Shown: piece after piece, positions 1 through 64,000 of the stretch
How the letters are laid out: each line of letters starts with the position of its first letter
How positions within the stretch are numbered: position 1 is the first letter of the stretch
Assembly (NCBI GenBank): GCA_963744715.1
Contig: CAVUUR010000006.1
Span: 160,001 to 224,000, forward strand
Length of the DNA stretch: 64,000 nucleotides
Direction: 5' to 3'
Origin: an uncultured bacterium
Lineage (GTDB): Bacteria; Babelota; Babeliae; Babelales; JACPOV01
The notes under the pieces: generated by a model
Told to the model about the DNA's origin: nothing
The model's input: the letters and a program-made list of their open reading frames with translations, nothing else
Databases searched by the model: none
Position numbers and translations under genes: made by a program

Positions 1-4
1 ATGT

Positions 5-1009
5 TTAAAAAAGCTTAAATGTAATAAGATCAGTAGGCTGAGCTTTTAAATCTTGTATTTTATTTTTTTCTTCTTTTGGAAGAGTTGAATCTAAGTAGTC
101 CAGTAATGAACCCACTTGATTAGTCTGCTCTGTTAAAAACTGGTGAAGATTATTGCGTCCTTTGCTAGATTCGGTTTTTTATTTTATCAACGTTGTTAAA
201 TGCAATAAGTTCATTTATGGTTAGTACGGTTAGCGTTAATATCTCTTTGACGTAATGTCATCCACATATTCAGGATCAAAGCTTATAAACATTCCGCGCA
301 ATGCTAAATATTTTCTTTGCAAATACTTCATAACCTTGATAGTTGCAATCTAACAATACTTTGTCAAAAATTGGTTCCTGCACTTCCCTTAGCTGATAAG
401 AAGTTTGCTTGGCTAAATCGGAAGCCATTGCTTCATCTTGCTTTCCTGCTATAGCTTTCCACATACTGTATACCGGCACAGACGAATCAACTTTAGGTTT
501 TTTTTGATTTTTTAATATCACTCCCAAAGATTTTTGGACATCCTCACCGATTATTCTTCTTTCAATAAGAGTTTTTCGGCTAATGATTGGCTCGCGTTAG
601 ATGTTTCATTATCGCTACCTAGTATCATTGATACTGCTTTGCAAACATTCTGATTAGAAAATGCAAGCTTAAGCCTTGATTGGATTTCTGATTGTTCATT
701 AACTTTCGCCCATTGTAACAATAATTCAAAATTTTCAGGATTTAAGCCTGCATACTCAAAAATTTTTTCTTTGTTATAATCAAAAATATTACCAAAATTA
801 GGTATTCCAGTATTAGTTAATTCGACTGCACCAATATTCAAACCAACAACTTTACAACATAAATCTTGTAATGAATCCGGGTTTGCCACTGCCCCTTCAA
901 TCATACGCTCTTCTTTGATTCTTTTAGAAGAACTATCTATCTCCATCATTTCCATGGCCGCTACCGGCAAACTGCATAATAATACAGATAATAATAAATA
1001 TTGTTTCAT
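5..1009 (-). CDS. Signal-peptide orphan protein with BC-box-like motif, broken by about 3 indels (ORF pieces 551-1009, 276-527 and an open frame to about 5)
   Basis: Start MKQYLLLSVLLCSLPVAA-ME at 1009. Reading continues in another frame after LLLK (RIIGEDVQKSLGVILKNQ...). Contains PDSLQDLCCKVV. Confidence 0.55.
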
Positions 1010-1120
1010 AATAATCCCTAACCTTCGGTATATAAACATAAATAAGAAATTAACTATAAAAAATATAATACCATTATTTAAATAAAAAAACAAGGTGGTA
1101 ATTCAGAATGAAAACTATTA

Positions 1121-2647
1121 TTATAACGATATGCCTATTTTTGCCCATGCGCCCCAGGTGCGGAAGGCAGTATTTTGTTGTGGTGTCTCAAAGAAGGCGC
1201 CCAGGCCAATAAATGTTTCACAGCAGGAAACTGATAAGAATAGATTAGTTGCTACATGCCAACGATGAACGACTGCTGCTCGTGTTGACCCGGAAAGAAG
1301 GTCAAGGTCGAACTCTACAATTGGTATAAATGCCGGCTGACTATTAACCATATCATTAGGAGCCTGTTGCGCAATCGTACTTGCACTTGCCGTAGCACCA
1401 ACGTTAGTACCTGGCACTAACGTTCCATCTCCCGCAATACCAAAAACCGGCGGGAAGTGACGATGCAATTTAAGCATTTCATCACCATGTAACCACAGAT
1501 CATAGCCAGCTTCAAATTCAACAAAATCATTTTCATAACGAAAACCTACTGAAATATCTGCCATATTAAACGGTTTTACGCGTACTTTTCTGGTGAGAAT
1601 GTTAACCGCCGGAATATTTTTTCTACCATCAAGCGCATTGAGTAAAAGGTAGCGACTCCATGCTTTGCATTTGAGATCTAACGTACGCCATTGAATATTA
1701 CGCACCAAATACAAATTTTCTATATTAAAAAATAAGGCAAGCAAATATGGATCTTGGCAGCTGTTTAACGGAAATTGAAAGTTGACCCCCGTACCAAATA
1801 CAAAATGCCGATTATTACCAAGAAAAGGATTAAAAAGAAACTCAGCTTGTTGTGGTGCTGCCGTCGGTGCAGTAAATATGGTATAGGCACCAATCTGGAA
1901 TCCATCACGATTCATACATACGGTACCAAGTTTGAACACAATTTCGCTTAACCCCATTTTTTTATGAGATTTTAAGCTAATTTTGCCGAATTCCCAACTG
2001 TTTTGATTGAATGCTTGAAAAATAGTAGTTGGAAGGCCCGGTGTATCAGGACCGGTTTGAATAATATTCTGTCTTAATTTTGGATTATTTTCTATATACT
2101 GAATCGGCAATGCAAGTGCTATCCAAAAACCATCAAAAAAATCCGATTTAAATAATGTGGGAAATAGTTTTTGATGAAATTCAAGCCACAAACTAGCCTG
2201 ACGTTGCTGCGGATTTAATTGCATAGTACCAACAAAGTTTGATGGCAAATTAATCCATTCAGCACGAATATTACGCAACTGTGGATCTTGTGCCGCATCA
2301 CCTTTAACGATAATAATATTTTGTTTATTGATCATAAAATAACGCGCAACGTTATTTAAATGTGAGGTATGTTGATACATAGCAATTGCTTGGGCACTGC
2401 TACCCCATGGATCACACGGTTCATAAACAAAATCATGCCATGCTGTTTGTTGTGCAGCTAAATTTCTGTAAACGGGTCTGGTAAACATAAATGATTGGGC
2501 ATTTTTTTCAAAATGATTTGAAACAGCAGCAAACATTTGACGAGGATTAATATTTTCTGCAGGTGGAAATTCGACACAATTATCACCATACTGATTTGAT
2601 ACCGACATTACCACTAAAATCAATAACGTTATCATGCTTTTCTTCAT
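1121..2647 (-). CDS. Exported protein, probable outer-membrane beta-barrel
   Basis: N-terminal signal peptide, alternating hydrophobic/aromatic strand-like segments, C-terminus WGAWAKIGISL resembling a beta-signal. Confidence 0.55.
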   Translation of the reverse strand: MKKSMITLLILVVMSVSNQYGDNCVEFPPAENINPRQMFAAVSNHFEKNAQSFMFTRPVYRNLAAQQTAWHDFVYEPCDPWGSSAQAIAMYQHTSHLNNVARYFMINKQNIIIVKGDAAQDPQLRNIRAEWINLPSNFVGTMQLNPQQRQASLWLEFHQKLFPTLFKSDFFDGFWIALALPIQYIENNPKLRQNIIQTGPDTPGLPTTIFQAFNQNSWEFGKISLKSHKKMGLSEIVFKLGTVCMNRDGFQIGAYTIFTAPTAAPQQAEFLFNPFLGNNRHFVFGTGVNFQFPLNSCQDPYLLALFFNIENLYLVRNIQWRTLDLKCKAWSRYLLLNALDGRKNIPAVNILTRKVRVKPFNMADISVGFRYENDFVEFEAGYDLWLHGDEMLKLHRHFPPVFGIAGDGTLVPGTNVGATASASTIAQQAPNDMVNSQPAFIPIVEFDLDLLSGSTRAAVVHRWHVATNLFLSVSCCETFIGLGAFFETPQQNTAFRTWGAWAKIGISL

Positions 2648-2798
2648 TGATATTCCTTTTTAATAATGAAGCATTCCCTAAAGCTTAGGATAGCTTGCGC
2701 AGAAAAACAAGTGAGATGTACAATAAAATTTTATTGATAACCATCAATTACGCTCTTTTTTATGCATACTTTAGTTCTTTTTGGATACTATTCTTCCT

Positions 2799-2843
2799 CA
2801 ATACTATTTTTTTCATCCTGATGAACGCAAAAAAATAGTATTG
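2799..2843. repeat. 15-bp perfect inverted repeat in a divergent intergenic region
   Basis: caatactattttttt-N15-aaaaaaatagtattg. Confidence 0.7.
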
Positions 2844-3042
2844 CCAAGCTGCCCCAAACAATAATCAAAAAAATGGTTGTATAATTACCTATCAGAGGTT
2901 TTTGATAATCAAAACATGCTTCTATTATATTTTTTTATAAATTTTTTTTATGGAATCAAAGAATCGCAAGAGATTGCAAAATAACTGCGTTTTGTTTTAT
3001 GTTACTAGTAATACCTACCCTCATAACTCAGGAGTGGTTTAC

Positions 3043-4056
3043 ATGTCCCTATCAATAAGAAAAGTAATTACTACTATATTTGCCTTACTCATGCTAGGTT
3101 TTGTTATTATTTTTCATGAAATGGGTCATTTTTTTACCTGCAAATTATTTAACGTAGCAACGCCAGTTTTTTCCGTTGGATTTGGCCCTGCACTCATTCA
3201 TCGTACCATTGGTCAAACCAGATTTCAGCTTGCACTACTGCCATTGGGTGGTTACGTTAGCATTAATAATAAAGATCTTGATACAAAACCATACTGGCAA
3301 AAAATGGTGATTACCTTAGCGGGTATTTTTAATAATATTATTCTTAGTTTATTTCTTATTATTATTCTTTTTTTAATTAATCGCTCAATAATAGTACCGG
3401 TCATAGGCGATATAACATCCGGCTCACCCGCCGATAAAGCAGGATTGCAACGTAATGATAAAATTAGTATGGTTAATCATATACCATTACATAATACCAT
3501 GACGTTACTCATGCAGATTATTCAATCATCGCCCCATAAAAATATTACGTTGAGTATTACAAGAAACAATACACCGCTTGAAAAAGTAGTACATCTGGAA
3601 CGAACAATTTTTATGGGAACATCTGTCGGCTACTTAGGAGCTACTTTTTGCACCGATACCACACATACCAAATCATTCGGCACCAGCATCATGGAAGCAC
3701 TGCAAACAACAAAAGCATTAATCTATGAATATATTTTTTTATTAATAGGCTTATTTAAATCAACATCACCAAAACAGATTAAGGGCCCGTTAGGGATACT
3801 TGCCTTAACCAGCCAAAGCCTTTCACAAGGATTATCTTTTTTTCTCTTTTTTATAGCGAGCATCAGTATTCAATTGGGAATATTCAATCTTATTCCTATC
3901 CCACTCCTGGATGGCGGACAGGCCTTTGAATATACCCTTCAAGCAGCAACCGGCAATATGTTATCCTTTGAGGATGTCGCCCTTATTCATTACAGTATAC
4001 TGATACTCTGCATTCTGTTCATTATTTATATTAATAGAAAGCCCCGTACTACATAA
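3043..4056 (+). CDS. rseP: RseP-like M50 intramembrane metalloprotease with PDZ domain
   Basis: HEMGH, FSVGFGP, PLGGYV, SPADKAGL (PDZ) and NLIPIPLLDGG motifs. GGAG RBS before ATG 3043. Confidence 0.92.
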   Translation: MSLSIRKVITTIFALLMLGFVIIFHEMGHFFTCKLFNVATPVFSVGFGPALIHRTIGQTRFQLALLPLGGYVSINNKDLDTKPYWQKMVITLAGIFNNIILSLFLIIILFLINRSIIVPVIGDITSGSPADKAGLQRNDKISMVNHIPLHNTMTLLMQIIQSSPHKNITLSITRNNTPLEKVVHLERTIFMGTSVGYLGATFCTDTTHTKSFGTSIMEALQTTKALIYEYIFLLIGLFKSTSPKQIKGPLGILALTSQSLSQGLSFFLFFIASISIQLGIFNLIPIPLLDGGQAFEYTLQAATGNMLSFEDVALIHYSILILCILFIIYINRKPRTT

Positions 4057-4088
4057 TGGCGAACATGATTTATATCAATAATTCACCG

Positions 4089-5509
4089 TTATTTTTTTGC
4101 AAGAAGATTATCAATAATTAGTTCAAGAAAATTGTTGTTTTTTCCCGGCACATAACGCGCATGCCATTCAATTAAAAAACCTTTTTTTAACGCCATAGAA
4201 TGATAACCGGTAAGAATATAATTTTCTTGGGTAAATCTTAATGAGCAAAATTGTGCAGCATGAAATCCATAGAGATCCCCAGAAAATGCAGGGTTAGGTT
4301 TTGGGGCGAGGTCCCAAGTCTTAATAAATCCCTCACCACCACGCGCACCAATCTGCTGGCCATTATCATTAAAGGCGAGTGCATTAACTGATCCAAGATC
4401 ATGCGGCAATTGCGCGATAAATTTATTTTCTTGTACATTGTATAAGGCAATTTTTTCATTTTCTTTTTTGTTTCATACAATGCCATGGCGAGAATATGAG
4501 GATCAGTTGGGGCAAAAAGTGCTGAAGAAATCTCATAATCTCGTGAAAATTTAGTCCTTTCCGATGCGCCAGCACGAATAAACGTTTTTAATAAAGTACG
4601 CGTTGCCACATTCCATAATTTAACCGCACCATCAAAAGCAGCAGAGGCCAATAAAGAACCATCACTATTAAAACTTACGGTGTGCCCAAATCCCATATGT
4701 CTTCCCAACGTAGCTTCTTCTTTCCAGGTTTGTGTATTCCATAATTTAACCATTGCATCATCTGATGTACTTGCCAACAATGTTCCTTGTGGATTAAAAA
4801 CAACAGAAGTAACCGCATCTTCATGCTGGAGGCCTGCAACTTCTTTACTATCAAACCGATCATCTAATTCAAGTATCTTGATATTGGTAGTTTGTTTACC
4901 AAGAAAACCTACCGCAATAATATTATTATTTTTTGGATTAAAAGCTAATGATCGAATCGGTTTTTCAGTTACTTCTATTTCTTTAATTAATGATTTTTTA
5001 CTCCAGTCCAAAATTTGTAATGTACCATTATAATTGCCAACAACTACGATATTAGTACCTTGTGGATGTTGCACAATAACACTTGGATTATTTTCAGTTA
5101 ATATAACTGCACCAATATCTTTAAAATAATCCGGCTTTTTACTCATTATAGAGATAGCAAGGTAATCTTGAACCACATCTGCTGCTTTCCCCAATTGCTC
5201 AAGTACAGCAAAAAGCTCATCTTTATTTTGTTGTGTAACTTTTTCTATTATATAATCTGCATACTTATTTAGATCAATTTTTTTATAATCACGAGCTTCT
5301 ATGTGCGGTTTTAAATCATTAAACAATGATGCAAAAACAGAAATTGGTTTTGGTTTTACTGCTATTGGCAGCTGGGCAAGCATTGTTGAAAGTTCACGTA
5401 AGTTCTGATTGAGGAGTAATAAATTATCTTGTATATCCTGCAATGCTCCTGAGCAGGTATATTCATTACCAATGAGTACAAAAAATATTATAATCAGATA
5501 GCGCTTCAC
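4089..5509 (-). CDS. Secreted WD40-repeat protein with one frameshift near 4460-4470
   Basis: WD repeats (HEDAVTSVVFNPQGTLLASTSDDAMVKLWN; HTVSFNSDGSLLASAAFDGAVKLWN). The last repeat (HDLGSVNALAFNDNG...IKTWDL) lies in the overlapping ORF 4089-4409; the shift falls in an A-rich run. Confidence 0.85.
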
Positions 5510-5592
5510 TAAAACTCCTATTGCATATTTTGATAAAAAACGGTTATTTACCTAATCAAATAGCATATTCGATGCAATAAAAGCAATATAAA

Positions 5593-5629
5593 AAATAAAT
5601 GCTCACATGTATGCATGCGAGCATTTATT
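5593..5629 (-). terminator. Intrinsic terminator-like hairpin
   Basis: aataaatgctc...gagcatttatt stem downstream of the 5677-6165 gene. Confidence 0.6.
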
Positions 5630-5676
5630 ACATTACATAAGAAAATATCGTAATTATTTTTTTGCAGTTTTTTTCT

Positions 5677-6165
5677 TTAGTTCTTTGCTGTATAAATTGT
5701 TAATTGTGATTGAAATTCTTCATCAGTCGAAATATCAATATTTGTTCTACTGGTTAATGCATCTACAATGCTTGACACCACTTGAATTTTTGAACCATTA
5801 TTCAACGCTTCATTGCACAGTATTATTGAATAAATTGATAACTCTTTAAAAATTGGTACTAGCTTCACGCCTTTAGACTGGCTATACCGACCATATGCAC
5901 TAGCTGCACAATCGTTAAAAAAATCTGCTCTCCCTAAATAGGTAATATAATTTTTGCCATCTTCATTCACAAGCACCGCTTCCTGCATATTGCGCACAGC
6001 AAGAGTGCCGCAAAATTCAATAAATTTAGCATTATCCAAAGCATTAATTTTTGATTGTTGCCCTGATGTCAAGGCGATAGCATCAAATATTGACGTATTA
6101 TCTTGCATAGCTAAACAAGCATTAAGCACAGTGATAAAAAACAATAACATTAATTTTTGACTCAT
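5677..6165 (-). CDS. Signal-peptide hypothetical protein
   Basis: MSQKLMLLFFITVLNACLA-MQ, 162 aa, co-oriented in a cluster of four. Confidence 0.7.
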   Translation of the reverse strand: MSQKLMLLFFITVLNACLAMQDNTSIFDAIALTSGQQSKINALDNAKFIEFCGTLAVRNMQEAVLVNEDGKNYITYLGRADFFNDCAASAYGRYSQSKGVKLVPIFKELSIYSIILCNEALNNGSKIQVVSSIVDALTSRTNIDISTDEEFQSQLTIYTAKN

Positions 6166-6192
6166 ATTATACCTTTAGCGAACCTCAATTAC

Positions 6193-6657
6193 TTAACTAA
6201 AAAAAACACCATATTCTTCTGGTTCTAAATTTATACCGTCAAGATTAGCAATAATCAAGCTTTTCAAATCTACGGCTTGATCAATTACGCCAGCATCATA
6301 CAATATTTCATCACGCTGCACAACGTTTCTTAATATAGCAATTGCATGTTTTATTGCTTCAAATTTATTTTTATGTAAATTTTTCGCATCCTTAATAGCT
6401 GAGCTAGAGTAAAGAATTGATTTATGTGAAAAGTCTAATGCAATTTTCTTATAATTTTCGCTTGCAGCCAAATCGTTCTCAATGTACCGATTGTAAGCAT
6501 CATCAGCTAACTGATTGAATAATAAAGATTTTTCATACAAATTACCATAGCTAATTATATTGTAACCTTTATCGTTAATCACGTTAATTTCTAAATCTTG
6601 TTCCATAGCACAACAACTATGAACAAAAATGGATACTAAAAAAACTATTATATACAT
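6193..6657 (-). CDS. Signal-peptide hypothetical protein
   Basis: MYIIVFLVSIFVHSCCA-ME, 154 aa. Confidence 0.7.
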   Translation of the reverse strand: MYIIVFLVSIFVHSCCAMEQDLEINVINDKGYNIISYGNLYEKSLLFNQLADDAYNRYIENDLAASENYKKIALDFSHKSILYSSSAIKDAKNLHKNKFEAIKHAIAILRNVVQRDEILYDAGVIDQAVDLKSLIIANLDGINLEPEEYGVFFS

Positions 6658-6666
6658 ATGCTTTTC

Positions 6667-7671
6667 TTATCGTTGTAATTTTTGCTGTTGTAACTCTCTT
6701 GACGCATCAATATTTATAAAATCTTTGCAGAATTTTTCCAATCGTTCTTCAGGTATATTTTTTTCCAATGTATTTTCTACTATCCAATCACTCAATAATA
6801 TGCCCTCATTTAATAAATCCTTATTACGAGATGCGCTAATTTCCGATACACTGTCAAGTACTGAATTAAGATGTTTATCAATATCATCTTGATGATCTTG
6901 TTTCTTCAACGTTCTTATATACTTACTAAAACCGATATATGCCTGTTCTTGGACAGTCAAAAGCATCATAAATTTTCTTTCATCGTCAGGGGTCATTTTA
7001 CGTGAAAAACTATTTTTTCTTCCTCTCGTTCGTACCGCCGACTTATTCACAGATTTTACGTATTCTTTGAATTGCCCATCGCAAAATTGCGCAAGACTAT
7101 AAGGATTTAAGTCTTTGTCCTCCAACTTAATTGCTCGAGCAGCCTTTTTTGCAAATACCTTAAATTCATCATTATACTTTCTCACAAAATTAATAACTTC
7201 TTGATGGCAACTCGCATTCATTACCTTCTCTATACGAGTTTTAGTTTGAAGAAATTGTTCCCTATCTGACTTACATTTTTCAGAACTATTCAAAGCAACT
7301 GAATGGCGTATAAACCCCGATAAATTACCATTATTGTCCGCTATACCCTTTTCTTTAATTGCGGATAGCCTTAGCATAACTTCTAACAAACCTACCTTCT
7401 CATCATTATTTTCCATGGGTAGCGTTGGTGCTTCAGCAATATCCCCAGGATATTCAACCGCAGGCGACCTTAAGAAAACGTCCATACGTGCTTTCTGATC
7501 ATCATTATTACTTTTTATTGGTAATATCTCATTCTTTCTAATTTCATCCATTATTCGCGCAAGCACTACCTCGCCATCAGGATCTATTTGCTCAAGCTTA
7601 TCATTCTCCATGCCGAAACACTGCCCTACAAAAACAGCTGAAAACATTACAAATATAAATTTATTATTCAT
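6667..7671 (-). CDS. Signal-peptide hypothetical helical protein
   Basis: Likely start MNNKFIFVMFSAVFVGQCFG-ME at 7671, with AAGG upstream. Confidence 0.7.
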   Translation of the reverse strand: MNNKFIFVMFSAVFVGQCFGMENDKLEQIDPDGEVVLARIMDEIRKNEILPIKSNNDDQKARMDVFLRSPAVEYPGDIAEAPTLPMENNDEKVGLLEVMLRLSAIKEKGIADNNGNLSGFIRHSVALNSSEKCKSDREQFLQTKTRIEKVMNASCHQEVINFVRKYNDEFKVFAKKAARAIKLEDKDLNPYSLAQFCDGQFKEYVKSVNKSAVRTRGRKNSFSRKMTPDDERKFMMLLTVQEQAYIGFSKYIRTLKKQDHQDDIDKHLNSVLDSVSEISASRNKDLLNEGILLSDWIVENTLEKNIPEERLEKFCKDFINIDASRELQQQKLQR

Positions 7672-7824
7672 AAATACCTTTATTAAAAACATATTATATA
7701 CTACAAAACAATTCATAGCATAACTGAAAATGAAATAAAGTAAATATAATAAAAAAACCTTTACTGGCAAATTTATTGTATATTTTTGCACAAGAGAAAA
7801 TATTTTGAAGGATAAAAATATTCG

Positions 7825-9243
7825 TTATTTTATTATACCTTGAGCATGCAAAAATGTATTGAGATCCCCATACTCTACAGATTCCGTCATATCTTCTATT
7901 CTTAGGCGATATTCAATATCAGTAAGGATTGCGCCAATTTCAGGCGATTTCGTTGCCGAATATGCTTTTTGATACTCTTGCGCCGATTGAGCAAACATTA
8001 GCATATAATATTCACGAACCTTGGCTCGTTTAGTTTCCTCAGTTCGTTCAGCTTTCTCATCAACTTCTTTTTCACCGATAATTTTTTCATATTGCTTGCT
8101 TACTTGCTCATCGATAGTTTTTTCATACTTTTCTTTTAATTGCTCAGCGATAATATATTGCGTATATGCCCTTTGTTTACAATCATACCCAGATACAAGA
8201 TTATTATCCTTAATGTATACATAGGCCTGCGCAATCTTGCTCAGCAATGTTGTATCAACATGAGTATCTTGCCAAAAAAAAGCTGGAGGGGTCATTTCTA
8301 GTTCGAAAATTTTTTGAAGCAACCGTTGACCATCCTTGGATTCAGCCCCCATAAGATTTTCGACGGCATTCAGAACTGAACAATAGGTATGCTGCTTACC
8401 TAGGGGTGTAGCAAAAAAATCTTTAGCCCTTTGAATAGTGCCACTAAGCTCAACAGAAAAAAGATTGCCCGTTAAAAATTGTTTATATTCTTCCTGGCTG
8501 AGCAACGTTACTTTTTTTTGTAATGTTTCAAAATTTTTTTGATCTTTTTCTTTAATCGCCAACAATGTCTTAATAGATTTTAAGGCAGCAAGACTGGTGT
8601 AGTATCTGGCCTCCAAAGGCAATTCAACCTCAGAACAGGCAGTACTTAATGCATCGATAAGCCCTGAAGAAAATTTATTATCTTCTAAAAGAGCTGTATA
8701 TTCATCCCTACTTAATAACGTTGCTTCTTCTTTTAATAATTCAAACGTTGTTTGATCTTTTTCTTTAATTTCTAATAATGTCTTAATAGATTTCAATGAA
8801 GCGAGACAAGTATAAATTTTGGCACTTTCTTGATTCCCAAGTTTCTCATAGGCCTTACTTAATGAAGTAATAAGTTCTGGTGTAATAAAATCATCATCCT
8901 TATACACGATATTAGGATATTTTTTATTAAGCTCCTCAAACGCTTCTACTGCGCGCTCTACAGAGTCATTATTTTTAAGATTAACCAACGTTTCAACTTC
9001 CATTAATGCCCTTTTAAGAGCATCTTTATCCGTTTTATACGTATCATTGCTCAAACTTCCACGGTTAACTTCTGGACTTTTAATTTCCTTTTTCCGAGAA
9101 AATAATTTGAACCCACTTTTAGTTTTGGTTGGATTAGCCTCAAAAATTTTTTTGTTATCTTTTGTTACAGAAGTAATTTCCATTGCACTGCAACGGCAAT
9201 CAAGAAAAAATAATGGAAGCAGTAGTAATATTTTGTAATTCAT
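7825..9243 (-). CDS. Signal-peptide protein with about 71-aa internal helical repeats
   Basis: MNYKILLLLPLFFLDCRCSA-ME. LKSIKTLLxIKEKDQ occurs twice, 213 nt apart. Confidence 0.75.
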   Translation of the reverse strand: MNYKILLLLPLFFLDCRCSAMEITSVTKDNKKIFEANPTKTKSGFKLFSRKKEIKSPEVNRGSLSNDTYKTDKDALKRALMEVETLVNLKNNDSVERAVEAFEELNKKYPNIVYKDDDFITPELITSLSKAYEKLGNQESAKIYTCLASLKSIKTLLEIKEKDQTTFELLKEEATLLSRDEYTALLEDNKFSSGLIDALSTACSEVELPLEARYYTSLAALKSIKTLLAIKEKDQKNFETLQKKVTLLSQEEYKQFLTGNLFSVELSGTIQRAKDFFATPLGKQHTYCSVLNAVENLMGAESKDGQRLLQKIFELEMTPPAFFWQDTHVDTTLLSKIAQAYVYIKDNNLVSGYDCKQRAYTQYIIAEQLKEKYEKTIDEQVSKQYEKIIGEKEVDEKAERTEETKRAKVREYYMLMFAQSAQEYQKAYSATKSPEIGAILTDIEYRLRIEDMTESVEYGDLNTFLHAQGIIK

Positions 9244-9351
9244 AGCAATCCTTTTGATGTAATAAAAAAACAAAAAATGGTTCCTTAATCTCTATTATGT
9301 ATAAAAATTAGTCTGTAGCGGTAGTGTACCAAGAATTGCTATAAAGTACAT

Positions 9352-9391
9352 AAAAAAGAGCGCAAACTACTTATTAGTTATGCGCTCTTTT
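9352..9391 (-). terminator. Intrinsic terminator after nrdB
   Basis: aaagagcgca...tgcgctcttt stem with a T-tract on the minus strand. Confidence 0.75.
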
Positions 9392-9420
9392 AATTAACAT
9401 CACGATAAAATATTTTCTAT

Positions 9421-10422
9421 TTATTCCCAATCGAGGGATGACGCTGATTGATATTCGGTAACGCGTGTTTCAAAAAAGTTCTTTTCTTTATTCAAATCAG
9501 TTGTTTGTGACATCCATGGCAATGGATTTTCTTTATAATATAATTTTGGTAACCCAATACGTTCGAGTCTGCGATCTGCTATATATTCAACATAATCACT
9601 AAAATGTTGCGCATTGATACCGAGTAATCCTTCTGGACAAGCATCATGAGCATATTTTTGTTCCAGAATAACTGCTTTTTTAATTAAACTAACAACCTCG
9701 GCCTGGAATGCTGGTGTCCAAATTTCTGGATTTTCAACTTTAATAGTATTGATCAAATCACAACCGAACGCTAAATGAATACTTTCATCGCGCATAATAT
9801 ATTCGAATTGTTCACCAATACCTATCATCTTATTTTGTCGCTTTAACGCAAGTATCATAGCAAAACCGGCATAAAAGAAGATGCCTTCCATGATAACGTA
9901 ATAACCAATAAGATCATGCACAAAAGATTGTATATTTTTTGTACCTTCCGTGGTAAATGAAGGATCGAAAATTGATTTAGTCAGTTCAATCACGAATGAG
10001 TCTTTTTGTGCGATAGAAGGAATCGTATTATACATATTGTATATTTCATCCGGATCAAGCCCTAAGCTATCGCAACAATAAATAAAGGTATCGGTATGAA
10101 TTGCCTCTTCAAAGGCTTGACGCAGTATATATTGCCGACATTCTGGATTGGTAACGTGACGATACACCGCCAACACAATATTATTAGCCGTTAATGATTC
10201 TGCCGTAGAAAAAAAACCTAAATTCCACAAAATAAGTCTTCGCTCACGCTCACTCAATGCCGTAGGAGATCGCCATTGCTCAACATCTTGTTGCATTGAA
10301 ATTTCTTCAGGTGACCAATTGTTGGCAATACCATCTTTATAATGTTTGCGCGCCCAGTTATAGGTCATGGGCAAAATTTTGTTCGGATCAGTTTTTGAAT
10401 TATTAATTATTTTTTTTACCAT
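9421..10422 (-). CDS. nrdB: Ribonucleotide reductase small subunit, class Ic (Mn/Fe) type
   Basis: GFFSTAESL, EEAIHTDTF, MEGIFFY, RDESIH, NFFETRVTEY. Glu as first metal ligand and Phe at the radical-Tyr position. Confidence 0.95.
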   Translation of the reverse strand: MVKKIINNSKTDPNKILPMTYNWARKHYKDGIANNWSPEEISMQQDVEQWRSPTALSERERRLILWNLGFFSTAESLTANNIVLAVYRHVTNPECRQYILRQAFEEAIHTDTFIYCCDSLGLDPDEIYNMYNTIPSIAQKDSFVIELTKSIFDPSFTTEGTKNIQSFVHDLIGYYVIMEGIFFYAGFAMILALKRQNKMIGIGEQFEYIMRDESIHLAFGCDLINTIKVENPEIWTPAFQAEVVSLIKKAVILEQKYAHDACPEGLLGINAQHFSDYVEYIADRRLERIGLPKLYYKENPLPWMSQTTDLNKEKNFFETRVTEYQSASSLDWE

Positions 10423-10452
10423 AATAATCTCCTGTATAAATTACTATTTTTT

Positions 10453-12975
10453 TTACTGACATGATTCACATTCTGTATCAAACGGATTGCATGATGCACC
10501 AAAACTCGGTGATGGCGCTTCCGGACTTTCAATAACCGTGTCACTTTGATTTAAAACAGTATATTCACGTTTTTGAGTAAAGCCATATTTACCTGCATCA
10601 AGGGTTGCTTTTTCAATTTGCGTTGCACCTAACGTTCTTAAATAATAGGATGTTTTAAGGCCAGATTTCCAAATGTACATATAAATTTCATCTAGTTTTT
10701 TACCCGAAACGCCCTGCATAAAAACATTATACGATTGACTTTGATCAATCCATTTGCCACGCGCCGCTGCTATTTTAATTAACCACAATGGATCGAGTTC
10801 AAAAGCCGTTCTATATTTTTGTTTAATAGGTTCTGGTATAGAAGCAATCAAACTCAAATCTCCATCATAATATTTTAATTGCTCCAACATAGTTGGATTC
10901 CACAAATTGAGTTTTTTTAAATCGTCAACCAGATAACGATTGATAATAGTAAATTCACCCGAAATGTTTGATTTCACATAAATATTTTTATATATCGCCT
11001 CGATACTTGGATAACAACCAGCAATATTGGCAATCGTTGCCGTAGGCGCAATAGCCATAATATTAGAATTTCTAATTCCCCATACCTTCACATATTCACG
11101 AACTGGTTTCCAATCCAATACTGATCTACGTGAAACATCAATTGGCATACCACGTTCTTTTGCTAACAAATCAATCGTATCAAGAGGGAAAATCCCACGA
11201 TCCCATTTTGAACCTTTATACGTTGAATACGCACCGCGCTCCTGCGCTAATTGTGATGACGCTAAAATGGCATGGTATGCAACAAACTCACCAAGGTAAT
11301 CTGCAAATTCCAGTGCGGCAGGTGATGCAAATGAAATATTTAATTTAAATAAAGCATCTTGAAAACCCATTACACCCAAACCGATAGGGCGGTGCCGAAT
11401 ATTTGAATTTTTTGCCTCAATAGTTGGATAAAAATTAAGGTCGATGACATTATCCAACATGCGCACGGCAGTCTTTATCGTTTCTGCCAACATCGCTTCA
11501 TTGAGAACACCGTTATCAGTAATATGCTGCGCTAAATTAACCGACCCTAGATTACATACTGCTGTTTCGTCAGCTGATGTGTTAAGCGTAATTTCGGTGC
11601 ACAAATTAGAACTGTGTACAACCCCAACATGATCTTGTGGTGAACGAATATTGCAAGGATCTTTAAAGGTTATCCATGGATGACCAGTTTCAAATAAGCG
11701 ACTCAACATTTTGCGCCATAATTTTTGCGCAGAAACTTTTTTGAATAAGGTAATTTCGCCGCGCACTACTTTTTGTTCATATTCAGTATATTTTTTTTCA
11801 AAAGCTTGCCCATACAAATCATGAAGATCTGGCACTTCTTCGGGAGAGAATAAGGTCCAATCACCATCGGCAAGCACCCGTTTCATAAATAAATCAGGTA
11901 TCCAATGTGCCGTATTCATATCATGAGTTCGCCGACGTTCATCACCCGTATTACGGCGCAAATCCAAAAAATCTTCAACATCAATATGCCACGTTTCTAA
12001 ATAAGCAGCAGTGCCGCCACGTCGAATGCCACTGCGGGTGATAGCAACAACCACATCATTAACAATTTTTAAATAAGGAATAACACCCTGACTTGTTGCA
12101 TGAATACTTTTTATAAATGCACCGGTGCCACGAATATTAGTCCAATCATTACCAATACCACCAGCCCATTTTGAAAGTTGCGCATTATCGCCAATACATT
12201 TAAAAATATGGCCAAGATCGTCGTTAACCGTTGATAAATAACAAGAACTTAATTGTGCAATTTTATAGCCTGAGTGAAATAAGGTAGGCGTTGAAGAAAT
12301 ATAACGCAACATTGAAAATTTTTCATAAAACTCCAGTGTACGTTCTTCGCGATTCGCCTCATTAAGTGCCAAACCCATAGCAATGCGCATCCAAAACGAT
12401 TGGGGTAGCTCGCATTTTTTTTTGTTTATTTTAAAAAAATAACGTTCGCAGAGCGTTTGAAGCCCTTGATAATTAAAAAGATTATCACGATCTATAACTA
12501 TATTGCGCGCTAAGAAATCTAAATCAAATTCACGCAGACGGGCATCTAATACTCCATGTTCTATTCCGCGATGGATGCCTTCAATGAAGGAAGCTTGATA
12601 GGTATTCTGTAGATGCATTTCTCTACTTGATTGACCAAATATTTCCTTGTATGTTTTTTGTAGCAATAAATTAACCGCGATTTTATCGTACGCAGGATCT
12701 TGTTCAATAAAAACAACCGTTGAAAAAATAATTGCTGATTCGATTTCTTTAGTTGTAACATTGTCGTAAATGTTTCTTACTGTTTCTGCTACAATTGCAT
12801 CGATGGCTACCGTTTCATTGCAATTTTTTGCAGCGCGAGTAATAGAATTACGAATTTTATTAATATCCAAAAGCACACTTGTGCCATTCCGTTTAATTAC
12901 CCGTAATGTTCGTAATGCCGGCTCATCTAAAATACCTAAAGTCGTTCGCACATAGGTGCTATTATGAACTTCCAT
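10453..12975 (-). CDS. nrdA: Ribonucleotide reductase large subunit with N-terminal ATP-cone
   Basis: VIKRNG ATP cone, STPTLF, QLSSCY, SNLCTEI, VCNLGS, APTATI, KTSYYLR and C-terminal CESCQ. Confidence 0.97.
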   Translation of the reverse strand: MEVHNSTYVRTTLGILDEPALRTLRVIKRNGTSVLLDINKIRNSITRAAKNCNETVAIDAIVAETVRNIYDNVTTKEIESAIIFSTVVFIEQDPAYDKIAVNLLLQKTYKEIFGQSSREMHLQNTYQASFIEGIHRGIEHGVLDARLREFDLDFLARNIVIDRDNLFNYQGLQTLCERYFFKINKKKCELPQSFWMRIAMGLALNEANREERTLEFYEKFSMLRYISSTPTLFHSGYKIAQLSSCYLSTVNDDLGHIFKCIGDNAQLSKWAGGIGNDWTNIRGTGAFIKSIHATSQGVIPYLKIVNDVVVAITRSGIRRGGTAAYLETWHIDVEDFLDLRRNTGDERRRTHDMNTAHWIPDLFMKRVLADGDWTLFSPEEVPDLHDLYGQAFEKKYTEYEQKVVRGEITLFKKVSAQKLWRKMLSRLFETGHPWITFKDPCNIRSPQDHVGVVHSSNLCTEITLNTSADETAVCNLGSVNLAQHITDNGVLNEAMLAETIKTAVRMLDNVIDLNFYPTIEAKNSNIRHRPIGLGVMGFQDALFKLNISFASPAALEFADYLGEFVAYHAILASSQLAQERGAYSTYKGSKWDRGIFPLDTIDLLAKERGMPIDVSRRSVLDWKPVREYVKVWGIRNSNIMAIAPTATIANIAGCYPSIEAIYKNIYVKSNISGEFTIINRYLVDDLKKLNLWNPTMLEQLKYYDGDLSLIASIPEPIKQKYRTAFELDPLWLIKIAAARGKWIDQSQSYNVFMQGVSGKKLDEIYMYIWKSGLKTSYYLRTLGATQIEKATLDAGKYGFTQKREYTVLNQSDTVIESPEAPSPSFGASCNPFDTECESCQ

Positions 12976-13481
12976 GTACTTCCTTCCATATGCTGATTAG
13001 TTATATCAAGGTTAAAAAAAATTAATAAAGCAACCCACATGCTAATGTTACATAACTTAACAATGTGCTGTTTTCTTAATTCATAATCAATACTCCCTTT
13101 TTTTATCGTGCTTACATTACTACGTGCCCACACGAAAACTTATTAATATTGGTTCAACTGCACAAAGACATCCCTCAACACAATCCCCCCTGTAGTTCAT
13201 GCTAAAATAAAAATTTTTTCAAATGGAATATTCCAAATAAGATCTTCTTACGATACTTTATCATGTTAATAACCTAGAAGCAAACGAAAAATTATCGTTT
13301 TTTTTTAGAAAATATATTCTTAATTTTTTATGAATAAAACATTTAGTATAATCTCAAATAGAATGATTTTTTAAATAAATTTACGTAACAGCTCTTGACC
13401 ATTACTAACCAAGGCAGGTAAGCTTACTTTCCGAGGGCAGTGTGCTTACCGCAATATTTTTTTTTAAGGAGATTTATTTAT

Positions 13482-14429
13482 ATGAATTATACACAACGTT
13501 ATATAAACACAAGTTTACTGGTACTTATCACTTCTCTAGCAACATTGCATGCAGAAGTTCATAAAGTACAAACAATGGCTGAATATAATAGTTTACTCGC
13601 GCAAGGGAAACCAGTTTTTATTGATGTATCAACGAGCTGGTGTGGACCGTGCAAACAATTTAAACCAACCTTTGAAAAACTTTCTGATGAATATCCGGAT
13701 GTTATTTTTATTGAACTGGATGGTGATAATGGAGCCACCAAATCGGCTCATAACGCTTCAAGTTATCCAACCTTTATTTTTCTTGATAGCAAAGGTAATC
13801 AGGTAGATCGTTTTTCTGGTGCACTGTTAGAAAAAATACGTAAAAATCTTAATAAAATTTCTGGCAAAGCTGCATGTCCTACACCAGCACCTGCGCAAAA
13901 AGCACCACCTCCCGTGTATAAAAAACCGATGGAAACTGCCAAACCTAAACACGTTGATTCTGCCGTTGCAGCACCGGTAGTAGTACCTATGGAATCTTCA
14001 AAAGAAGGTCGCATGAAAAAAGAAACTCAGAAAAAAGAATCACGCATGAAAAAAGAAAAGGCGCCAAAAAAAAAAGATCTAATACGAGTAACGTCAGCAG
14101 AACAGTTTACGAAGGTAGTAATTGAGAGTAACAAAAAAACGGTAATCCATTTCAAAGCACCCAACTGCCCTCAATGCGATGATCTCGGATTAGCACTTGC
14201 GCACCTAGCTCAAGATGAACAATATGAATCATTACAATTTATAACTATAGAAACTGATAATAAAAATCTTAAGAATATTATTGGCCAACCCGGTCTTCTT
14301 GCATTGCCGTCATACACCTGGTTATTTAAAGGCATGAGTGAACTAAAAGGAATCACATCAGAAGATATGTTACTGATGCATGTAAAAACAAAATTAATGG
14401 AAGCGTATAATATTTCAATGACTATGTAA
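13482..14429 (+). CDS. Exported thioredoxin-family protein with two Trx-like domains
   Basis: Signal peptide ending LHA, WCGPC, Pro/Lys-rich linker, second domain with CPQC. AAGGAG RBS. Confidence 0.85.
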   Translation: MNYTQRYINTSLLVLITSLATLHAEVHKVQTMAEYNSLLAQGKPVFIDVSTSWCGPCKQFKPTFEKLSDEYPDVIFIELDGDNGATKSAHNASSYPTFIFLDSKGNQVDRFSGALLEKIRKNLNKISGKAACPTPAPAQKAPPPVYKKPMETAKPKHVDSAVAAPVVVPMESSKEGRMKKETQKKESRMKKEKAPKKKDLIRVTSAEQFTKVVIESNKKTVIHFKAPNCPQCDDLGLALAHLAQDEQYESLQFITIETDNKNLKNIIGQPGLLALPSYTWLFKGMSELKGITSEDMLLMHVKTKLMEAYNISMTM

Positions 14430-14454
14430 TAAACAAAAAGAATCGTTATACAAT

Positions 14455-14486
14455 AAAAAAGGCCTGGGTTTTGACCAGGCCTTTTT
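14455..14486. terminator. Bidirectional intrinsic terminator
   Basis: aaaaaaggcctgg-gttttga-ccaggccttttt between convergent genes. Confidence 0.85.
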
Positions 14487-14504
14487 CTTTTACATAAAAA
14501 GAAT

Positions 14505-16481
14505 TTATCGTGCTACTAATAATAAGGCAATAATCGACATTAATTTAATCAAAATATTCAACGCAGGGCCTGATGTATCCTTAAATGGATCGCCAACCGT
14601 ATCACCAATAACGGCAGCTTTATGTGCATCAGATCCTTTGCCACCCATATGACCGGCTTCAATATATTTTTTAGCATTATCCCATGCGCCACCACCATTA
14701 CACATCATTAATGAAAGAAGCACACCAACAACCGTTGCGCCAACTAACAATCCGCCAACTGCTGCTTTGCCCAAAAAGTAATTAATAATGAGTGGTACCA
14801 TAAGAATAATAATACCAGGTAATAACATTTCGCGTAACGATGCTTGAGTACTAATTGCAATGCATCGTTTATAATCAGGTTCGGCAGTCCCTGCCATTAA
14901 CCCAGGAATTTCTTTAAATTGTCTACGCACTTCCATCACCATTTGCAATGCAGCTTTACCTACTGAACGCATGGTCAAAGCTGAAATAAAAAATGGTAAC
15001 ATGCCACCAATAAAAACACCGGCTAATACAAAAGGATCAAGAATATCCAACACATCAAGACCAGCTAATTGGGCATATGCAGAAAATAACGCAAGTGCCG
15101 TTAATAATGCTGAGCCTACTGCAAATCCTTTACCCATAGCAGCCGTAGTATTACCTAACGCATCTAATCTATCGGTAATCGCGCGTACTTCAGGACCAAA
15201 TCCTGACATTTCTGCAATACCGCCAGCATTATCTGCTATTGGCCCGTAAGCATCAACGGTCATTGAAATACCTACCGTTGAAAGCATCGCGAGCGCTGCT
15301 ATAGAAACACCAAAAAGTCCACCACCAAAAAAGAATGAACATAATACTACAAGCACTAAAACAAGGACCGGCAATACGGTTGATTCCATACCAACTGATA
15401 ATCCGTAAATAATATTAGTTGCTGCGCCTGAACGAGAAATATCCGCTAATTTTTTAATAGGGGATCCACCCGTATAATATTCCGTAATGGAGCCAATAAG
15501 GATACCGGAAAAACAACCCAAGACAATGGAACCCAATAAATACATATCAAGGTGCGAATAATGTAAGTAACCAGCCATTGATACAATAAAAACAGCAACG
15601 GCTATGTAATTTGCGTTGCGCAACATTGCCGCGGGATGCAAATTTAGAAAAGCATTAGATATCAATCCAAATGCAGAACTTATTAATCCGAATGCCGCCA
15701 TTATAAAAGGGAATGTATAATAATCAAGGGAATTATATTCCATCGAAGTTGTTGCCAACATCACGGCAGAAATCATTGCACCGACGTATGATTCATAAAT
15801 ATCGGCACCCATGCCCGCAGTGTCTCCAACACAATCACCAACGTTATCTGCAATAACTGCAGGATTACGTGGATCATCTTCAGGAATTCCTGCCTCAACT
15901 TTACCTACTAAATCAGCACCCACATCGGCCGATTTGGTATAAATACCACCGCCAACGCGAGCAAAAAAAGCTACTAAACTGGCTCCGAAACCGAAGCTAG
16001 TAATGAGCTCAATCATATTGCTACGATCAGCAAAAAGATAAAAGACGGTACCGAGTCCGATCAGACCAAAACTTGCTACTGAAAATCCCATCACACCACC
16101 ACCAAAAAATGCTATCGAAAAAGCTTGTCGCTCACCTTCATTTTTTGCAGCCATAGTAGTACGAACATTCGCAATGGTTGCTGCGCGCATGCCGATAAGA
16201 CCGGTTGATAAGGAGAATAATGCACCACCAATAAAAATCATAGCCGCTAATGGAGAGGTATAAATACTCATAAAGAATGCAACAACAATTGCAACAAGAG
16301 CAATAATTTTATATTCCTCTTTTAAGAAGGTCATTGCGCCATCACTAATAGCTTTGGCTATTTGATTAGCTTTTTTATCATCAACCGGCAATGCCAGAAT
16401 AAGACGAAATAAAAATACGACAATTCCTAATCCAAATAACCCCGTCAGCAGCATAATACTGTAATATGTAGTGAGCTCCAT
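14505..16481 (-). CDS. hppA: Membrane-integral pyrophosphatase, K+-dependent, probably Na+-translocating
   Basis: GGGIYTKSADVGADLVGKVEAGIPEDDPRNPAVIADNVGD, DAYGPIADNAGG, GNTTAA, GDTVGDPFKD. Start MELTT at 16481. Confidence 0.95.
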   Translation of the reverse strand: MELTTYYSIMLLTGLFGLGIVVFLFRLILALPVDDKKANQIAKAISDGAMTFLKEEYKIIALVAIVVAFFMSIYTSPLAAMIFIGGALFSLSTGLIGMRAATIANVRTTMAAKNEGERQAFSIAFFGGGVMGFSVASFGLIGLGTVFYLFADRSNMIELITSFGFGASLVAFFARVGGGIYTKSADVGADLVGKVEAGIPEDDPRNPAVIADNVGDCVGDTAGMGADIYESYVGAMISAVMLATTSMEYNSLDYYTFPFIMAAFGLISSAFGLISNAFLNLHPAAMLRNANYIAVAVFIVSMAGYLHYSHLDMYLLGSIVLGCFSGILIGSITEYYTGGSPIKKLADISRSGAATNIIYGLSVGMESTVLPVLVLVLVVLCSFFFGGGLFGVSIAALAMLSTVGISMTVDAYGPIADNAGGIAEMSGFGPEVRAITDRLDALGNTTAAMGKGFAVGSALLTALALFSAYAQLAGLDVLDILDPFVLAGVFIGGMLPFFISALTMRSVGKAALQMVMEVRRQFKEIPGLMAGTAEPDYKRCIAISTQASLREMLLPGIIILMVPLIINYFLGKAAVGGLLVGATVVGVLLSLMMCNGGGAWDNAKKYIEAGHMGGKGSDAHKAAVIGDTVGDPFKDTSGPALNILIKLMSIIALLLVAR

Positions 16482-16755
16482 AAAAAAATTCCTTAACCTG
16501 TTTATAAGAACATTATTACCAAATTTATATTTATGGTAATTGCAAATAATTGCTTTGTAAAGCTCTATGCAGTTTATTTGTGATTTTAAGTATGCAGTTT
16601 CAGCATGAATTGTTATAGATAGAGTACTGCTTTTGCAAAAAAAATTCATATCTTGATTTAAGATATTGCATTATTAATCCATGTTTTACTATTTTATATT
16701 TATATTTATGGGTAATGTGGGTAGATAAAAAACTAACCATATGCAGGGAATAACT

Positions 16756-18354
16756 ATGAAAAAGTATTTTTTATTGTTCTTTATGGCATCGCCTTTGCGT
16801 GCTGATTTTAAAGATATAGAAGAATCATTACAATCTCTGGCTACTACGTTAGATACCATGCAAAATCTATTACAAAAAATGCCAACTGAACAACAGCCCC
16901 AACAACCGATTGAGCAACTAAAAACTCCGGTATTGACCATCAATTTTTCCTATGCAACGTTCAATGAGTGGTATACTGATTGCATGAAATTACCTTATTA
17001 CCGAGAAATGGGGACTGATTATTCACGCCAGCCGCCCAGACTTAGCGCAAATGAAGTAGATAGGGTTTTGAAAGGATTTACATCAACATTACGCGATAGT
17101 CCTTTAATCAAAAAAGAGCATTGGGTAGATCAAAAAGCAACTCCCGATGTTTCTTTTTTTGACCTTTCTGTGGAACTATTTAAACCGTATGTGCAAAAAT
17201 TAGTTGTTCCTAGTGACAGTGAAACGGCATTCCATGGAGATCTTCATGGCGATATTCATTCATTGTGTAAGTATCTAAAAGAATTGAGTAAAAAAGGATA
17301 TCTTGACACTAAAGATCCATTTAAGATTATCAAAAAAAATTTTTATATGATTTTTTTAGGTGATTATGTTGACCGTGGCAACTATGGCCTTGAAGTTATT
17401 TACACCATTTTACGATTAAAAATAGCAAATCCCGATAAGGTGTTTATGGTTCGGGGGAATCATGAAGATAAATCCATAAACATTGATTATGGATTTGCCG
17501 AAGAACTTGATACAAAATTACCACACAATAAAATATTACATGATCATATTTATGGTCTATACAATTTACTTCCTGTTGCATTGTATTATGGGTCTGGAAA
17601 TCCGACTTCATTAACTTTTTTCCAATGTTGCCACGGCGGCATGGAGCTTGGCTACTTACCGGAACAATTATTAGCCACTAAAGAATTAATTACATTTCAA
17701 TGGTTAGGAACGTTAAACAGACCCGAAAATTTAAAAACGATTCTTGAAAACAAGTATAGGAAACTTGCCAACCAACAAAAAAATGTAAATTCTGTAGTAA
17801 CAGGGTTTATTCAACAAACAGTTCCGCGACAAATTCAACAATTAAAAGATTATACTACTGCAGATATTGGTTTTATGTGGAATGATTTTGTAATTCAACC
17901 AAATACTTATATTCATGCAAGCTCTCGAGGAAACATGATAGCCGAATATGGAGAACGCCTCACTTCCCTCATCCTCGAAGGCAGCATTAGCGAAAAATAT
18001 AATCATACCGTTAAAGGTGTTTTTAGAGCACATCAACATAGTAACGAATTCACTAACCCATATGGCGAAAAAACTATGATGAGCGTTATTTTAGATGATA
18101 CGTATCCTAACAGCTTGGGGGTAGGAAAATTATGGAGAACAACAAAACGTTCCCAAAATCCTGCTACGCAATTATGGGATAATATAGTATGCACCTTTAA
18201 TGTTTCTCCAGACACTGCCTATAGTAGGCCTAGGGGAACGTATCCTGGCTTTGATTTCGATACGTATGCTATGGTAAAAACAGGAAATAAGTATCCGGAT
18301 GATTGGAACTTTGATGTACATCGAAAAACCATATTACCAGCATTATTAAAATAA
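16756..18354 (+). CDS. Secreted PPP-family Ser/Thr protein phosphatase (metallophosphoesterase)
   Basis: GDLHG, GDYVDRG, RGNHE, HGG and RAHQ motifs. Signal peptide MKKYFLLFFMASPLRA. Confidence 0.9.
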   Translation: MKKYFLLFFMASPLRADFKDIEESLQSLATTLDTMQNLLQKMPTEQQPQQPIEQLKTPVLTINFSYATFNEWYTDCMKLPYYREMGTDYSRQPPRLSANEVDRVLKGFTSTLRDSPLIKKEHWVDQKATPDVSFFDLSVELFKPYVQKLVVPSDSETAFHGDLHGDIHSLCKYLKELSKKGYLDTKDPFKIIKKNFYMIFLGDYVDRGNYGLEVIYTILRLKIANPDKVFMVRGNHEDKSINIDYGFAEELDTKLPHNKILHDHIYGLYNLLPVALYYGSGNPTSLTFFQCCHGGMELGYLPEQLLATKELITFQWLGTLNRPENLKTILENKYRKLANQQKNVNSVVTGFIQQTVPRQIQQLKDYTTADIGFMWNDFVIQPNTYIHASSRGNMIAEYGERLTSLILEGSISEKYNHTVKGVFRAHQHSNEFTNPYGEKTMMSVILDDTYPNSLGVGKLWRTTKRSQNPATQLWDNIVCTFNVSPDTAYSRPRGTYPGFDFDTYAMVKTGNKYPDDWNFDVHRKTILPALLK

Positions 18355-18373
18355 CGTTGTTATTATAAGAATG

Positions 18374-19806
18374 TTATGCAAGTTCCATAATAATTTTTGC
18401 TTCACTAAAGTAGGTTTTTGTACCTTTTGTCAGCTGATATTCATCATGCCCTTTACCTAATAAGGCAATAATGGAACCAGCTTGCGAACACGCGTATGCT
18501 TTTTTGATTGCCTGTTCTCTATCCAATTCATATATGATAGTTGCTTTTGTATCTTTTGGAATTCCCTGCAAGATCTCCTGAGCAATAGATTCAGGATTTT
18601 CAGAACGAGGATTATCTGAAGTAATGATAACAATGTCCGCTAATTGAGCGGCAATTGAACCCATGATAGGTCTTTTTATGCGATCACGATCCCCACCTGC
18701 ACCAAAAACAACAATAAGATGTGGTGTTAATGCTCGTAATGTACTAAGAACTGCTCTGTATGAAGAAGGATTGTGTGCATTATCGATAAAACAATATGCA
18801 CCATTATCTAAGGTATATTTATTTAATCGTCCGGGCACTGAAGTAAATGAAATAAATGCCCGCACAACGTCCTTATGAGAAATACCACACTGCAATGCCA
18901 ACGTAGCGGCAGCTAATGCATTATACGCATTAAATATTCCCATTAAGGTAGGAATTTCATAATCATAGGTATGATTATTTTTTGTTATCGATAGTAACAA
19001 TCCATGCAATTGCTTATCAACAACACTACCCCGCACCATCGCTTGCGTATTGGCAAATCCTATACTGATAACATTATCGCCGGAAAGTAATTTTTGACAC
19101 CAACTATCGTCGGCATTAACAATTACCTGTCCTCCCGGTTGTAATTGTTTAAGCAACGTGCATTTTGCATTAAAATAATCATCAATGGTGGGATAAAATT
19201 CAGAATGTTCGAGATCAAAATTAGTAAAAATGGCCCCCGCAAATTCAATCCCCCATGTTCGATAGAGCGAAAAAGCTTGTGCGGCGGTTTCCATAATAAC
19301 ATAATCAATATCAAACATAACGCACTCATTAAAAAAAGCATGTAAATAATCAGGATGCTGCGTGGTCAAATTGGTATGAAAATCATGCCCGAGAATACTA
19401 TTTTTTACACTGCTTAATAATGCTGTTTTAAATCCGGCAGAACGCATAATATGTTCAAGAAGAAAGCAGGTAGTAGTTTTCCCTTTAGTGCCTGTTACGC
19501 CGAAAATGCGCAGTTTTTTTGCTGGAAAATTAAATGCTTGTGCACTTAACTGGGCGAGCGCATGCCGCGCATTATCTACACGCATAAGGTAACGTTATGT
19601 TGTTTGATGGCATATTCTGCATCCTCAGGAATATTAACGCCGTTTTCTATTACAATCGTGCAAGCACCTTTTTGTATAGCCAGTGCAATATAGTTCACCC
19701 CATCAGTTTGCATTCCTTTAATAGCAACAAAGGTCGACCCCTTGCTAAGGTAATCGGTATGACAGGTAACGGGGAAATATGGTGGTAACGATGGAATATT
19801 TTTCAT
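18374..19806 (-). CDS. murE: UDP-MurNAc-tripeptide synthetase MurE, one frameshift near 19585
   Basis: N-domain FVAIKG..DG in ORF 19576-19806. GVTGTKGKTTT, VPGR, DNAHNP, GAGGDRD, DNPR and GKGHDEYQ in ORF 18374-19585. Confidence 0.9.
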
Positions 19807-19933
19807 GTGGATAATTTGTTATTTAGATATAACCTTACGATTAAAACTGAGTGAACGTACAAAAATAATGCTTTTAAGTATATTAAAAAAAATAGTATGT
19901 TGAAATAAGATAAAAAAATTATAGGAAGAAACT

Positions 19934-20349
19934 ATGAAATTATTGGCTCTCGATCTTGGTGATCAATGGACGGGATCAGCGCTTTCAGATTCATTACAGA
20001 TGTTTGCAAAACCGTATAAAACAATAGCAACTTCCTCAGCTTTAATGAATTTTTATCGACTACTATTGCTACTGAAAAAATTAGCACCATTGTTGTTGGA
20101 CTCCCTATAACGTTAAAAGGAAAGGAAAGTGCACAAACAAAAAAAGTAATCAGCACAAAGCAACATTTAGAACAATGTTTTCCTACTATCACCTGGGTTT
20201 TATGGGATGAACGCTTGACCAGTCACTATGCTCAACAGTTAAAAAAGGCCGTAACAAAAGAAGAAAAACTGCTCACGCATTCACGAGCAGCGGCTTTTAT
20301 TTTACAAACGTACCTCGATTATCTTAATTTAAAAAAAAAGGCTTTATAA
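19934..20349 (+). CDS. ruvX: YqgF/RuvX RNase H-fold nuclease (pre-16S rRNA maturation), one frameshift near 20035; absent from the ORF track
   Basis: Manual translation: [19 protein letters not shown]... then, in a shifted frame, [11 protein letters not shown]...WDERLTS...[11 protein letters not shown]. Confidence 0.88.
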
Positions 20350-20478
20350 TAGACAATTATTAATAAAAAAGGAAATCATTGCTCTATAACTACCTAAAGT
20401 AATCACATTGCTATAATAAAATGATATACTCTTATTAAAGAGAAGAGTTTGTAGGCATATACTATTATAGGAGATAGT

Positions 20479-20661
20479 ATGAAGTGTAAAAAATGTTCAG
20501 GCCTTATGGTATTACAATCATTTTTTGATCATTTTTTAAATTTTGAGGGTTGGAAATGTTTAAATTGCGGTAAAGTTATTGCAAAAAAAGAAAAAACCCT
20601 TGAATATGATGCTTTTAGTTTATTTTATCAACAACAAAAATGTAAGAATAGAAATAAGTAA
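20479..20661 (+). CDS. Small zinc-ribbon protein
   Basis: CKKC...CLNC, AGGAG RBS, stop overlaps tsaB start (TAATG). Confidence 0.75.
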   Translation: MKCKKCSGLMVLQSFFDHFLNFEGWKCLNCGKVIAKKEKTLEYDAFSLFYQQQKCKNRNK

Positions 20662-21332
20662 TGCTATTTTTTTTGGCAATTCAGTGTACGTATGAAAGCC
20701 TTGAAATAGGTCTCTATCAAGGCACTACTGCACTTGATTATATGGTAGAACCTAAAATAACAGCAAGCAAATACATCATTGTACATATTAATACTATTTT
20801 GACGCGCAATAACATAACCATCAAAGACCTTTCTTTTATAGCGGCAAGTCAAGGACCAGCACCGTTTACTTCTTTACGTGTTGTTTTAGCGACCGTCAAT
20901 GGATTACAGTATGCCACGAACCTGCCCTTAATAGGCATTGACGGCCTTGCAGTATTCATAAATACCTATTATCAACCACCATGTACCCTTGCTTTATTAA
21001 ATGCCTACAATAATGATTGTTATTATGCATTACGTTGTAATGATTCAATAAAAATCGGATGCAAAAATATTGATACATTATTGGAAGAAATGAGGCCTTG
21101 TATACAACAACATGTACAGTATTGCATTGGCAATGCTGCTTTACTATTTGCCCAGAAAATCAAAACAATAAATTCTTCCATTGAAATTCCGGAACATATT
21201 CCCTTATATCCCCCCTTAGATGCGATAGCGCAAACGGCTTTAACACAATATCGGTCAACTACTAATGTACATAAGCAATTATTCCCTCTTTATCTAAAAG
21301 GAATTATGTATACCAAATCAATCAATAGCTAA
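20661..21332 (+). CDS. tsaB: tRNA threonylcarbamoyladenosine biosynthesis protein TsaB
   Basis: GPAPFTSLRVVLATVNGL, PLIGID and terminal PLYLK. Confidence 0.88.
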   Translation: MLFFLAIQCTYESLEIGLYQGTTALDYMVEPKITASKYIIVHINTILTRNNITIKDLSFIAASQGPAPFTSLRVVLATVNGLQYATNLPLIGIDGLAVFINTYYQPPCTLALLNAYNNDCYYALRCNDSIKIGCKNIDTLLEEMRPCIQQHVQYCIGNAALLFAQKIKTINSSIEIPEHIPLYPPLDAIAQTALTQYRSTTNVHKQLFPLYLKGIMYTKSINS

Positions 21333-21356
21333 AAAATAACGTCGGTTATTGTTCAT

Positions 21357-22133
21357 TTATAATAATGATCGCAATAATACCGCAGCACATACTGCTGCTT
21401 GCTGTGCACGTAAAACAGTGGGCGTTAATGTTAGAAATTCTATGTGATACTGACGCAAGATTGTTTTTTCTTGAAACGTTAAATCACCCTCTGGGCCAAT
21501 GATGAAAACAAGATCAGTCGGTTTATTCATTCTTGCTTGTTGTACAAAAGAAAAACAATCAGTTCCTTGAGGATCAAAAAAAATATTTATTTTTTTTTCT
21601 TTTTTTTGTGCACTATGCATTTCAATAAGTTCTTGTAATGATACAGGATTGCGAATAGATGGAAATGAAAAATTTTTAGATTGTTCTGCCGCAGCAATAG
21701 TTACATTGTGCAATCTCATCAATTCCTTATCGCCACCCCACGAGCGTTGTTGTTTTTCCGTATGCAACAATTGTATTTCAGAAACTCCTGCTTCCACTAA
21801 TCCATATACTGCCTCAGTTAACCCTTCCCGTTTCAACATCGGCAATACGCAGGTAATATGCGGTTTATGTACAACATTGTTATGCTGTTCTAAAAGAATT
21901 ACATGGCAAGATTTTTTTTCAGAAGTTTTAACTAATTGCAAAACTCCATATGATTGTTGATCAAAAAGAATAATATGCTCGCCTGCGCTTAAGCGGAGAA
22001 CACGAGTTATACGATGACACAATAATTGATCATCAATAATTATTTCTTGATTAATCATTACTGATGCAACGTACGAAGAAAACTGCGGCCAATATAATGA
22101 AAATTGATGTTTATTATTTGCTAAATCGTTCAT
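21357..22133 (-). CDS. rsmE: 16S rRNA m3U1498 methyltransferase RsmE
   Basis: HRITRVLRL, AAAEQS, IIGPEGDL, VLRAQQA. Confidence 0.9.
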   Translation of the reverse strand: MNDLANNKHQFSLYWPQFSSYVASVMINQEIIIDDQLLCHRITRVLRLSAGEHIILFDQQSYGVLQLVKTSEKKSCHVILLEQHNNVVHKPHITCVLPMLKREGLTEAVYGLVEAGVSEIQLLHTEKQQRSWGGDKELMRLHNVTIAAAEQSKNFSFPSIRNPVSLQELIEMHSAQKKEKKINIFFDPQGTDCFSFVQQARMNKPTDLVFIIGPEGDLTFQEKTILRQYHIEFLTLTPTVLRAQQAAVCAAVLLRSLL

Positions 22134-22818
22134 AGATTCTTGAATATAATACATGTTTTAATTGTTTATATGACTCAGCACAATATTCTCTTAGATCAAT
22201 GTAACGCATTAATAATGCAATACCAACCTGACGAATCATTATTTCTAATCTAGAAAGTTCTTCTGGTTGATAATCTAAATCGGGCAACTCATTAAATAAT
22301 TCTTGATCAAAATTTACTTGAGGATGAGCTTCTTTTTCTGGCATCATAGCAACCAGATTAAACTCCATCAAAAGATCCTGCGGAATAAGAATCCCATGAG
22401 CGTACGTAAGATTTTTTTCAAAGATAACAGTACCAAGTGTTGTTTTCGTTTTTTGTAATTGTATAAAAGGAACATCAACCTCGAGCATTATTTTTTGTTG
22501 ATTTTGTCTATCCACCAATGCTTTAACGAAGTAACAACCGATATCATGAGCGTTAAGACCATCATGCCATAATGATGAAATACTATCCCAAACAACGCGT
22601 CGATACACACATTTAGTTTTCTTAATATACAATACATCTCCATGCAGTAGATGTTTAGCAGAAACTACGCCGATATATTCGTTATGTTCTTGGTCGGATA
22701 AAATCATCAATAGTGAATAATGTTTTTCAAGTATATCAAAAGAAAGTGGCATTGAAATAATAGTGTTCGATGCAATGAACATAGTAATAATGACACACCA
22801 TATTTTCTTTATATCCAT
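22114..22818 (-). CDS. Signal-peptide hypothetical protein
   Basis: MDIKKIWCVIITMFIASNTIIS-MP, with AAGGA upstream. Confidence 0.65.
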   Translation of the reverse strand: MDIKKIWCVIITMFIASNTIISMPLSFDILEKHYSLLMILSDQEHNEYIGVVSAKHLLHGDVLYIKKTKCVYRRVVWDSISSLWHDGLNAHDIGCYFVKALVDRQNQQKIMLEVDVPFIQLQKTKTTLGTVIFEKNLTYAHGILIPQDLLMEFNLVAMMPEKEAHPQVNFDQELFNELPDLDYQPEELSRLEIMIRQVGIALLMRYIDLREYCAESYKQLKHVLYSRIYERFSK

Positions 22819-22910
22819 ATATCCATCCTTTTCCGTTGTATTATTGCAGATATTATAATCATTATGCAATGATAATGTTTAGTATAGCATCTTTTATCAA
22901 AGGATACATT

Positions 22911-24446
22911 ATGCATGGCAATATTTATGCATCACATCCTACACTTCTTATCATTCTTGATGGCTTTGGCTATTCACCGTCTGCTCATTATAACGCAATA
23001 CTGAATGCATATAAACCAACCTTTGATTATTTACTGGAAACCTTTCCTCACACCTTATTAACGGCTTCAGGAACTGCTGTCGGCCTCTTGGACAATCAAC
23101 AAGGAAACTCTGAAGTTGGACATTTAACCATTGGAAGTGGCCGCGTCATTGAACAAAATAGCACACGCATTGAAAAATCCATTGATGATGGCTCATTTTT
23201 TTCTAACAAAATACTCCGCAATAATCTTGATTATCTTCACAAAACAGGCAAAAAACTTCATATAATGGGACTGCTTTCGGATGGTGGCATTCATAGCAAT
23301 ACAAAAACACTGTATGCACTATTAAAGGCCGCACATCAACACCACATAAGCGCAGTTGTTATTCATGCATTTTTGGATGGGCGCGATGTTCCTCCCCAAT
23401 CCGCGACTCGTTACCTAGAACAATTAGATAAAGAATGTACCCAGTACCATAATGTACACCTAGGAACTATTCACGGGCGTTTTTATGCAATGGATCGAGA
23501 TGATAATTGGCTACGAACAGAACAAACGTATCGTGTTATTACAGAAAAACAAACTATTACTTTTGCTCACTGGCGTGACGCATTAACTTATTATTATCAT
23601 GAACACATTACTGACGAATTTATTCCACCAACACAATTAGATAGTAAAGGCATAGTGCAGGAAGGTGATGCTGTTATTTTTTTTAATTATAGGGCAGATA
23701 GAACGAGACAATTAACCGATAGTTTTGTTGATCCTCATTTTCAACATTTTCAAAGAAAAAAAATTGCATTGGCACGGTTCATAACCTTAACCGATTATGA
23801 TCTACATTCAACATCAATCGATATTGCATTTCCTTCTATGCCCGTTGCTAATACGTTAAAAGATGTATTAGCTCATGCAGGAAAAACTATTTTTTCAATA
23901 GCGGAAACAGAGAAATATATTCCCATAACCTATTTTTTTAACGGTTATAAAAATTCACCCATTGCCCATGAAACCTGCATATTGATACCATCGTTACCAC
24001 GCAGTACGTATGTACAATTTCCTTGCATGTCCGCTCAAAAAATAACGGAAACGGTTGCCCATTCTCTGCGTACTCAACCGTCTGATTTTTATCTTATTAA
24101 TTATGCAAATGCTGATATGGTGGGCCATTCAGGAAATTTTAACGCAACCGTAAAAGCAATTGAATGTCTTGATAAACAACTACAAATACTCGTTCAAGCA
24201 GTACGGCAATGCAATGGTACGTTATACATAACCGCTGATCATGGCAATGCGGAAGATAAATATGATCCTATCACACGAGGGCCAAAAACGTCGCATACTA
24301 GCAACCCCGTTTATTTTATTATGATGAACAATGATACTGCTCACAAAAAAATCTCATTACCATTAAAAGGATTAGCCGACATTGCTCCTTTTATTTTAAA
24401 AAATATGCACCTTGCAATACCACCTGAAATGAATCACGTACCATAA
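22911..24446 (+). CDS. gpmI: 2,3-bisphosphoglycerate-independent phosphoglycerate mutase
   Basis: LIILDGFG, GNSEVGH, GRFYAMDRD, NADMVGH, TADHGNAE. Confidence 0.97.
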   Translation: MHGNIYASHPTLLIILDGFGYSPSAHYNAILNAYKPTFDYLLETFPHTLLTASGTAVGLLDNQQGNSEVGHLTIGSGRVIEQNSTRIEKSIDDGSFFSNKILRNNLDYLHKTGKKLHIMGLLSDGGIHSNTKTLYALLKAAHQHHISAVVIHAFLDGRDVPPQSATRYLEQLDKECTQYHNVHLGTIHGRFYAMDRDDNWLRTEQTYRVITEKQTITFAHWRDALTYYYHEHITDEFIPPTQLDSKGIVQEGDAVIFFNYRADRTRQLTDSFVDPHFQHFQRKKIALARFITLTDYDLHSTSIDIAFPSMPVANTLKDVLAHAGKTIFSIAETEKYIPITYFFNGYKNSPIAHETCILIPSLPRSTYVQFPCMSAQKITETVAHSLRTQPSDFYLINYANADMVGHSGNFNATVKAIECLDKQLQILVQAVRQCNGTLYITADHGNAEDKYDPITRGPKTSHTSNPVYFIMMNNDTAHKKISLPLKGLADIAPFILKNMHLAIPPEMNHVP

Positions 24447-24485
24447 TTTTCATAGTTCAAAAAAAAGCTCGGGGGGGAAATGGGT

Positions 24486-25772
24486 ATGAAAAAAATATTT
24501 TACATATTATATGTAATCGGTAATTATTCTTTATGTATGGATTATAATGATCAAACTATTCCTTCTTTGCGCACACTAGCAGCACAGATGTATACCACGC
24601 ATAATAATAACCCCTATGAATTTAGCAAAAAAAAGATACCTGACGATTGTCAAAATCTGCTAGCTCAAGCATGGTGTAATAATAATCCGGAAAAAGTTCC
24701 TCACTACGTATATCAATGCAATACCTTATCTGAGCAGGCATCTAAACAAACTATACTATGGGGGGATTGTGATACTCTTTTGATGGCTGATAACAATAAT
24801 TTTACTATTTTTGATATTTGCTCCGACACGGTAATTAAAAAAATTCCTCTTGATCAAGGATTTCACAATAACTACGCACAACTATCAACCACTATGATTG
24901 CCACTGCTCACAAAGACAATAAAATAATAAAACTCTATGATATAAAACATGATACCGAATCTCTCAATGCATATAACCATAGTTTTTCTCTTGTTCCGTT
25001 ATTTCTTGATGAAAAAAACATCATGTTAACTGAATATAACTTTCCCAATATTGCATATTTTTGCTATCAACTTGAACCATGGCAAGAAAAATATGTTATT
25101 GATACGCAAACTTTCGTAAAAAATACTTGTTGCGCCGTAGGGATAGCGAATAATACCTTTATTGTTAATAATCCCCCTCTTGGCATTCATATATTTGATC
25201 TGAACGACGGGCGACTACAAGAAATATTGCCAGAAAGCAGCCGAATAAAATCGGCACTACTTTCAGGAGATAAAACAATAGTTGGTGGCTACCAAACACA
25301 AGAAGGTTCATTAGATGCTCTTACGTTATGGAACCTCGTAACTAAAAAAAAATCCGTGGCTCATTATCTGCAATCGCCATTTTTTCTTACCGATAATAAA
25401 GTTTTTTATTACACCAATAATGAGGTATTAGATTTGCAGAAAAATGTGTTCTATAAACCTTATTACATCGCATCAAAAAAGATCAAAGACAAACTTTTTA
25501 TTCCTCAAAAAGTTTGTAATGCTCATAATATTATGCTTCTTACTACCAATAATGTATCACCAGAATTTTTTGTAACTAACAACAACGAACCATCAACGTT
25601 ACATGAACTGCTTGGCGCATTAGATGTTGCATCATTACTGGAACAAACAACTACCCTAACGACTGCGCAACAACGAATTAATGAACTAGAGGAACAACTA
25701 CAAAATTTGCCTCATGATAGTGATAAAAAATCTATCGCACAAATATTGCATTCATTAACAGATAATTATTAA
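24486..25772 (+). CDS. Secreted beta-propeller-like protein with N-terminal BC-box/SOCS-box-like segment
   Basis: Signal peptide then MD, IPSLRTLAAQ...IPDDCQNLL, degenerate WD-like repeat ends (IKLYDI, IHIFDL, LTLWNL). Confidence 0.65.
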   Translation: MKKIFYILYVIGNYSLCMDYNDQTIPSLRTLAAQMYTTHNNNPYEFSKKKIPDDCQNLLAQAWCNNNPEKVPHYVYQCNTLSEQASKQTILWGDCDTLLMADNNNFTIFDICSDTVIKKIPLDQGFHNNYAQLSTTMIATAHKDNKIIKLYDIKHDTESLNAYNHSFSLVPLFLDEKNIMLTEYNFPNIAYFCYQLEPWQEKYVIDTQTFVKNTCCAVGIANNTFIVNNPPLGIHIFDLNDGRLQEILPESSRIKSALLSGDKTIVGGYQTQEGSLDALTLWNLVTKKKSVAHYLQSPFFLTDNKVFYYTNNEVLDLQKNVFYKPYYIASKKIKDKLFIPQKVCNAHNIMLLTTNNVSPEFFVTNNNEPSTLHELLGALDVASLLEQTTTLTTAQQRINELEEQLQNLPHDSDKKSIAQILHSLTDNY

Positions 25773-27429
25773 TTAAGATACACTATTATAATCCTCAATA
25801 GATAGTTCATTATCCCTTTTAGGGTTATATTCACCATTCGATACTTCTTTGAATGTACTATCAATAGAAACAATTGCTTCAAGCATTTCTATTATTTTGG
25901 GTAAATCATACTTTGCTTGGGATAAACCATAATACGTTGCTATGGATAACGCATCCCTTCCTTGATTATCCGTCAAAGCTGTTTTAATACTAGAGCCATA
26001 TAAAAACAAGACTCTGAACATTGTAAGCGCATTGGCAATTCTCTTCTCTCTGTCTTTCTTCTTACCCATATACTCGATTAGCGTAATTAATGGCGTAGCA
26101 TTATCAATAGCTCTTTGCACATTACGATCCGCGCCACGATTAAGTGCTTTTTTAAACTCACTAACGTTATTATTTTGTATCGCGTCAAAAAGGTTTCCAT
26201 TTAGTATTTTTTGTTCAATACCAGCTCTTGTTTTCAAATCATCTAAAAATTGCTGACTATCTTCTGATGAATCGGGTGATGTTGCATGATTACGACATAA
26301 AAATTCTATTTGCTTTTGCAGCGTAACTGGTTGAGAAATAATTTTTTTTCCTTCCTCCCGCTCCTCTAGCGATGCCAGAAGAGTTGCCATCCCATTATCC
26401 GATATTTTATTCTCACTTTGATACATCTTTTCCATCTCCAGCAGCAACGAATCGGGTCTCGGGAAACTTTCTAATAGCATTACTAGTCGGATTCATTTCC
26501 CCTCCAATCTTTGCTATCATATCTTCTTCTATTTTTGATAAATTATAATACTGAGCTATAGATAACGCATTCTTACCCTGATTATCCGTCAAATGTATGT
26601 CAATATTGGATCCGGGTGCGAGCAAGGCATTAAACATTTCAACCGCCTTGTTAATTTTTGTCTCACTTCCTTGATGAGTACTCATATACTCGATCAGTTC
26701 AATTAATGGCGTTTTTCCATCTTTATCTCTTTGTACATTACGATCTGCGCCACCATTAAGTGCCTTTTGAAAATCATCAATATTATTATTTTCTATTGCT
26801 TTAAAAAGATTTTTATTCACTGCTATTTGCTCAACAAGGATTTTACCTTTCAAAGCATCAAAAAATCCCTGCTCACATTTTTTGGGCATATCATTTGTTG
26901 GTTTTTCATATTGCTCGCGTAAGCGGTCTATTTGTTCCACGAGGGTAACTGGTTGAGAAATAGTTTTTTTTCTTTTTTCCCGTTCTCGGAGTAATAACAC
27001 AAGAACTTTTAAACCATCATCTGATATTTTACTTTTTTCTCTATACAATTTATCAAGATTTTCCATTGCTAACATCAGCGGATTAGTATTAGTAGGAAGA
27101 ATATCGCAAGACTTACTCATGCCACCACTTTTTAATACTTTTTTTATCTTACTCGGATTCTTATTGCCTTTAATCGCATCATTAAGAGCATCTAGTCTTT
27201 CTTGAGCATTATCGCCAATTGGATTTTTATAATTCGGTGTCGACGCGCTTCTTCCATATGCTTTGGGATTAGTATCTTCAATATTTTCTTGCCTCGTTTT
27301 TCTTCCAAAAAGACTACTTCTAGATTTAGCTCTTGCTATTTTTTCCTTCGACGAATTTTTGTAATCCATGCATAAACTGAACTGAAAAAGAAATAGCAAA
27401 CACCCTAACGTTTTTACGCTACCAATCAT
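25773..27429 (-). CDS. Secreted ankyrin-repeat protein with a duplicated unit of about 205 aa, one frameshift near 26450-26480
   Basis: Both ORFs share ISQPVTL, NLFxAIxNNN, GADRNVQR, TPLIxLIEYM and LTDNQG. The DNA repeat offset is 616 nt, not a multiple of 3. Confidence 0.8.
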
Positions 27430-27530
27430 AGCAAACCCCTTTACCGCAAAAAATATCAGTAATTTGTAAAAAATACAAAAATCAAATGTCCCGACATTTT
27501 AGGGTAAAAAAGCGTAAAAAGCAATAGTAT

Positions 27531-28109
27531 TTATTTAATTTGATATTCAAAATCAACGAAGCCATCGTCTCGTTTTATTTCTTTAAAGCCTGCCCGTGTA
27601 TACACTTTCATAGCCGGATAATTAGTGGTTCGTGTAACTAAGGTAATTTTTGTGCATCCTTGTGCAATTAAATCATTCATAGCATATTTAAACAATTGAT
27701 ATCCGTAACCTTTTGATCTGTATTGATCAAGGACTCCCAAAAACAAAATGCGTCCTTCATAAAATTTCTTTTTATAATAGCTAACAAATCCAGCAGGAGA
27801 TCTACCTTGATATAAAACTTTAATGGTCATAGCTCCTTTTTGCTGAAAATCTCTTGAAGTTCTATTATGCAACATGTGCGTAACATAATCTGGTGCAAAG
27901 GTAGGTGAAACGCCGGCAATTAACCACTCCCAATTGTGTTTAAAAATATCAAGAACAAAAGGAGTATCTCTACGATCATTAAAATCATAAATCCCTACTT
28001 TTTGATACAGGTTATAATAAACACCAAAGCCAGCTGCGATGCATACGCTTGAAAAAATAAGCGCTAAACTTAATTTTTTAGTTAAAAAATTTATTCTTTT
28101 TTTTATCAT
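27531..28109 (-). CDS. GNAT-family acetyltransferase with N-terminal membrane anchor
   Basis: LGVLDQYRSKGYG acetyl-CoA motif and NYPAMKVYTRAGF. Confidence 0.88.
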   Translation of the reverse strand: MIKKRINFLTKKLSLALIFSSVCIAAGFGVYYNLYQKVGIYDFNDRRDTPFVLDIFKHNWEWLIAGVSPTFAPDYVTHMLHNRTSRDFQQKGAMTIKVLYQGRSPAGFVSYYKKKFYEGRILFLGVLDQYRSKGYGYQLFKYAMNDLIAQGCTKITLVTRTTNYPAMKVYTRAGFKEIKRDDGFVDFEYQIK

Positions 28110-28212
28110 GAAAACCCTATAATTTTGGAAGCAAAAATTTTTTAAAATAATATCGGAAAAAACTACTTTTTAGTTTTTCAAGTATTATTCATTTTTAGCA
28201 ATAATTGCATAG

Positions 28213-28974
28213 TTACATTTCACTCTTACAGTTATTATATATAATTTTAGCAAGCATTAATCCTTGTGCCGGTGCATTAGGTAAAGAATGTTCAGGATTT
28301 TTTGCTTCTAAAATAGTGCGCACGTAATCGATTGATAATGAACGTCGCGAAGCAACTTCAACTGATGCTCCAACAATGCGTCTGATCATGTAACGCAAAA
28401 AACCTGGCCCTTGTACTTCAATGCGGCATGCATTAAATCGTTTAAAAAAATGTATAGTGATAGCATCAATGCGCCGAGTGGTGGTTATTTGCTCGTCACC
28501 GGTACAAAAAGATCGAAAATCATGTTCTCCCACAAATATTTGTAATGCTTCATATAGTTTTTTGTCATCACATGGTCGTTGTAGTGCATATCCATAACGC
28601 GCTAAAAATGGTAATGGCCTTTGATTAAAAATATGATACCAATATATTTTTTGTTTAACGGCGCGTTGTGGATGAAATGTTTCATCACTACTGCATAATG
28701 ATCTAATGACGATATCTCCCGGCAATGCATTATTCCATGCACGCATCATAGTAGCAGGATCAAGATGTAAATCAGTAATAACTAAAGCAACTTGCCCCAA
28801 TGCATGTACGCCGGCATCAGTACGCGAAGCGCCAATAATTTTTACTGGCTTGCTAAAAACATGCAAAAACGTAGATTCTAAAATATTAGCAACAGCTACC
28901 GCATGTGGTTGTACTTGCCAACCAGCATAACGAGTGCCGTCATACGCAACGAGTAACTTATAATAAAAAGGCAT
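28213..28974 (-). CDS. truA: tRNA pseudouridine(38-40) synthase
   Basis: YDGTRYAGWQ, SRTDAGVHA, GEHDFRSF, FLRYMIRRIVG, APAQGL. Confidence 0.97.
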   Translation of the reverse strand: MPFYYKLLVAYDGTRYAGWQVQPHAVAVANILESTFLHVFSKPVKIIGASRTDAGVHALGQVALVITDLHLDPATMMRAWNNALPGDIVIRSLCSSDETFHPQRAVKQKIYWYHIFNQRPLPFLARYGYALQRPCDDKKLYEALQIFVGEHDFRSFCTGDEQITTTRRIDAITIHFFKRFNACRIEVQGPGFLRYMIRRIVGASVEVASRRSLSIDYVRTILEAKNPEHSLPNAPAQGLMLAKIIYNNCKSEM

Positions 28975-28985
28975 AGATAAAAAAC

Positions 28986-30784
28986 TTATTTACGCAGCGA
29001 TGAACGTAAGACTTTTTTACGCAAACGGATATGATGCGGAGTAACTTCAATAAGTTCATCAGGTTGAATCCATTCCATACAACGTTTCAAGTTCCATAAT
29101 ACGTGGTGGTTCTAATTTAATAGATCATCAGTACCTGATGCACGCATATTAGTTAACTTTTTTTCTTTACATGGATTAACATCCATATCATCTTCACGGC
29201 TATTTTCACCAATAATCATACCTTCATAAATCTTGTCGCCGGGTTCAACAAAAAGAATTCCACGTTCTTGAAGATTATCTAAAGCATAAGCTGTAGCAGT
29301 GCCATTTTCCATAGAAACAAGGCACCCTTAGTACGCATAGTGATATCGCCTTTATATGGTTGATACCCATAAAAATTAAAGTTGAAAATACCGGTTCCAC
29401 GAGTATCGGTTAAAAATTGGCTTCTAAAACCAAATAAGTCCTCGTGAAGGAATTTGAAATTCCATACGAATTCGTCCATTGGCATAGAGGAACTAAATTT
29501 TTCATTTCAGCTTTTTTCGTCCCAATCGTTCCATAACAATTCCTTGATATTCTTCATGAATATCAATAACCAAATATTCAATTGGTTCACATTTAACACC
29601 ATCAATCGTTTTATAAATAACTTCAGGTGCTGAAACTTGAAATTCAAATCCTTCACGACGCATATTTTCAAATAAAATACCTAAATGTAGTTGACCTCTT
29701 CCAGAAACTTTAAACATTTCAGGGGAATCAGTAGGCTCAACTCGTAATGCGACGTTTGTTTTTAATTCTTTTTCTAAACGATCTTTAATTTGTCGTGACG
29801 TTAATAACGATCCTTCTTGACCATTAAAAGGAGAATCGTTCACCGATACATATATCGACATGGTCGGTTCATCGATAGCAACATACGGATAGTGGTAATG
29901 GATTGATCAACCTCACAAATGGTAGTACCAATAGTAACCGGCTCATAAAACCAGTAACGGCAACAATATCACCATAACGAACTGTCTTTGCCTCTCTATT
30001 TTCTCAAGGCCCATGAAGTATATAATTTGGTAACTTTAAATGGTCGGCTTACCTTTGATCATCTTTAGCACAAACCACATGCTTGACCAACACTTAAAGA
30101 ACCACTAAACATTCTTCCAATGGCAATGGTGCCAAGAAAATCAGAATAATCTAAGTTAGTCATTAAAATCTGTAAATGATCCGCCGTGGTGTCGGAGCAG
30201 GAATATACTTTATAATTGCTTCAAAAAGTGGTTTCATATCACCAGTTTTTGCATTAGGATCATGTGCTAACAAAACCAAGCTTTGAAGAACCATATAAAA
30301 TAGGAAAATCAAGCTGATTATCATTGTGTTGCAAGATCTAAAAAAAGATCATGAATTGATGATTCAGTTCGTGCAATATCAGCATCCGGTCGATCAATTT
30401 TATTAATAAGAACAATTGGTCTTAAATTAAGCTCAAGCGCTTTGCGTAACACAAAACGTGTTCCAGGCAAAACACCTTCAGCCGCATCGACTAATAGTAA
30501 AAATCCTTCTACCATTTGCAAGGTACGTTCCACTTCACCACCAAAATCAGTGTGACCAGGAGTATCGACAATATTAATATTATAACCATTATAAGAAATA
30601 CCGGTATTTTTTGCTAAAATCGTAATTCCACGTTCTTTTTCTAGATCATTTGAGTCCATTACACGTTCAGTATCAGTAGCATATGATGCGTACCAGATTG
30701 GCGCAATAATTTATCAACCAGGGTTGTTTTTCCATGGTCAACGTGGGCAATAATAGCAATATTTCTTATATTTGGCTGTTCCAT
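28986..30784 (-). pseudogene. typA: Translational GTPase TypA/BipA fragmented by more than 10 indels (probable sequence errors)
   Basis: [69 protein letters not shown] and EVTPHHIRLRK, spread over many frames. Confidence 0.9.
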
Positions 30785-30867
30785 TGTCTCTATTTTCGTT
30801 ATCTGCAAAATCAAAGGGTCATTAATATAAAATACTTATTCTTATTGTAAATAATTTTTTACAAAAT

Positions 30868-30905
30868 GTCTAAGGGTAAAAAATAGCCGTTTTTTACCCT
30901 TAGAC
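30868..30905. terminator. 16-bp perfect hairpin between the 30931-31593 gene and typA
   Basis: gtctaagggtaaaaaa-tagccg-ttttttacccttagac. Confidence 0.6.
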
Positions 30906-30930
30906 CCTTAAAATTTTTAAAAAATCGTCT

Positions 30931-31593
30931 TTATGACTCGCCGAGTAAACTATTACTTCTTTTACAGCCTTGATTTGATCCCATTTGCATAAGGGCTGTT
31001 TTTGCATTATCTGTTATCACAGACTCTACAACACTAACTTTATTCCAATCAGTTGTGACGGCTTTGCATCGATTTGAAAATTTTGTATCAACTTTCGGAG
31101 AAGATGTGCCACAATTTTTTTTAGGCGTTGTGAACAGTTCTTTATTGGCGCAGACTATACCACATAATTTTTCTAGTGTTTCAGTAGCTATTTTTTCTTT
31201 TTCCGCTTCGCTAACATTTAAAGCTCTATAAGAAGTTACTAATTCTTTAGCAATATCTAACGATAAGCTCTTTAATTTTTTGTTTTGATCTTTCTTAATT
31301 TTTAATTCATCCGTCATTTTTGCAACATACTTCGCAACTCTTTTTTCGCGCTCCTTGATTTCTTCCCTCAGCATAGCATTTTCTTGCGTAATTTTTTCCA
31401 ATTGACCTTTTAGTTGATTTTCCGTTTTGCTACTAGGAAACCAAAGAACGATATTTGGATTAACACTACTTGGATTATCCAACGCAGTCTTAACAAACGT
31501 GCTCCAACCTAAAGTGGATTCTGCTGTCCCGTTTGTCTTTATACTTTGCGCAGAAAAAAGAGTTAACGTTAATAAAAAAATTTGTTGTTTCAT
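30931..31593 (-). CDS. Signal-peptide coiled-coil hypothetical protein
   Basis: MKQQIFLLTLTLFSAQS followed by a long K/E-rich heptad region. Confidence 0.7.
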   Translation of the reverse strand: MKQQIFLLTLTLFSAQSIKTNGTAESTLGWSTFVKTALDNPSSVNPNIVLWFPSSKTENQLKGQLEKITQENAMLREEIKEREKRVAKYVAKMTDELKIKKDQNKKLKSLSLDIAKELVTSYRALNVSEAEKEKIATETLEKLCGIVCANKELFTTPKKNCGTSSPKVDTKFSNRCKAVTTDWNKVSVVESVITDNAKTALMQMGSNQGCKRSNSLLGES

Positions 31594-31728
31594 AAAAAGA
31601 TTTCCTTATAAAAAAATTTAAGAATACAAATACAGGGTTTTATCAGATTTAATTATTTTTGTCAAATATTTTTCCAAGAACTATCCTATCTTGCACGATA
31701 CAATTCAAAAATATCATCCTAAAAACAA

Positions 31729-31760
31729 AAAAAGACAAGATAAAAAACCTTGTCTTTTTT
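31729..31760 (-). terminator. Terminator after rpsR
   Basis: aaaaagacaag...cttgtcttttt. Confidence 0.7.
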
Positions 31761-31786
31761 ATGAAAAATTATGTATTACTTATCTA

Positions 31787-32083
31787 CTAAAATTCGGGAG
31801 CGTAATAAGGAATAAGCGCCATCACTCGTGATTTTTTGATCATGCATGATAACACGCGTTGATGATGTGCGCACGTACCAGAAATACGAGAAGGAAGAAT
31901 TTTTCCTCGCTCGGTTAAAAAACTTCTCAAAAGCGGTGCATTTTTATAATCAAGCATCGGAACTTGATTTTCTTTTACATTACAGAAACGACAATTTTTA
32001 CGCGGAGCAAACGCAAGTCTTCGCGCTTTTTTGCGCAATAAACGACCACTTACTTTTAATTTTGCCAATTTTTTCTTAGCCAC
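31787..32083 (-). CDS. rpsR: 30S ribosomal protein S18 (Zn-binding form, basic N-terminal extension)
   Basis: [28 protein letters not shown]. Confidence 0.96.
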
Positions 32084-32099
32084 AGCTTTACCTCAATTA

Positions 32100-32600
32100 T
32101 TAATCAGATTCACTATCTTCATCTAAATCATCTTCATCCAACACGCTATCAGAAATTCGGTCAACATGCTTATCATGTGACGAGGCATTATTATTTAGTA
32201 ATCCCTTCATCTTGTTATCACGCAAGAAGGTATCAACGTCTTGCGTTGGCATGTCTTCCAATGATTCCGGTTTAAAGTAGGCTATCGGCTGTTTTGATGA
32301 TAATTTACTGGTTAAATGACGCATAATAATTGAGCCATGTTTAACCATAAAAAATGAATCAATATCTTTAAAAAGAGAACCAAGATTTACTTCTTGCTTT
32401 GCCTGAAAGCGAACTAGAAAATATACCCCGTAATCATTATTTCTTACAGGATATGCAAGTCTATACTTGCCCCATCGCTCAAAGGAGTTGATCAACCCTT
32501 GTTCTTTTTTAATAATTTGTTCAAATTGTTTTTCTAATGAAGCAGATTCATCGGCAGTAATTTCAGGAACTGCGAGAACCAGCGTTTCATATTGTAGCAT
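32100..32600 (-). CDS. rpsF: 30S ribosomal protein S6 with acidic tail
   Basis: YETLVL and WGKYRLAYPV; directly upstream of rpsR. Confidence 0.94.
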   Translation of the reverse strand: MLQYETLVLAVPEITADESASLEKQFEQIIKKEQGLINSFERWGKYRLAYPVRNNDYGVYFLVRFQAKQEVNLGSLFKDIDSFFMVKHGSIIMRHLTSKLSSKQPIAYFKPESLEDMPTQDVDTFLRDNKMKGLLNNNASSHDKHVDRISDSVLDEDDLDEDSESD

Positions 32601-32705
32601 AATAAAAATCCTTTAAAAAAAAGTACACCAACTGGAAGCGCTTCTAGGAAGCACTATAAAACAACCATTGTTTTATTTAGCATAACGTTACTGCCATAGT
32701 AACCT

Positions 32706-32748
32706 TAAAAAAGCAAAAAAAGCCAGAACAATCTAGCTTTTTTTGCTT
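32706..32748 (-). terminator. Terminator-like hairpin after the XRE regulator
   Basis: aagcaaaaaaagc...gctttttttgctt. Confidence 0.6.
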
Positions 32749-32780
32749 AAAAGTTATAGAAAAGCAATCTTATAAACTGC

Positions 32781-33455
32781 TTATACTAATTTTTGATTAC
32801 GTTGAATAACGCGACCAATAATTCTAAAATGGTCTTTACCACGAATAAGCGCAACCGGCGCTTGCTTGTGGTTAACCGATTCAAGAACAATAAAATCTTC
32901 AGTATACGTTACCTGCATAATAGCTTTTAATGGGGTGTCATTACCATATTCAACAGCCGCGATATCCCCTGAACGAGTCCATACTTCTGGAGAAATGATT
33001 AATAAATCACCTTTTACAAACATTGGTGCCATTAAGTTATTATCGATTGCAAAGTGCAAACATTGCATTGTCCGTTGTATTTAATACAGGAACAAATTCA
33101 TCTTTGTGACCACTGGTAATTTGCATTAATTGATTATTATATGGTGATGGATTTGAAGGAATTTCCCCAACAACAGGTACTATTTGAACCTTTAAGTTAA
33201 CATCAGACTTGTTCAGGCATGCTCACATTGCTATCGATATTATCGGTACGTTGACGGCGTTGTGCAAAAAGGTCGACAGGGCTAATTTCAAAAGCATTTG
33301 CTAATTTTTTTAAAGAGTCTTCATTCCAACGTCTGTGTACCATTTTTTATATGAGTTAGATAACTTTCAGACATACCAGTTTTTTCAGCTAAAATCTTAG
33401 TAGTCCAGCCTTTTTCTCTGAGCAGCTCTTTTACGCGTAACTCAGTTGATGACAT
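32781..33455 (-). CDS. XRE-family HTH regulator fused to an S24/LexA-like domain, about 3 indels
   Basis: Manual translation from ATG 33455: MSSTELRVKELLREKGWTTKILAEKTGMSESYLTHIKNG / RRWNEDSLKKLANAF / VPVVGEIP / MAPMFVKGDLLIISP...GDIAAV...LESVN...IIGRVI. Confidence 0.85.
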
Positions 33456-33567
33456 AATAAACTCCTCTTGGTATATTTTTGATTAAAATATGATAGTATG
33501 GTTATACAACTGCATTAATTCTAATTGTACTCTCTTTATTATTCTTGTCAAATGGAAAAGATTACTC

Positions 33568-34263
33568 ATGGTAACTAAAGCATATAAAGACCGATTCAAT
33601 AAAAATTTTTTTGAATCGTCCGCCTGGCAGCTTAATAACCTGGTATGCGGCATTGATGAGGTTGGCCGAGGTTGCCTGGCAGGGCCTGTTGTTACCGGGG
33701 CAGTTATTCTCTATCCGCATAAAAAAAGTCGTTTAATTAAAGATTCCAAACTACTCACCCAGGAAGAATTGGCAGTAGCCTATTCATGGGTGGTCAAAAA
33801 TTCATGGTTTAGCTTTGCCATTATCAGCGCTCGAGATATTGATAAATATAACATTTATCATGCCACCCTACGGGCTATGAAACGGGCAGTTATGCAATTA
33901 TTGAGTAATTGCCCACAAGCACCTTCACAAATAGTTATTGATGCCATGCCTCTTAACCTGATGGGCACCCCGTATGAGCATATTGATGTTTTTCATTTTC
34001 CTTTTGGTGAAAGTAAATCGATATCCATTGCCGCCGCCTCAATTGTAGCCAAAGTAAAGCGGGATCAATTAATGCGCACTATCGCCCCTTCATTTCCCCC
34101 CTATCATTTTGCTCGCCATAAAGGATATAGTACAAAACTTCATCAAGAAGCGGTCAAAAAGCATGGGCGAATCATTATTCATCGAATTAAATTTTTAGAA
34201 AATAAGCATTTCACCCAACCAGAAATAGGTAATCCTGATGGAGACCAGCAAACCCTTTGCTGA
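33568..34263 (+). CDS. rnhB: Ribonuclease HII
   Basis: GIDEVGRGCLAGPV, DSKLL, SIAAASIVAKVKRD, HKGY. Confidence 0.97.
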   Translation: MVTKAYKDRFNKNFFESSAWQLNNLVCGIDEVGRGCLAGPVVTGAVILYPHKKSRLIKDSKLLTQEELAVAYSWVVKNSWFSFAIISARDIDKYNIYHATLRAMKRAVMQLLSNCPQAPSQIVIDAMPLNLMGTPYEHIDVFHFPFGESKSISIAAASIVAKVKRDQLMRTIAPSFPPYHFARHKGYSTKLHQEAVKKHGRIIIHRIKFLENKHFTQPEIGNPDGDQQTLC

Positions 34264-34834
34264 AATTATAGAAAGTTCATTAACCGGCTGGCTTGCCCAA
34301 AGTTGGCAATGGGATCAATTTCCTTCATTCGGCTCTGTTATTACTATTGAAACAAAAAAACGGATACTTTTTGGTATTGTACATCAAATTGAAACAGGCT
34401 CTATGGATCCTGTACGTTATCCATTTGCCTATCAAAAAACAGAAGAAGAACTGCTACAGGAACAACCTCAAATTTTCGAATTCCTCAAAACAACCTTTCA
34501 TTGTTTGACTATCGGCTACCAAGAACAGGGAGCACCTATTACCTATCAATTAGCTCCGGAACCCCCCAAAATTCATGCATTTGCTGCTTGCGCATCACGC
34601 CAACTATATAAAAATTTTTTTGCAAACAATCAGTACCTCCACATTCTTTTTGGCCTTTCAAATAGTATATTTAATCTTGACGAACTATTGCTTGCCATTT
34701 TAAAACAACTGAAAGATCAGGATATCCTTACTGAAGTTACCGTTGCCAATTTCATCGATACTTTTTCCTTATTGACCGGCAATGATTACAAACGGTTAAA
34801 ATTATTCTTGCAACGAGCAGAACAAATTATATAG
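34238..34834 (+). CDS. Conserved hypothetical protein, HAS-barrel-like
   Basis: AEIIESS..., PSFGS, EQPQIFEFL, YQLAPEPPKIH and DELLLA resemble HAS-barrel proteins (recognition from memory). Confidence 0.55.
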   Translation: METSKPFAEIIESSLTGWLAQSWQWDQFPSFGSVITIETKKRILFGIVHQIETGSMDPVRYPFAYQKTEEELLQEQPQIFEFLKTTFHCLTIGYQEQGAPITYQLAPEPPKIHAFAACASRQLYKNFFANNQYLHILFGLSNSIFNLDELLLAILKQLKDQDILTEVTVANFIDTFSLLTGNDYKRLKLFLQRAEQII

Positions 34835-34867
34835 CTTTTCACTAATTCTTCATAAAAAAGGAAAATA

Positions 34868-35380
34868 GTGAATAATTATGTAGTACTATGCAGTGCCTTA
34901 TTTACAATCTTTTCGACACTTGCAGCAATGGAATTAACAGAAGATAACCCTGTTGCATTATTTATAACCAAGATTGTTCAAGCCCATCCTAATAATAATT
35001 CCTATGTATGGCATAATACTATTGACCATACCAGAAAAGGTTCTGGCACGTTATACGATTATTTTGAGCTAGGCAGTTCTGTTAACGTAATTTCCAGCAT
35101 AAGGCTACCAGAAGAAAAACAGCATGATTACGTTGATCAAATGCTCAAAGGAATATCGACTTTCGATTACAACGATAACACTATACTCATATTAACTGGC
35201 GCAGAAGAAACCATTAAAGAGGTCGTCCAACAAAAAGAACGTAAAAAAGCTACACGGTTAGCAAATACCAACAAATCCTCATTACTGTTATTTGGAAGTT
35301 TTGTTGCTGCCTGTACTATTATGGCAACCTTAACTACGCAACGTTTAATGCGCACCTATATACCTAAACTATACCAATAA
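34868..35380 (+). CDS. Signal-peptide hypothetical protein with C-terminal TM helix
   Basis: ...FSTLAA-ME; hydrophobic C-terminal segment; AAGGA RBS. Confidence 0.7.
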   Translation: MNNYVVLCSALFTIFSTLAAMELTEDNPVALFITKIVQAHPNNNSYVWHNTIDHTRKGSGTLYDYFELGSSVNVISSIRLPEEKQHDYVDQMLKGISTFDYNDNTILILTGAEETIKEVVQQKERKKATRLANTNKSSLLLFGSFVAACTIMATLTTQRLMRTYIPKLYQ

Positions 35381-35481
35381 TTCTCATTCAACCCCCTGCT
35401 TACATTTATTTATAATTCAGATATACTAATAAATTAAGAATATCTTATTAAAAAATTGTTTAATAGATGAGAGATTGTTTC

Positions 35482-36453
35482 ATGCGTTCTTTTTTTACTG
35501 TTATATTGTTTTTTCCCCTCTATACCTGGTGTAGTGATACTATTGTTTCACCTGCACAGAATGTAAGTATGAACCAAACAAAACCTATCACTCACGAACG
35601 CATTCACCCTAAAAATATTCTTCTTTCATGGTTGTATACCAGTGTATTGAGTAAACCATTACGATTATTACTCACACAGCGTTGGGTAAGTATAGGAGTT
35701 GGCTGGCTGGCTAATCGATCATTGAGTAAATATTTAATACCGGCATTTATACAAGCACAACATATAAATACGCAAGAGATACTTCCGGAAGAATATGCAA
35801 CGTTTAATGAATTTTTCTATAGAAAACTAAAACCGGATGCTCGCCCCATTGATAATGACCCTGCATCATTCATATCCCCTTGTGATGGCAATTTGATGAT
35901 TGTTCCTGATATTACGCCGACGACTGAATTTTTAGTAAAAAATAAATCTTTCAATCTTGAATGTTTTTTGCATGATAAAAATCTTGCTGAAAAATTCTAC
36001 CACGGCACTATGGTGGTTATTTATCTTGCTCCTTCCGATTATCACCGTTTCCATGCGCCACTTGATTGTATCCCAGAACAAGCAATTCGCATTAATGGAA
36101 AATATGAATCAGTTAATACCATTGTGTACCAAGCAGGCATTCAACCATTAACGGAAAATGAACGCCAGTTAACGATATTAAAAACATCCTCCGCAGGTGA
36201 CATTGCTTATGTTTCTGTGGGAGCACTTTTCGTTGGCGGCATTACCCATACTTATCAAGCAGGACAACTATCAACAAAAGGTGATGATTTTGGTTATTTC
36301 TCTTTCGGCGGATCTACTGTAGTATTATTATTACAACCAAATACGTTTAATATTAATCCTGCATTAGAACAAGAACTCAAAAAACATGGAAATGCATCAA
36401 TAAAAATGGGTATGCCTTTAGGAACTATTATTCAAAACAATCAGTTCGAATAA
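35482..36453 (+). CDS. psd: Phosphatidylserine decarboxylase proenzyme
   Basis: FNEFFYRKLK, SPCDG, YLAPSDYHRFH, NERQ and the FGGST cleavage motif. Confidence 0.95.
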   Translation: MRSFFTVILFFPLYTWCSDTIVSPAQNVSMNQTKPITHERIHPKNILLSWLYTSVLSKPLRLLLTQRWVSIGVGWLANRSLSKYLIPAFIQAQHINTQEILPEEYATFNEFFYRKLKPDARPIDNDPASFISPCDGNLMIVPDITPTTEFLVKNKSFNLECFLHDKNLAEKFYHGTMVVIYLAPSDYHRFHAPLDCIPEQAIRINGKYESVNTIVYQAGIQPLTENERQLTILKTSSAGDIAYVSVGALFVGGITHTYQAGQLSTKGDDFGYFSFGGSTVVLLLQPNTFNINPALEQELKKHGNASIKMGMPLGTIIQNNQFE

Positions 36454-36488
36454 AAAATTGTTTTTGCGGTTTTGTATAAGGAAAATAT

Positions 36489-37382
36489 ATGTTTAATATC
36501 ATCAAAAGTACGCTACATACCTTATATGCCTCATTCACTACTAAAATTAATACCTTGTTTGCACAAACTTCTGTTGACGATAAAACGCTACAAGAACTTG
36601 AACAACTCTTAATACAAGCCGATACTGGTTTTGCCGTCAGCAAAGAAATCATAAACGCCATTAAAATTACTCGTAAAAAACAACCAATGAATGATGGCGC
36701 CATGTTAAAAAATATTCTTGAACAGGAATTAATAAAACGATTAACGCCGTATACTATTCCCCAAACTGCCAAAACAGTATATTTATTAGTGGGAGTAAAT
36801 GGAAGCGGCAAAACAACCTTTGCCGGTAGATTTGCACAACAATATACCCAACAAGGAAAAAAAGTTTTACTTGCAGCGGGGGATACCTTTCGGGCAGCAG
36901 CAACGGAACAACTCACTCTCTGGGCGCAAAAAAGTAACGCTGATATTGTTAAAGGCGCAGAAGATCAAGATCCTGGATCGGTGGTTTTTTCTGCATGCCA
37001 ACAATTCATCACCGGAAACTACGATATCTTAATTATTGATACGGCAGGTCGCTTACAAACAAAAATTAATCTTATGCATGAATTGGCAAAAATAAAACGA
37101 ATTATCGAACGCCAACTTCCTACTCACACGGTAGTAACCTTACTAACCATCGATGCAATGCTCGGCCAAAATTCATTGGAGCAAGCCCGCTTATTTAATG
37201 AAAGTACAACAATTAATGGTATCGTTTTGACAAAAATGGACGGAACCGGAAAAGGCGGCATCGTCTTTGCCATAAATCATGCCCTTACCATTCCTGTTGC
37301 CTATATTTCTGCAGGTGAACAGGTAGATATGTTACAACGTTTTGATCCAACTGCTTACGTTAAGCATCTTTTAAACGCATAA
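36489..37382 (+). CDS. ftsY: SRP receptor FtsY (NG domain only)
   Basis: GVNGSGKTT, DTFRAAA, DTAGR, TKMDGTGKGG. Confidence 0.97.
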   Translation: MFNIIKSTLHTLYASFTTKINTLFAQTSVDDKTLQELEQLLIQADTGFAVSKEIINAIKITRKKQPMNDGAMLKNILEQELIKRLTPYTIPQTAKTVYLLVGVNGSGKTTFAGRFAQQYTQQGKKVLLAAGDTFRAAATEQLTLWAQKSNADIVKGAEDQDPGSVVFSACQQFITGNYDILIIDTAGRLQTKINLMHELAKIKRIIERQLPTHTVVTLLTIDAMLGQNSLEQARLFNESTTINGIVLTKMDGTGKGGIVFAINHALTIPVAYISAGEQVDMLQRFDPTAYVKHLLNA

Positions 37383-37494
37383 CATTACTCAATTTATTTC
37401 CCCCATAAAATAACTATCTAGTACATATACTTAACTTTTCTAGCAAATCTTAGTATAACCAACAATAAATGTTATTGTTGGTAAAGGAATAATC

Positions 37495-38388
37495 ATGGAA
37501 CGCATCGTAATACCTTTTATTAATCAAATAGCCAAACAGTTAGCACCAATTTATCAACATACCAATGAACAAGAGCAAGTTACATGGTGGCTGATACAAA
37601 AACTTACTGGTATTGAGCAAGCAACCTTATTAGCTCACAGTACTATTGAATTAACTGAACAACAAGAACAAACACTGGCCACATGGATTAACAATCATGT
37701 AGTTAATCATATGCCATTACAATATATATTGGGCACCGTCCCTTTTAATGATCTTGAAATAATCGTTGAGCCTCCGGTATTAATACCTCGCCCTGAAACA
37801 GAAGAATGGTGTCTAACCTTATGCTCACAACTCAAACCACTTACTTCCAAAAAAATTCATCTTACTATTCTTGATCTCTGCACAGGAACTGGCTGTATAG
37901 CATTAACGTTAGCAAAGGAATTATCATATGCACAGGTATATGCAACGGATATAGCTGACTTCGCTCTTGCTTTAGCCAAAAAAAACGCTGCTCACAATAC
38001 TATTAACAATGTTACGTTCATACAATCTGATATCTATGAAAACATTCCTACTGATCTTACCTTTGATTTGATCGTTGCGAATCCTCCTTATATTACCGCT
38101 AAAGAGTGGAAAAAAATGGATCCAATGGTAACCGAATGGGAAGATAAACAGGCACTCGTTGCAGAACATGAAGGTTTGGCAATAATAGAAAAAATTATTA
38201 AAGGTGCGCAGCAACGGCTCAAAGAAAATCTTGCAATGAAAATGCTTAATATTCCGCAACTTGTTATTGAAATAGGATACCGACAAGGAGAGCGCGTTAA
38301 AGAACTTATGCATAACAATGTTTTTAACCATATTGCTCTACATAAAGACCTTGAAGGAAAGGATCGTTTAGTAACGGGAAGGATGTAA
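37495..38388 (+). CDS. prmC: Release factor glutamine methyltransferase
   Basis: PLQYILG, LIPRPETE, DLCTGTGCI, NPPY. Confidence 0.96.
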   Translation: MERIVIPFINQIAKQLAPIYQHTNEQEQVTWWLIQKLTGIEQATLLAHSTIELTEQQEQTLATWINNHVVNHMPLQYILGTVPFNDLEIIVEPPVLIPRPETEEWCLTLCSQLKPLTSKKIHLTILDLCTGTGCIALTLAKELSYAQVYATDIADFALALAKKNAAHNTINNVTFIQSDIYENIPTDLTFDLIVANPPYITAKEWKKMDPMVTEWEDKQALVAEHEGLAIIEKIIKGAQQRLKENLAMKMLNIPQLVIEIGYRQGERVKELMHNNVFNHIALHKDLEGKDRLVTGRM

Positions 38389-38392
38389 AATA

Positions 38393-39070
38393 ATGTGGCC
38401 ATTACCTACACCTCAATATACTATCGTGAGCATAAATATTGATCCGGAAGGAGTAGCGTGTTACGCATTTTCCCTACAGAAAAAAAAGATATTATTACGC
38501 CATTATGCGCATTTTGATACTGCAAAAATAATGATCATTAATGGCATTATTTTTAACAGCACTGCACTTCATTCGCATATAAATAAATTTATCATTGATA
38601 ACGATCTTGCCTATAGTTACGGCGTATTAGCAATTACCCAACCCAGCGTTACACAAGAATTATGTACCACGAACGCAGTTCAAGATATATACCACCAACA
38701 TGCTTACAACGTTACTAACCGCCCTATACTATCATTGCTCTCCGATCGCTGGTATTACCTAAGTACTATTTCAGAACAGTATCTTTTTCATTACAAATTA
38801 TTTTTAACACGACTCAAGTTACATTGTTTACAAATAACCACACCTATACTTGCATTGTTAACCATATATGAATTGCTCTATCCAAAAAATATCATTACCT
38901 ATGATAAACAAACTATTTGCTCATTGTACGATCACTGCATGAATGCAATAACTATCAATGATCTAGAAAATTGTGTAACGATAGCTTCAAATATTACGCT
39001 CAACAAAACAGAACTTGCTCGAGGCGTTGGATTATTTTTACTTGGAAAAAAAACATATGAACAATCATAA
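38393..39070 (+). CDS. Hypothetical protein, possibly a degenerate PilM-like protein
   Basis: Overlaps a PilN-like gene; weak PilM-like features (INGIIFN, terminal ARGVGL). Confidence 0.45.
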   Translation: MWPLPTPQYTIVSINIDPEGVACYAFSLQKKKILLRHYAHFDTAKIMIINGIIFNSTALHSHINKFIIDNDLAYSYGVLAITQPSVTQELCTTNAVQDIYHQHAYNVTNRPILSLLSDRWYYLSTISEQYLFHYKLFLTRLKLHCLQITTPILALLTIYELLYPKNIITYDKQTICSLYDHCMNAITINDLENCVTIASNITLNKTELARGVGLFLLGKKTYEQS

Positions 39071-39608
39071 TTTTATTGTACCCATTGCTCCTAAAAAACA
39101 ACGTGAAATACGTAGATGGTATATTATTTCATGCTATAGCGCTATTATCGTTATATGCTTGATAAGTGCGCTCACCATACAACAAGTATATGACCTCTGG
39201 CATCTTAAAAAAGATTATCAACTGCTATCAAGACAAGAACAAGAATATGAAACTTTTTTAAAAACCGTTGAACAACTTGAGATACAGGAAACGGCGCTTG
39301 CTAAAAAATTGAAAAAATTAACGCAATTTTGTAAAAATCCAATAATGCCATCAACGCTCTTTGAACATCTTACAACAATGTTACCCAACGATGTTGCATT
39401 TTCTAAGGTTATTTTAAATGATCATCGCACCGTTGAATTACAAGGCCATGCCATGAATACACAAGGCATAACTACCTTATTGCAACGATTAGATTCATCA
39501 CCCTTACTTACACAGATTCATGTAACTTCTTTACATCATCAATCGCAACAAGCAACAGCAAATGCTCCATGCTTGCAGTTTGTTATGCAAGGAACTATAA
39601 AAAAATAA
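39057..39608 (+). CDS. pilN: PilN-domain protein
   Basis: HNF...KKQREIRR, one TM helix, coiled coil, LPNDVAF, VELQGHA, LDSSPLL, LQFVMQG. Confidence 0.75.
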   Translation: MNNHNFIVPIAPKKQREIRRWYIISCYSAIIVICLISALTIQQVYDLWHLKKDYQLLSRQEQEYETFLKTVEQLEIQETALAKKLKKLTQFCKNPIMPSTLFEHLTTMLPNDVAFSKVILNDHRTVELQGHAMNTQGITTLLQRLDSSPLLTQIHVTSLHHQSQQATANAPCLQFVMQGTIKK

Positions 39609-39692
39609 ACAAACTAGGTATTATTTTTTTGCTTGTTATACTTGATTATGCGTAATACAACATAGTTTAGTTTTTTATCTGTTTTCATTGTC

Positions 39693-41534
39693 ATGGGAAA
39701 AATAAAACAATTACCACCGCACGAAGCCCACAAAATTGCAGCAGGAGAAGTAGTAGATCGCCCTGCCAACGTAGTAAAAGAATTAATAGAAAATTCAATT
39801 GATGCAGGCGCTCAATCTATTTGCCTGTATCTTGAACGTTCCGGGCACAATAGCATTAGAGTTGTCGATAATGGTTACGGCATGGATCAAGAAGATGCCG
39901 AACTGTGTTTTGCACATCATGCAACAAGTAAAATTAGTTCCGTTGAACAACTGTATTCATTACAAAGTTTCGGATTCCGCGGCGAAGCATTAACCAGCAT
40001 TGCTGCAGTAAGTAAAGTAACCCTTATCACCAAAGAACAGCATGCGCATACTGGTATTAAGCTTGAGCGAACTAATAATATCATAACCAGTTGCCAAGAA
40101 GTTTCGTGCACATCAGGCACCGATATTACCGTTCAAGATCTTTTTTATAATGTTCCCGCTCGAAAAAAATTTCTTAAAAAAGAACAAACAGAATTGCGCA
40201 ACATTGTGCAACTATTTCATGCATTCTGCTTTGATTATCCGAAGATACAATTTAAATTGTATTCTGATGGTAACCTTATTTCTAACGTTCCATCAGTTGA
40301 AAATCTTGAACAACGCGTACAACAATTGTGGCAAGCAATACCAATGATGAGCATTGAGCAAACAACAAATAATACTATCAAAATACAGGGTATTATTTCA
40401 TCTCATCAGCATTATCGGTATGATCGCAGCAACATTTTCTTTTTTGTTAATCAACGATGGGTAAAAAATAACGCACTTATAAAGGCATTATTAAAAAGTT
40501 ATCTTAACGTATTGCCCGAAGGGCGCTATCCGAGTGCTATCGTATCATTAACGATTGATCCGCAGGAAATTGATATTAATATTCACCCGCGCAAAGAAGA
40601 AGTGCAATTTCTTCATGAACGCATCGTTGAACAGGTTGTTTACAATGCAGTAAAAAGTACTCTTGAGAAACATCTGTCGCATCACGTTGTTTTACCAAGA
40701 GCAACAGAACCTTCTTACGCCACCACCTTTGCACCATTAAAAACTACCGTAGATCATACTAACACATTCCCTAAAAACTTCTCTTTAACAGCGCATACTG
40801 CATCTGAACAGAAATTTGAAGAAAAATTTCATTATACAAAACCTTATGCTAATTCTTTTGCACAACAACCAATAGCAACAGCACCTGCGCCTATTGAGCG
40901 GCACAACAATACACTACAAAATGCACAACAACAAGAATCTTTTGTGCACGCTGAACCCTATCAATTTATTGGCATGTATAATAACACGTATATTCTTGCC
41001 GAATCGCCAGAGGGATTAGTATTAATTGATCAACATGCGGCGCATGAAAGAATTTTATACGAGCAGTTTAAGAGCCGTTTTGACACCATGCAAACAATAC
41101 CGCTCTTATTCCCTGCCATTATTACATTTTCTGCTGATGAATATGCGTTGATCACCGAATATACGGATATCCTAAAAACTCATGGCTTAATTATTGAATC
41201 GTTTGGGCACAATAGTATTATCGTTCAATCAGCACCGGCGCATTTAAAAAATATTTCATTTACAGACCTACTTAAGGAATTATTAGGTTTGCTCATTGAA
41301 CATAAAAATCTTGATCGCGATACCTTTTTGACTACCATTCATGAAAAAATTCATGCACAAATGGCCTGCAAAGCCGCAGTAAAGGCGGGTGATGAACTGA
41401 CGCAAGAACAGATTAAACGATTGCTTAATGATCTTTATGCAACCAGTAATCGATTTGCATGTCCTCACGGAAGACCAACCCTATGGACGCTGCATCAAGA
41501 AGAAATTGAACGAAAATTTAAGCGAAAAAAATAA
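39693..41534 (+). CDS. mutL: DNA mismatch repair protein MutL
   Basis: IAAGEVVDRP, KELIENSIDAG, GFRGEAL, DQHAAHER, ACKAA, CPHGRP. Confidence 0.98.
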   Translation: MGKIKQLPPHEAHKIAAGEVVDRPANVVKELIENSIDAGAQSICLYLERSGHNSIRVVDNGYGMDQEDAELCFAHHATSKISSVEQLYSLQSFGFRGEALTSIAAVSKVTLITKEQHAHTGIKLERTNNIITSCQEVSCTSGTDITVQDLFYNVPARKKFLKKEQTELRNIVQLFHAFCFDYPKIQFKLYSDGNLISNVPSVENLEQRVQQLWQAIPMMSIEQTTNNTIKIQGIISSHQHYRYDRSNIFFFVNQRWVKNNALIKALLKSYLNVLPEGRYPSAIVSLTIDPQEIDINIHPRKEEVQFLHERIVEQVVYNAVKSTLEKHLSHHVVLPRATEPSYATTFAPLKTTVDHTNTFPKNFSLTAHTASEQKFEEKFHYTKPYANSFAQQPIATAPAPIERHNNTLQNAQQQESFVHAEPYQFIGMYNNTYILAESPEGLVLIDQHAAHERILYEQFKSRFDTMQTIPLLFPAIITFSADEYALITEYTDILKTHGLIIESFGHNSIIVQSAPAHLKNISFTDLLKELLGLLIEHKNLDRDTFLTTIHEKIHAQMACKAAVKAGDELTQEQIKRLLNDLYATSNRFACPHGRPTLWTLHQEEIERKFKRKK

Positions 41535-42308
41535 TTAGCGCATAGTATTACTATTAAAAGCGTTAGTTCGTTCTTCCAATAACGTTCTATACACATGTGC
41601 ATACACTAATATACTCGCCGGCCATATAATAAATAAGGTTATGCCAAAAAAGACCGTTGCTATTGAATTCATCAAAACAAACAAAATATTTAATGCTAAA
41701 AGTTTCCATTTCGAACCGTACGTTACTTCCGCACTGTGATGAAATGCTTCAAAAACACCAAGATTTTCATACACGATACCATGATGCACAAAAGCGTATC
41801 TAATGCTTAAATAAATACCTGGAACAATAAAACAAGCAAAACCAAGCCCGCACATAAGCCAATATAATAATGAAGCAACCAGATCACGTAACACTAAATG
41901 CCCACAAGAAAATAATCTTTTGATATAACTTTCTCCTCGATCATAAAAATCAAAAGCAATTCTAATATTACCTAGAGCAAAAAAGCGAATCATCGGGTAA
42001 AATCCTAGAATCAACAATGCAATAATGCCAAACATGGCATACCAATTTAAATGATGAATGACAGACTTTAATTGTACTTTGACCATTTCCATAGCACTCG
42101 AAGAAGATGCAACATCAAGCATACTAATAGTTGGAACTACATTATTGAAAAACAATACATAGGCTAATAATAAAACTACCAGTCCCACTATAAAAGCAAT
42201 GCCATATTGCACAAAAATAAGCCCGAGAAAAAAAGCAAAATGCTCAAACAGCGTAAAAAATCCAAATTTTAATGATTCAGTTATTGAAAAACCTTTTTTT
42301 TGATCCAT
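41535..42308 (-). CDS. Integral membrane protein (DUF975-like)
   Basis: Multiple TM helices, FIVPGIY, EAFHHSAEVTYG. Confidence 0.7.
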   Translation of the reverse strand: MDQKKGFSITESLKFGFFTLFEHFAFFLGLIFVQYGIAFIVGLVVLLLAYVLFFNNVVPTISMLDVASSSSAMEMVKVQLKSVIHHLNWYAMFGIIALLILGFYPMIRFFALGNIRIAFDFYDRGESYIKRLFSCGHLVLRDLVASLLYWLMCGLGFACFIVPGIYLSIRYAFVHHGIVYENLGVFEAFHHSAEVTYGSKWKLLALNILFVLMNSIATVFFGITLFIIWPASILVYAHVYRTLLEERTNAFNSNTMR

Positions 42309-42430
42309 GGTTAATATTCCTTTATTTTTTCATCTATTGAACAACCTATAGTTGTAAGAATAAAAAGAACAAACAGATAATACAAGAATTTTTTAAGATT
42401 TATACTACTTATGAAGTCACCATTACACAA

Positions 42431-42467
42431 TAATAGAGAGGAGAAATAATATTCTTCTCTCTATTAT
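42431..42467 (-). terminator. Terminator-like hairpin after the ankyrin gene
   Basis: taatagagaggag...cttctctctatta. Confidence 0.6.
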
Positions 42468-42505
42468 GCCATATCAAAATTGAACATCTACTCTTTAATG
42501 CATCA

Positions 42506-44443
42506 TTACAGCGCTCTATGCAAATTGCGCAACGTCATATTTAACGTTTGCAGCTGTTGGTATACTACGCCAAGATCTACCCGCGTTGGTTGTTGTTTTC
42601 TCTGCGCTTCTTGAAGTAATGCTTTTGCTTGTTCGTTACCAGATAAATCTAAAGCGGTTTGCCCTACTGCATTTTTTAATGTAATATTTGCTCCCTCATT
42701 AAGCAAGGCTGGTATGAGCTCATATCTAGTACCCTCCGCTGCCATCATTAATGCACTAAAGCCTTCTCGATTTTGTAAATTAACGTTGATATTTTTAATT
42801 CTTAAAAGCAATGTTATTATCGGTTCCTCATCATCAGAAATCGCTGCCATAAGCGCAGTATCTCCATTGTCATTCTGTCCATTAATATCCGCACCCGCAT
42901 CAATCAGCGCTTGAACGATACCGGGATTACGATGTTCTACTGCTTCTATGAGAAGTGTTGTTGCATGACCAGCTGCGTCTTTTATCACGTCATTAATATG
43001 ATCTTTAATTTCTTGATCACCCAGGAAATCTTTTATTTGGGTTACCTGAACCTTTTTAATCATTTCTTGTAACTTTTTCAATTTTTGCTCAGTAGTTAGT
43101 GCTGGTTTTTTAATCAACTTTTCAAGATAAGTTACAATGTTATTGTTATGCGCGCCTTTAGCAACGTCAAGAGCTGTCTGAGGCTTCTTTTCATTTATTC
43201 CAAATATTACAGCTTTGTTAAGATCTGCGCCCTTATCAACGAGTAATTGTATTATCTGATTTGCCATATCTTCTGCGTCATTCATAACTACATGAAAAAT
43301 AGGTGTTAATCCATTCTCATCTTCCAAATTTGAATTTGCACCTTTATTTAAAAGAGAACTAACTACCTTACGCGCATCGTCAGTAAAAGCAAGATCTCGT
43401 TGCGTTGCATAAAAAAGAGCGCTTTCTCCTTTACTGTCTCGTGCATTAACATTAGCCCCTTTATCAAGCAAAAATGCAACGATGCCTGGTTGCCAATTAG
43501 ATGCTGCCTCCATTAAAGCAGTTCTACCATTATTATCCGCTTTATTAACTAACTCATGATTCTTGGTATATAGACTCAATACTTTAGAATAATCTTTACC
43601 CGCGGCATCAATAAATTCCTTGATTTCTTGTTGTTCTTTAGTCGGCTGTTCTCTTGCAGCGCCACGTATTAATGATCTAATAAAGTCATTCTTGGCATAG
43701 TTCACGGCCGTGTCCCCTTTGGAATCCTTTGCCGAAACATCTGCTCCTGCCCGAAGCAATGCCCCTACTATTTCCCTATTTCCTTTCTTAGCTGCAAACA
43801 TAAGTGGTGTTTTACCTGCATTTGTTTTCACATTTACATCGGCATCGTTCTCTATCAGAAATTTAATAGCAGGTAACTGTGACCCTTCTATAGATGCAAT
43901 CAATGGATTCATTTCTTCACCCCGATATTGCATCATCGCATCAATATTGGGTAGCATATTTGGCAAAATTGTTTTTAAAGTTCCAACTAATCCTTTATAA
44001 GCAGTATCAACAAAATTTTTTAATTGTTCTTCTTTTTTCTTAGGTAATGCTGGCGGATTTTTTAATAATTTAACAATTGCTTCAAATTCTGGTTTGCTCT
44101 CTGCTAAAGACAATGGCGTTTTTTTATCTGAAGTGTGCGGATACTTAGGATTTGCACCTTTGTTCAAAAGCTCCCTTATAAGCGAGAAATACCTTGCTCG
44201 ATCTAATGTATCTTGTGGTATTTCTGTCACATCAATTGCAAGCCACAGGGGAGTTTCTCCAGTCTTATAAGGATCTGCATTTGGCGCAAGTATATTCATA
44301 GTTATCATGTTTGCTGCAAGGCCATAAGTTTTATCGGTAATATATGATTTAAATTCACCGTAATTAAGCTTTTCTTGCTCCATAGCAAAAGCAGTATGCA
44401 TTCCTATCATAGTAAAAGTTAATAATAACATCTTTTTGTTCAT
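42506..44443 (-). CDS. Secreted multi-module ankyrin-repeat protein
   Basis: Signal peptide then ME; many GxTPL/TAL..A...LL..GAD.N repeats. Confidence 0.93.
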   Translation of the reverse strand: MNKKMLLLTFTMIGMHTAFAMEQEKLNYGEFKSYITDKTYGLAANMITMNILAPNADPYKTGETPLWLAIDVTEIPQDTLDRARYFSLIRELLNKGANPKYPHTSDKKTPLSLAESKPEFEAIVKLLKNPPALPKKKEEQLKNFVDTAYKGLVGTLKTILPNMLPNIDAMMQYRGEEMNPLIASIEGSQLPAIKFLIENDADVNVKTNAGKTPLMFAAKKGNREIVGALLRAGADVSAKDSKGDTAVNYAKNDFIRSLIRGAAREQPTKEQQEIKEFIDAAGKDYSKVLSLYTKNHELVNKADNNGRTALMEAASNWQPGIVAFLLDKGANVNARDSKGESALFYATQRDLAFTDDARKVVSSLLNKGANSNLEDENGLTPIFHVVMNDAEDMANQIIQLLVDKGADLNKAVIFGINEKKPQTALDVAKGAHNNNIVTYLEKLIKKPALTTEQKLKKLQEMIKKVQVTQIKDFLGDQEIKDHINDVIKDAAGHATTLLIEAVEHRNPGIVQALIDAGADINGQNDNGDTALMAAISDDEEPIITLLLRIKNINVNLQNREGFSALMMAAEGTRYELIPALLNEGANITLKNAVGQTALDLSGNEQAKALLQEAQRKQQPTRVDLGVVYQQLQTLNMTLRNLHRAL

Positions 44444-44460
44444 ATCAAATCTCCCTTTTT

Positions 44461-44517
44461 ATAGTATTTTTACCTAACATTACTGCTCGTGGCATGTATA
44501 ATGCAATAGTTTTTTTG
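44461..44517 (-). promoter_or_regulatory. Repeated promoter block, copy 1 (TTGCAT-N18-TAATGT)
   Basis: Near-identical to 45671-45725 and similar to 45768-45820. Confidence 0.65.
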
Positions 44518-44549
44518 ATAACTTCATCATGTTGGCTCTATACAAATAC

Positions 44550-44580
44550 AAAAGGGGAAGAAATAAAACTTCTTCCCCTT
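44550..44580 (-). terminator. Terminator after the second ankyrin gene
   Basis: aaggggaagaa...cttcttcccctt. Confidence 0.7.
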
Positions 44581-44628
44581 GACACTTATATTATTTTAAA
44601 ATGCACACTTATTTTCTTTATGCATCAA

Positions 44629-45654
44629 TTAAAATGCTGCACGCAAATTCTGTAATGAAGTTTGAAGCTTCATTAATTGTTGATGTACTATGCCAAGATC
44701 TGCCGGTTGCGATGGTTGTTTATTCAAACTTTCAAGGTAGTTTATGATTTCTTGTTTTTTCCGGCCTCTGGCAATATCAAGAACAGTTATTGATTTTCCA
44801 TTTTGGGCTAATACAGTTTTACCAAGATCTGCACCTTCTTGCACCAACACCTTTATGATTGCAAGAGCATGGTCTTCATCACCATTTTCCACAGCATAAA
44901 AAATGGGTGTTACTCCCGATTGATCTGCAATATTTGGATTTGCATGGTGAGCTAAAAGGGTCGTAACGATATCAACAGCACTTACATCAAATTCTCCAGG
45001 ACTTCTGGTTACCCATATTAATGCCGTATGTTTATTACCATCCTGTGCATTAGGATTAGCACCTTCAGTGAGCAAAAAATTAACATTAGCTAATTTTCTG
45101 GCTGCTGCGGCATTCATTAAAGCTGTCATACCAAGGTTATCCTTAGCATCAAGTAGGCCTTTGTTTTTGTCATATAATGCTCTTAACTGCGCAACGTCAG
45201 CCCTACCTGCTGTGCCAATAAAATTTACAATTTGTTCTTTTGTTGGCTGAACTGGTTGCGGGCCAACGGGTTGCTCTCCCTTTAATTTTCCTTTTAACAA
45301 ATCAATAGTCTCTGGAGTAGTAAATCCTTTTCTCTCTGCCAAAGATACTAATCCCGTATTAACTTGTGCACCTTTATCTAACAATCTTTTTATAAGATAT
45401 TCATAAGGCTGCTTATCGATCTCTTCCATTTTTATTGGTGTATTAATTGTAAGGAAAAGGGGAGTTTCTCCATTAGAGTAGGGATCAGCATCTGCCCTGA
45501 CTGTCCCAGAATCTATCATCGTTGCTGCGAGAGAATATTTTCTCAATGAAATTAATTTAGAAAATTGATCATACTTAAGATCTCTTTGTAGTGCCCCAAA
45601 AACTGTATTTATCGCTAAAATACTAAAAACTAATAACAATATCTTTTTTTTCAT
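44629..45654 (-). CDS. Secreted ankyrin-repeat protein, paralog of 42506-44443
   Basis: Start MKKKILLLVF with AAGGAG RBS, ankyrin motifs, shared ADPY..GETPL module. Confidence 0.92.
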   Translation of the reverse strand: MKKKILLLVFSILAINTVFGALQRDLKYDQFSKLISLRKYSLAATMIDSGTVRADADPYSNGETPLFLTINTPIKMEEIDKQPYEYLIKRLLDKGAQVNTGLVSLAERKGFTTPETIDLLKGKLKGEQPVGPQPVQPTKEQIVNFIGTAGRADVAQLRALYDKNKGLLDAKDNLGMTALMNAAAARKLANVNFLLTEGANPNAQDGNKHTALIWVTRSPGEFDVSAVDIVTTLLAHHANPNIADQSGVTPIFYAVENGDEDHALAIIKVLVQEGADLGKTVLAQNGKSITVLDIARGRKKQEIINYLESLNKQPSQPADLGIVHQQLMKLQTSLQNLRAAF

Positions 45655-45670
45655 ACCTATCTCCTTATTA

Positions 45671-45725
45671 ATAGTATTTTTACCTAACCTTACTGCGCGT
45701 GGCATTGATAATGCAATAGTTTTTT
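45671..45725 (-). promoter_or_regulatory. Repeated promoter block, copy 2 (TTGCAT-N18-TAAGGT)
   Basis: atagtatttttacctaac.ttactgc.cgtggcat..ataatgcaatagttttt shared with copy 1. Confidence 0.65.
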
Positions 45726-45820
45726 AATAACAATATCTTTTTTGTCATAGAAATCTCGCTTTATTACAATATTTTACATAACATTACTGTTCGCACTGAC
45801 GACAATGCAATATTTTTTTG
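45721..45820 (-). pseudogene. Remnant of a third ankyrin paralog: promoter copy 3 plus first codons MTKKILLL
   Basis: ATG at 45748; atgacaaaaaagatattgttatta versus atgaaaaaaaagatattgttatta of the 45654 gene. Confidence 0.7.
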
Positions 45821-45901
45821 ATAAATAGTCCCCTAATAGTTCTTTGTGAGTTGCTTCATAACCCTACATGCACCAAAAAATAATCAGCAATACATTATTT
45901 T

Positions 45902-46918
45902 TTATAAATATTGTTCTTTATTATTTTTTTTAAGCATTTGCACAATTTCTTTGATATGTTCGGTATTATCCGATTGTGCAATAAGTAATGCATCTTCTGT
46001 TTGAACAACACAAAGATTATTAACACCAATAAGAGCGACCAATTTGCCGGGAACGTCAATTTTATTGTTATGCGCATTCAATGCGATAACGTTTTGCTCA
46101 GATTTTTTAAGCGTAAGAAAGGTATCTAAATTGCCAACATCTGACCAATCAAATAGTGCAGGAACCACCCAAACATTATTGCTATGCTCCAAAACGGCAT
46201 GATCAAATGAGATTGAAGAAATTTTTTGATAATCATAACCCTGGTCAACGTACGCATGTACCATTTGATATAGCGTTAATGCATGCATACGAAATTCACG
46301 TAAAAAAGTATCTACTTTGCCACAAAATATGCCACTATTCCATAGCATATTTTCTTGCTGAACATATTGTTGCGCAGATTGCAATGTTGGTTTTTCATGA
46401 AAAGAATGTACTGGATATGCATCTTTATCAACATGCTCTGTATCGGCTTGAATATACCCGTAACCAGTTGCCGGATGGGTAGGTTTAATACCAAGTAAGG
46501 TAATAGAATCCTGTTTTTCAGAAACCTGTATTGCTTGCATTAATGTTTTTTGAAAAGCATCAGTATCTTTAATATAATGATCGGCTGGCACAAAAACAAT
46601 TAACGCTTCTGGATTGAGAGCATATATTTTTAAACATGCCAATAAAACTGCAGGCCCAGTATTACGCGTGGCCGGCTCTGTAGCGATAACACCCACGCGT
46701 GAACCAACCGCCTGTTGAATGGAAGCTTTTTGTTCATCTGTAGTAAAAATCCAAAGATTACTTTTGTCCACTAATGAATCTACACGATCGATAGTTTGCG
46801 CAAGCAGTGATGAACCATTAAGAGAAAGCAGTTGCTTGGGGTGCAGTTGCCTACTTAACGGCCACAGTCGCTCCCCTTTTCCTCCGGCAAGAATAACAAC
46901 GACGACGTTTTTGTTCAT
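45902..46918 (-). CDS. manC: Mannose-1-phosphate guanylyltransferase
   Basis: ILAGGKGERLWPLSR..PKQ, EPATRNTGPA, PADH, TGYGYI, FHEKP, WNSGIF, WSDVG. Confidence 0.95.
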   Translation of the reverse strand: MNKNVVVVILAGGKGERLWPLSRQLHPKQLLSLNGSSLLAQTIDRVDSLVDKSNLWIFTTDEQKASIQQAVGSRVGVIATEPATRNTGPAVLLACLKIYALNPEALIVFVPADHYIKDTDAFQKTLMQAIQVSEKQDSITLLGIKPTHPATGYGYIQADTEHVDKDAYPVHSFHEKPTLQSAQQYVQQENMLWNSGIFCGKVDTFLREFRMHALTLYQMVHAYVDQGYDYQKISSISFDHAVLEHSNNVWVVPALFDWSDVGNLDTFLTLKKSEQNVIALNAHNNKIDVPGKLVALIGVNNLCVVQTEDALLIAQSDNTEHIKEIVQMLKKNNKEQYL

Positions 46919-47655
46919 TACTTTTCTCTTTTTGCTGGCCTCACCGTTGAATATATTCGATTACCTAATAATTTAAAGAACATGCCTGCAACTTCAGCCA
47001 TAATGGAAACTGATAATTTTGATTTTCCATAAATACGATTTTGTGCTTGTATAGGAACTTCAATAATAGTCGCACCTGCTTTTTTAGCATGATACAATGA
47101 TTCCATGCAAAATGAAAAACCATGAGAAGTAAAATGTTTGTACATTTCAGGCTTTAAAATGGAAATATTATATAATCTAAAAGCACCGGTGCAGTCATAC
47201 GGCATACCTAAACCATATTTGATCATGCCGCGCCAAAAATAGGTAAATGGTAATCGAATTTTACCCCACCCGGACATGCCACCACCATACGTATAACGAG
47301 ACCCAATGACAATATCTGCCTTATCGCGCTTTTCAAGCATCGTTGGAATATACAATGGGTTGTGCGTAAAATCAGCATCCATGGTCAGCAAATAGGAGTA
47401 ATTTCGATTCCGCGCAAAATTAAATGCCTGTACATGAGCAGTGCCTAACCCCATTTTTTTTGGTCTATGCAGAACATGCACCGTGGAATCTTTTTTTTTA
47501 ATAGTATCAATAACCGCCCCCGTTCCATCGGGTGAATTATCATCGATGAATAATATATCAACCGGTATACTTAATTCTTTGAGGGCTTTATATAAAAGAG
47601 GAACATTTTGACATTCATTATAGGTCGGTATCGCTACTAATATTGTATTTTGCAT
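46918..47655 (-). CDS. Polyprenol-monophosphomannose synthase (GT2, Ppm1/Dpm1-like)
   Basis: IPTYNE, IDDNSPDGT, GLGTA, MDADFTH, GSRY, DCTGAFR, GKSKL. Confidence 0.9.
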   Translation of the reverse strand: MQNTILVAIPTYNECQNVPLLYKALKELSIPVDILFIDDNSPDGTGAVIDTIKKKDSTVHVLHRPKKMGLGTAHVQAFNFARNRNYSYLLTMDADFTHNPLYIPTMLEKRDKADIVIGSRYTYGGGMSGWGKIRLPFTYFWRGMIKYGLGMPYDCTGAFRLYNISILKPEMYKHFTSHGFSFCMESLYHAKKAGATIIEVPIQAQNRIYGKSKLSVSIMAEVAGMFFKLLGNRIYSTVRPAKREK

Positions 47656-47826
47656 ACTATATTTCCTTATCATAATTCTATACTTATTCATGTATAGTAC
47701 CTGTTTGCATAACTATACATATCCTTAAGTATACCACGTACTGCAAGAATAATTAGTATCAGTTAAAATATTCTGCATAGCCCAAGCAACCACCGCTCGC
47801 AATAATTTTCAGATAGTATATTTACA

Positions 47827-50010
47827 CTACAGTTCTTTAATACCTCCTCCTTGACAAGCAAGTTGATCAATAATCAGCGTAAGCTTTGCTACGCGATAAA
47901 GATGATCATACGAAATCGGCGGAGTAAATGAACTGTCCTTAAGATTATTAAAAAATGTTGTTATTAATGATTCATGACCTTTATCGGAAACGTGTTTCGA
48001 CTCATTAAATGATGATGCCAATCCAAAACCTTGTAAGGTTTTGTAATCATCCATCACAATTGATTTTGAATCAAAAAATAATTCCATCCGCTCTTTGCCA
48101 AGCCCAGCATGACCTAAAGCTGTATAGAGTAATGTGCATACTGAACCATCGGCAAAACTAAGTTGTACTGAAAAATTATCGGTAGGGAAAAGATCATCGT
48201 GACTCGGTTTGAGTGATTCAACTGACACAGCAGTAGCATACGAATCAGTTAAAAAATAAAAAAGATCAATAATATGGCACGCTTCTCCGATAATTCTGCC
48301 AGCACCAATTTCTGTTTGTATCCAATGATCTCGTGATATAAATCCCGCATTCATTCGATAAAAAATCATTAACGGTGACGTTCTTTGTGTAATGACTGTT
48401 TTAATCTTTTTAATACAGGGAGCAAAAGATCTATTATAATCAACGCAAAATGGAATCATCGGATGTTGTTGCAAAAATGCATACAAACGATCCAATTGTT
48501 CAAAATCGGTAACCATCGGTTTTTCTAAAAAAACAGCCTTCCCATGCTTTAATGCGGTCAGTGCTTGATCACAATGATATTTATGAGGAGATGAAATAAT
48601 AACCGCATCAACCAAATTTTCATTAAATAACGCATCATCTTCCGTTAGTGCCCTACTCGCTTGATATAATTTTGAAATAGTTAAGGATGTGGCAACGTTA
48701 GCATCAACAATTGCATTAATTTTAACGTTATCAATGCGAGAAACGATCGGCATTAATTTAACTTTTGCAAAACCACCGGCACCAATAACGCCAACTCGAA
48801 TCGTACCACCATGCATTGCCGGAATAAAACGAGGTGGTGTTTCTTCATCATTTTGATGGGCATCATTATGCTGTACCGCACCAATTTTTGGTTTTTCGAT
48901 ATGTTCTTGATAAGAGATAAGTGCCGCTAATGCTTGTTGTTCTTTAATAGCAGCGTATGCAGATTCCACATTATCAACGTCAAAACAATCTGGAATTAGG
49001 GTATCAACAATAATCTTTTTTTGTTCAAGCAATGTTACAAATGCCTGCATGTTACGATTTTCTGTCCAACGAACATATGCATAAGGATAATCAATTCCTT
49101 GTTGTTCATAAGAACTATCATAGCGGCCGGGGCCATACGAACAAGAAATGAGCAGATCGATCTCTTTTTGATACAAAGGACTCCGCTCAAGTCCCAATCC
49201 TACATCACCAACTACCACAACCTTGCCTTTTTTGCGCGTTATTTCCATTGCTTGTTGCATAATATCATTAGTTTTTGATGCAGCAGTAACGATAGTAACA
49301 TCGACACCGTAATGATTAGTGTGGGTTGCTAGTTGCTCAATTACTGAACTCGTTTTAGCATTAATAACAAAATCAGCACCATGCTGTTTTGCTAGAGTTA
49401 AACGATCTTCTAATAGATCAATGCCTATTACGGTTGCTCCTGATAATTTTGCAAGTTGTACGGTAAGTTGCCCAAGTAATCCTAATCCTAAAACACATAC
49501 CGTTTCGCCCAATTGCACAGAAGCTCGGCGTAATCCTTGTAATGCAATAGCGCCTAAGGTCGATACACTTGCATGCTTAAGTAACGATTCATCACGTACG
49601 TGAGCAACCAAATTTTCTGGCACACACACCATTGACGCATGGTTGGCAAATCCAGCACCGGCGCAAGCCACAAAATCACCCGGTCTAAAACGATTTACTT
49701 TACTACCCACTGCAATAACTTTGCCCGAACAAGAATAACCGAGCATCTGCAAAGAGCCTTGCATTTTTTCTCGTATTAATGCTCTTGTTCCTTCAAGGCC
49801 GTTATGCGTAAGCGATTCTAATACTTTGGCTATTTTTTCTGGTATTTTATGCAATAAAGAACCTGATTGCGCATTATTAATGGTCGCCTGTTCCGTTCCC
49901 GGACTAATACATGAATAATGAACAGCAACGAGAACCATCTGCTTATCCAATATTGGTTGACAAACTTCTTTTATGCGCACTAAACCGTTTTCTAAAAATA
50001 CTTGTCTCAT
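47827..50010 (-). CDS. Bi-domain oxidoreductase (MDR alcohol-dehydrogenase-like plus Gfo/Idh/MocA)
   Basis: ISPGTE, GYSCSG, GLGLLG, SYGPGRYD, IGAGGFA, EKPM, GEACH. Confidence 0.9.
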   Translation of the reverse strand: MRQVFLENGLVRIKEVCQPILDKQMVLVAVHYSCISPGTEQATINNAQSGSLLHKIPEKIAKVLESLTHNGLEGTRALIREKMQGSLQMLGYSCSGKVIAVGSKVNRFRPGDFVACAGAGFANHASMVCVPENLVAHVRDESLLKHASVSTLGAIALQGLRRASVQLGETVCVLGLGLLGQLTVQLAKLSGATVIGIDLLEDRLTLAKQHGADFVINAKTSSVIEQLATHTNHYGVDVTIVTAASKTNDIMQQAMEITRKKGKVVVVGDVGLGLERSPLYQKEIDLLISCSYGPGRYDSSYEQQGIDYPYAYVRWTENRNMQAFVTLLEQKKIIVDTLIPDCFDVDNVESAYAAIKEQQALAALISYQEHIEKPKIGAVQHNDAHQNDEETPPRFIPAMHGGTIRVGVIGAGGFAKVKLMPIVSRIDNVKINAIVDANVATSLTISKLYQASRALTEDDALFNENLVDAVIISSPHKYHCDQALTALKHGKAVFLEKPMVTDFEQLDRLYAFLQQHPMIPFCVDYNRSFAPCIKKIKTVITQRTSPLMIFYRMNAGFISRDHWIQTEIGAGRIIGEACHIIDLFYFLTDSYATAVSVESLKPSHDDLFPTDNFSVQLSFADGSVCTLLYTALGHAGLGKERMELFFDSKSIVMDDYKTLQGFGLASSFNESKHVSDKGHESLITTFFNNLKDSSFTPPISYDHLYRVAKLTLIIDQLACQGGGIKEL

Positions 50011-50021
50011 GCATACTCCTT

Positions 50022-51335
50022 TTAATCTTGATTTATGGTAGGCATATGATAATAAGCATTGCTCGCTGGCCAGAACACATGTTCTTGTTCTTCTTGATGT
50101 TTATGTTGTTCATATAAAAGTCCGCACACATCAATAACAATTTTATCATTAATCTCATACGTATTAAGAGTTTTAAATAGGCGATGATTAACTAAACACA
50201 CAATAATATCTGCTTGCTCCACTGCGTAGGCAAAAGGAACGGTTTGTTTATTAAGTTTGGAAATAATTATTTTTTCATCAACGTGCGGTTCGCAGAGTAA
50301 AAGGTCTATTGCATTATTTTTTAATAATTGCTCGGCAATTTCTAATGCAGGAGATTCTCGAATATCATCGATATCAGGTTTATAGGCCAGACCAAGTAAA
50401 CTTACTTTACATACGCCAGCATGTTGTTGTTGCCATTTTTTAACATGTTCGTATATCGATGCTACAACCTGTTGGGGTTTTTCATCGTTAATTATGCGAG
50501 CTGCTTTTAATAACACCGTTTGCTCAGGAAATGTTTCAATTAAAAACCAAGGATCAACCGCAATGCAATGCCCTCCAACGCCTGCTGAAGGTTGCAAAAT
50601 ATTCACGCGAGGATGTTTATTTGCTAATTCTATAATTTCAAAAGGATTTAAATGTAATTGATATGCCATTGCTGCAACTTGATGCGCAAAAGCAATATTA
50701 ACATCACGAAAACTATTTTCTACTAATTTGATCATTTCTGCTGTTGCTGCATTGGTTAAATAAAGAGGTCCTTTAACAAAATATTTGTATAATATTTTTG
50801 CTCGTTGCATCGATTCTTGATTAATTCCTCCTATAATGCGCGCATTATAGGTTAATTCTCTAAAGATATTTCCCGGCAAAACTCGCTCAGGGCAATGTGC
50901 AACAAAAAAATCTTCACCGGCTTTGAATCCAGTTTTTTCTTCAATGCGCTCAGAAAGTTTTTGTGTTGTACCAACGGGCACCGTTGACTCGAGAATAACA
51001 ACGTTGCCTTGGGTAATTACCTGCGTTATTAAATCTACCGCATGCCAAACATAAGAAAGATCCGCCGTTTTATCATTATTAAATGGGGTCGGAACAGCAA
51101 TAAGAAAATAATCGGCAGGCTCTATGGTATTAGTGGCATAGAATTTTTTTGTTGAAAGAACCTGTTGTAATTTGTCAAAAATTTCAGGCTCTTGAATTAC
51201 CGGATCCGATTGATTAATCCGGTCAACCCTTTGCTTATCGATGTCAAAACCAATAACGTCAAGACCTTGCTGTGCTGCAACAATAGCCGTAGGCAATCCT
51301 ATATATCCTAACCCTAAAATACATACTTTTTTCAT
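50022..51335 (-). CDS. wecC: UDP-N-acetyl-D-mannosamine dehydrogenase
   Basis: GLGYIGLP, AVPTP, ESTVPVG, CPERVLPG, GGHCIAVDP, DDIRESP. Confidence 0.93.
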   Translation of the reverse strand: MKKVCILGLGYIGLPTAIVAAQQGLDVIGFDIDKQRVDRINQSDPVIQEPEIFDKLQQVLSTKKFYATNTIEPADYFLIAVPTPFNNDKTADLSYVWHAVDLITQVITQGNVVILESTVPVGTTQKLSERIEEKTGFKAGEDFFVAHCPERVLPGNIFRELTYNARIIGGINQESMQRAKILYKYFVKGPLYLTNAATAEMIKLVENSFRDVNIAFAHQVAAMAYQLHLNPFEIIELANKHPRVNILQPSAGVGGHCIAVDPWFLIETFPEQTVLLKAARIINDEKPQQVVASIYEHVKKWQQQHAGVCKVSLLGLAYKPDIDDIRESPALEIAEQLLKNNAIDLLLCEPHVDEKIIISKLNKQTVPFAYAVEQADIIVCLVNHRLFKTLNTYEINDKIVIDVCGLLYEQHKHQEEQEHVFWPASNAYYHMPTINQD

Positions 51336-51356
51336 TACAAACCCTTTTTTTATGTA

Positions 51357-52538
51357 TCATCTCATTATTTCTTTAGCTGGTTTTACGGATATCATGTGCT
51401 GATACTGATCATTTAAATAATTATCGATATGGCAAACAATTTTATCAGCAGCATAACCATCACCATACACTGAATTTTTTTTTCTTGTTGCATGATCTTT
51501 ATTGTATAATGTTTCCATAGCATCCAAAATAACAGCACTATCGGTTCCGGCTAAATGGCCAAGCCCTTCCCATATTCCCTCAGCGCGTTCTGTTTCATTA
51601 CGTAAAATTAATACATGCTTTCCTATGCTGATTGCTTCTTCATAAATACCTCCTGAATCAGTTGCAACCCACTCGGCATTGAGTAGTAGATAAATAAGAT
51701 TTTTATATAACAATGGTTTAAACATTATAATATTTTTTGTTGCACCTATATTTATTTGTTCGATTACCTGCACAACGTGAGGATTGGGATGATAAGGATA
51801 AACAATTACAACATCATCATGCTGTTGTGCAAATTTTTGCATTGCCGTCAGAATATTAGCAATGCCACCATTGAATGATTCGCGTCGATGTGCTGTTAAA
51901 AGAATTAATTTTTTCTTATTAATCATACATTCTTGAACTAATGAATAAATATCATGATCTATTGCTATATCCCGCGTAGCAATTTTTTCTTGCATAATAC
52001 GAAGCATGTCAACCACCGTGTTGCCACTATGTATAATACTATTGCGGTCAATATTTTCCGATAATAAATTACCAATTGCTAACGCAGTTGGCGCATAATG
52101 GAAAGAACTAATCATACTTACAAAACGCCTATTCATTTCTTCAGGAAATGGTCTTTTAATAGTTTCCGTACGCAATCCGGCCTCAACATGACCAATCGGA
52201 ATATTTAAATAAAATGCAGCTAACGCACCGGCCATGGTCGAGGTTGTATCTCCTTGCACTAAAACAAGTGATGGTTCTATTGTTACAAAAATATTTTTTA
52301 TTTTTTCAAGAATTGTCGTTGTTACATGAAATAAATCCTGACCATGTTGCATAATGTTAAGTTCTATGTCCGGATTTACATTAAACAAATCAAATACATC
52401 AGAAAGTAATTGCTTGTGTTGCGTAGTGGAACAGATGAGAACAGGAATATGTGCCATTTTTAAGCAAAAATAGATAGGCAACATCTTAATGCCCTCGGGG
52501 CGCGTTCCAATAATCAGAATAACTGGTTTTTTAATCAT
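51357..52538 (-). CDS. wecB: UDP-N-acetylglucosamine 2-epimerase (non-hydrolysing)
   Basis: GTRPEGIKM, VQGDT, HVEAGLR, PFPEEMNR, HRRE, TDSGG, YGDG. Confidence 0.96.
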   Translation of the reverse strand: MIKKPVILIIGTRPEGIKMLPIYFCLKMAHIPVLICSTTQHKQLLSDVFDLFNVNPDIELNIMQHGQDLFHVTTTILEKIKNIFVTIEPSLVLVQGDTTSTMAGALAAFYLNIPIGHVEAGLRTETIKRPFPEEMNRRFVSMISSFHYAPTALAIGNLLSENIDRNSIIHSGNTVVDMLRIMQEKIATRDIAIDHDIYSLVQECMINKKKLILLTAHRRESFNGGIANILTAMQKFAQQHDDVVIVYPYHPNPHVVQVIEQINIGATKNIIMFKPLLYKNLIYLLLNAEWVATDSGGIYEEAISIGKHVLILRNETERAEGIWEGLGHLAGTDSAVILDAMETLYNKDHATRKKNSVYGDGYAADKIVCHIDNYLNDQYQHMISVKPAKEIMR

Positions 52539-52881
52539 ACACTCTCCGCTTATAATACATTACAAGCAATGAGTAAGAAGATATCAGATATGATAGCCTT
52601 GGCAAGAACGTTTCATTTTTTTCTAAAATAATAGTATAATTAATTATTAGTTTTCTGATATATAGTAAAAATATGCAATAATAAAAAAATTGATCTAAAA
52701 AAAGTTAAAAATAACGCTCTATTTTGCTTTTCTAAAAAAACTTGTAATACTCTGATAATACTTTAGGATAAAATAGTATACTTATACTGTTCTCTTAATC
52801 AGTAAAATATTACAATTTGAGACAATAAATGTTACTATATAATAGAAATCAATATTCATTAGAATTGTTTTATGGAAAAAA

Positions 52882-54030
52882 ATGACAAAAGTTTTAATTT
52901 TTACGAGTTATGGTGGCGGTGGGCACATTTCTGCTTCGAATGCCATTGCTGATTACCTTAAGGAATCTTACGAAGTAACCATAGTACCCATTTTCGCAAC
53001 TCCTTTTAAGCAATTAGACCCTGTGCGTTTTATTACCTTTAAAAAATACAATGCAGAGGATGCCTATAATTATTTTCTTAGGAAACGTTGGATTCGCCTT
53101 TTAAATCTTACGTGCACGTTGGCATTAAAATCTGTTCCCTTTATAACAAATACCTTAGAAAAGGTTCTTATCGATCATATAAAAAAACATAATCCGGATT
53201 TAATCATTTCGGTAATTCCTATTGTTAACAATGTTGTGGCACAAGCCGCTAAACAGTGTAATATACCCTTTTTAATTATTCCAACTGATCTTGATACAAC
53301 AACATTTATTAAGGGGCTTACTATCAAAGAACATGATGATTTTTTTATAGGATTTGCATTTGACGATCCCGATTTGTTGCAAATCGCAAACAATGTTAAA
53401 ATACCTCGATCAAAAGTTGGCATTACCGGATTTCCTTTACGAAGGTCTTTTTTTGAACCAAAAAATAAACAGGCCATTAAAGAACATTTTTCTATCCCTT
53501 CAAACAAACCGGTAATTCTACTATTAATGGGAGCCGTCGGTTCTCAGGCAATTTATCGTTATGTAAAAGCAATGGCAACTATTGATATGTCTTTTCATCT
53601 CATTGTCTGCTTGGGAAGAAATGAGGGATTGCGTAAAAGGATTGAAGCAATTCCATTAAAATCTACCGCTTCTCTATCAATTTTTGGTTTTACCGAACAT
53701 ATTGCAGATCTTATGGCCGTATCCGATTTTTGCATTGCAAAACCTGGTTCAGTAAGTGTTTGTGAAGCAATTTACATGAACTTACCGTTAATTTTAGATG
53801 CAACGTCAAAAAGTTTATTGTGGGAAAATTTTAATTTACTGTTCATACAACGACACTCTTTTGGTAACATTGTTAAAAAAAATAATCAAATACAATCAAT
53901 GATTGTTAAGTATTTAAAAGATCCTTCCTATGTCGCTGAGTTAAAAACCAATTTAAAAGCATTCAGAAAAGAACGCTTTAATAATCATATAAAATCGTTA
54001 GTTGAAACAATGCTAAAAAGGGATATGTAA
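52882..54030 (+). CDS. MGDG synthase/UgtP-like glycosyltransferase (GT28)
   Basis: GGGGHISAS, IPTD, TGFP, LLMGAVG, GRNE, KPG. Confidence 0.85.
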   Translation: MTKVLIFTSYGGGGHISASNAIADYLKESYEVTIVPIFATPFKQLDPVRFITFKKYNAEDAYNYFLRKRWIRLLNLTCTLALKSVPFITNTLEKVLIDHIKKHNPDLIISVIPIVNNVVAQAAKQCNIPFLIIPTDLDTTTFIKGLTIKEHDDFFIGFAFDDPDLLQIANNVKIPRSKVGITGFPLRRSFFEPKNKQAIKEHFSIPSNKPVILLLMGAVGSQAIYRYVKAMATIDMSFHLIVCLGRNEGLRKRIEAIPLKSTASLSIFGFTEHIADLMAVSDFCIAKPGSVSVCEAIYMNLPLILDATSKSLLWENFNLLFIQRHSFGNIVKKNNQIQSMIVKYLKDPSYVAELKTNLKAFRKERFNNHIKSLVETMLKRDM

Positions 54031-54032
54031 CT

Positions 54033-54356
54033 ATGCAAAAAAGCATTGCTATGTTCTATGTGCCAACTGGATCATTGCAAGAAGCAGAAGTTATTGTTCA
54101 ACAATTGTTGCAAAAAAGATTGATAGCCTGCGCTCAAATTATGCCGGCAACTAGTTTTTATTGGTGGCAAGGAACTATCAATCAATCACCAGAGCAGATT
54201 ATTATTGCGAAAACTATTCCTGAAAAAAATGTATTAGTAACGGAACACATTAAAAAAATACACTCATATACAACGCCATGCATCGCAACGTTTGTGGTGA
54301 TGGTTAATGATGATTATTATCAATGGGTTATACATGAACTTGAGCAATCCCAATAG
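54033..54356 (+). CDS. cutA: Divalent-cation tolerance protein CutA
   Basis: LIACAQI, SFYWWQG, HSYTTPCI, YYQWV. Confidence 0.93.
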   Translation: MQKSIAMFYVPTGSLQEAEVIVQQLLQKRLIACAQIMPATSFYWWQGTINQSPEQIIIAKTIPEKNVLVTEHIKKIHSYTTPCIATFVVMVNDDYYQWVIHELEQSQ

Positions 54357-55188
54357 TATTTCAAATAACCATTCATTAGATAGTCCAACAATAGAAGGCT
54401 TTCAAAAAACAATTTGGCATTATTTTAATACTCATGGCCGCGTTTTTGATTGGCGAAAAACTAGCGATCCGTATCATATCGTTGTTTCAGAAATTATGTT
54501 ACAACAAACACAAACGTTTCGCGTTGCAGAAAAATTTTCAGCATTTATTGCTCGATTTCCCGATTTTAAAACGTTAGCGCATGCTCATTTTCGTGATGTG
54601 CTCTTTTATTGGCAGGGCTTAGGATATAACCGACGTTGTTTGGCTTTACATGCATTGGCACAAAAAGTAGTTAATCAATATAATAGTACACTTCCCGATA
54701 ATCCGGACATATTAATTACCTTTCCCGGCATAGGTAAAGCAACGGCCGCCTCAGTTTGCGCATTCGCATTTAATCAACCAACTATTTTTATTGAAACCAA
54801 TATTCGTAGCGTGTATATTCATTTCTTTTTTCAACACAAAAACGCCGTAACCGATAAAGAATTATATCCACTCGTTGCGCAAACAGTGGATCATACTAAC
54901 CCAAGAAACTGGTATTATGCACTTATGGATTATGGCGTAATGCTCAAAAAAAAATATCCTAACCCCAGCAGAAAAAGTGCCCACCATAATCAACAAAGTA
55001 AATTTGAAGGATCGGATAGACAAATTCGTGGGCAGATTCTCAAAGCATTAACCCATTACCCTGCATTAACGTGCGAACAATTATTGGATATTACTCAACG
55101 CGAACCGGATCGTGTAACAAAAATTATCGATGATTTATGCAAAGAAGGTTTTATCAAACAACGTGATAATCACTATTCGCTGACATAA
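54334..55188 (+). CDS. mutY: Short A/G-specific adenine glycosylase (MutY-like, no Fe-S motif)
   Basis: WRKTSDPY..VSEIMLQQTQ, WQGLGYNRR, PGIGKATA, ETNIR, ALMDYG. Confidence 0.88.
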   Translation: MNLSNPNSISNNHSLDSPTIEGFQKTIWHYFNTHGRVFDWRKTSDPYHIVVSEIMLQQTQTFRVAEKFSAFIARFPDFKTLAHAHFRDVLFYWQGLGYNRRCLALHALAQKVVNQYNSTLPDNPDILITFPGIGKATAASVCAFAFNQPTIFIETNIRSVYIHFFFQHKNAVTDKELYPLVAQTVDHTNPRNWYYALMDYGVMLKKKYPNPSRKSAHHNQQSKFEGSDRQIRGQILKALTHYPALTCEQLLDITQREPDRVTKIIDDLCKEGFIKQRDNHYSLT

Positions 55189-55194
55189 TTATGA

Positions 55195-56966
55195 TTATTC
55201 TTTACTAAAGCCCTCAAGAGGTGGAAATTCAACATCAAAATATCCTTTGGCCATATAATTTTCAACCAATTCTTTTCCCGATCTTGCAACAAACCCTCGA
55301 TGATACCATTGTCCGTTAGTAGAATCTATGATATAAGTAAAAAGACCGGTATCAAATGAATTATCTTGATAAATAATCGCACCAGGAAGGGTAATAAGAT
55401 GATCCTTTTTCCCCCCATTTGCCTACTTGGTGTTGTTGCTTGCTTACCCCATTGCTGTACATAGGTATCAACATCTGGCGAAAATCCATGAACGAGAATA
55501 GTTTTTGTGCGTTCACTATCAATGGTATATTTTTTATTTTCTGGGTCAGTATAACCTTGCTTTTGCAATGCTGATAGTGGATCGGTTAACCACCGAGTAA
55601 CCCATGGAGTATAGGAAGGTTTGCCGGAAATAGTTAGTTGATTTTCCGTATCGGTCTTAAAAAGTTTGATAACAACGTTATTCTTAACGTCATTAATAGT
55701 TATATAATCTTCAGTTTCTTTATTACTTTCATCGACAAACTCTTGTTCCTCTTCCTCGCAAACATTATCAATCAAATCTTCTTTCTGATGAAATTTTTCC
55801 TTACTCTCTTGTAATGGCAAGAATTGTTTTTTATTTTTTTTCTTTTGCTTTGCGCTGCTAGTTTTTTGTTTTAATAAATCGGGAAGCCATTCTTGATTTT
55901 CACCCCTTGCAAGCGCATTAGATTCGTCCCGCAATAATGATTCTGGTAAGACTGCTGTGTCAGGAGAACCAGTTTCAACGTTAAATTTTTTTAAATAAGC
56001 GAGAACCTTAACATTTTTGTTATCTGCTTTACGTTCAATATCTATGGTACTCTTAATTTCTTTATAGAGCTCTCCATAATATTTATTAAATTTATCTTTA
56101 TTTTCCTGATATTTTTGTACTAAAACTTTGAGATTTCTAATGTACGTATGAAGATTTTCATCGTCTGCAACATTAAAGCCTTCACGTGATGACTCCTCTA
56201 ATAGATTAGCAGTATACTGATTTATGCATTCTACGCCACACTTGAGACCTATCAAAAATTCATTTAATTTTGTATTCTGTTTTGAAAAAATACTATTATA
56301 CGATTTACCAATTTCACGCATAGAATTGAATAAATTTGATACGTTCGTTTCATTAATTTTAGTAGCTTGCTTCATATTCATATTGTACTGAAAAGTTTGT
56401 GCCATTCTTTTGATTTCTTTGTTTGCACTGTACTTATACTGCTCAATAAATCTCTGTGTATGTTCATTATTTTGCGCCGTCAAATTGCTATGTGCAAGTT
56501 CATAAACACTCTCATTTTCAGGTTGTGAAGGGGGTTTTACATTTGAAAACACTGACATAAAAAGAGAAGAATTTCTTATGACAGCCGCAACAGCCTCTGG
56601 CGTTTTCATAGATAAATAGCAAAAATCTAAAGGTTCTTTAAACCCACTTACTACAGTCTCTCCTTTCAAAATAAAAGATGATTTACTTATTTTTTGACAA
56701 TGTTCTTCGCTTTGAACATATCCTTGTATCTGATTAATAAATGTATCTTGTATCAAAAAACCATTAGCAGCTTTTTGTAAGGTTTTTAAATATTCTTCAG
56801 ATTTCATTGATGGAGAATATCCACATAATGTTTTAATATCAACCGGAACACTTTTCTTCTTTTTATTTTTCGCTTGCACGGTTTTTGGTGTAATTTCTGA
56901 AAGTTCCATCGAAAATAATAAAGGTTGCAATAAAAAAGTACTCAGTAATAATAATGATAATTTCAT
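55195..56966 (-). CDS. Signal-peptide hypothetical protein, one frameshift at a G6/A5 homopolymer near 55410
   Basis: Start MKLSLLLLSTFLLQPLLFS-ME. After the shift it continues KDHLITLPGAIIYQDNSFDTGLFTYIIDSTNGQWYHRGF...FPPLEGFSKE to a stop at 55195. Confidence 0.7.
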
Positions 56967-57257
56967 AATTAAATAACTTTCATAGAAAAAATAATATTGA
57001 TAAATTAGCCCTATAATCAATATTAATACAAAAATGAAAAATTACAAATGCATTGGGTATGCTTGCGAAAATCACTCAATTATAAATTTAACAAGCATAT
57101 CACTGTGTCAAAAAAATCATAATTGAATCATATTTTAATTTTTAACCTATCTTAATAAAATTTATTTACCAAGATATTAACCTATTTTTGTTGTATACTT
57201 TTTATTATTCTGGTTTAAAAAAATATCAATAATAGCCAAGCCCCAATAGGATTATGT

Positions 57258-58493
57258 ATGAATACATTACAACATATTGATCATGAATTATGGCTCATTA
57301 TAGAACAGGAAAAAATTCGAGAACAAACAACCATAAATTTAATTGCGTCAGAAAATTACGTTCATCCCGCTGTGTTAGAAGCTACTGGCTCAATTTTGAC
57401 TAATAAGTATGCCGAAGGCTATCCAAATAAACGATATTATGCCGGATGCCAAATAGTTGATAAAGCAGAATTGCTAGCGCAACAACGTTGCCAACAATTA
57501 TTTAATGCAGAACATGTTAATGTACAACCACATGCCGGATCACAAGCAAATTTTGCCGTGTATTATGCTGCACTTAATCCAGGCGACACTATTATGGGCA
57601 TGAGCTTATCAGAAGGAGGACATTTAACACATGGTCATGCGGTTAATGCCTCCGGTACATTTTTCAAAAGCATTCAATATGCGGTGGATAAAAATACTGA
57701 GCAACTTGATTATGATGCTATTGAACAGTTAGCCCATCAACATAAACCAAAATTAATTATTGCAGGAGCCTCCGCATATTCGCGCACGATTGATTTTAAT
57801 CGATTTTCAAGCATTGCTAAAAATGTAGGTGCTTTTTTTATGGCAGATATAGCACACATTGCAGGCCTTGTTGCTACAAATCTACATCCCTCGCCAGTAC
57901 CGGTTGCTGATTTTGTCACGAGTACTACCCATAAAACATTGCGTGGGCCACGAGGCGGTTTGATTATGTGTAAAAAACAACATGCATCAATAATTGATCG
58001 TGCAATTATGCCGGGAACGCAAGGCGGACCCTTTATGCACATCATCGCTGCAAAAGCTGTTGCCTTTAAATTAGCACAAGAACCTGCATTTATAGAATAT
58101 CAAAAACAGGTTATTGAGAATGCTCAAACAATGGTACAAGAATTTAAAAATCTTGGTTATCGCATCGTTGCTGATGGTACCGATACCCATTTATTTGTCA
58201 TTGATTTACGTTCAAAACAATTAAACGGTAAAATAGCACAAGAAGTGCTTGACACTATTGGTATTACAGCCAGTAGAAGCTGTGTTCCTTTTGATACGCA
58301 ACCGCCATGGATAACCAGTGGCATACGATTCGGAACACCAGCCATAACAACGCGCGGCATGAAAAAAGATGCTGTTATTGCTATCGCTCACGTTATTCAT
58401 GAAGCATTACACAATATTGAGAATTCAAAAAAATTAGCGGTACTAAAACATGAAGTAGAACAATTGGCTAAAAAATTTCCAATCTATGCATAA
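57258..58493 (+). CDS. glyA: Serine hydroxymethyltransferase
   Basis: LIASEN, NKYAEGYP, GGHLTHG, STTHKTLRGPRGG, SGIRFGTPA. Confidence 0.98.
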   Translation: MNTLQHIDHELWLIIEQEKIREQTTINLIASENYVHPAVLEATGSILTNKYAEGYPNKRYYAGCQIVDKAELLAQQRCQQLFNAEHVNVQPHAGSQANFAVYYAALNPGDTIMGMSLSEGGHLTHGHAVNASGTFFKSIQYAVDKNTEQLDYDAIEQLAHQHKPKLIIAGASAYSRTIDFNRFSSIAKNVGAFFMADIAHIAGLVATNLHPSPVPVADFVTSTTHKTLRGPRGGLIMCKKQHASIIDRAIMPGTQGGPFMHIIAAKAVAFKLAQEPAFIEYQKQVIENAQTMVQEFKNLGYRIVADGTDTHLFVIDLRSKQLNGKIAQEVLDTIGITASRSCVPFDTQPPWITSGIRFGTPAITTRGMKKDAVIAIAHVIHEALHNIENSKKLAVLKHEVEQLAKKFPIYA

Positions 58494-58575
58494 TTGTTGC
58501 GACACATTTTTTCTTTTTTTGCTATATACTTGATCACAACATATACTACCTACCTTTATAATCATCTGGAAATGT

Positions 58576-59904
58576 ATGCATAATTTTTATACTGATGGCT
58601 GGCTTAAAAAAAAAGTCGGCAACAGCCTTGAAGAAATTCATAAATCAATCAACATTCCTCATAATGGCTCATTTATACAAAAAATGCTTTCATTCGCTGG
58701 GCCTGGCTACTTGGTAGCTGTCGGCTACATGGATCCTGGTAATTGGGCAACTGATTTGGCCGGAGGTTCCGCATTTGGTTACACCTTATTATCAGTTATC
58801 ATGCTATCAAATATTATGGCAATTATTTTACAATACCTTTCTATTAAATTAGGTATTGTGAGTGGCCGAGATTTAGCACAAGCATGCCGCGATCATTATT
58901 CACGCAGCACTACTATATTTTTATGGATATTGGCCGAAATTGCGATTATTGCCTGCGATTTGGCAGAAGTAATTGGTTCCGCTATTGCGCTGTATCTTTT
59001 ATTTCATATCCCATTAGCAGTCGGTGTAATTATCACCGCTGGTAATGTAGCATTAATTTTTATGCTCCAACATTATAACTTTCGTTACGTCGAATCATTA
59101 GTTATCATGCTGATTACTATTATTATGATCTGTTTTATCACGATCATTATAATGGCTCAACCATCACTCACACAATTGCTAAAAGGATTTATTCCAACAA
59201 CAGAACTGTTTACTAATACCGAAATGCTCTATATTGCGGTTGGTATTTTAGGAGCAACCGTAATGCCACACAATCTTTATTTGCATTCTGCTATAGTGCA
59301 AACACGCAATAATGAAGAAACAGAAAAAGGCAAGCGCGAAGCATTATGGTTTTTTACGCTTGATTCAACGATCGCTCTTTCATTAGCATTTTTTGTGAAC
59401 GCTGCAATTTTAATTGTTGCCGCCGCCGTATTTCATGTGAACAGTATGTACCATGTAGCGCAATTAGGAGATGCCTATTTATTATTGTCACCATTATTGG
59501 GCACCGGTGCGGCCAGCATTATATTTGCTTTAGCACTTTTGCTCTCTGGGCAAAATGCAACGTTGACCGGAACATTGGCAGGGCAAATAATTATGGAAGG
59601 TTTTATTGATATCAAAATTCCACCATGGGCACGCAGGCTCATTAGTAGATCATTAGCAATTATTCCTGCAATGATAGTAATTGTATTATTTGGTGAACAA
59701 AAACTTTCACAATTATTATTATTGAGTCAGGTTATTTTAAGTCTGCAATTGCCCTTTGCTGTATTTCCCCTCGTGCGTTTTACCAGCCAAAAAGATAAAA
59801 TGCACAATTTTGTAAATAGTTTGCTTATGCAAATCATTGCTTATGGCATCGCTTTTCTTATAGCATTGCTCAATATATGGCTTATCTATAAAGCTATCAT
59901 ATAA
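58576..59904 (+). CDS. mntH: NRAMP-family Mn2+/Fe2+ transporter
   Basis: AVGYMDPGNWAT, GATVMPHNLYLHS, AGQIIMEGF, LSLQLPFA. Confidence 0.96.
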   Translation: MHNFYTDGWLKKKVGNSLEEIHKSINIPHNGSFIQKMLSFAGPGYLVAVGYMDPGNWATDLAGGSAFGYTLLSVIMLSNIMAIILQYLSIKLGIVSGRDLAQACRDHYSRSTTIFLWILAEIAIIACDLAEVIGSAIALYLLFHIPLAVGVIITAGNVALIFMLQHYNFRYVESLVIMLITIIMICFITIIIMAQPSLTQLLKGFIPTTELFTNTEMLYIAVGILGATVMPHNLYLHSAIVQTRNNEETEKGKREALWFFTLDSTIALSLAFFVNAAILIVAAAVFHVNSMYHVAQLGDAYLLLSPLLGTGAASIIFALALLLSGQNATLTGTLAGQIIMEGFIDIKIPPWARRLISRSLAIIPAMIVIVLFGEQKLSQLLLLSQVILSLQLPFAVFPLVRFTSQKDKMHNFVNSLLMQIIAYGIAFLIALLNIWLIYKAII

Positions 59905-59940
59905 ATAACTAACCTATGTAAAAAAGACTTTGCTTAAATA

Positions 59941-59970
59941 TTGCAATGCGTGCAGCAAGGGCAGTAGTAT
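59941..59970 (+). promoter_or_regulatory. Putative promoter TTGCAA-N18-TAGTAT
   Basis: Same architecture and GCAG-TA junction as the promoters of the 42-45 kb ankyrin genes. Confidence 0.5.
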
Positions 59971-60001
59971 AAAAGCAAAATAATTCAAAAAAGGAGCATG
60001 A

Positions 60002-62173
60002 ATGAATAAAAAAATAGTTGTATGCATCAGCATATTATCACTTTATAGCACAGCCACATTTGGCATGAGCGATCAAGCAAAACTACAAGACATATTAACA
60101 AAGTTTAAGAGCCCAGGCATCGCCGGTACTAAATATACAAATTTATTGACAGCAATAAATGCATTCACGGGTGATGTAAATACCAAATTTACTAATGGTT
60201 CAAGGCTGCTTATAGAACTTGCAAAAGATTCCAGCCCATCAATAATAGAACCTATAAAGGCACTGCTAGGTAAAGGGGCCGATCCTGCATTAAAAGATGG
60301 TAACGACTGGAAGGCTATTGATTATGCATCCAATGCCAATAAGGATGTATTTAATTTATTGCTAGAAACACAGAACAACTTACAAGATTTTGTGGAGGCT
60401 GCAAAAAAAGGTGATATGAAAATTGTACGCGATTTCCTTGCAAAATCACCTGAAAAAATTAATAATTTTGCACCGACAAGAATCGGCGGCCAGCAATTAA
60501 ATGCTCTCATGGCAGCAGCCGCTAATAGTAGACTTCCTATGATCAACGAATTGTTATCAAACCAATACAAAGCGGATGTAAATATACAAAATGAAAATGG
60601 CTATACGGCACTCATTCTTGCTTGCATTACTCCTGATAATAGACAAGTAATAGAGGCGCTTCTTAAGGCTGGCGCCGATGCCACAATAGCTGATAAAAAT
60701 GGGCAAACCGCATTAATGCATGCAATTTTAAGTAAAAATATCAGCGTTGTAGATGGCTTAGTCAAAAAATCAGATATTAATGCTCTCGATAAAAACGATA
60801 AAACAGTATTGGATTTAGCCAATGATGCAAACATGTCTAAGATAGCTGCGAGCTTAAAAAAATTGTACGGTGCAAAAACGTATACAGAACTTCAGGCACA
60901 ACCACCGGCTCCCGCCCAAATAACAGTTAAAGAATTTGTGCAAGCTGCTCACGATGGCGATCTTGCAAAAGTACAACAATTTCTCGCAAATCCGGAGAGC
61001 GTTAAAAAAATTAATGAGTTTGCAGACATACGAGAAGAGGGCATACAACCAATTACATCTAATGCTTTATTTGCAGCCGTAAAAGAATCAAAAGAAGCTA
61101 TTATAAATGAACTAGTTAAACATAGAGAGCTTGCTATAAACACGCAAGATCAAAATAAAAATACTGCGCTCCACGTTGCAGTTTTCAAGGAAAACCAGAA
61201 TATTATTACAACATTATTAAATAACGGTGCAAATCCAAATATTCGAGACTCCTTCGGCATGACTCCCCTAATGCGTGCCGTTCAGATGAACAATACCGAT
61301 AGCGTAAATGCATTATTAAATAACCAAAAAACCGATGCTAACCTGAAATCGAACAAGGATTTCCCACAAACTTGGGAAACTGCTTTATGGATTGCTCTTA
61401 ATAAGGGAAACCCGAATAAGGATATTATTAAAGCATTAGTAGATAAAGGTGCAGATATTACTATTAAAAATCGTCAAGGCAAACTGCCCCTGCAATTTGC
61501 TCGAGATAACAACCTCACGGAAATTGAGACAATTTTAGAACAAAAATCACCCTCTATTGAAACAAAGCTCAAGGCTCTTGAACAAGCAATTGAAAAAAAT
61601 TTGCCTGCTGAAGTAAAGGATCTTTTACGAGATGCAGATATCAAGAATCATATTAATGATTTGACAACAATAAATAACGAGAAGAGAACATTTCTTACCT
61701 ATGCTGCAGGTCAAAGAAATATAGATCATACTATTATTCAAGCATTACTTGGTGCCGGGGCAAATATTAATGGAACGGATCATATGGGCGATACAGCTCT
61801 TATGCAAGCAGTCTTAGCGAATAATCAAAGCTTGGTAACGCTATTATTAGATAATAATGCTAACGTTAATGCGCAATCTGAGGCTGGAGATAAAGCTACA
61901 GCATTAATGTTAGCCGCAGAATGGGCGCCGCACCTAATATCATTGTTACTTGCGCGTGGAGCAAGGATTGATTTGAAAAACAAATATGAGGAGACTGCTT
62001 TGGATATAGCCAAACGGAATAATAATGGGGATTCTATAAAATTTCTTGAAGAAGCAGCGAAAAAACAACAACCTTCACAACAAGTGGATCTTGGCACGGT
62101 ATATCAAAATCTAATGCAACTTAATACTGCATTGCGAACATTACAACAAACATTGCGACCCAGCTTTCGCTAA
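60002..62173 (+). CDS. Secreted multi-module ankyrin-repeat protein
   Basis: Signal peptide then MS; many ankyrin repeats; AAGGAG RBS. Confidence 0.93.
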   Translation: MNKKIVVCISILSLYSTATFGMSDQAKLQDILTKFKSPGIAGTKYTNLLTAINAFTGDVNTKFTNGSRLLIELAKDSSPSIIEPIKALLGKGADPALKDGNDWKAIDYASNANKDVFNLLLETQNNLQDFVEAAKKGDMKIVRDFLAKSPEKINNFAPTRIGGQQLNALMAAAANSRLPMINELLSNQYKADVNIQNENGYTALILACITPDNRQVIEALLKAGADATIADKNGQTALMHAILSKNISVVDGLVKKSDINALDKNDKTVLDLANDANMSKIAASLKKLYGAKTYTELQAQPPAPAQITVKEFVQAAHDGDLAKVQQFLANPESVKKINEFADIREEGIQPITSNALFAAVKESKEAIINELVKHRELAINTQDQNKNTALHVAVFKENQNIITTLLNNGANPNIRDSFGMTPLMRAVQMNNTDSVNALLNNQKTDANLKSNKDFPQTWETALWIALNKGNPNKDIIKALVDKGADITIKNRQGKLPLQFARDNNLTEIETILEQKSPSIETKLKALEQAIEKNLPAEVKDLLRDADIKNHINDLTTINNEKRTFLTYAAGQRNIDHTIIQALLGAGANINGTDHMGDTALMQAVLANNQSLVTLLLDNNANVNAQSEAGDKATALMLAAEWAPHLISLLLARGARIDLKNKYEETALDIAKRNNNGDSIKFLEEAAKKQQPSQQVDLGTVYQNLMQLNTALRTLQQTLRPSFR

Positions 62174-62196
62174 CGCATAATTAATTAATACCTATC

Positions 62197-62229
62197 AGGC
62201 CTCGTGGAAAAAATTCACGAGGCCTTTTT
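62197..62229 (+). terminator. Intrinsic terminator
   Basis: aggcctcgtgg-aaaaaa-ttcacgaggcc followed by a T-tract. Confidence 0.85.
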
Positions 62230-62299
62230 GTCTCTAACGATAAAGATACCTTAAAATCAATGAATAATTGTTGAGATTAATAAAAAACATTGTGAATTA

Positions 62300-62329
62300 T
62301 TGCAATTAATATACAAAAAATGCTATTAT
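62300..62329 (+). promoter_or_regulatory. Putative promoter TTGCAA-N18-TATTAT with extended TG
   Basis: Upstream of ankyrin gene 62368. Confidence 0.5.
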
Positions 62330-62367
62330 AAAATATAAAGTAAACAACCCGAAGTGAGGAGAACTCA

Positions 62368-63084
62368 ATGAATAAGAAAATATTCTCATGTATAAGCATA
62401 TTATTTTTTTATAGCAGTATAGCACTTGGGGGTGAAATACAAGAATTTGTACAAGCTGCTTACGACGGCAATCTTGCAAAAGTACAAGAATTTCTTAAAA
62501 AATCCCCCAATAAAATCAATGATTTTACAATACAAAATGAATCATGGGGTTGGGTGGTGGAGAATCAGAAGGGAGAGAAAGATAAAGTAAATGCTTTACT
62601 AGTAGCCGCTCAAAATAATCAGGAAGCTATTGTAAATGAATTACTTAAATATAAAAATCTTAACCTCAATGCTAAAACATCAATATCAGGAAAAACTGCC
62701 CTTCATTATACAGGTAATCAAAATGTGATTAATGCATTAATAAATAAAGGCGCAGATCCAAATATACAAGATGATCTTGGAACGACCCCGCTTATGAAAG
62801 CTGTTGAAAGTGGTGATACGAATGCTGTAAAAAGTTTATTAAAATCTCCAAAGATAAACGTTAATACAGCCATGCCCAATACTCATGAAACTGCTTTGTC
62901 GATTGCTATTGAGTCCGTGAGCCCGGATATGGACATCGTTAAAGCATTGGTAGCTAAAGGTGCAAATATTAATGCTCCTACTGAAAAAGGTAAAACAGCC
63001 CTCGAGTATGCCAAAGAGCACAAATTAACCGAAATCGTAAAACTGTTTGAACAGCAAAAATCAACCCAATCAACCAAACATTAA
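62368..63084 (+). CDS. Secreted single-module ankyrin-repeat protein, paralog of 60002-62173
   Basis: Homologous signal peptide, EFVQAAYDGNLAKVQEFL module, GAGGAG RBS. Confidence 0.92.
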   Translation: MNKKIFSCISILFFYSSIALGGEIQEFVQAAYDGNLAKVQEFLKKSPNKINDFTIQNESWGWVVENQKGEKDKVNALLVAAQNNQEAIVNELLKYKNLNLNAKTSISGKTALHYTGNQNVINALINKGADPNIQDDLGTTPLMKAVESGDTNAVKSLLKSPKINVNTAMPNTHETALSIAIESVSPDMDIVKALVAKGANINAPTEKGKTALEYAKEHKLTEIVKLFEQQKSTQSTKH

Positions 63085-63137
63085 AAATTTGAACATATTG
63101 CAACCTAATTTTTATTAACACCATACAATAAATTATC

Positions 63138-63169
63138 AGACCTCGTTGAACAATTCACGGGGTCTTTTT
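63138..63169 (+). terminator. Intrinsic terminator homologous to 62197-62229
   Basis: agacctcgttg-aacaa-ttcacggggtc followed by a T-tract. Confidence 0.75.
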
Positions 63170-63320
63170 GTCTTTTAACAGCAACCTTCAAAAATTAGTT
63201 AGTAGTAATTGAAATTAATAAAAATTTTAATATAAATAATAACAATAAACTTTATTGCGTTAGTTTTACTGTTATACTAAAAAATAGAATTTTTAGTACG
63301 TATAAAAAAATGCACCCGTG

Positions 63321-64000
63321 ATGATCATCAATACCATTAATACAGCTTTTTTGCCATGGAATAGTCCGCCATTGCTACCATTAACCATCTCATTAATTAT
63401 GGGCATTATATGGCAATCATGTGGATACCCGCTTTATTACACCGGCATTATTACATTATTGATAAGTTTTATCACCTATTGGCACTGCAAACAATATGCG
63501 CAATGGCTTTTTGTCCTCATAGGGCCTTTATTTTTGACAGGAGCATTTCTTTATCAGAAACAACAAACGGATTATGCAAATTTGCATGCACAGCTCATAA
63601 AAAACCCACTTACTGCAACGGTTACTATAACCGATATTGCAAAGATGGATCATGAACGATTTAAATATCATGTTACGGGAATAATCAATCATGCGACGAT
63701 CAATAATCATCCGGTAAATGACAGCATTAACAAAATAATTATGATCCATACCAACACCAACCCATCTTTTTTTGTTGGTGATCAAATAAGCTTACCGCCA
63801 CTCACCATAAAAGAACCAAGCAATAGTTCTTTAAAAAATTATTTTATTAAAGAAAATATTTTGACCTACAGCACTATTCATCCCTTTACCTACAAACTCA
63901 TTGAAAGACCTTATCATTCTTTTTGGCGATGGATTTTTGAGCAAAAACAGAAAATCTTCTTGAATCTAAAAGAAAAAATGTCCCCAACAACCTTCACTTT
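63321..64000 (+). CDS. comEC: ComEC/Rec2-like membrane protein, 5' part (runs off the window; not in the ORF track)
   Basis: Frame open from ATG 63321 to the window end: PPLLPLTISLIMGIIWQ, TM helices, OB-like segment VGDQISL...PSNSSLKNYFIKENI, resembling a ComEC N-terminal region. Confidence 0.6.
   Translation, partial: MIINTINTAFLPWNSPPLLPLTISLIMGIIWQSCGYPLYYTGIITLLISFITYWHCKQYAQWLFVLIGPLFLTGAFLYQKQQTDYANLHAQLIKNPLTATVTITDIAKMDHERFKYHVTGIINHATINNHPVNDSINKIIMIHTNTNPSFFVGDQISLPPLTIKEPSNSSLKNYFIKENILTYSTIHPFTYKLIERPYHSFWRWIFEQKQKIFLNLKEKMSPTTFT

Follow-up and report, generated by a model that had tools for sequence, protein, structure and literature searches.

Met directly after the signal peptide marks a class of exported proteins in a Babelota genome and may supply a host-type N-terminus

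Met junctions in the window

The window analysed here is a stretch of 64 kb, in which four genes for orphan exported proteins lie in tandem on the minus strand, each with a predicted signal peptide that ends directly before a Met codon. The gene at 5677..6165 (162 aa, junction CLA-MQ) has its signal peptide at 6109-6165 MSQKLMLLFFITVLNACLA and the Met codon at 6106-6108, followed by CAA (Gln); the Pfam search gave no family at E<=0.01, and the protein is weakly similar to that of the next gene (E 0.001). This next gene, 6193..6657 (154 aa, CCA-ME), has its signal peptide at 6607-6657 MYIIVFLVSIFVHSCCA and the Met codon at 6604-6606, followed by GAA (Glu), and only a sub-threshold match was obtained in Pfam. 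The third gene, 6667..7671 (334 aa, CFG-ME), begins with the ATG at 7671, which has aaagg upstream, and the longest ORF extends to 7791; its signal peptide lies at 7612-7671 MNNKFIFVMFSAVFVGQCFG and the Met codon at 7609-7611, followed by GAG (Glu). No Pfam family was found for this protein in a scan that used the longer start (7791), and BLASTP showed no relation to the protein of the next gene. The fourth gene, 7825..9243 (472 aa, CSA-ME), has its signal peptide at 9184-9243 MNYKILLLLPLFFLDCRCSA and the Met codon at 9181-9183, followed by GAA (Glu). A helical-looking segment is duplicated inside its protein, and a search of 5.8 billion proteins found only the protein itself; it stands outside the genome-wide set of 94 ORFs described below and its Pfam scan, because an Asp and an Arg in the leader fail the filter.

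Eight more junctions are spread over the rest of the window. On the minus strand, the gene at 551..1009 (152 aa, VAA-ME) has its signal peptide at 956-1009 and the Met codon at 953-955; an S-L-x-x-L-C motif stands 28 residues past the junction Met, and by BLASTP the gene forms a family of three together with C6:157854-158879 and C6:159627-159938. Two proteins share the junction SLC-MD: that of 24486..25772 (plus strand, 428 aa), with the signal peptide at 24486-24536, the Met codon at 24537-24539 and no Pfam family, and that of 26413..27429 (minus strand, 338 aa), with the signal peptide at 27370-27429, the Met codon at 27367-27369 and a weak ankyrin similarity (Ank_2, E 9e-6, 26.6 bits, which is below the Pfam cut-off of 27.3). 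The exported orphan at 34868..35380 (plus strand, 170 aa, LAA-ME) has a GTG start, a signal peptide at 34868-34927 and the Met codon at 34928-34930; its C-terminal segment is hydrophobic, and no Pfam family was found. Another orphan, 55326..56966 (minus strand, 546 aa, LFS-ME; signal peptide 56910-56966, Met codon 56907-56909), also gave no Pfam family. Ankyrin repeats are carried by 42506..44443 (minus strand, 645 aa, AFA-ME; signal peptide 44384-44443, Met codon 44381-44383; Ank_2 E 5.7e-53), whose adjoining paralogue at 44629-45705 has Ala where the junction Met stands, and by 60002..62173 (plus strand, 723 aa, TFG-MS; signal peptide 60002-60064), in which the Met codon at 60065-60067 is followed by Ser, a weaker form of the junction. 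The protein of 22114..22818 (minus strand, 234 aa, IIS-MP), with a leader at 22753-22818 and Met-Pro at 22750-22752, is a weak and doubtful member.

All 12 junctions listed in the first-pass annotation of this DNA are thus present at the gene starts it gave, and in all 12 leaders the n-region is basic or polar, the hydrophobic core bears no charge and position -1 holds a small residue. The annotation had spoken of about a dozen such proteins, which holds for the window; in the whole genome, which is small and resembles that of a parasite, at least 94 ORFs, in 66 BLASTP families, carry the junction Met, and leaders of different families are unlike one another.

Extent of the rule and selection on the junction

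The Met-first pattern after signal peptides is real and lies far beyond chance. With a predictor blind to the +1 residue, Met was the commonest residue at +1, being found in 74 of 422 signal-peptide-like ORFs without further membrane segments, against a background of 1.7% (binomial p 3e-50). The peak is sharp, with 74 Met at +1, no other offset between -8 and +13 having more than 23. When equal criteria were applied to all +1 residues and +2 was limited to D, E, Q or N, Met stood at 96 of the 343 sites, in 94 ORFs; N came next with 26, and L and S had 25 each. The cleavage sites were predicted by heuristics of our own, that is, a crude predictor, and the ORFs come from a greedy longest-ORF call; the 94 are a lower bound, as several more ORFs fail the filter by a single charged leader residue, and a few, such as one on contig C8 with its odd GC content, are likely to be false. 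The genes cluster: 33 of the 94 have a neighbour from the same set, whereas 1000 random draws gave 11.9 on average and never more than 29. The three points on which the first-pass annotation had staked its claim came out in its favour, namely that the predicted cut lies directly before the Met, that the Met is not the start and that the enrichment is genome-wide. A literature search found no published description of a Met-first rule.

The leaders of this Met set are 20.1 +/- 2.8 residues long and fit Sec-type n-, h- and c-regions by our heuristic, with the proviso that the equal-criteria scan in part presupposes small residues at -1 and -3. Leu or Ile is frequent at -3, and Ala fills -1 in only 47%; the filters differ from those of the non-Met set, so the two sets are not cleanly comparable. 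Classical Sec export and signal peptidase I thus share with these proteins the three regions, the small residues at -1 and -3, the length of about 20 residues and a single Peptidase_S26 gene (G000:C11:21214-21924, E 1.1e-36), the only one in the genome; the difference is that Met is here the commonest +1 residue, whereas several related genomes have it there at close to background frequency (0/34, 0/22, 0/18, 2/37 and 2/45). Other leader types were rejected. The lipoprotein pattern [LVI][ASTVI][GAS]C occurs at the leader end in 0 of 94, the Cys residues noticed at first sight being at -1, -3 or -4; a Tat-type RR is likewise present in 0 of 94 leaders; and in a type IV prepilin leader the hydrophobic segment would not precede the processed residue as it precedes the Met here, where Gly at -1 (12/94) and Glu at +5 (10/94) are infrequent. 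The first 20 residues from the Met are polar, with a mean hydropathy of -0.65 (above 1.0 in 1 of 94), and the mean net charge over +1..+10 is -0.98.

The junction Met appears to be under selection. Among 64 paralogue pairs with a mean HSP identity of 37%, it is identical in 58 (91%), the highest value of all columns from -12 to +16, the others reaching 22-62%; column identity is higher in the leader (0.33-0.62) than in the early mature region (0.22-0.41). The next residue is also constrained: D or E occupies +2 in 55% of cases after the junction Met against 13% at non-Met sites, and small residues make up only 7%. At the blind-predicted sites, +2 after Met was E in 23, D in 18, Q in 7 and N in 3 of 74, and with +2 left unrestricted E in 42, D in 31, Q in 12 and N in 8 of 144.

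Within one family of related genomes, the rule is patchy (24/107 in G005, 8/43 in G049 and 0/34 in G027). Signal-peptide ankyrin proteins occur without it: 20 such ORFs in G040 and 12 in G041 are non-Met at +1, their +1 residues being A, Q, E, N or S, and 8 more in G040 have Met only within ...S-M-Y-A|AQ. Since these relatives do without it, the rule is not a general necessity. Homologues of a membrane-anchored GNAT that the window encodes occur both in genomes that follow the rule and in genomes that do not.

Proteins that carry the junction Met

The Met rule marks a protein class, that is, eukaryote-like repeat proteins and orphans, as against hydrolases and envelope proteins, which are without it. 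Pfam matched 31 of the 94 proteins: 13 with ankyrin repeats (one of them also with a J-domain), 11 with WD40 or propeller repeats, 4 with LRR, 2 with TPR/Sel1 and 1 with a C2H2 zinc finger. A further 54 had no Pfam match and 9 had weak single matches only; no hydrolase or envelope family exceeded the Pfam cut-off in any of the 94. Counted by BLAST-defined families, the filter finds the Met in 11 of the 13 WD40 ORFs that have a signal peptide (inspection by eye in all 13) and in 16 of 23 such ankyrin ORFs; 4 of 4 LRR and 2 of 2 TPR ORFs have it as well. Ankyrin proteins without it also exist in the genome, at 44629-45705 and 62368-63084 of the window.

On the other side stand 84 strictly selected, well-formed signal peptides without Met at +1. 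Among 65 non-Met ORFs scanned, Pfam families were found in 26, including thioredoxin, Skp/OmpH, OMP barrel, Amidase_3, M16, C11, M48 (three times), GH1, GH18 (twice), PLD and a PAF-AH-type lipase, and the rest include many orphans. Gln stands at +1 in 12 of the 84, and in 57 of them the +1 residue is one that the classical N-end rule of eukaryotes counts as destabilising. In addition, the motif S/T/P-L-x-x-L-C-x-x-x-V/I/A occurs soon past the Met in 9 of the 94 proteins and in 7 of 1333 other ORFs. The best PDB match of its profile is the same motif in yeast Rad7 (5zb2_A, E 0.031, weak), which gives a hint of the host cytosol.

Explanations of the junction Met and its possible role in the host

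Several explanations turn on whether the Met is, or once was, a place where translation starts. An SD-like motif was found upstream of the leader start in 61 of the 94 ORFs and upstream of the junction Met in none, compared with 279 of 3586 random internal Mets, and the junction Met is not a start codon. Gene finders could select either ATG, and AT-rich sequence translates as hydrophobic residues, so that the Met might be the true and sole start behind an untranslated region open by chance; but this is scarcely credible for leaders that are built of n-, h- and c-regions, with a small residue at both -1 and -3, begin with an SD-preceded ATG in the proportion just given and are conserved as protein among paralogues; the peak of Met at +1 over its neighbours speaks against it too, and open frames of about 20 codons before about 100 genes would not be expected by chance in stop-rich, AT-rich DNA. 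It is also very unlikely that the internal ATG serves as a second start, independent of SD or on a leaderless transcript, for a cytoplasmic isoform beside the exported one. Leaderless initiation needs ATG, and the codon is always ATG here by definition of the pattern; yet, besides the missing SD-like motif, no -10-like signal was found in the 24 bases upstream and no nucleotide conservation beyond the codons around the junction, cytoplasmic copies of some 100 ankyrin, WD40 and orphan proteins would have no obvious use, and the acidic +2 is unlike that of real starts, where position 2 of 231 SD+ATG ORFs is most often K (52), N (27) or I (22), and D or E in 5%. A functionless relic, in which the Met was the old start of captured or newborn ORFs that acquired a leader when their 5' end was extended or when they were fused behind a promoter-plus-signal cassette, would agree with the eukaryote-like or orphan cargo, with the clustering of the genes and with the ease with which AT-rich upstream DNA encodes hydrophobic peptides. 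We regard it as improbable all the same: the +2 spectrum differs from that of the genome's real starts, an unconstrained single-codon residue would decay rather than stay 91% identical beside columns at 22-41% just downstream, the junction is exact, and +1 shows no excess of TTG or GTG (7 of 25 Leu codons and 3 of 16 Val codons there, with genome-wide shares of 18% and 15%, a comparison of low power). A signal-peptide-less homologue beginning at the junction Met was looked for and none was found. The repeated fusion of a signal cassette before intact ORFs, which the first-pass annotation had offered as one of its readings, is disfavoured by the same +2 contrast, by the Met being the most conserved column, by the lack of leaderless homologues and by the differences between the leaders of different families.

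Two further explanations place the cause in the export machinery. Met with an acidic residue may be the best context for the Sec translocon or the single signal peptidase of this lineage, to which fast-evolving genes drift while old housekeeping genes keep the ancestral context. This would suit the one LepB gene, the acidity of the early mature region, which export favours, and the prevalence of the rule in young, lineage-specific genes, only one junction-spanning homologue having been found in 1.59 Mb of DNA from six relatives, and two database searches having returned only proteins of the genome itself. It is unlikely, however, in that 84 well-formed signal peptides work without Met, that housekeeping exported proteins are normally free to vary +1 and yet lack it, that the split follows protein class and not age alone (many orphans are without Met), and that close relatives, whose LepB is similar, would not show so patchy a rule if it came from a general preference of the enzyme. 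More room, though still on the doubtful side, is left for a second-step sorting tag, by which machinery of the bacterium (a secretin pathway resembling type II, a pilotin or chaperone, or the loading of vesicles) would read the free Met-Asp/Glu and send the class out of the periplasm, while other proteins stay or go elsewhere. The division between eukaryote-like or orphan cargo and hydrolases or envelope proteins, the selection on Met and the acidic +2, and the two secretins and two T2SSE-type ATPases in the genome speak for it, though none of them points to this reading specifically. A negatively charged, post-cleavage export signal is known from Bacteroidetes lipoproteins, and a type II system generally recognises its substrates in the folded state, the first of which supports such a tag while the second goes against it. 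According to PMC4378268, type II is the sole secretion system found in Babela, which also agrees with the tag. Against it, hydrolases that are expected to be secreted (GH18 chitinase-like, GH1, C11 and PLD) have no Met, so that it is not a general secretion signal; genomes that follow the rule and genomes that do not have equal numbers of secretins (2-3); the signal-peptide ankyrin proteins of relatives do without it; and no candidate gene for a reader was found.

The explanation to which we lean, tentatively and at somewhat less than even confidence, is that Met-Asp/Glu is a selected feature of a Sec-exported, probably host-directed class, likely as a protective N-terminus of eukaryotic type (Met-retaining, NatB-class) in the host, and not a start codon. 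Signal peptidase I would cut directly ahead of the Met, leaving an exported protein that begins with Met-Asp/Glu, and proteins of this class would reach the host cytosol. There, a free Met followed by Asp, Glu, Gln or Asn may escape both the host N-degron pathways and methionine aminopeptidase, or may be acetylated like NatB substrates, while ordinary exported proteins (with Q, L, D, Y, K or other residues at +1) would not escape. In eukaryotes, Met-E/D/Q/N is the MetAP-resistant, Met-retaining, NatB-type class of N-termini, and the same +2 spectrum (E, D, Q, N), with hydrophobic and small residues depleted, is seen here. The eukaryotic rules act on host proteins during translation, whereas here a bacterial peptidase would make the N-terminus, and recognition by the host is hypothetical. 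As NatB works mostly on chains that are still being made, it is speculative that a delivered protein would be acetylated; and since Ala, Ser, Thr, Gly and Val are also stabilising under the classical N-end rule, stability alone does not explain Met plus an acidic residue. The ankyrin proteins that lack the Met, both in relatives and in this genome, and the patchy distribution of the rule likewise count against this explanation. The host-like N-terminus put forward in the first-pass annotation is, as far as sequence can tell, compatible with all the findings.

Two known systems may be compared. The Plasmodium PEXEL motif RxLxE/Q/D is cut and acetylated to leave xE/Q/D, and it has in common with the present case a signal peptide with a short motif, an acidic or amide N-terminus after processing and host-bound proteins; here, however, RxL is lacking, as is a second protease, the proteins are those of a bacterium, and the motif lies right against the cut site of the signal peptide. 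In the Q-rule of Bacteroidetes, as described in PMC5837995 and PMC10653852, substrates of signal peptidase I have a Gln at +1 that is cyclised to pyroglutamate, and protection from aminopeptidases is discussed as its role. The likeness is a lineage-specific, strongly preferred +1 residue on many unrelated exported proteins; the Q-rule is phylum-wide and covers most substrates, periplasmic ones included, while the rule described here uses Met, usually followed by Asp or Glu, is patchy within one order, has no known modifying enzyme and leaves out envelope proteins. The marked class does not belong to the Q-rule itself, as it has Met and not Gln at +1. By analogy, then, the Met junction is in kind a lineage-specific +1 rule like the Q-rule, but one confined to a single cargo class.

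Extent of methionine at the predicted cut site

The genome under study (G000) is 1.26 Mb in 12 contigs, with roughly 35% GC and one bacterial 16S gene, and the pool for its comparison consisted of 60 genomes sampled from the phylum, all labelled 'same family' or 'same order'; the window corresponds to G000:C6:160001-224000. The window holds many ORFs with a signal-peptide-like leader that encode ankyrin repeats, WD40 repeats or nothing recognisable, and this content, like the genome's size and GC, agrees with descriptions of Dependentiae in the accessible text of two papers (PMC4378268, PMC6561590), so that the genome is probably Dependentiae-like. The Met rule means that the predicted cut site of signal peptidase I (LepB) lies directly before a conserved Met, usually followed by Asp or Glu. 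All twelve junctions of this kind listed in the first-pass annotation were found at their starts, and the four said to lie in tandem are indeed four Met-rule ORFs on the minus strand at 5677-9243, with products of 162 aa (leader ...NACLA then MQ), 154 aa (...HSCCA then ME), 334 aa (ATG at 7671; ...GQCFG then ME) and 472 aa (...CRCSA then ME). The two small proteins are faintly similar to each other (E 0.001), and comparison of the two large ones gave no relationship. The 162-, 154- and 334-aa proteins matched no Pfam family above cut-off; the 472-aa protein, which lay outside the set of 94 scanned against Pfam, had itself as sole match in a search of 5.8 billion proteins.

Signal peptides and cut sites were called by our own heuristics and not by a dedicated predictor, so that cleavage here always means predicted cleavage, and the ORF set comprised 1427 ORFs, none of them overlapping another or shorter than 60 aa. 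Under a loose rule, Met stood directly before the first charged residue past the hydrophobic core in 85 of 598 cases, ME (42) and MD (31) being the top two dipeptides at that position. When ORFs without further membrane segments were scored at -3/-1 with no regard to +1, Met was the top +1 residue (74/422, against a background of 1.7%; binomial p 3e-50), and it was followed at +2 by E (23), D (18) and Q (7); counted by offset, Met reached 74 at +1, and no other position from -8 to +13 exceeded 23. With equal criteria for all residues and D, E, Q or N at +2, Met accounted for 96 of the 343 sites, in 94 ORFs (the Met set), and the runners-up were N (26), L (25) and S (25). These 94 ORFs fall into 66 BLASTP families (sizes 7, 6, 4, 4, 4, 3, 3, 2, 2, 2 and 2, plus 55 singletons), and 33 of them have a Met-set neighbour on the chromosome, where 1000 random draws gave 11.9 on average and never more than 29. 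Several more ORFs obey the rule by eye and are excluded by the filter for one charged leader residue. The enrichment first noticed in a dozen proteins is confirmed and extends genome-wide to 94 ORFs, as a rule that looks selected and is cargo-specific.

As for the assembly, contig C1 (3.3 kb, GC 0.61) and contig C8 (5.4 kb, GC 0.46) depart from the 0.35-0.37 of the remaining genome, and both are probably foreign to the bin; the one Met-set ORF on C8 is likely a false member. A search for sequencing runs over window 5600-9400 gave none, and no RNA data set was listed.

Proteins that carry the rule and its distribution in relatives

The Pfam scan of the Met set at E<=0.01 gave ankyrin repeats in 13 ORFs (one also with a J-domain), WD40 or propeller families in 11, LRR in four, TPR/Sel1 in two and C2H2 zinc fingers in one, with only a weak single match below cut-off in nine and nothing in 54; no hydrolase or envelope family above cut-off was found among the 94. 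Whole-genome class tallies, which use BLAST-defined families, show that the filter passes 11 of the 15 WD40 ORFs; three more are ME by eye (two scored as leader without Met, one as having no leader), and the fifteenth is a 97-aa fragment. The rule holds in 4/4 LRR and 2/2 TPR ORFs. The 35 ankyrin ORFs comprise 13 with Met-D/E/Q/N, three with Met and another residue, seven scored non-Met and 12 scored leaderless, and by eye the rule is also obeyed by one of the seven (ILS then MD) and by three or more of the 12. The control, or strict non-Met, set consisted of 84 ORFs with a strong leader, a Shine-Dalgarno-like (SD) motif and no Met near the site, and its scan at E<=1e-5 covered 65 ORFs, drawn from 69 of the 84 with four window ankyrin/WD40 ORFs left out. 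Families were found in 26 of the 65 and none in 39. Among them, the envelope proteins and secreted hydrolases were thioredoxin, OmpH/Skp, OMP barrel, Amidase_3, peptidases M16, C11 and M48 (three), S9/S33 hydrolase, GH1, GH18 (two), PLD and a PAF-AH-type lipase; the others were lactonase/NHL propellers (two), DUF5122, pentapeptide, TPR, HD and ankyrin (two). Three further ORFs, for a UDP-glucose dehydrogenase and two methyltransferases, probably encode cytoplasmic proteins and are false positives. It follows from this contrast that Met marks interaction-domain and orphan proteins, whereas envelope and degradative proteins go without it.

Individual loci add some detail. The leaderless 235-aa ORF at window 25773-26480 (minus) shares 46% identity with the C-terminal portion of the adjoining Met-rule ankyrin protein at 26413-27429 (minus), and from its sequence looks like a tandem partial duplicate or a gene remnant. 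The ankyrin proteins at 42506-44443 (minus), 44629-45705 (minus) and 60002-62173 (plus) have a common C-terminal tail (...DLG-V/T-VYQQL..L...LR.L...), which may be a C-terminal helix and is kept irrespective of the N-terminal type, which is ME, Ala and MS, respectively. Two short ORFs at 29502-29861 and 30321-30659 (both minus) resemble parts of one translational GTPase gene, namely the start of the G-domain and a later domain, separated by unassigned sequence; the gene may be broken, or the assembly or a frameshift may be at fault. The J-domain member of the Met set (L019:4215-6554, minus, that is, G000:C9:16381-18723) is a 780-aa protein with a long ankyrin array, whose J-domain (DnaJ, E 3e-16) begins 13 residues past the junction Met, and it could be a secreted co-chaperone-like effector; searched against genome contigs, it gave one match, an unrelated ankyrin.

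The motif S/T/P-L-x-x-L-C-x-x-x-V/I/A occurs in nine of the 94 Met-set proteins versus seven of 1333 other ORFs. A motif search placed it at window 686-895 (minus) and, on the DNA stretches so labelled, at L008:2059-2268, L015:9776-9985, L029:18216-18425, L030:126-335, L026:9772-9981, L026:10412-10621, L028:5285-5494 and L013:6176-6376. In a profile search of the PDB, yeast Rad7 ranked first, aligned at this very motif (5zb2_A, E 0.031). It lies 10-32 residues past the junction Met, often with I-P about 35-45 residues further on, and four of its Met-set carriers are WD40 proteins. We take the motif to resemble the Elongin-C-binding BC box; if it is one, the carriers would be ubiquitin-ligase adaptors of a SOCS-box-like kind whose box sits at the N-terminus, and the resemblance would place these proteins in the host cytosol.

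The same pipeline was applied to sampled DNA of relatives, in small samples with clustered Met-set genes and non-independent kin. Met at +1 was found in 21/96 in G001 (same family, f1; 400 kb); in family f2 in 24/107 in G005 (400 kb), 8/43 in G049, 3/22 in G018, 1/10 in G020 and 0/34 in G027 (100 kb each); in f8 in 5/31 in G048 (188 kb) and 0/18 in G059 (100 kb); in f5 in 7/71 in G040 (200 kb); in f10 in 2/45 in G041 (200 kb) and 4/16 in G039 (100 kb); in f4 in 2/37 in G047 (200 kb) and 0/22 in G057 (100 kb); and in f6 in 0/5 in G010 (100 kb). After Met, E is commoner than D in both G000 and G001, D predominates in G005, and the signal-peptide ankyrin proteins of G040 and G041 have mostly A, Q, E, N or S at +1. 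Outside G000 the rule is real and patchy, and the low-Met genomes act as the pipeline's negative controls. BLAST of the 94 against the ORFs of six relatives (1.59 Mb) gave one junction-spanning match, and a database search with the N-terminal module of a WD40 member matched only paralogues in G000 itself.

Leader type and export machinery

Other kinds of signal were sought and rejected. A twin arginine and a lipobox each occur in 0/94 leaders, which speaks against Tat and lipoprotein leaders, and the segment past Met is polar, unlike a prepilin-like leader. Apart from the +1/+2 preference, the leaders are those of ordinary Sec/SPI substrates in all respects that were tested. A second signal peptidase was likewise set aside, since one Peptidase_S26 gene was found in G000. 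C-terminal signals and CaaX boxes showed no enrichment (CaaX-like 0/94), and Cys content and parity of the mature parts were uninformative. Cys is present in the last eight leader residues in 41% of the Met set versus 20% of the non-Met set, two sets filtered differently, and for this reason their differences at -1, at -3 and in charge carry no conclusion.

G000 has two tandem secretins and two T2SSE-type ATPases. The secretin genes, at G000:C3:2225-2692 and 7014-7484, lie about 5 kb from each other, and their ORFs encode 817 and 881 aa; all five relatives that were tested also have such a pair, spaced by about 4-5 kb, with one more secretin at a separate place in G041. With two to three copies in all five of these relatives, secretin copy number was rejected as a correlate of the rule. 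The accessible part of the Babela genome paper gives type II as the sole secretion system that was found for that relative (PMC4378268). In addition, the window encodes a 192-aa GNAT at 27531-28109 (minus; Acetyltransf_1, E 1.5e-14), whose basic N-terminus and one hydrophobic segment suggest that it may be anchored in the membrane, with its catalytic part on the non-cytoplasmic side. With this protein as query, homologues were found in G001, G005, G040 and G047 and none in G041; it was rejected as a possible N-terminal modifier, as its presence does not track the Met rule.

Readings of the Met-acidic N-terminus

The first-pass annotation had named a junction Met that is the true start codon as one refuting outcome, and this does not hold: an SD-like word lies 3-18 bases 5' of the leader start codon in 61 of the 94 ORFs, where G peaks between -10 and -7, and 5' of the junction Met in 0/94 (random internal Mets, 279/3586). 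Around the junction, no nucleotide conservation past codon constraints was seen. In 64 paralogue pairs with alignments across the junction (mean identity 37%; non-independent, one member of each picked for its Met), the leader columns are 33-62% identical and the first mature columns, at 22-41%, lie below them, which means that conservation of the leader is at the protein level. Of the columns from -12 to +16, that of the Met ranks highest, with identity in 58 pairs (91%); the +2 column reaches 62%. Dual initiation, with translation beginning at the leader and again at the Met, is given very little credence. A relic of an old start codon is unlikely. After Met, +2 is D/E in 55% and small in 7%, compared with D/E in 13% at non-Met sites and in 5% at position 2 of 231 leaderless ORFs with SD plus ATG, where K (52), N (27) and I (22) lead; the strict non-Met set has D/E in 14% at +1 and 18% at +2, so the acidic residue goes with Met and does not characterise cut sites in general. 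A search for leaderless homologues beginning at the junction Met found none, and TTG/GTG codons at +1 were not enriched (7/25 Leu and 3/16 Val codons, a comparison of low power). An artefact is the most improbable explanation of all.

The reading we favour, tentatively and at somewhat under even chances, is that LepB would cut between A, S, G or C and Met, the protein would then exit the periplasm, and the exposed Met-Asp/Glu would be a protective, host-type N-terminus. It is favoured because the residues after Met are E, D, Q and N, with few small, basic or hydrophobic ones, and these four form the class that retains the initiator Met and is handled by NatB in eukaryotes; because an exposed Met does not make an Arg/N-degron when the next residue is non-hydrophobic; because, under the classical eukaryotic N-end rule, a destabilising residue is exposed at 57/84 ordinary cut sites of G000; and because of the BC-box-like subset. 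The main arguments against it are that other stabilising residues would serve and that relatives manage without the rule; that NatB acts mostly co-translationally also counts against it. Second to it comes a sorting tag that the bacterium itself would read, a real if minor prospect. Slightly less probable is a host-targeting address, in which a host factor would read the LepB-made N-terminus, the reader being NatB-type acetylation or another factor recognising Met-acidic ends, and recognition would set how stable some hundred effectors are, where they go or whether they are taken up; by analogy, prokaryotes would then have their own version of the Plasmodium PEXEL logic. An optimum for export or processing is improbable.

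No description of a Met at +1 rule was found in the literature, subscription journals and supplements being outside the scope of the search; the accessible text of the Babela paper (PMC4378268) has 0 occurrences of 'methionine', and the signal-peptide text of the Chromulinavorax paper does not mention Met at +1. As far as its accessible text goes, the Bacteroidetes Q-rule (PMC5837995) is likewise a lineage-specific +1 rule, but here the residue is Met and not Gln, no cyclase step would be involved and a single cargo class is concerned.

In annotation, a pair of in-frame ATGs spaced by about 20 codons can easily lead to wrong start calls and thus to missed signal peptides. The Met rule would be a one-line sequence test for a candidate host-directed secretome of about 7% of the 1427 called ORFs, mostly orphans, and is precise enough to steer N-terminal proteomics and reporter work. 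If the host-address reading is true, the effector repertoires of uncultured protist parasites could be read straight from sequence. After the Bacteroidetes Q-rule, this would be a second case in which a lineage has changed the residue that signal peptidase I exposes, here limited to one cargo class, and it bears on the sorting and survival of Sec-exported proteins past the periplasm.
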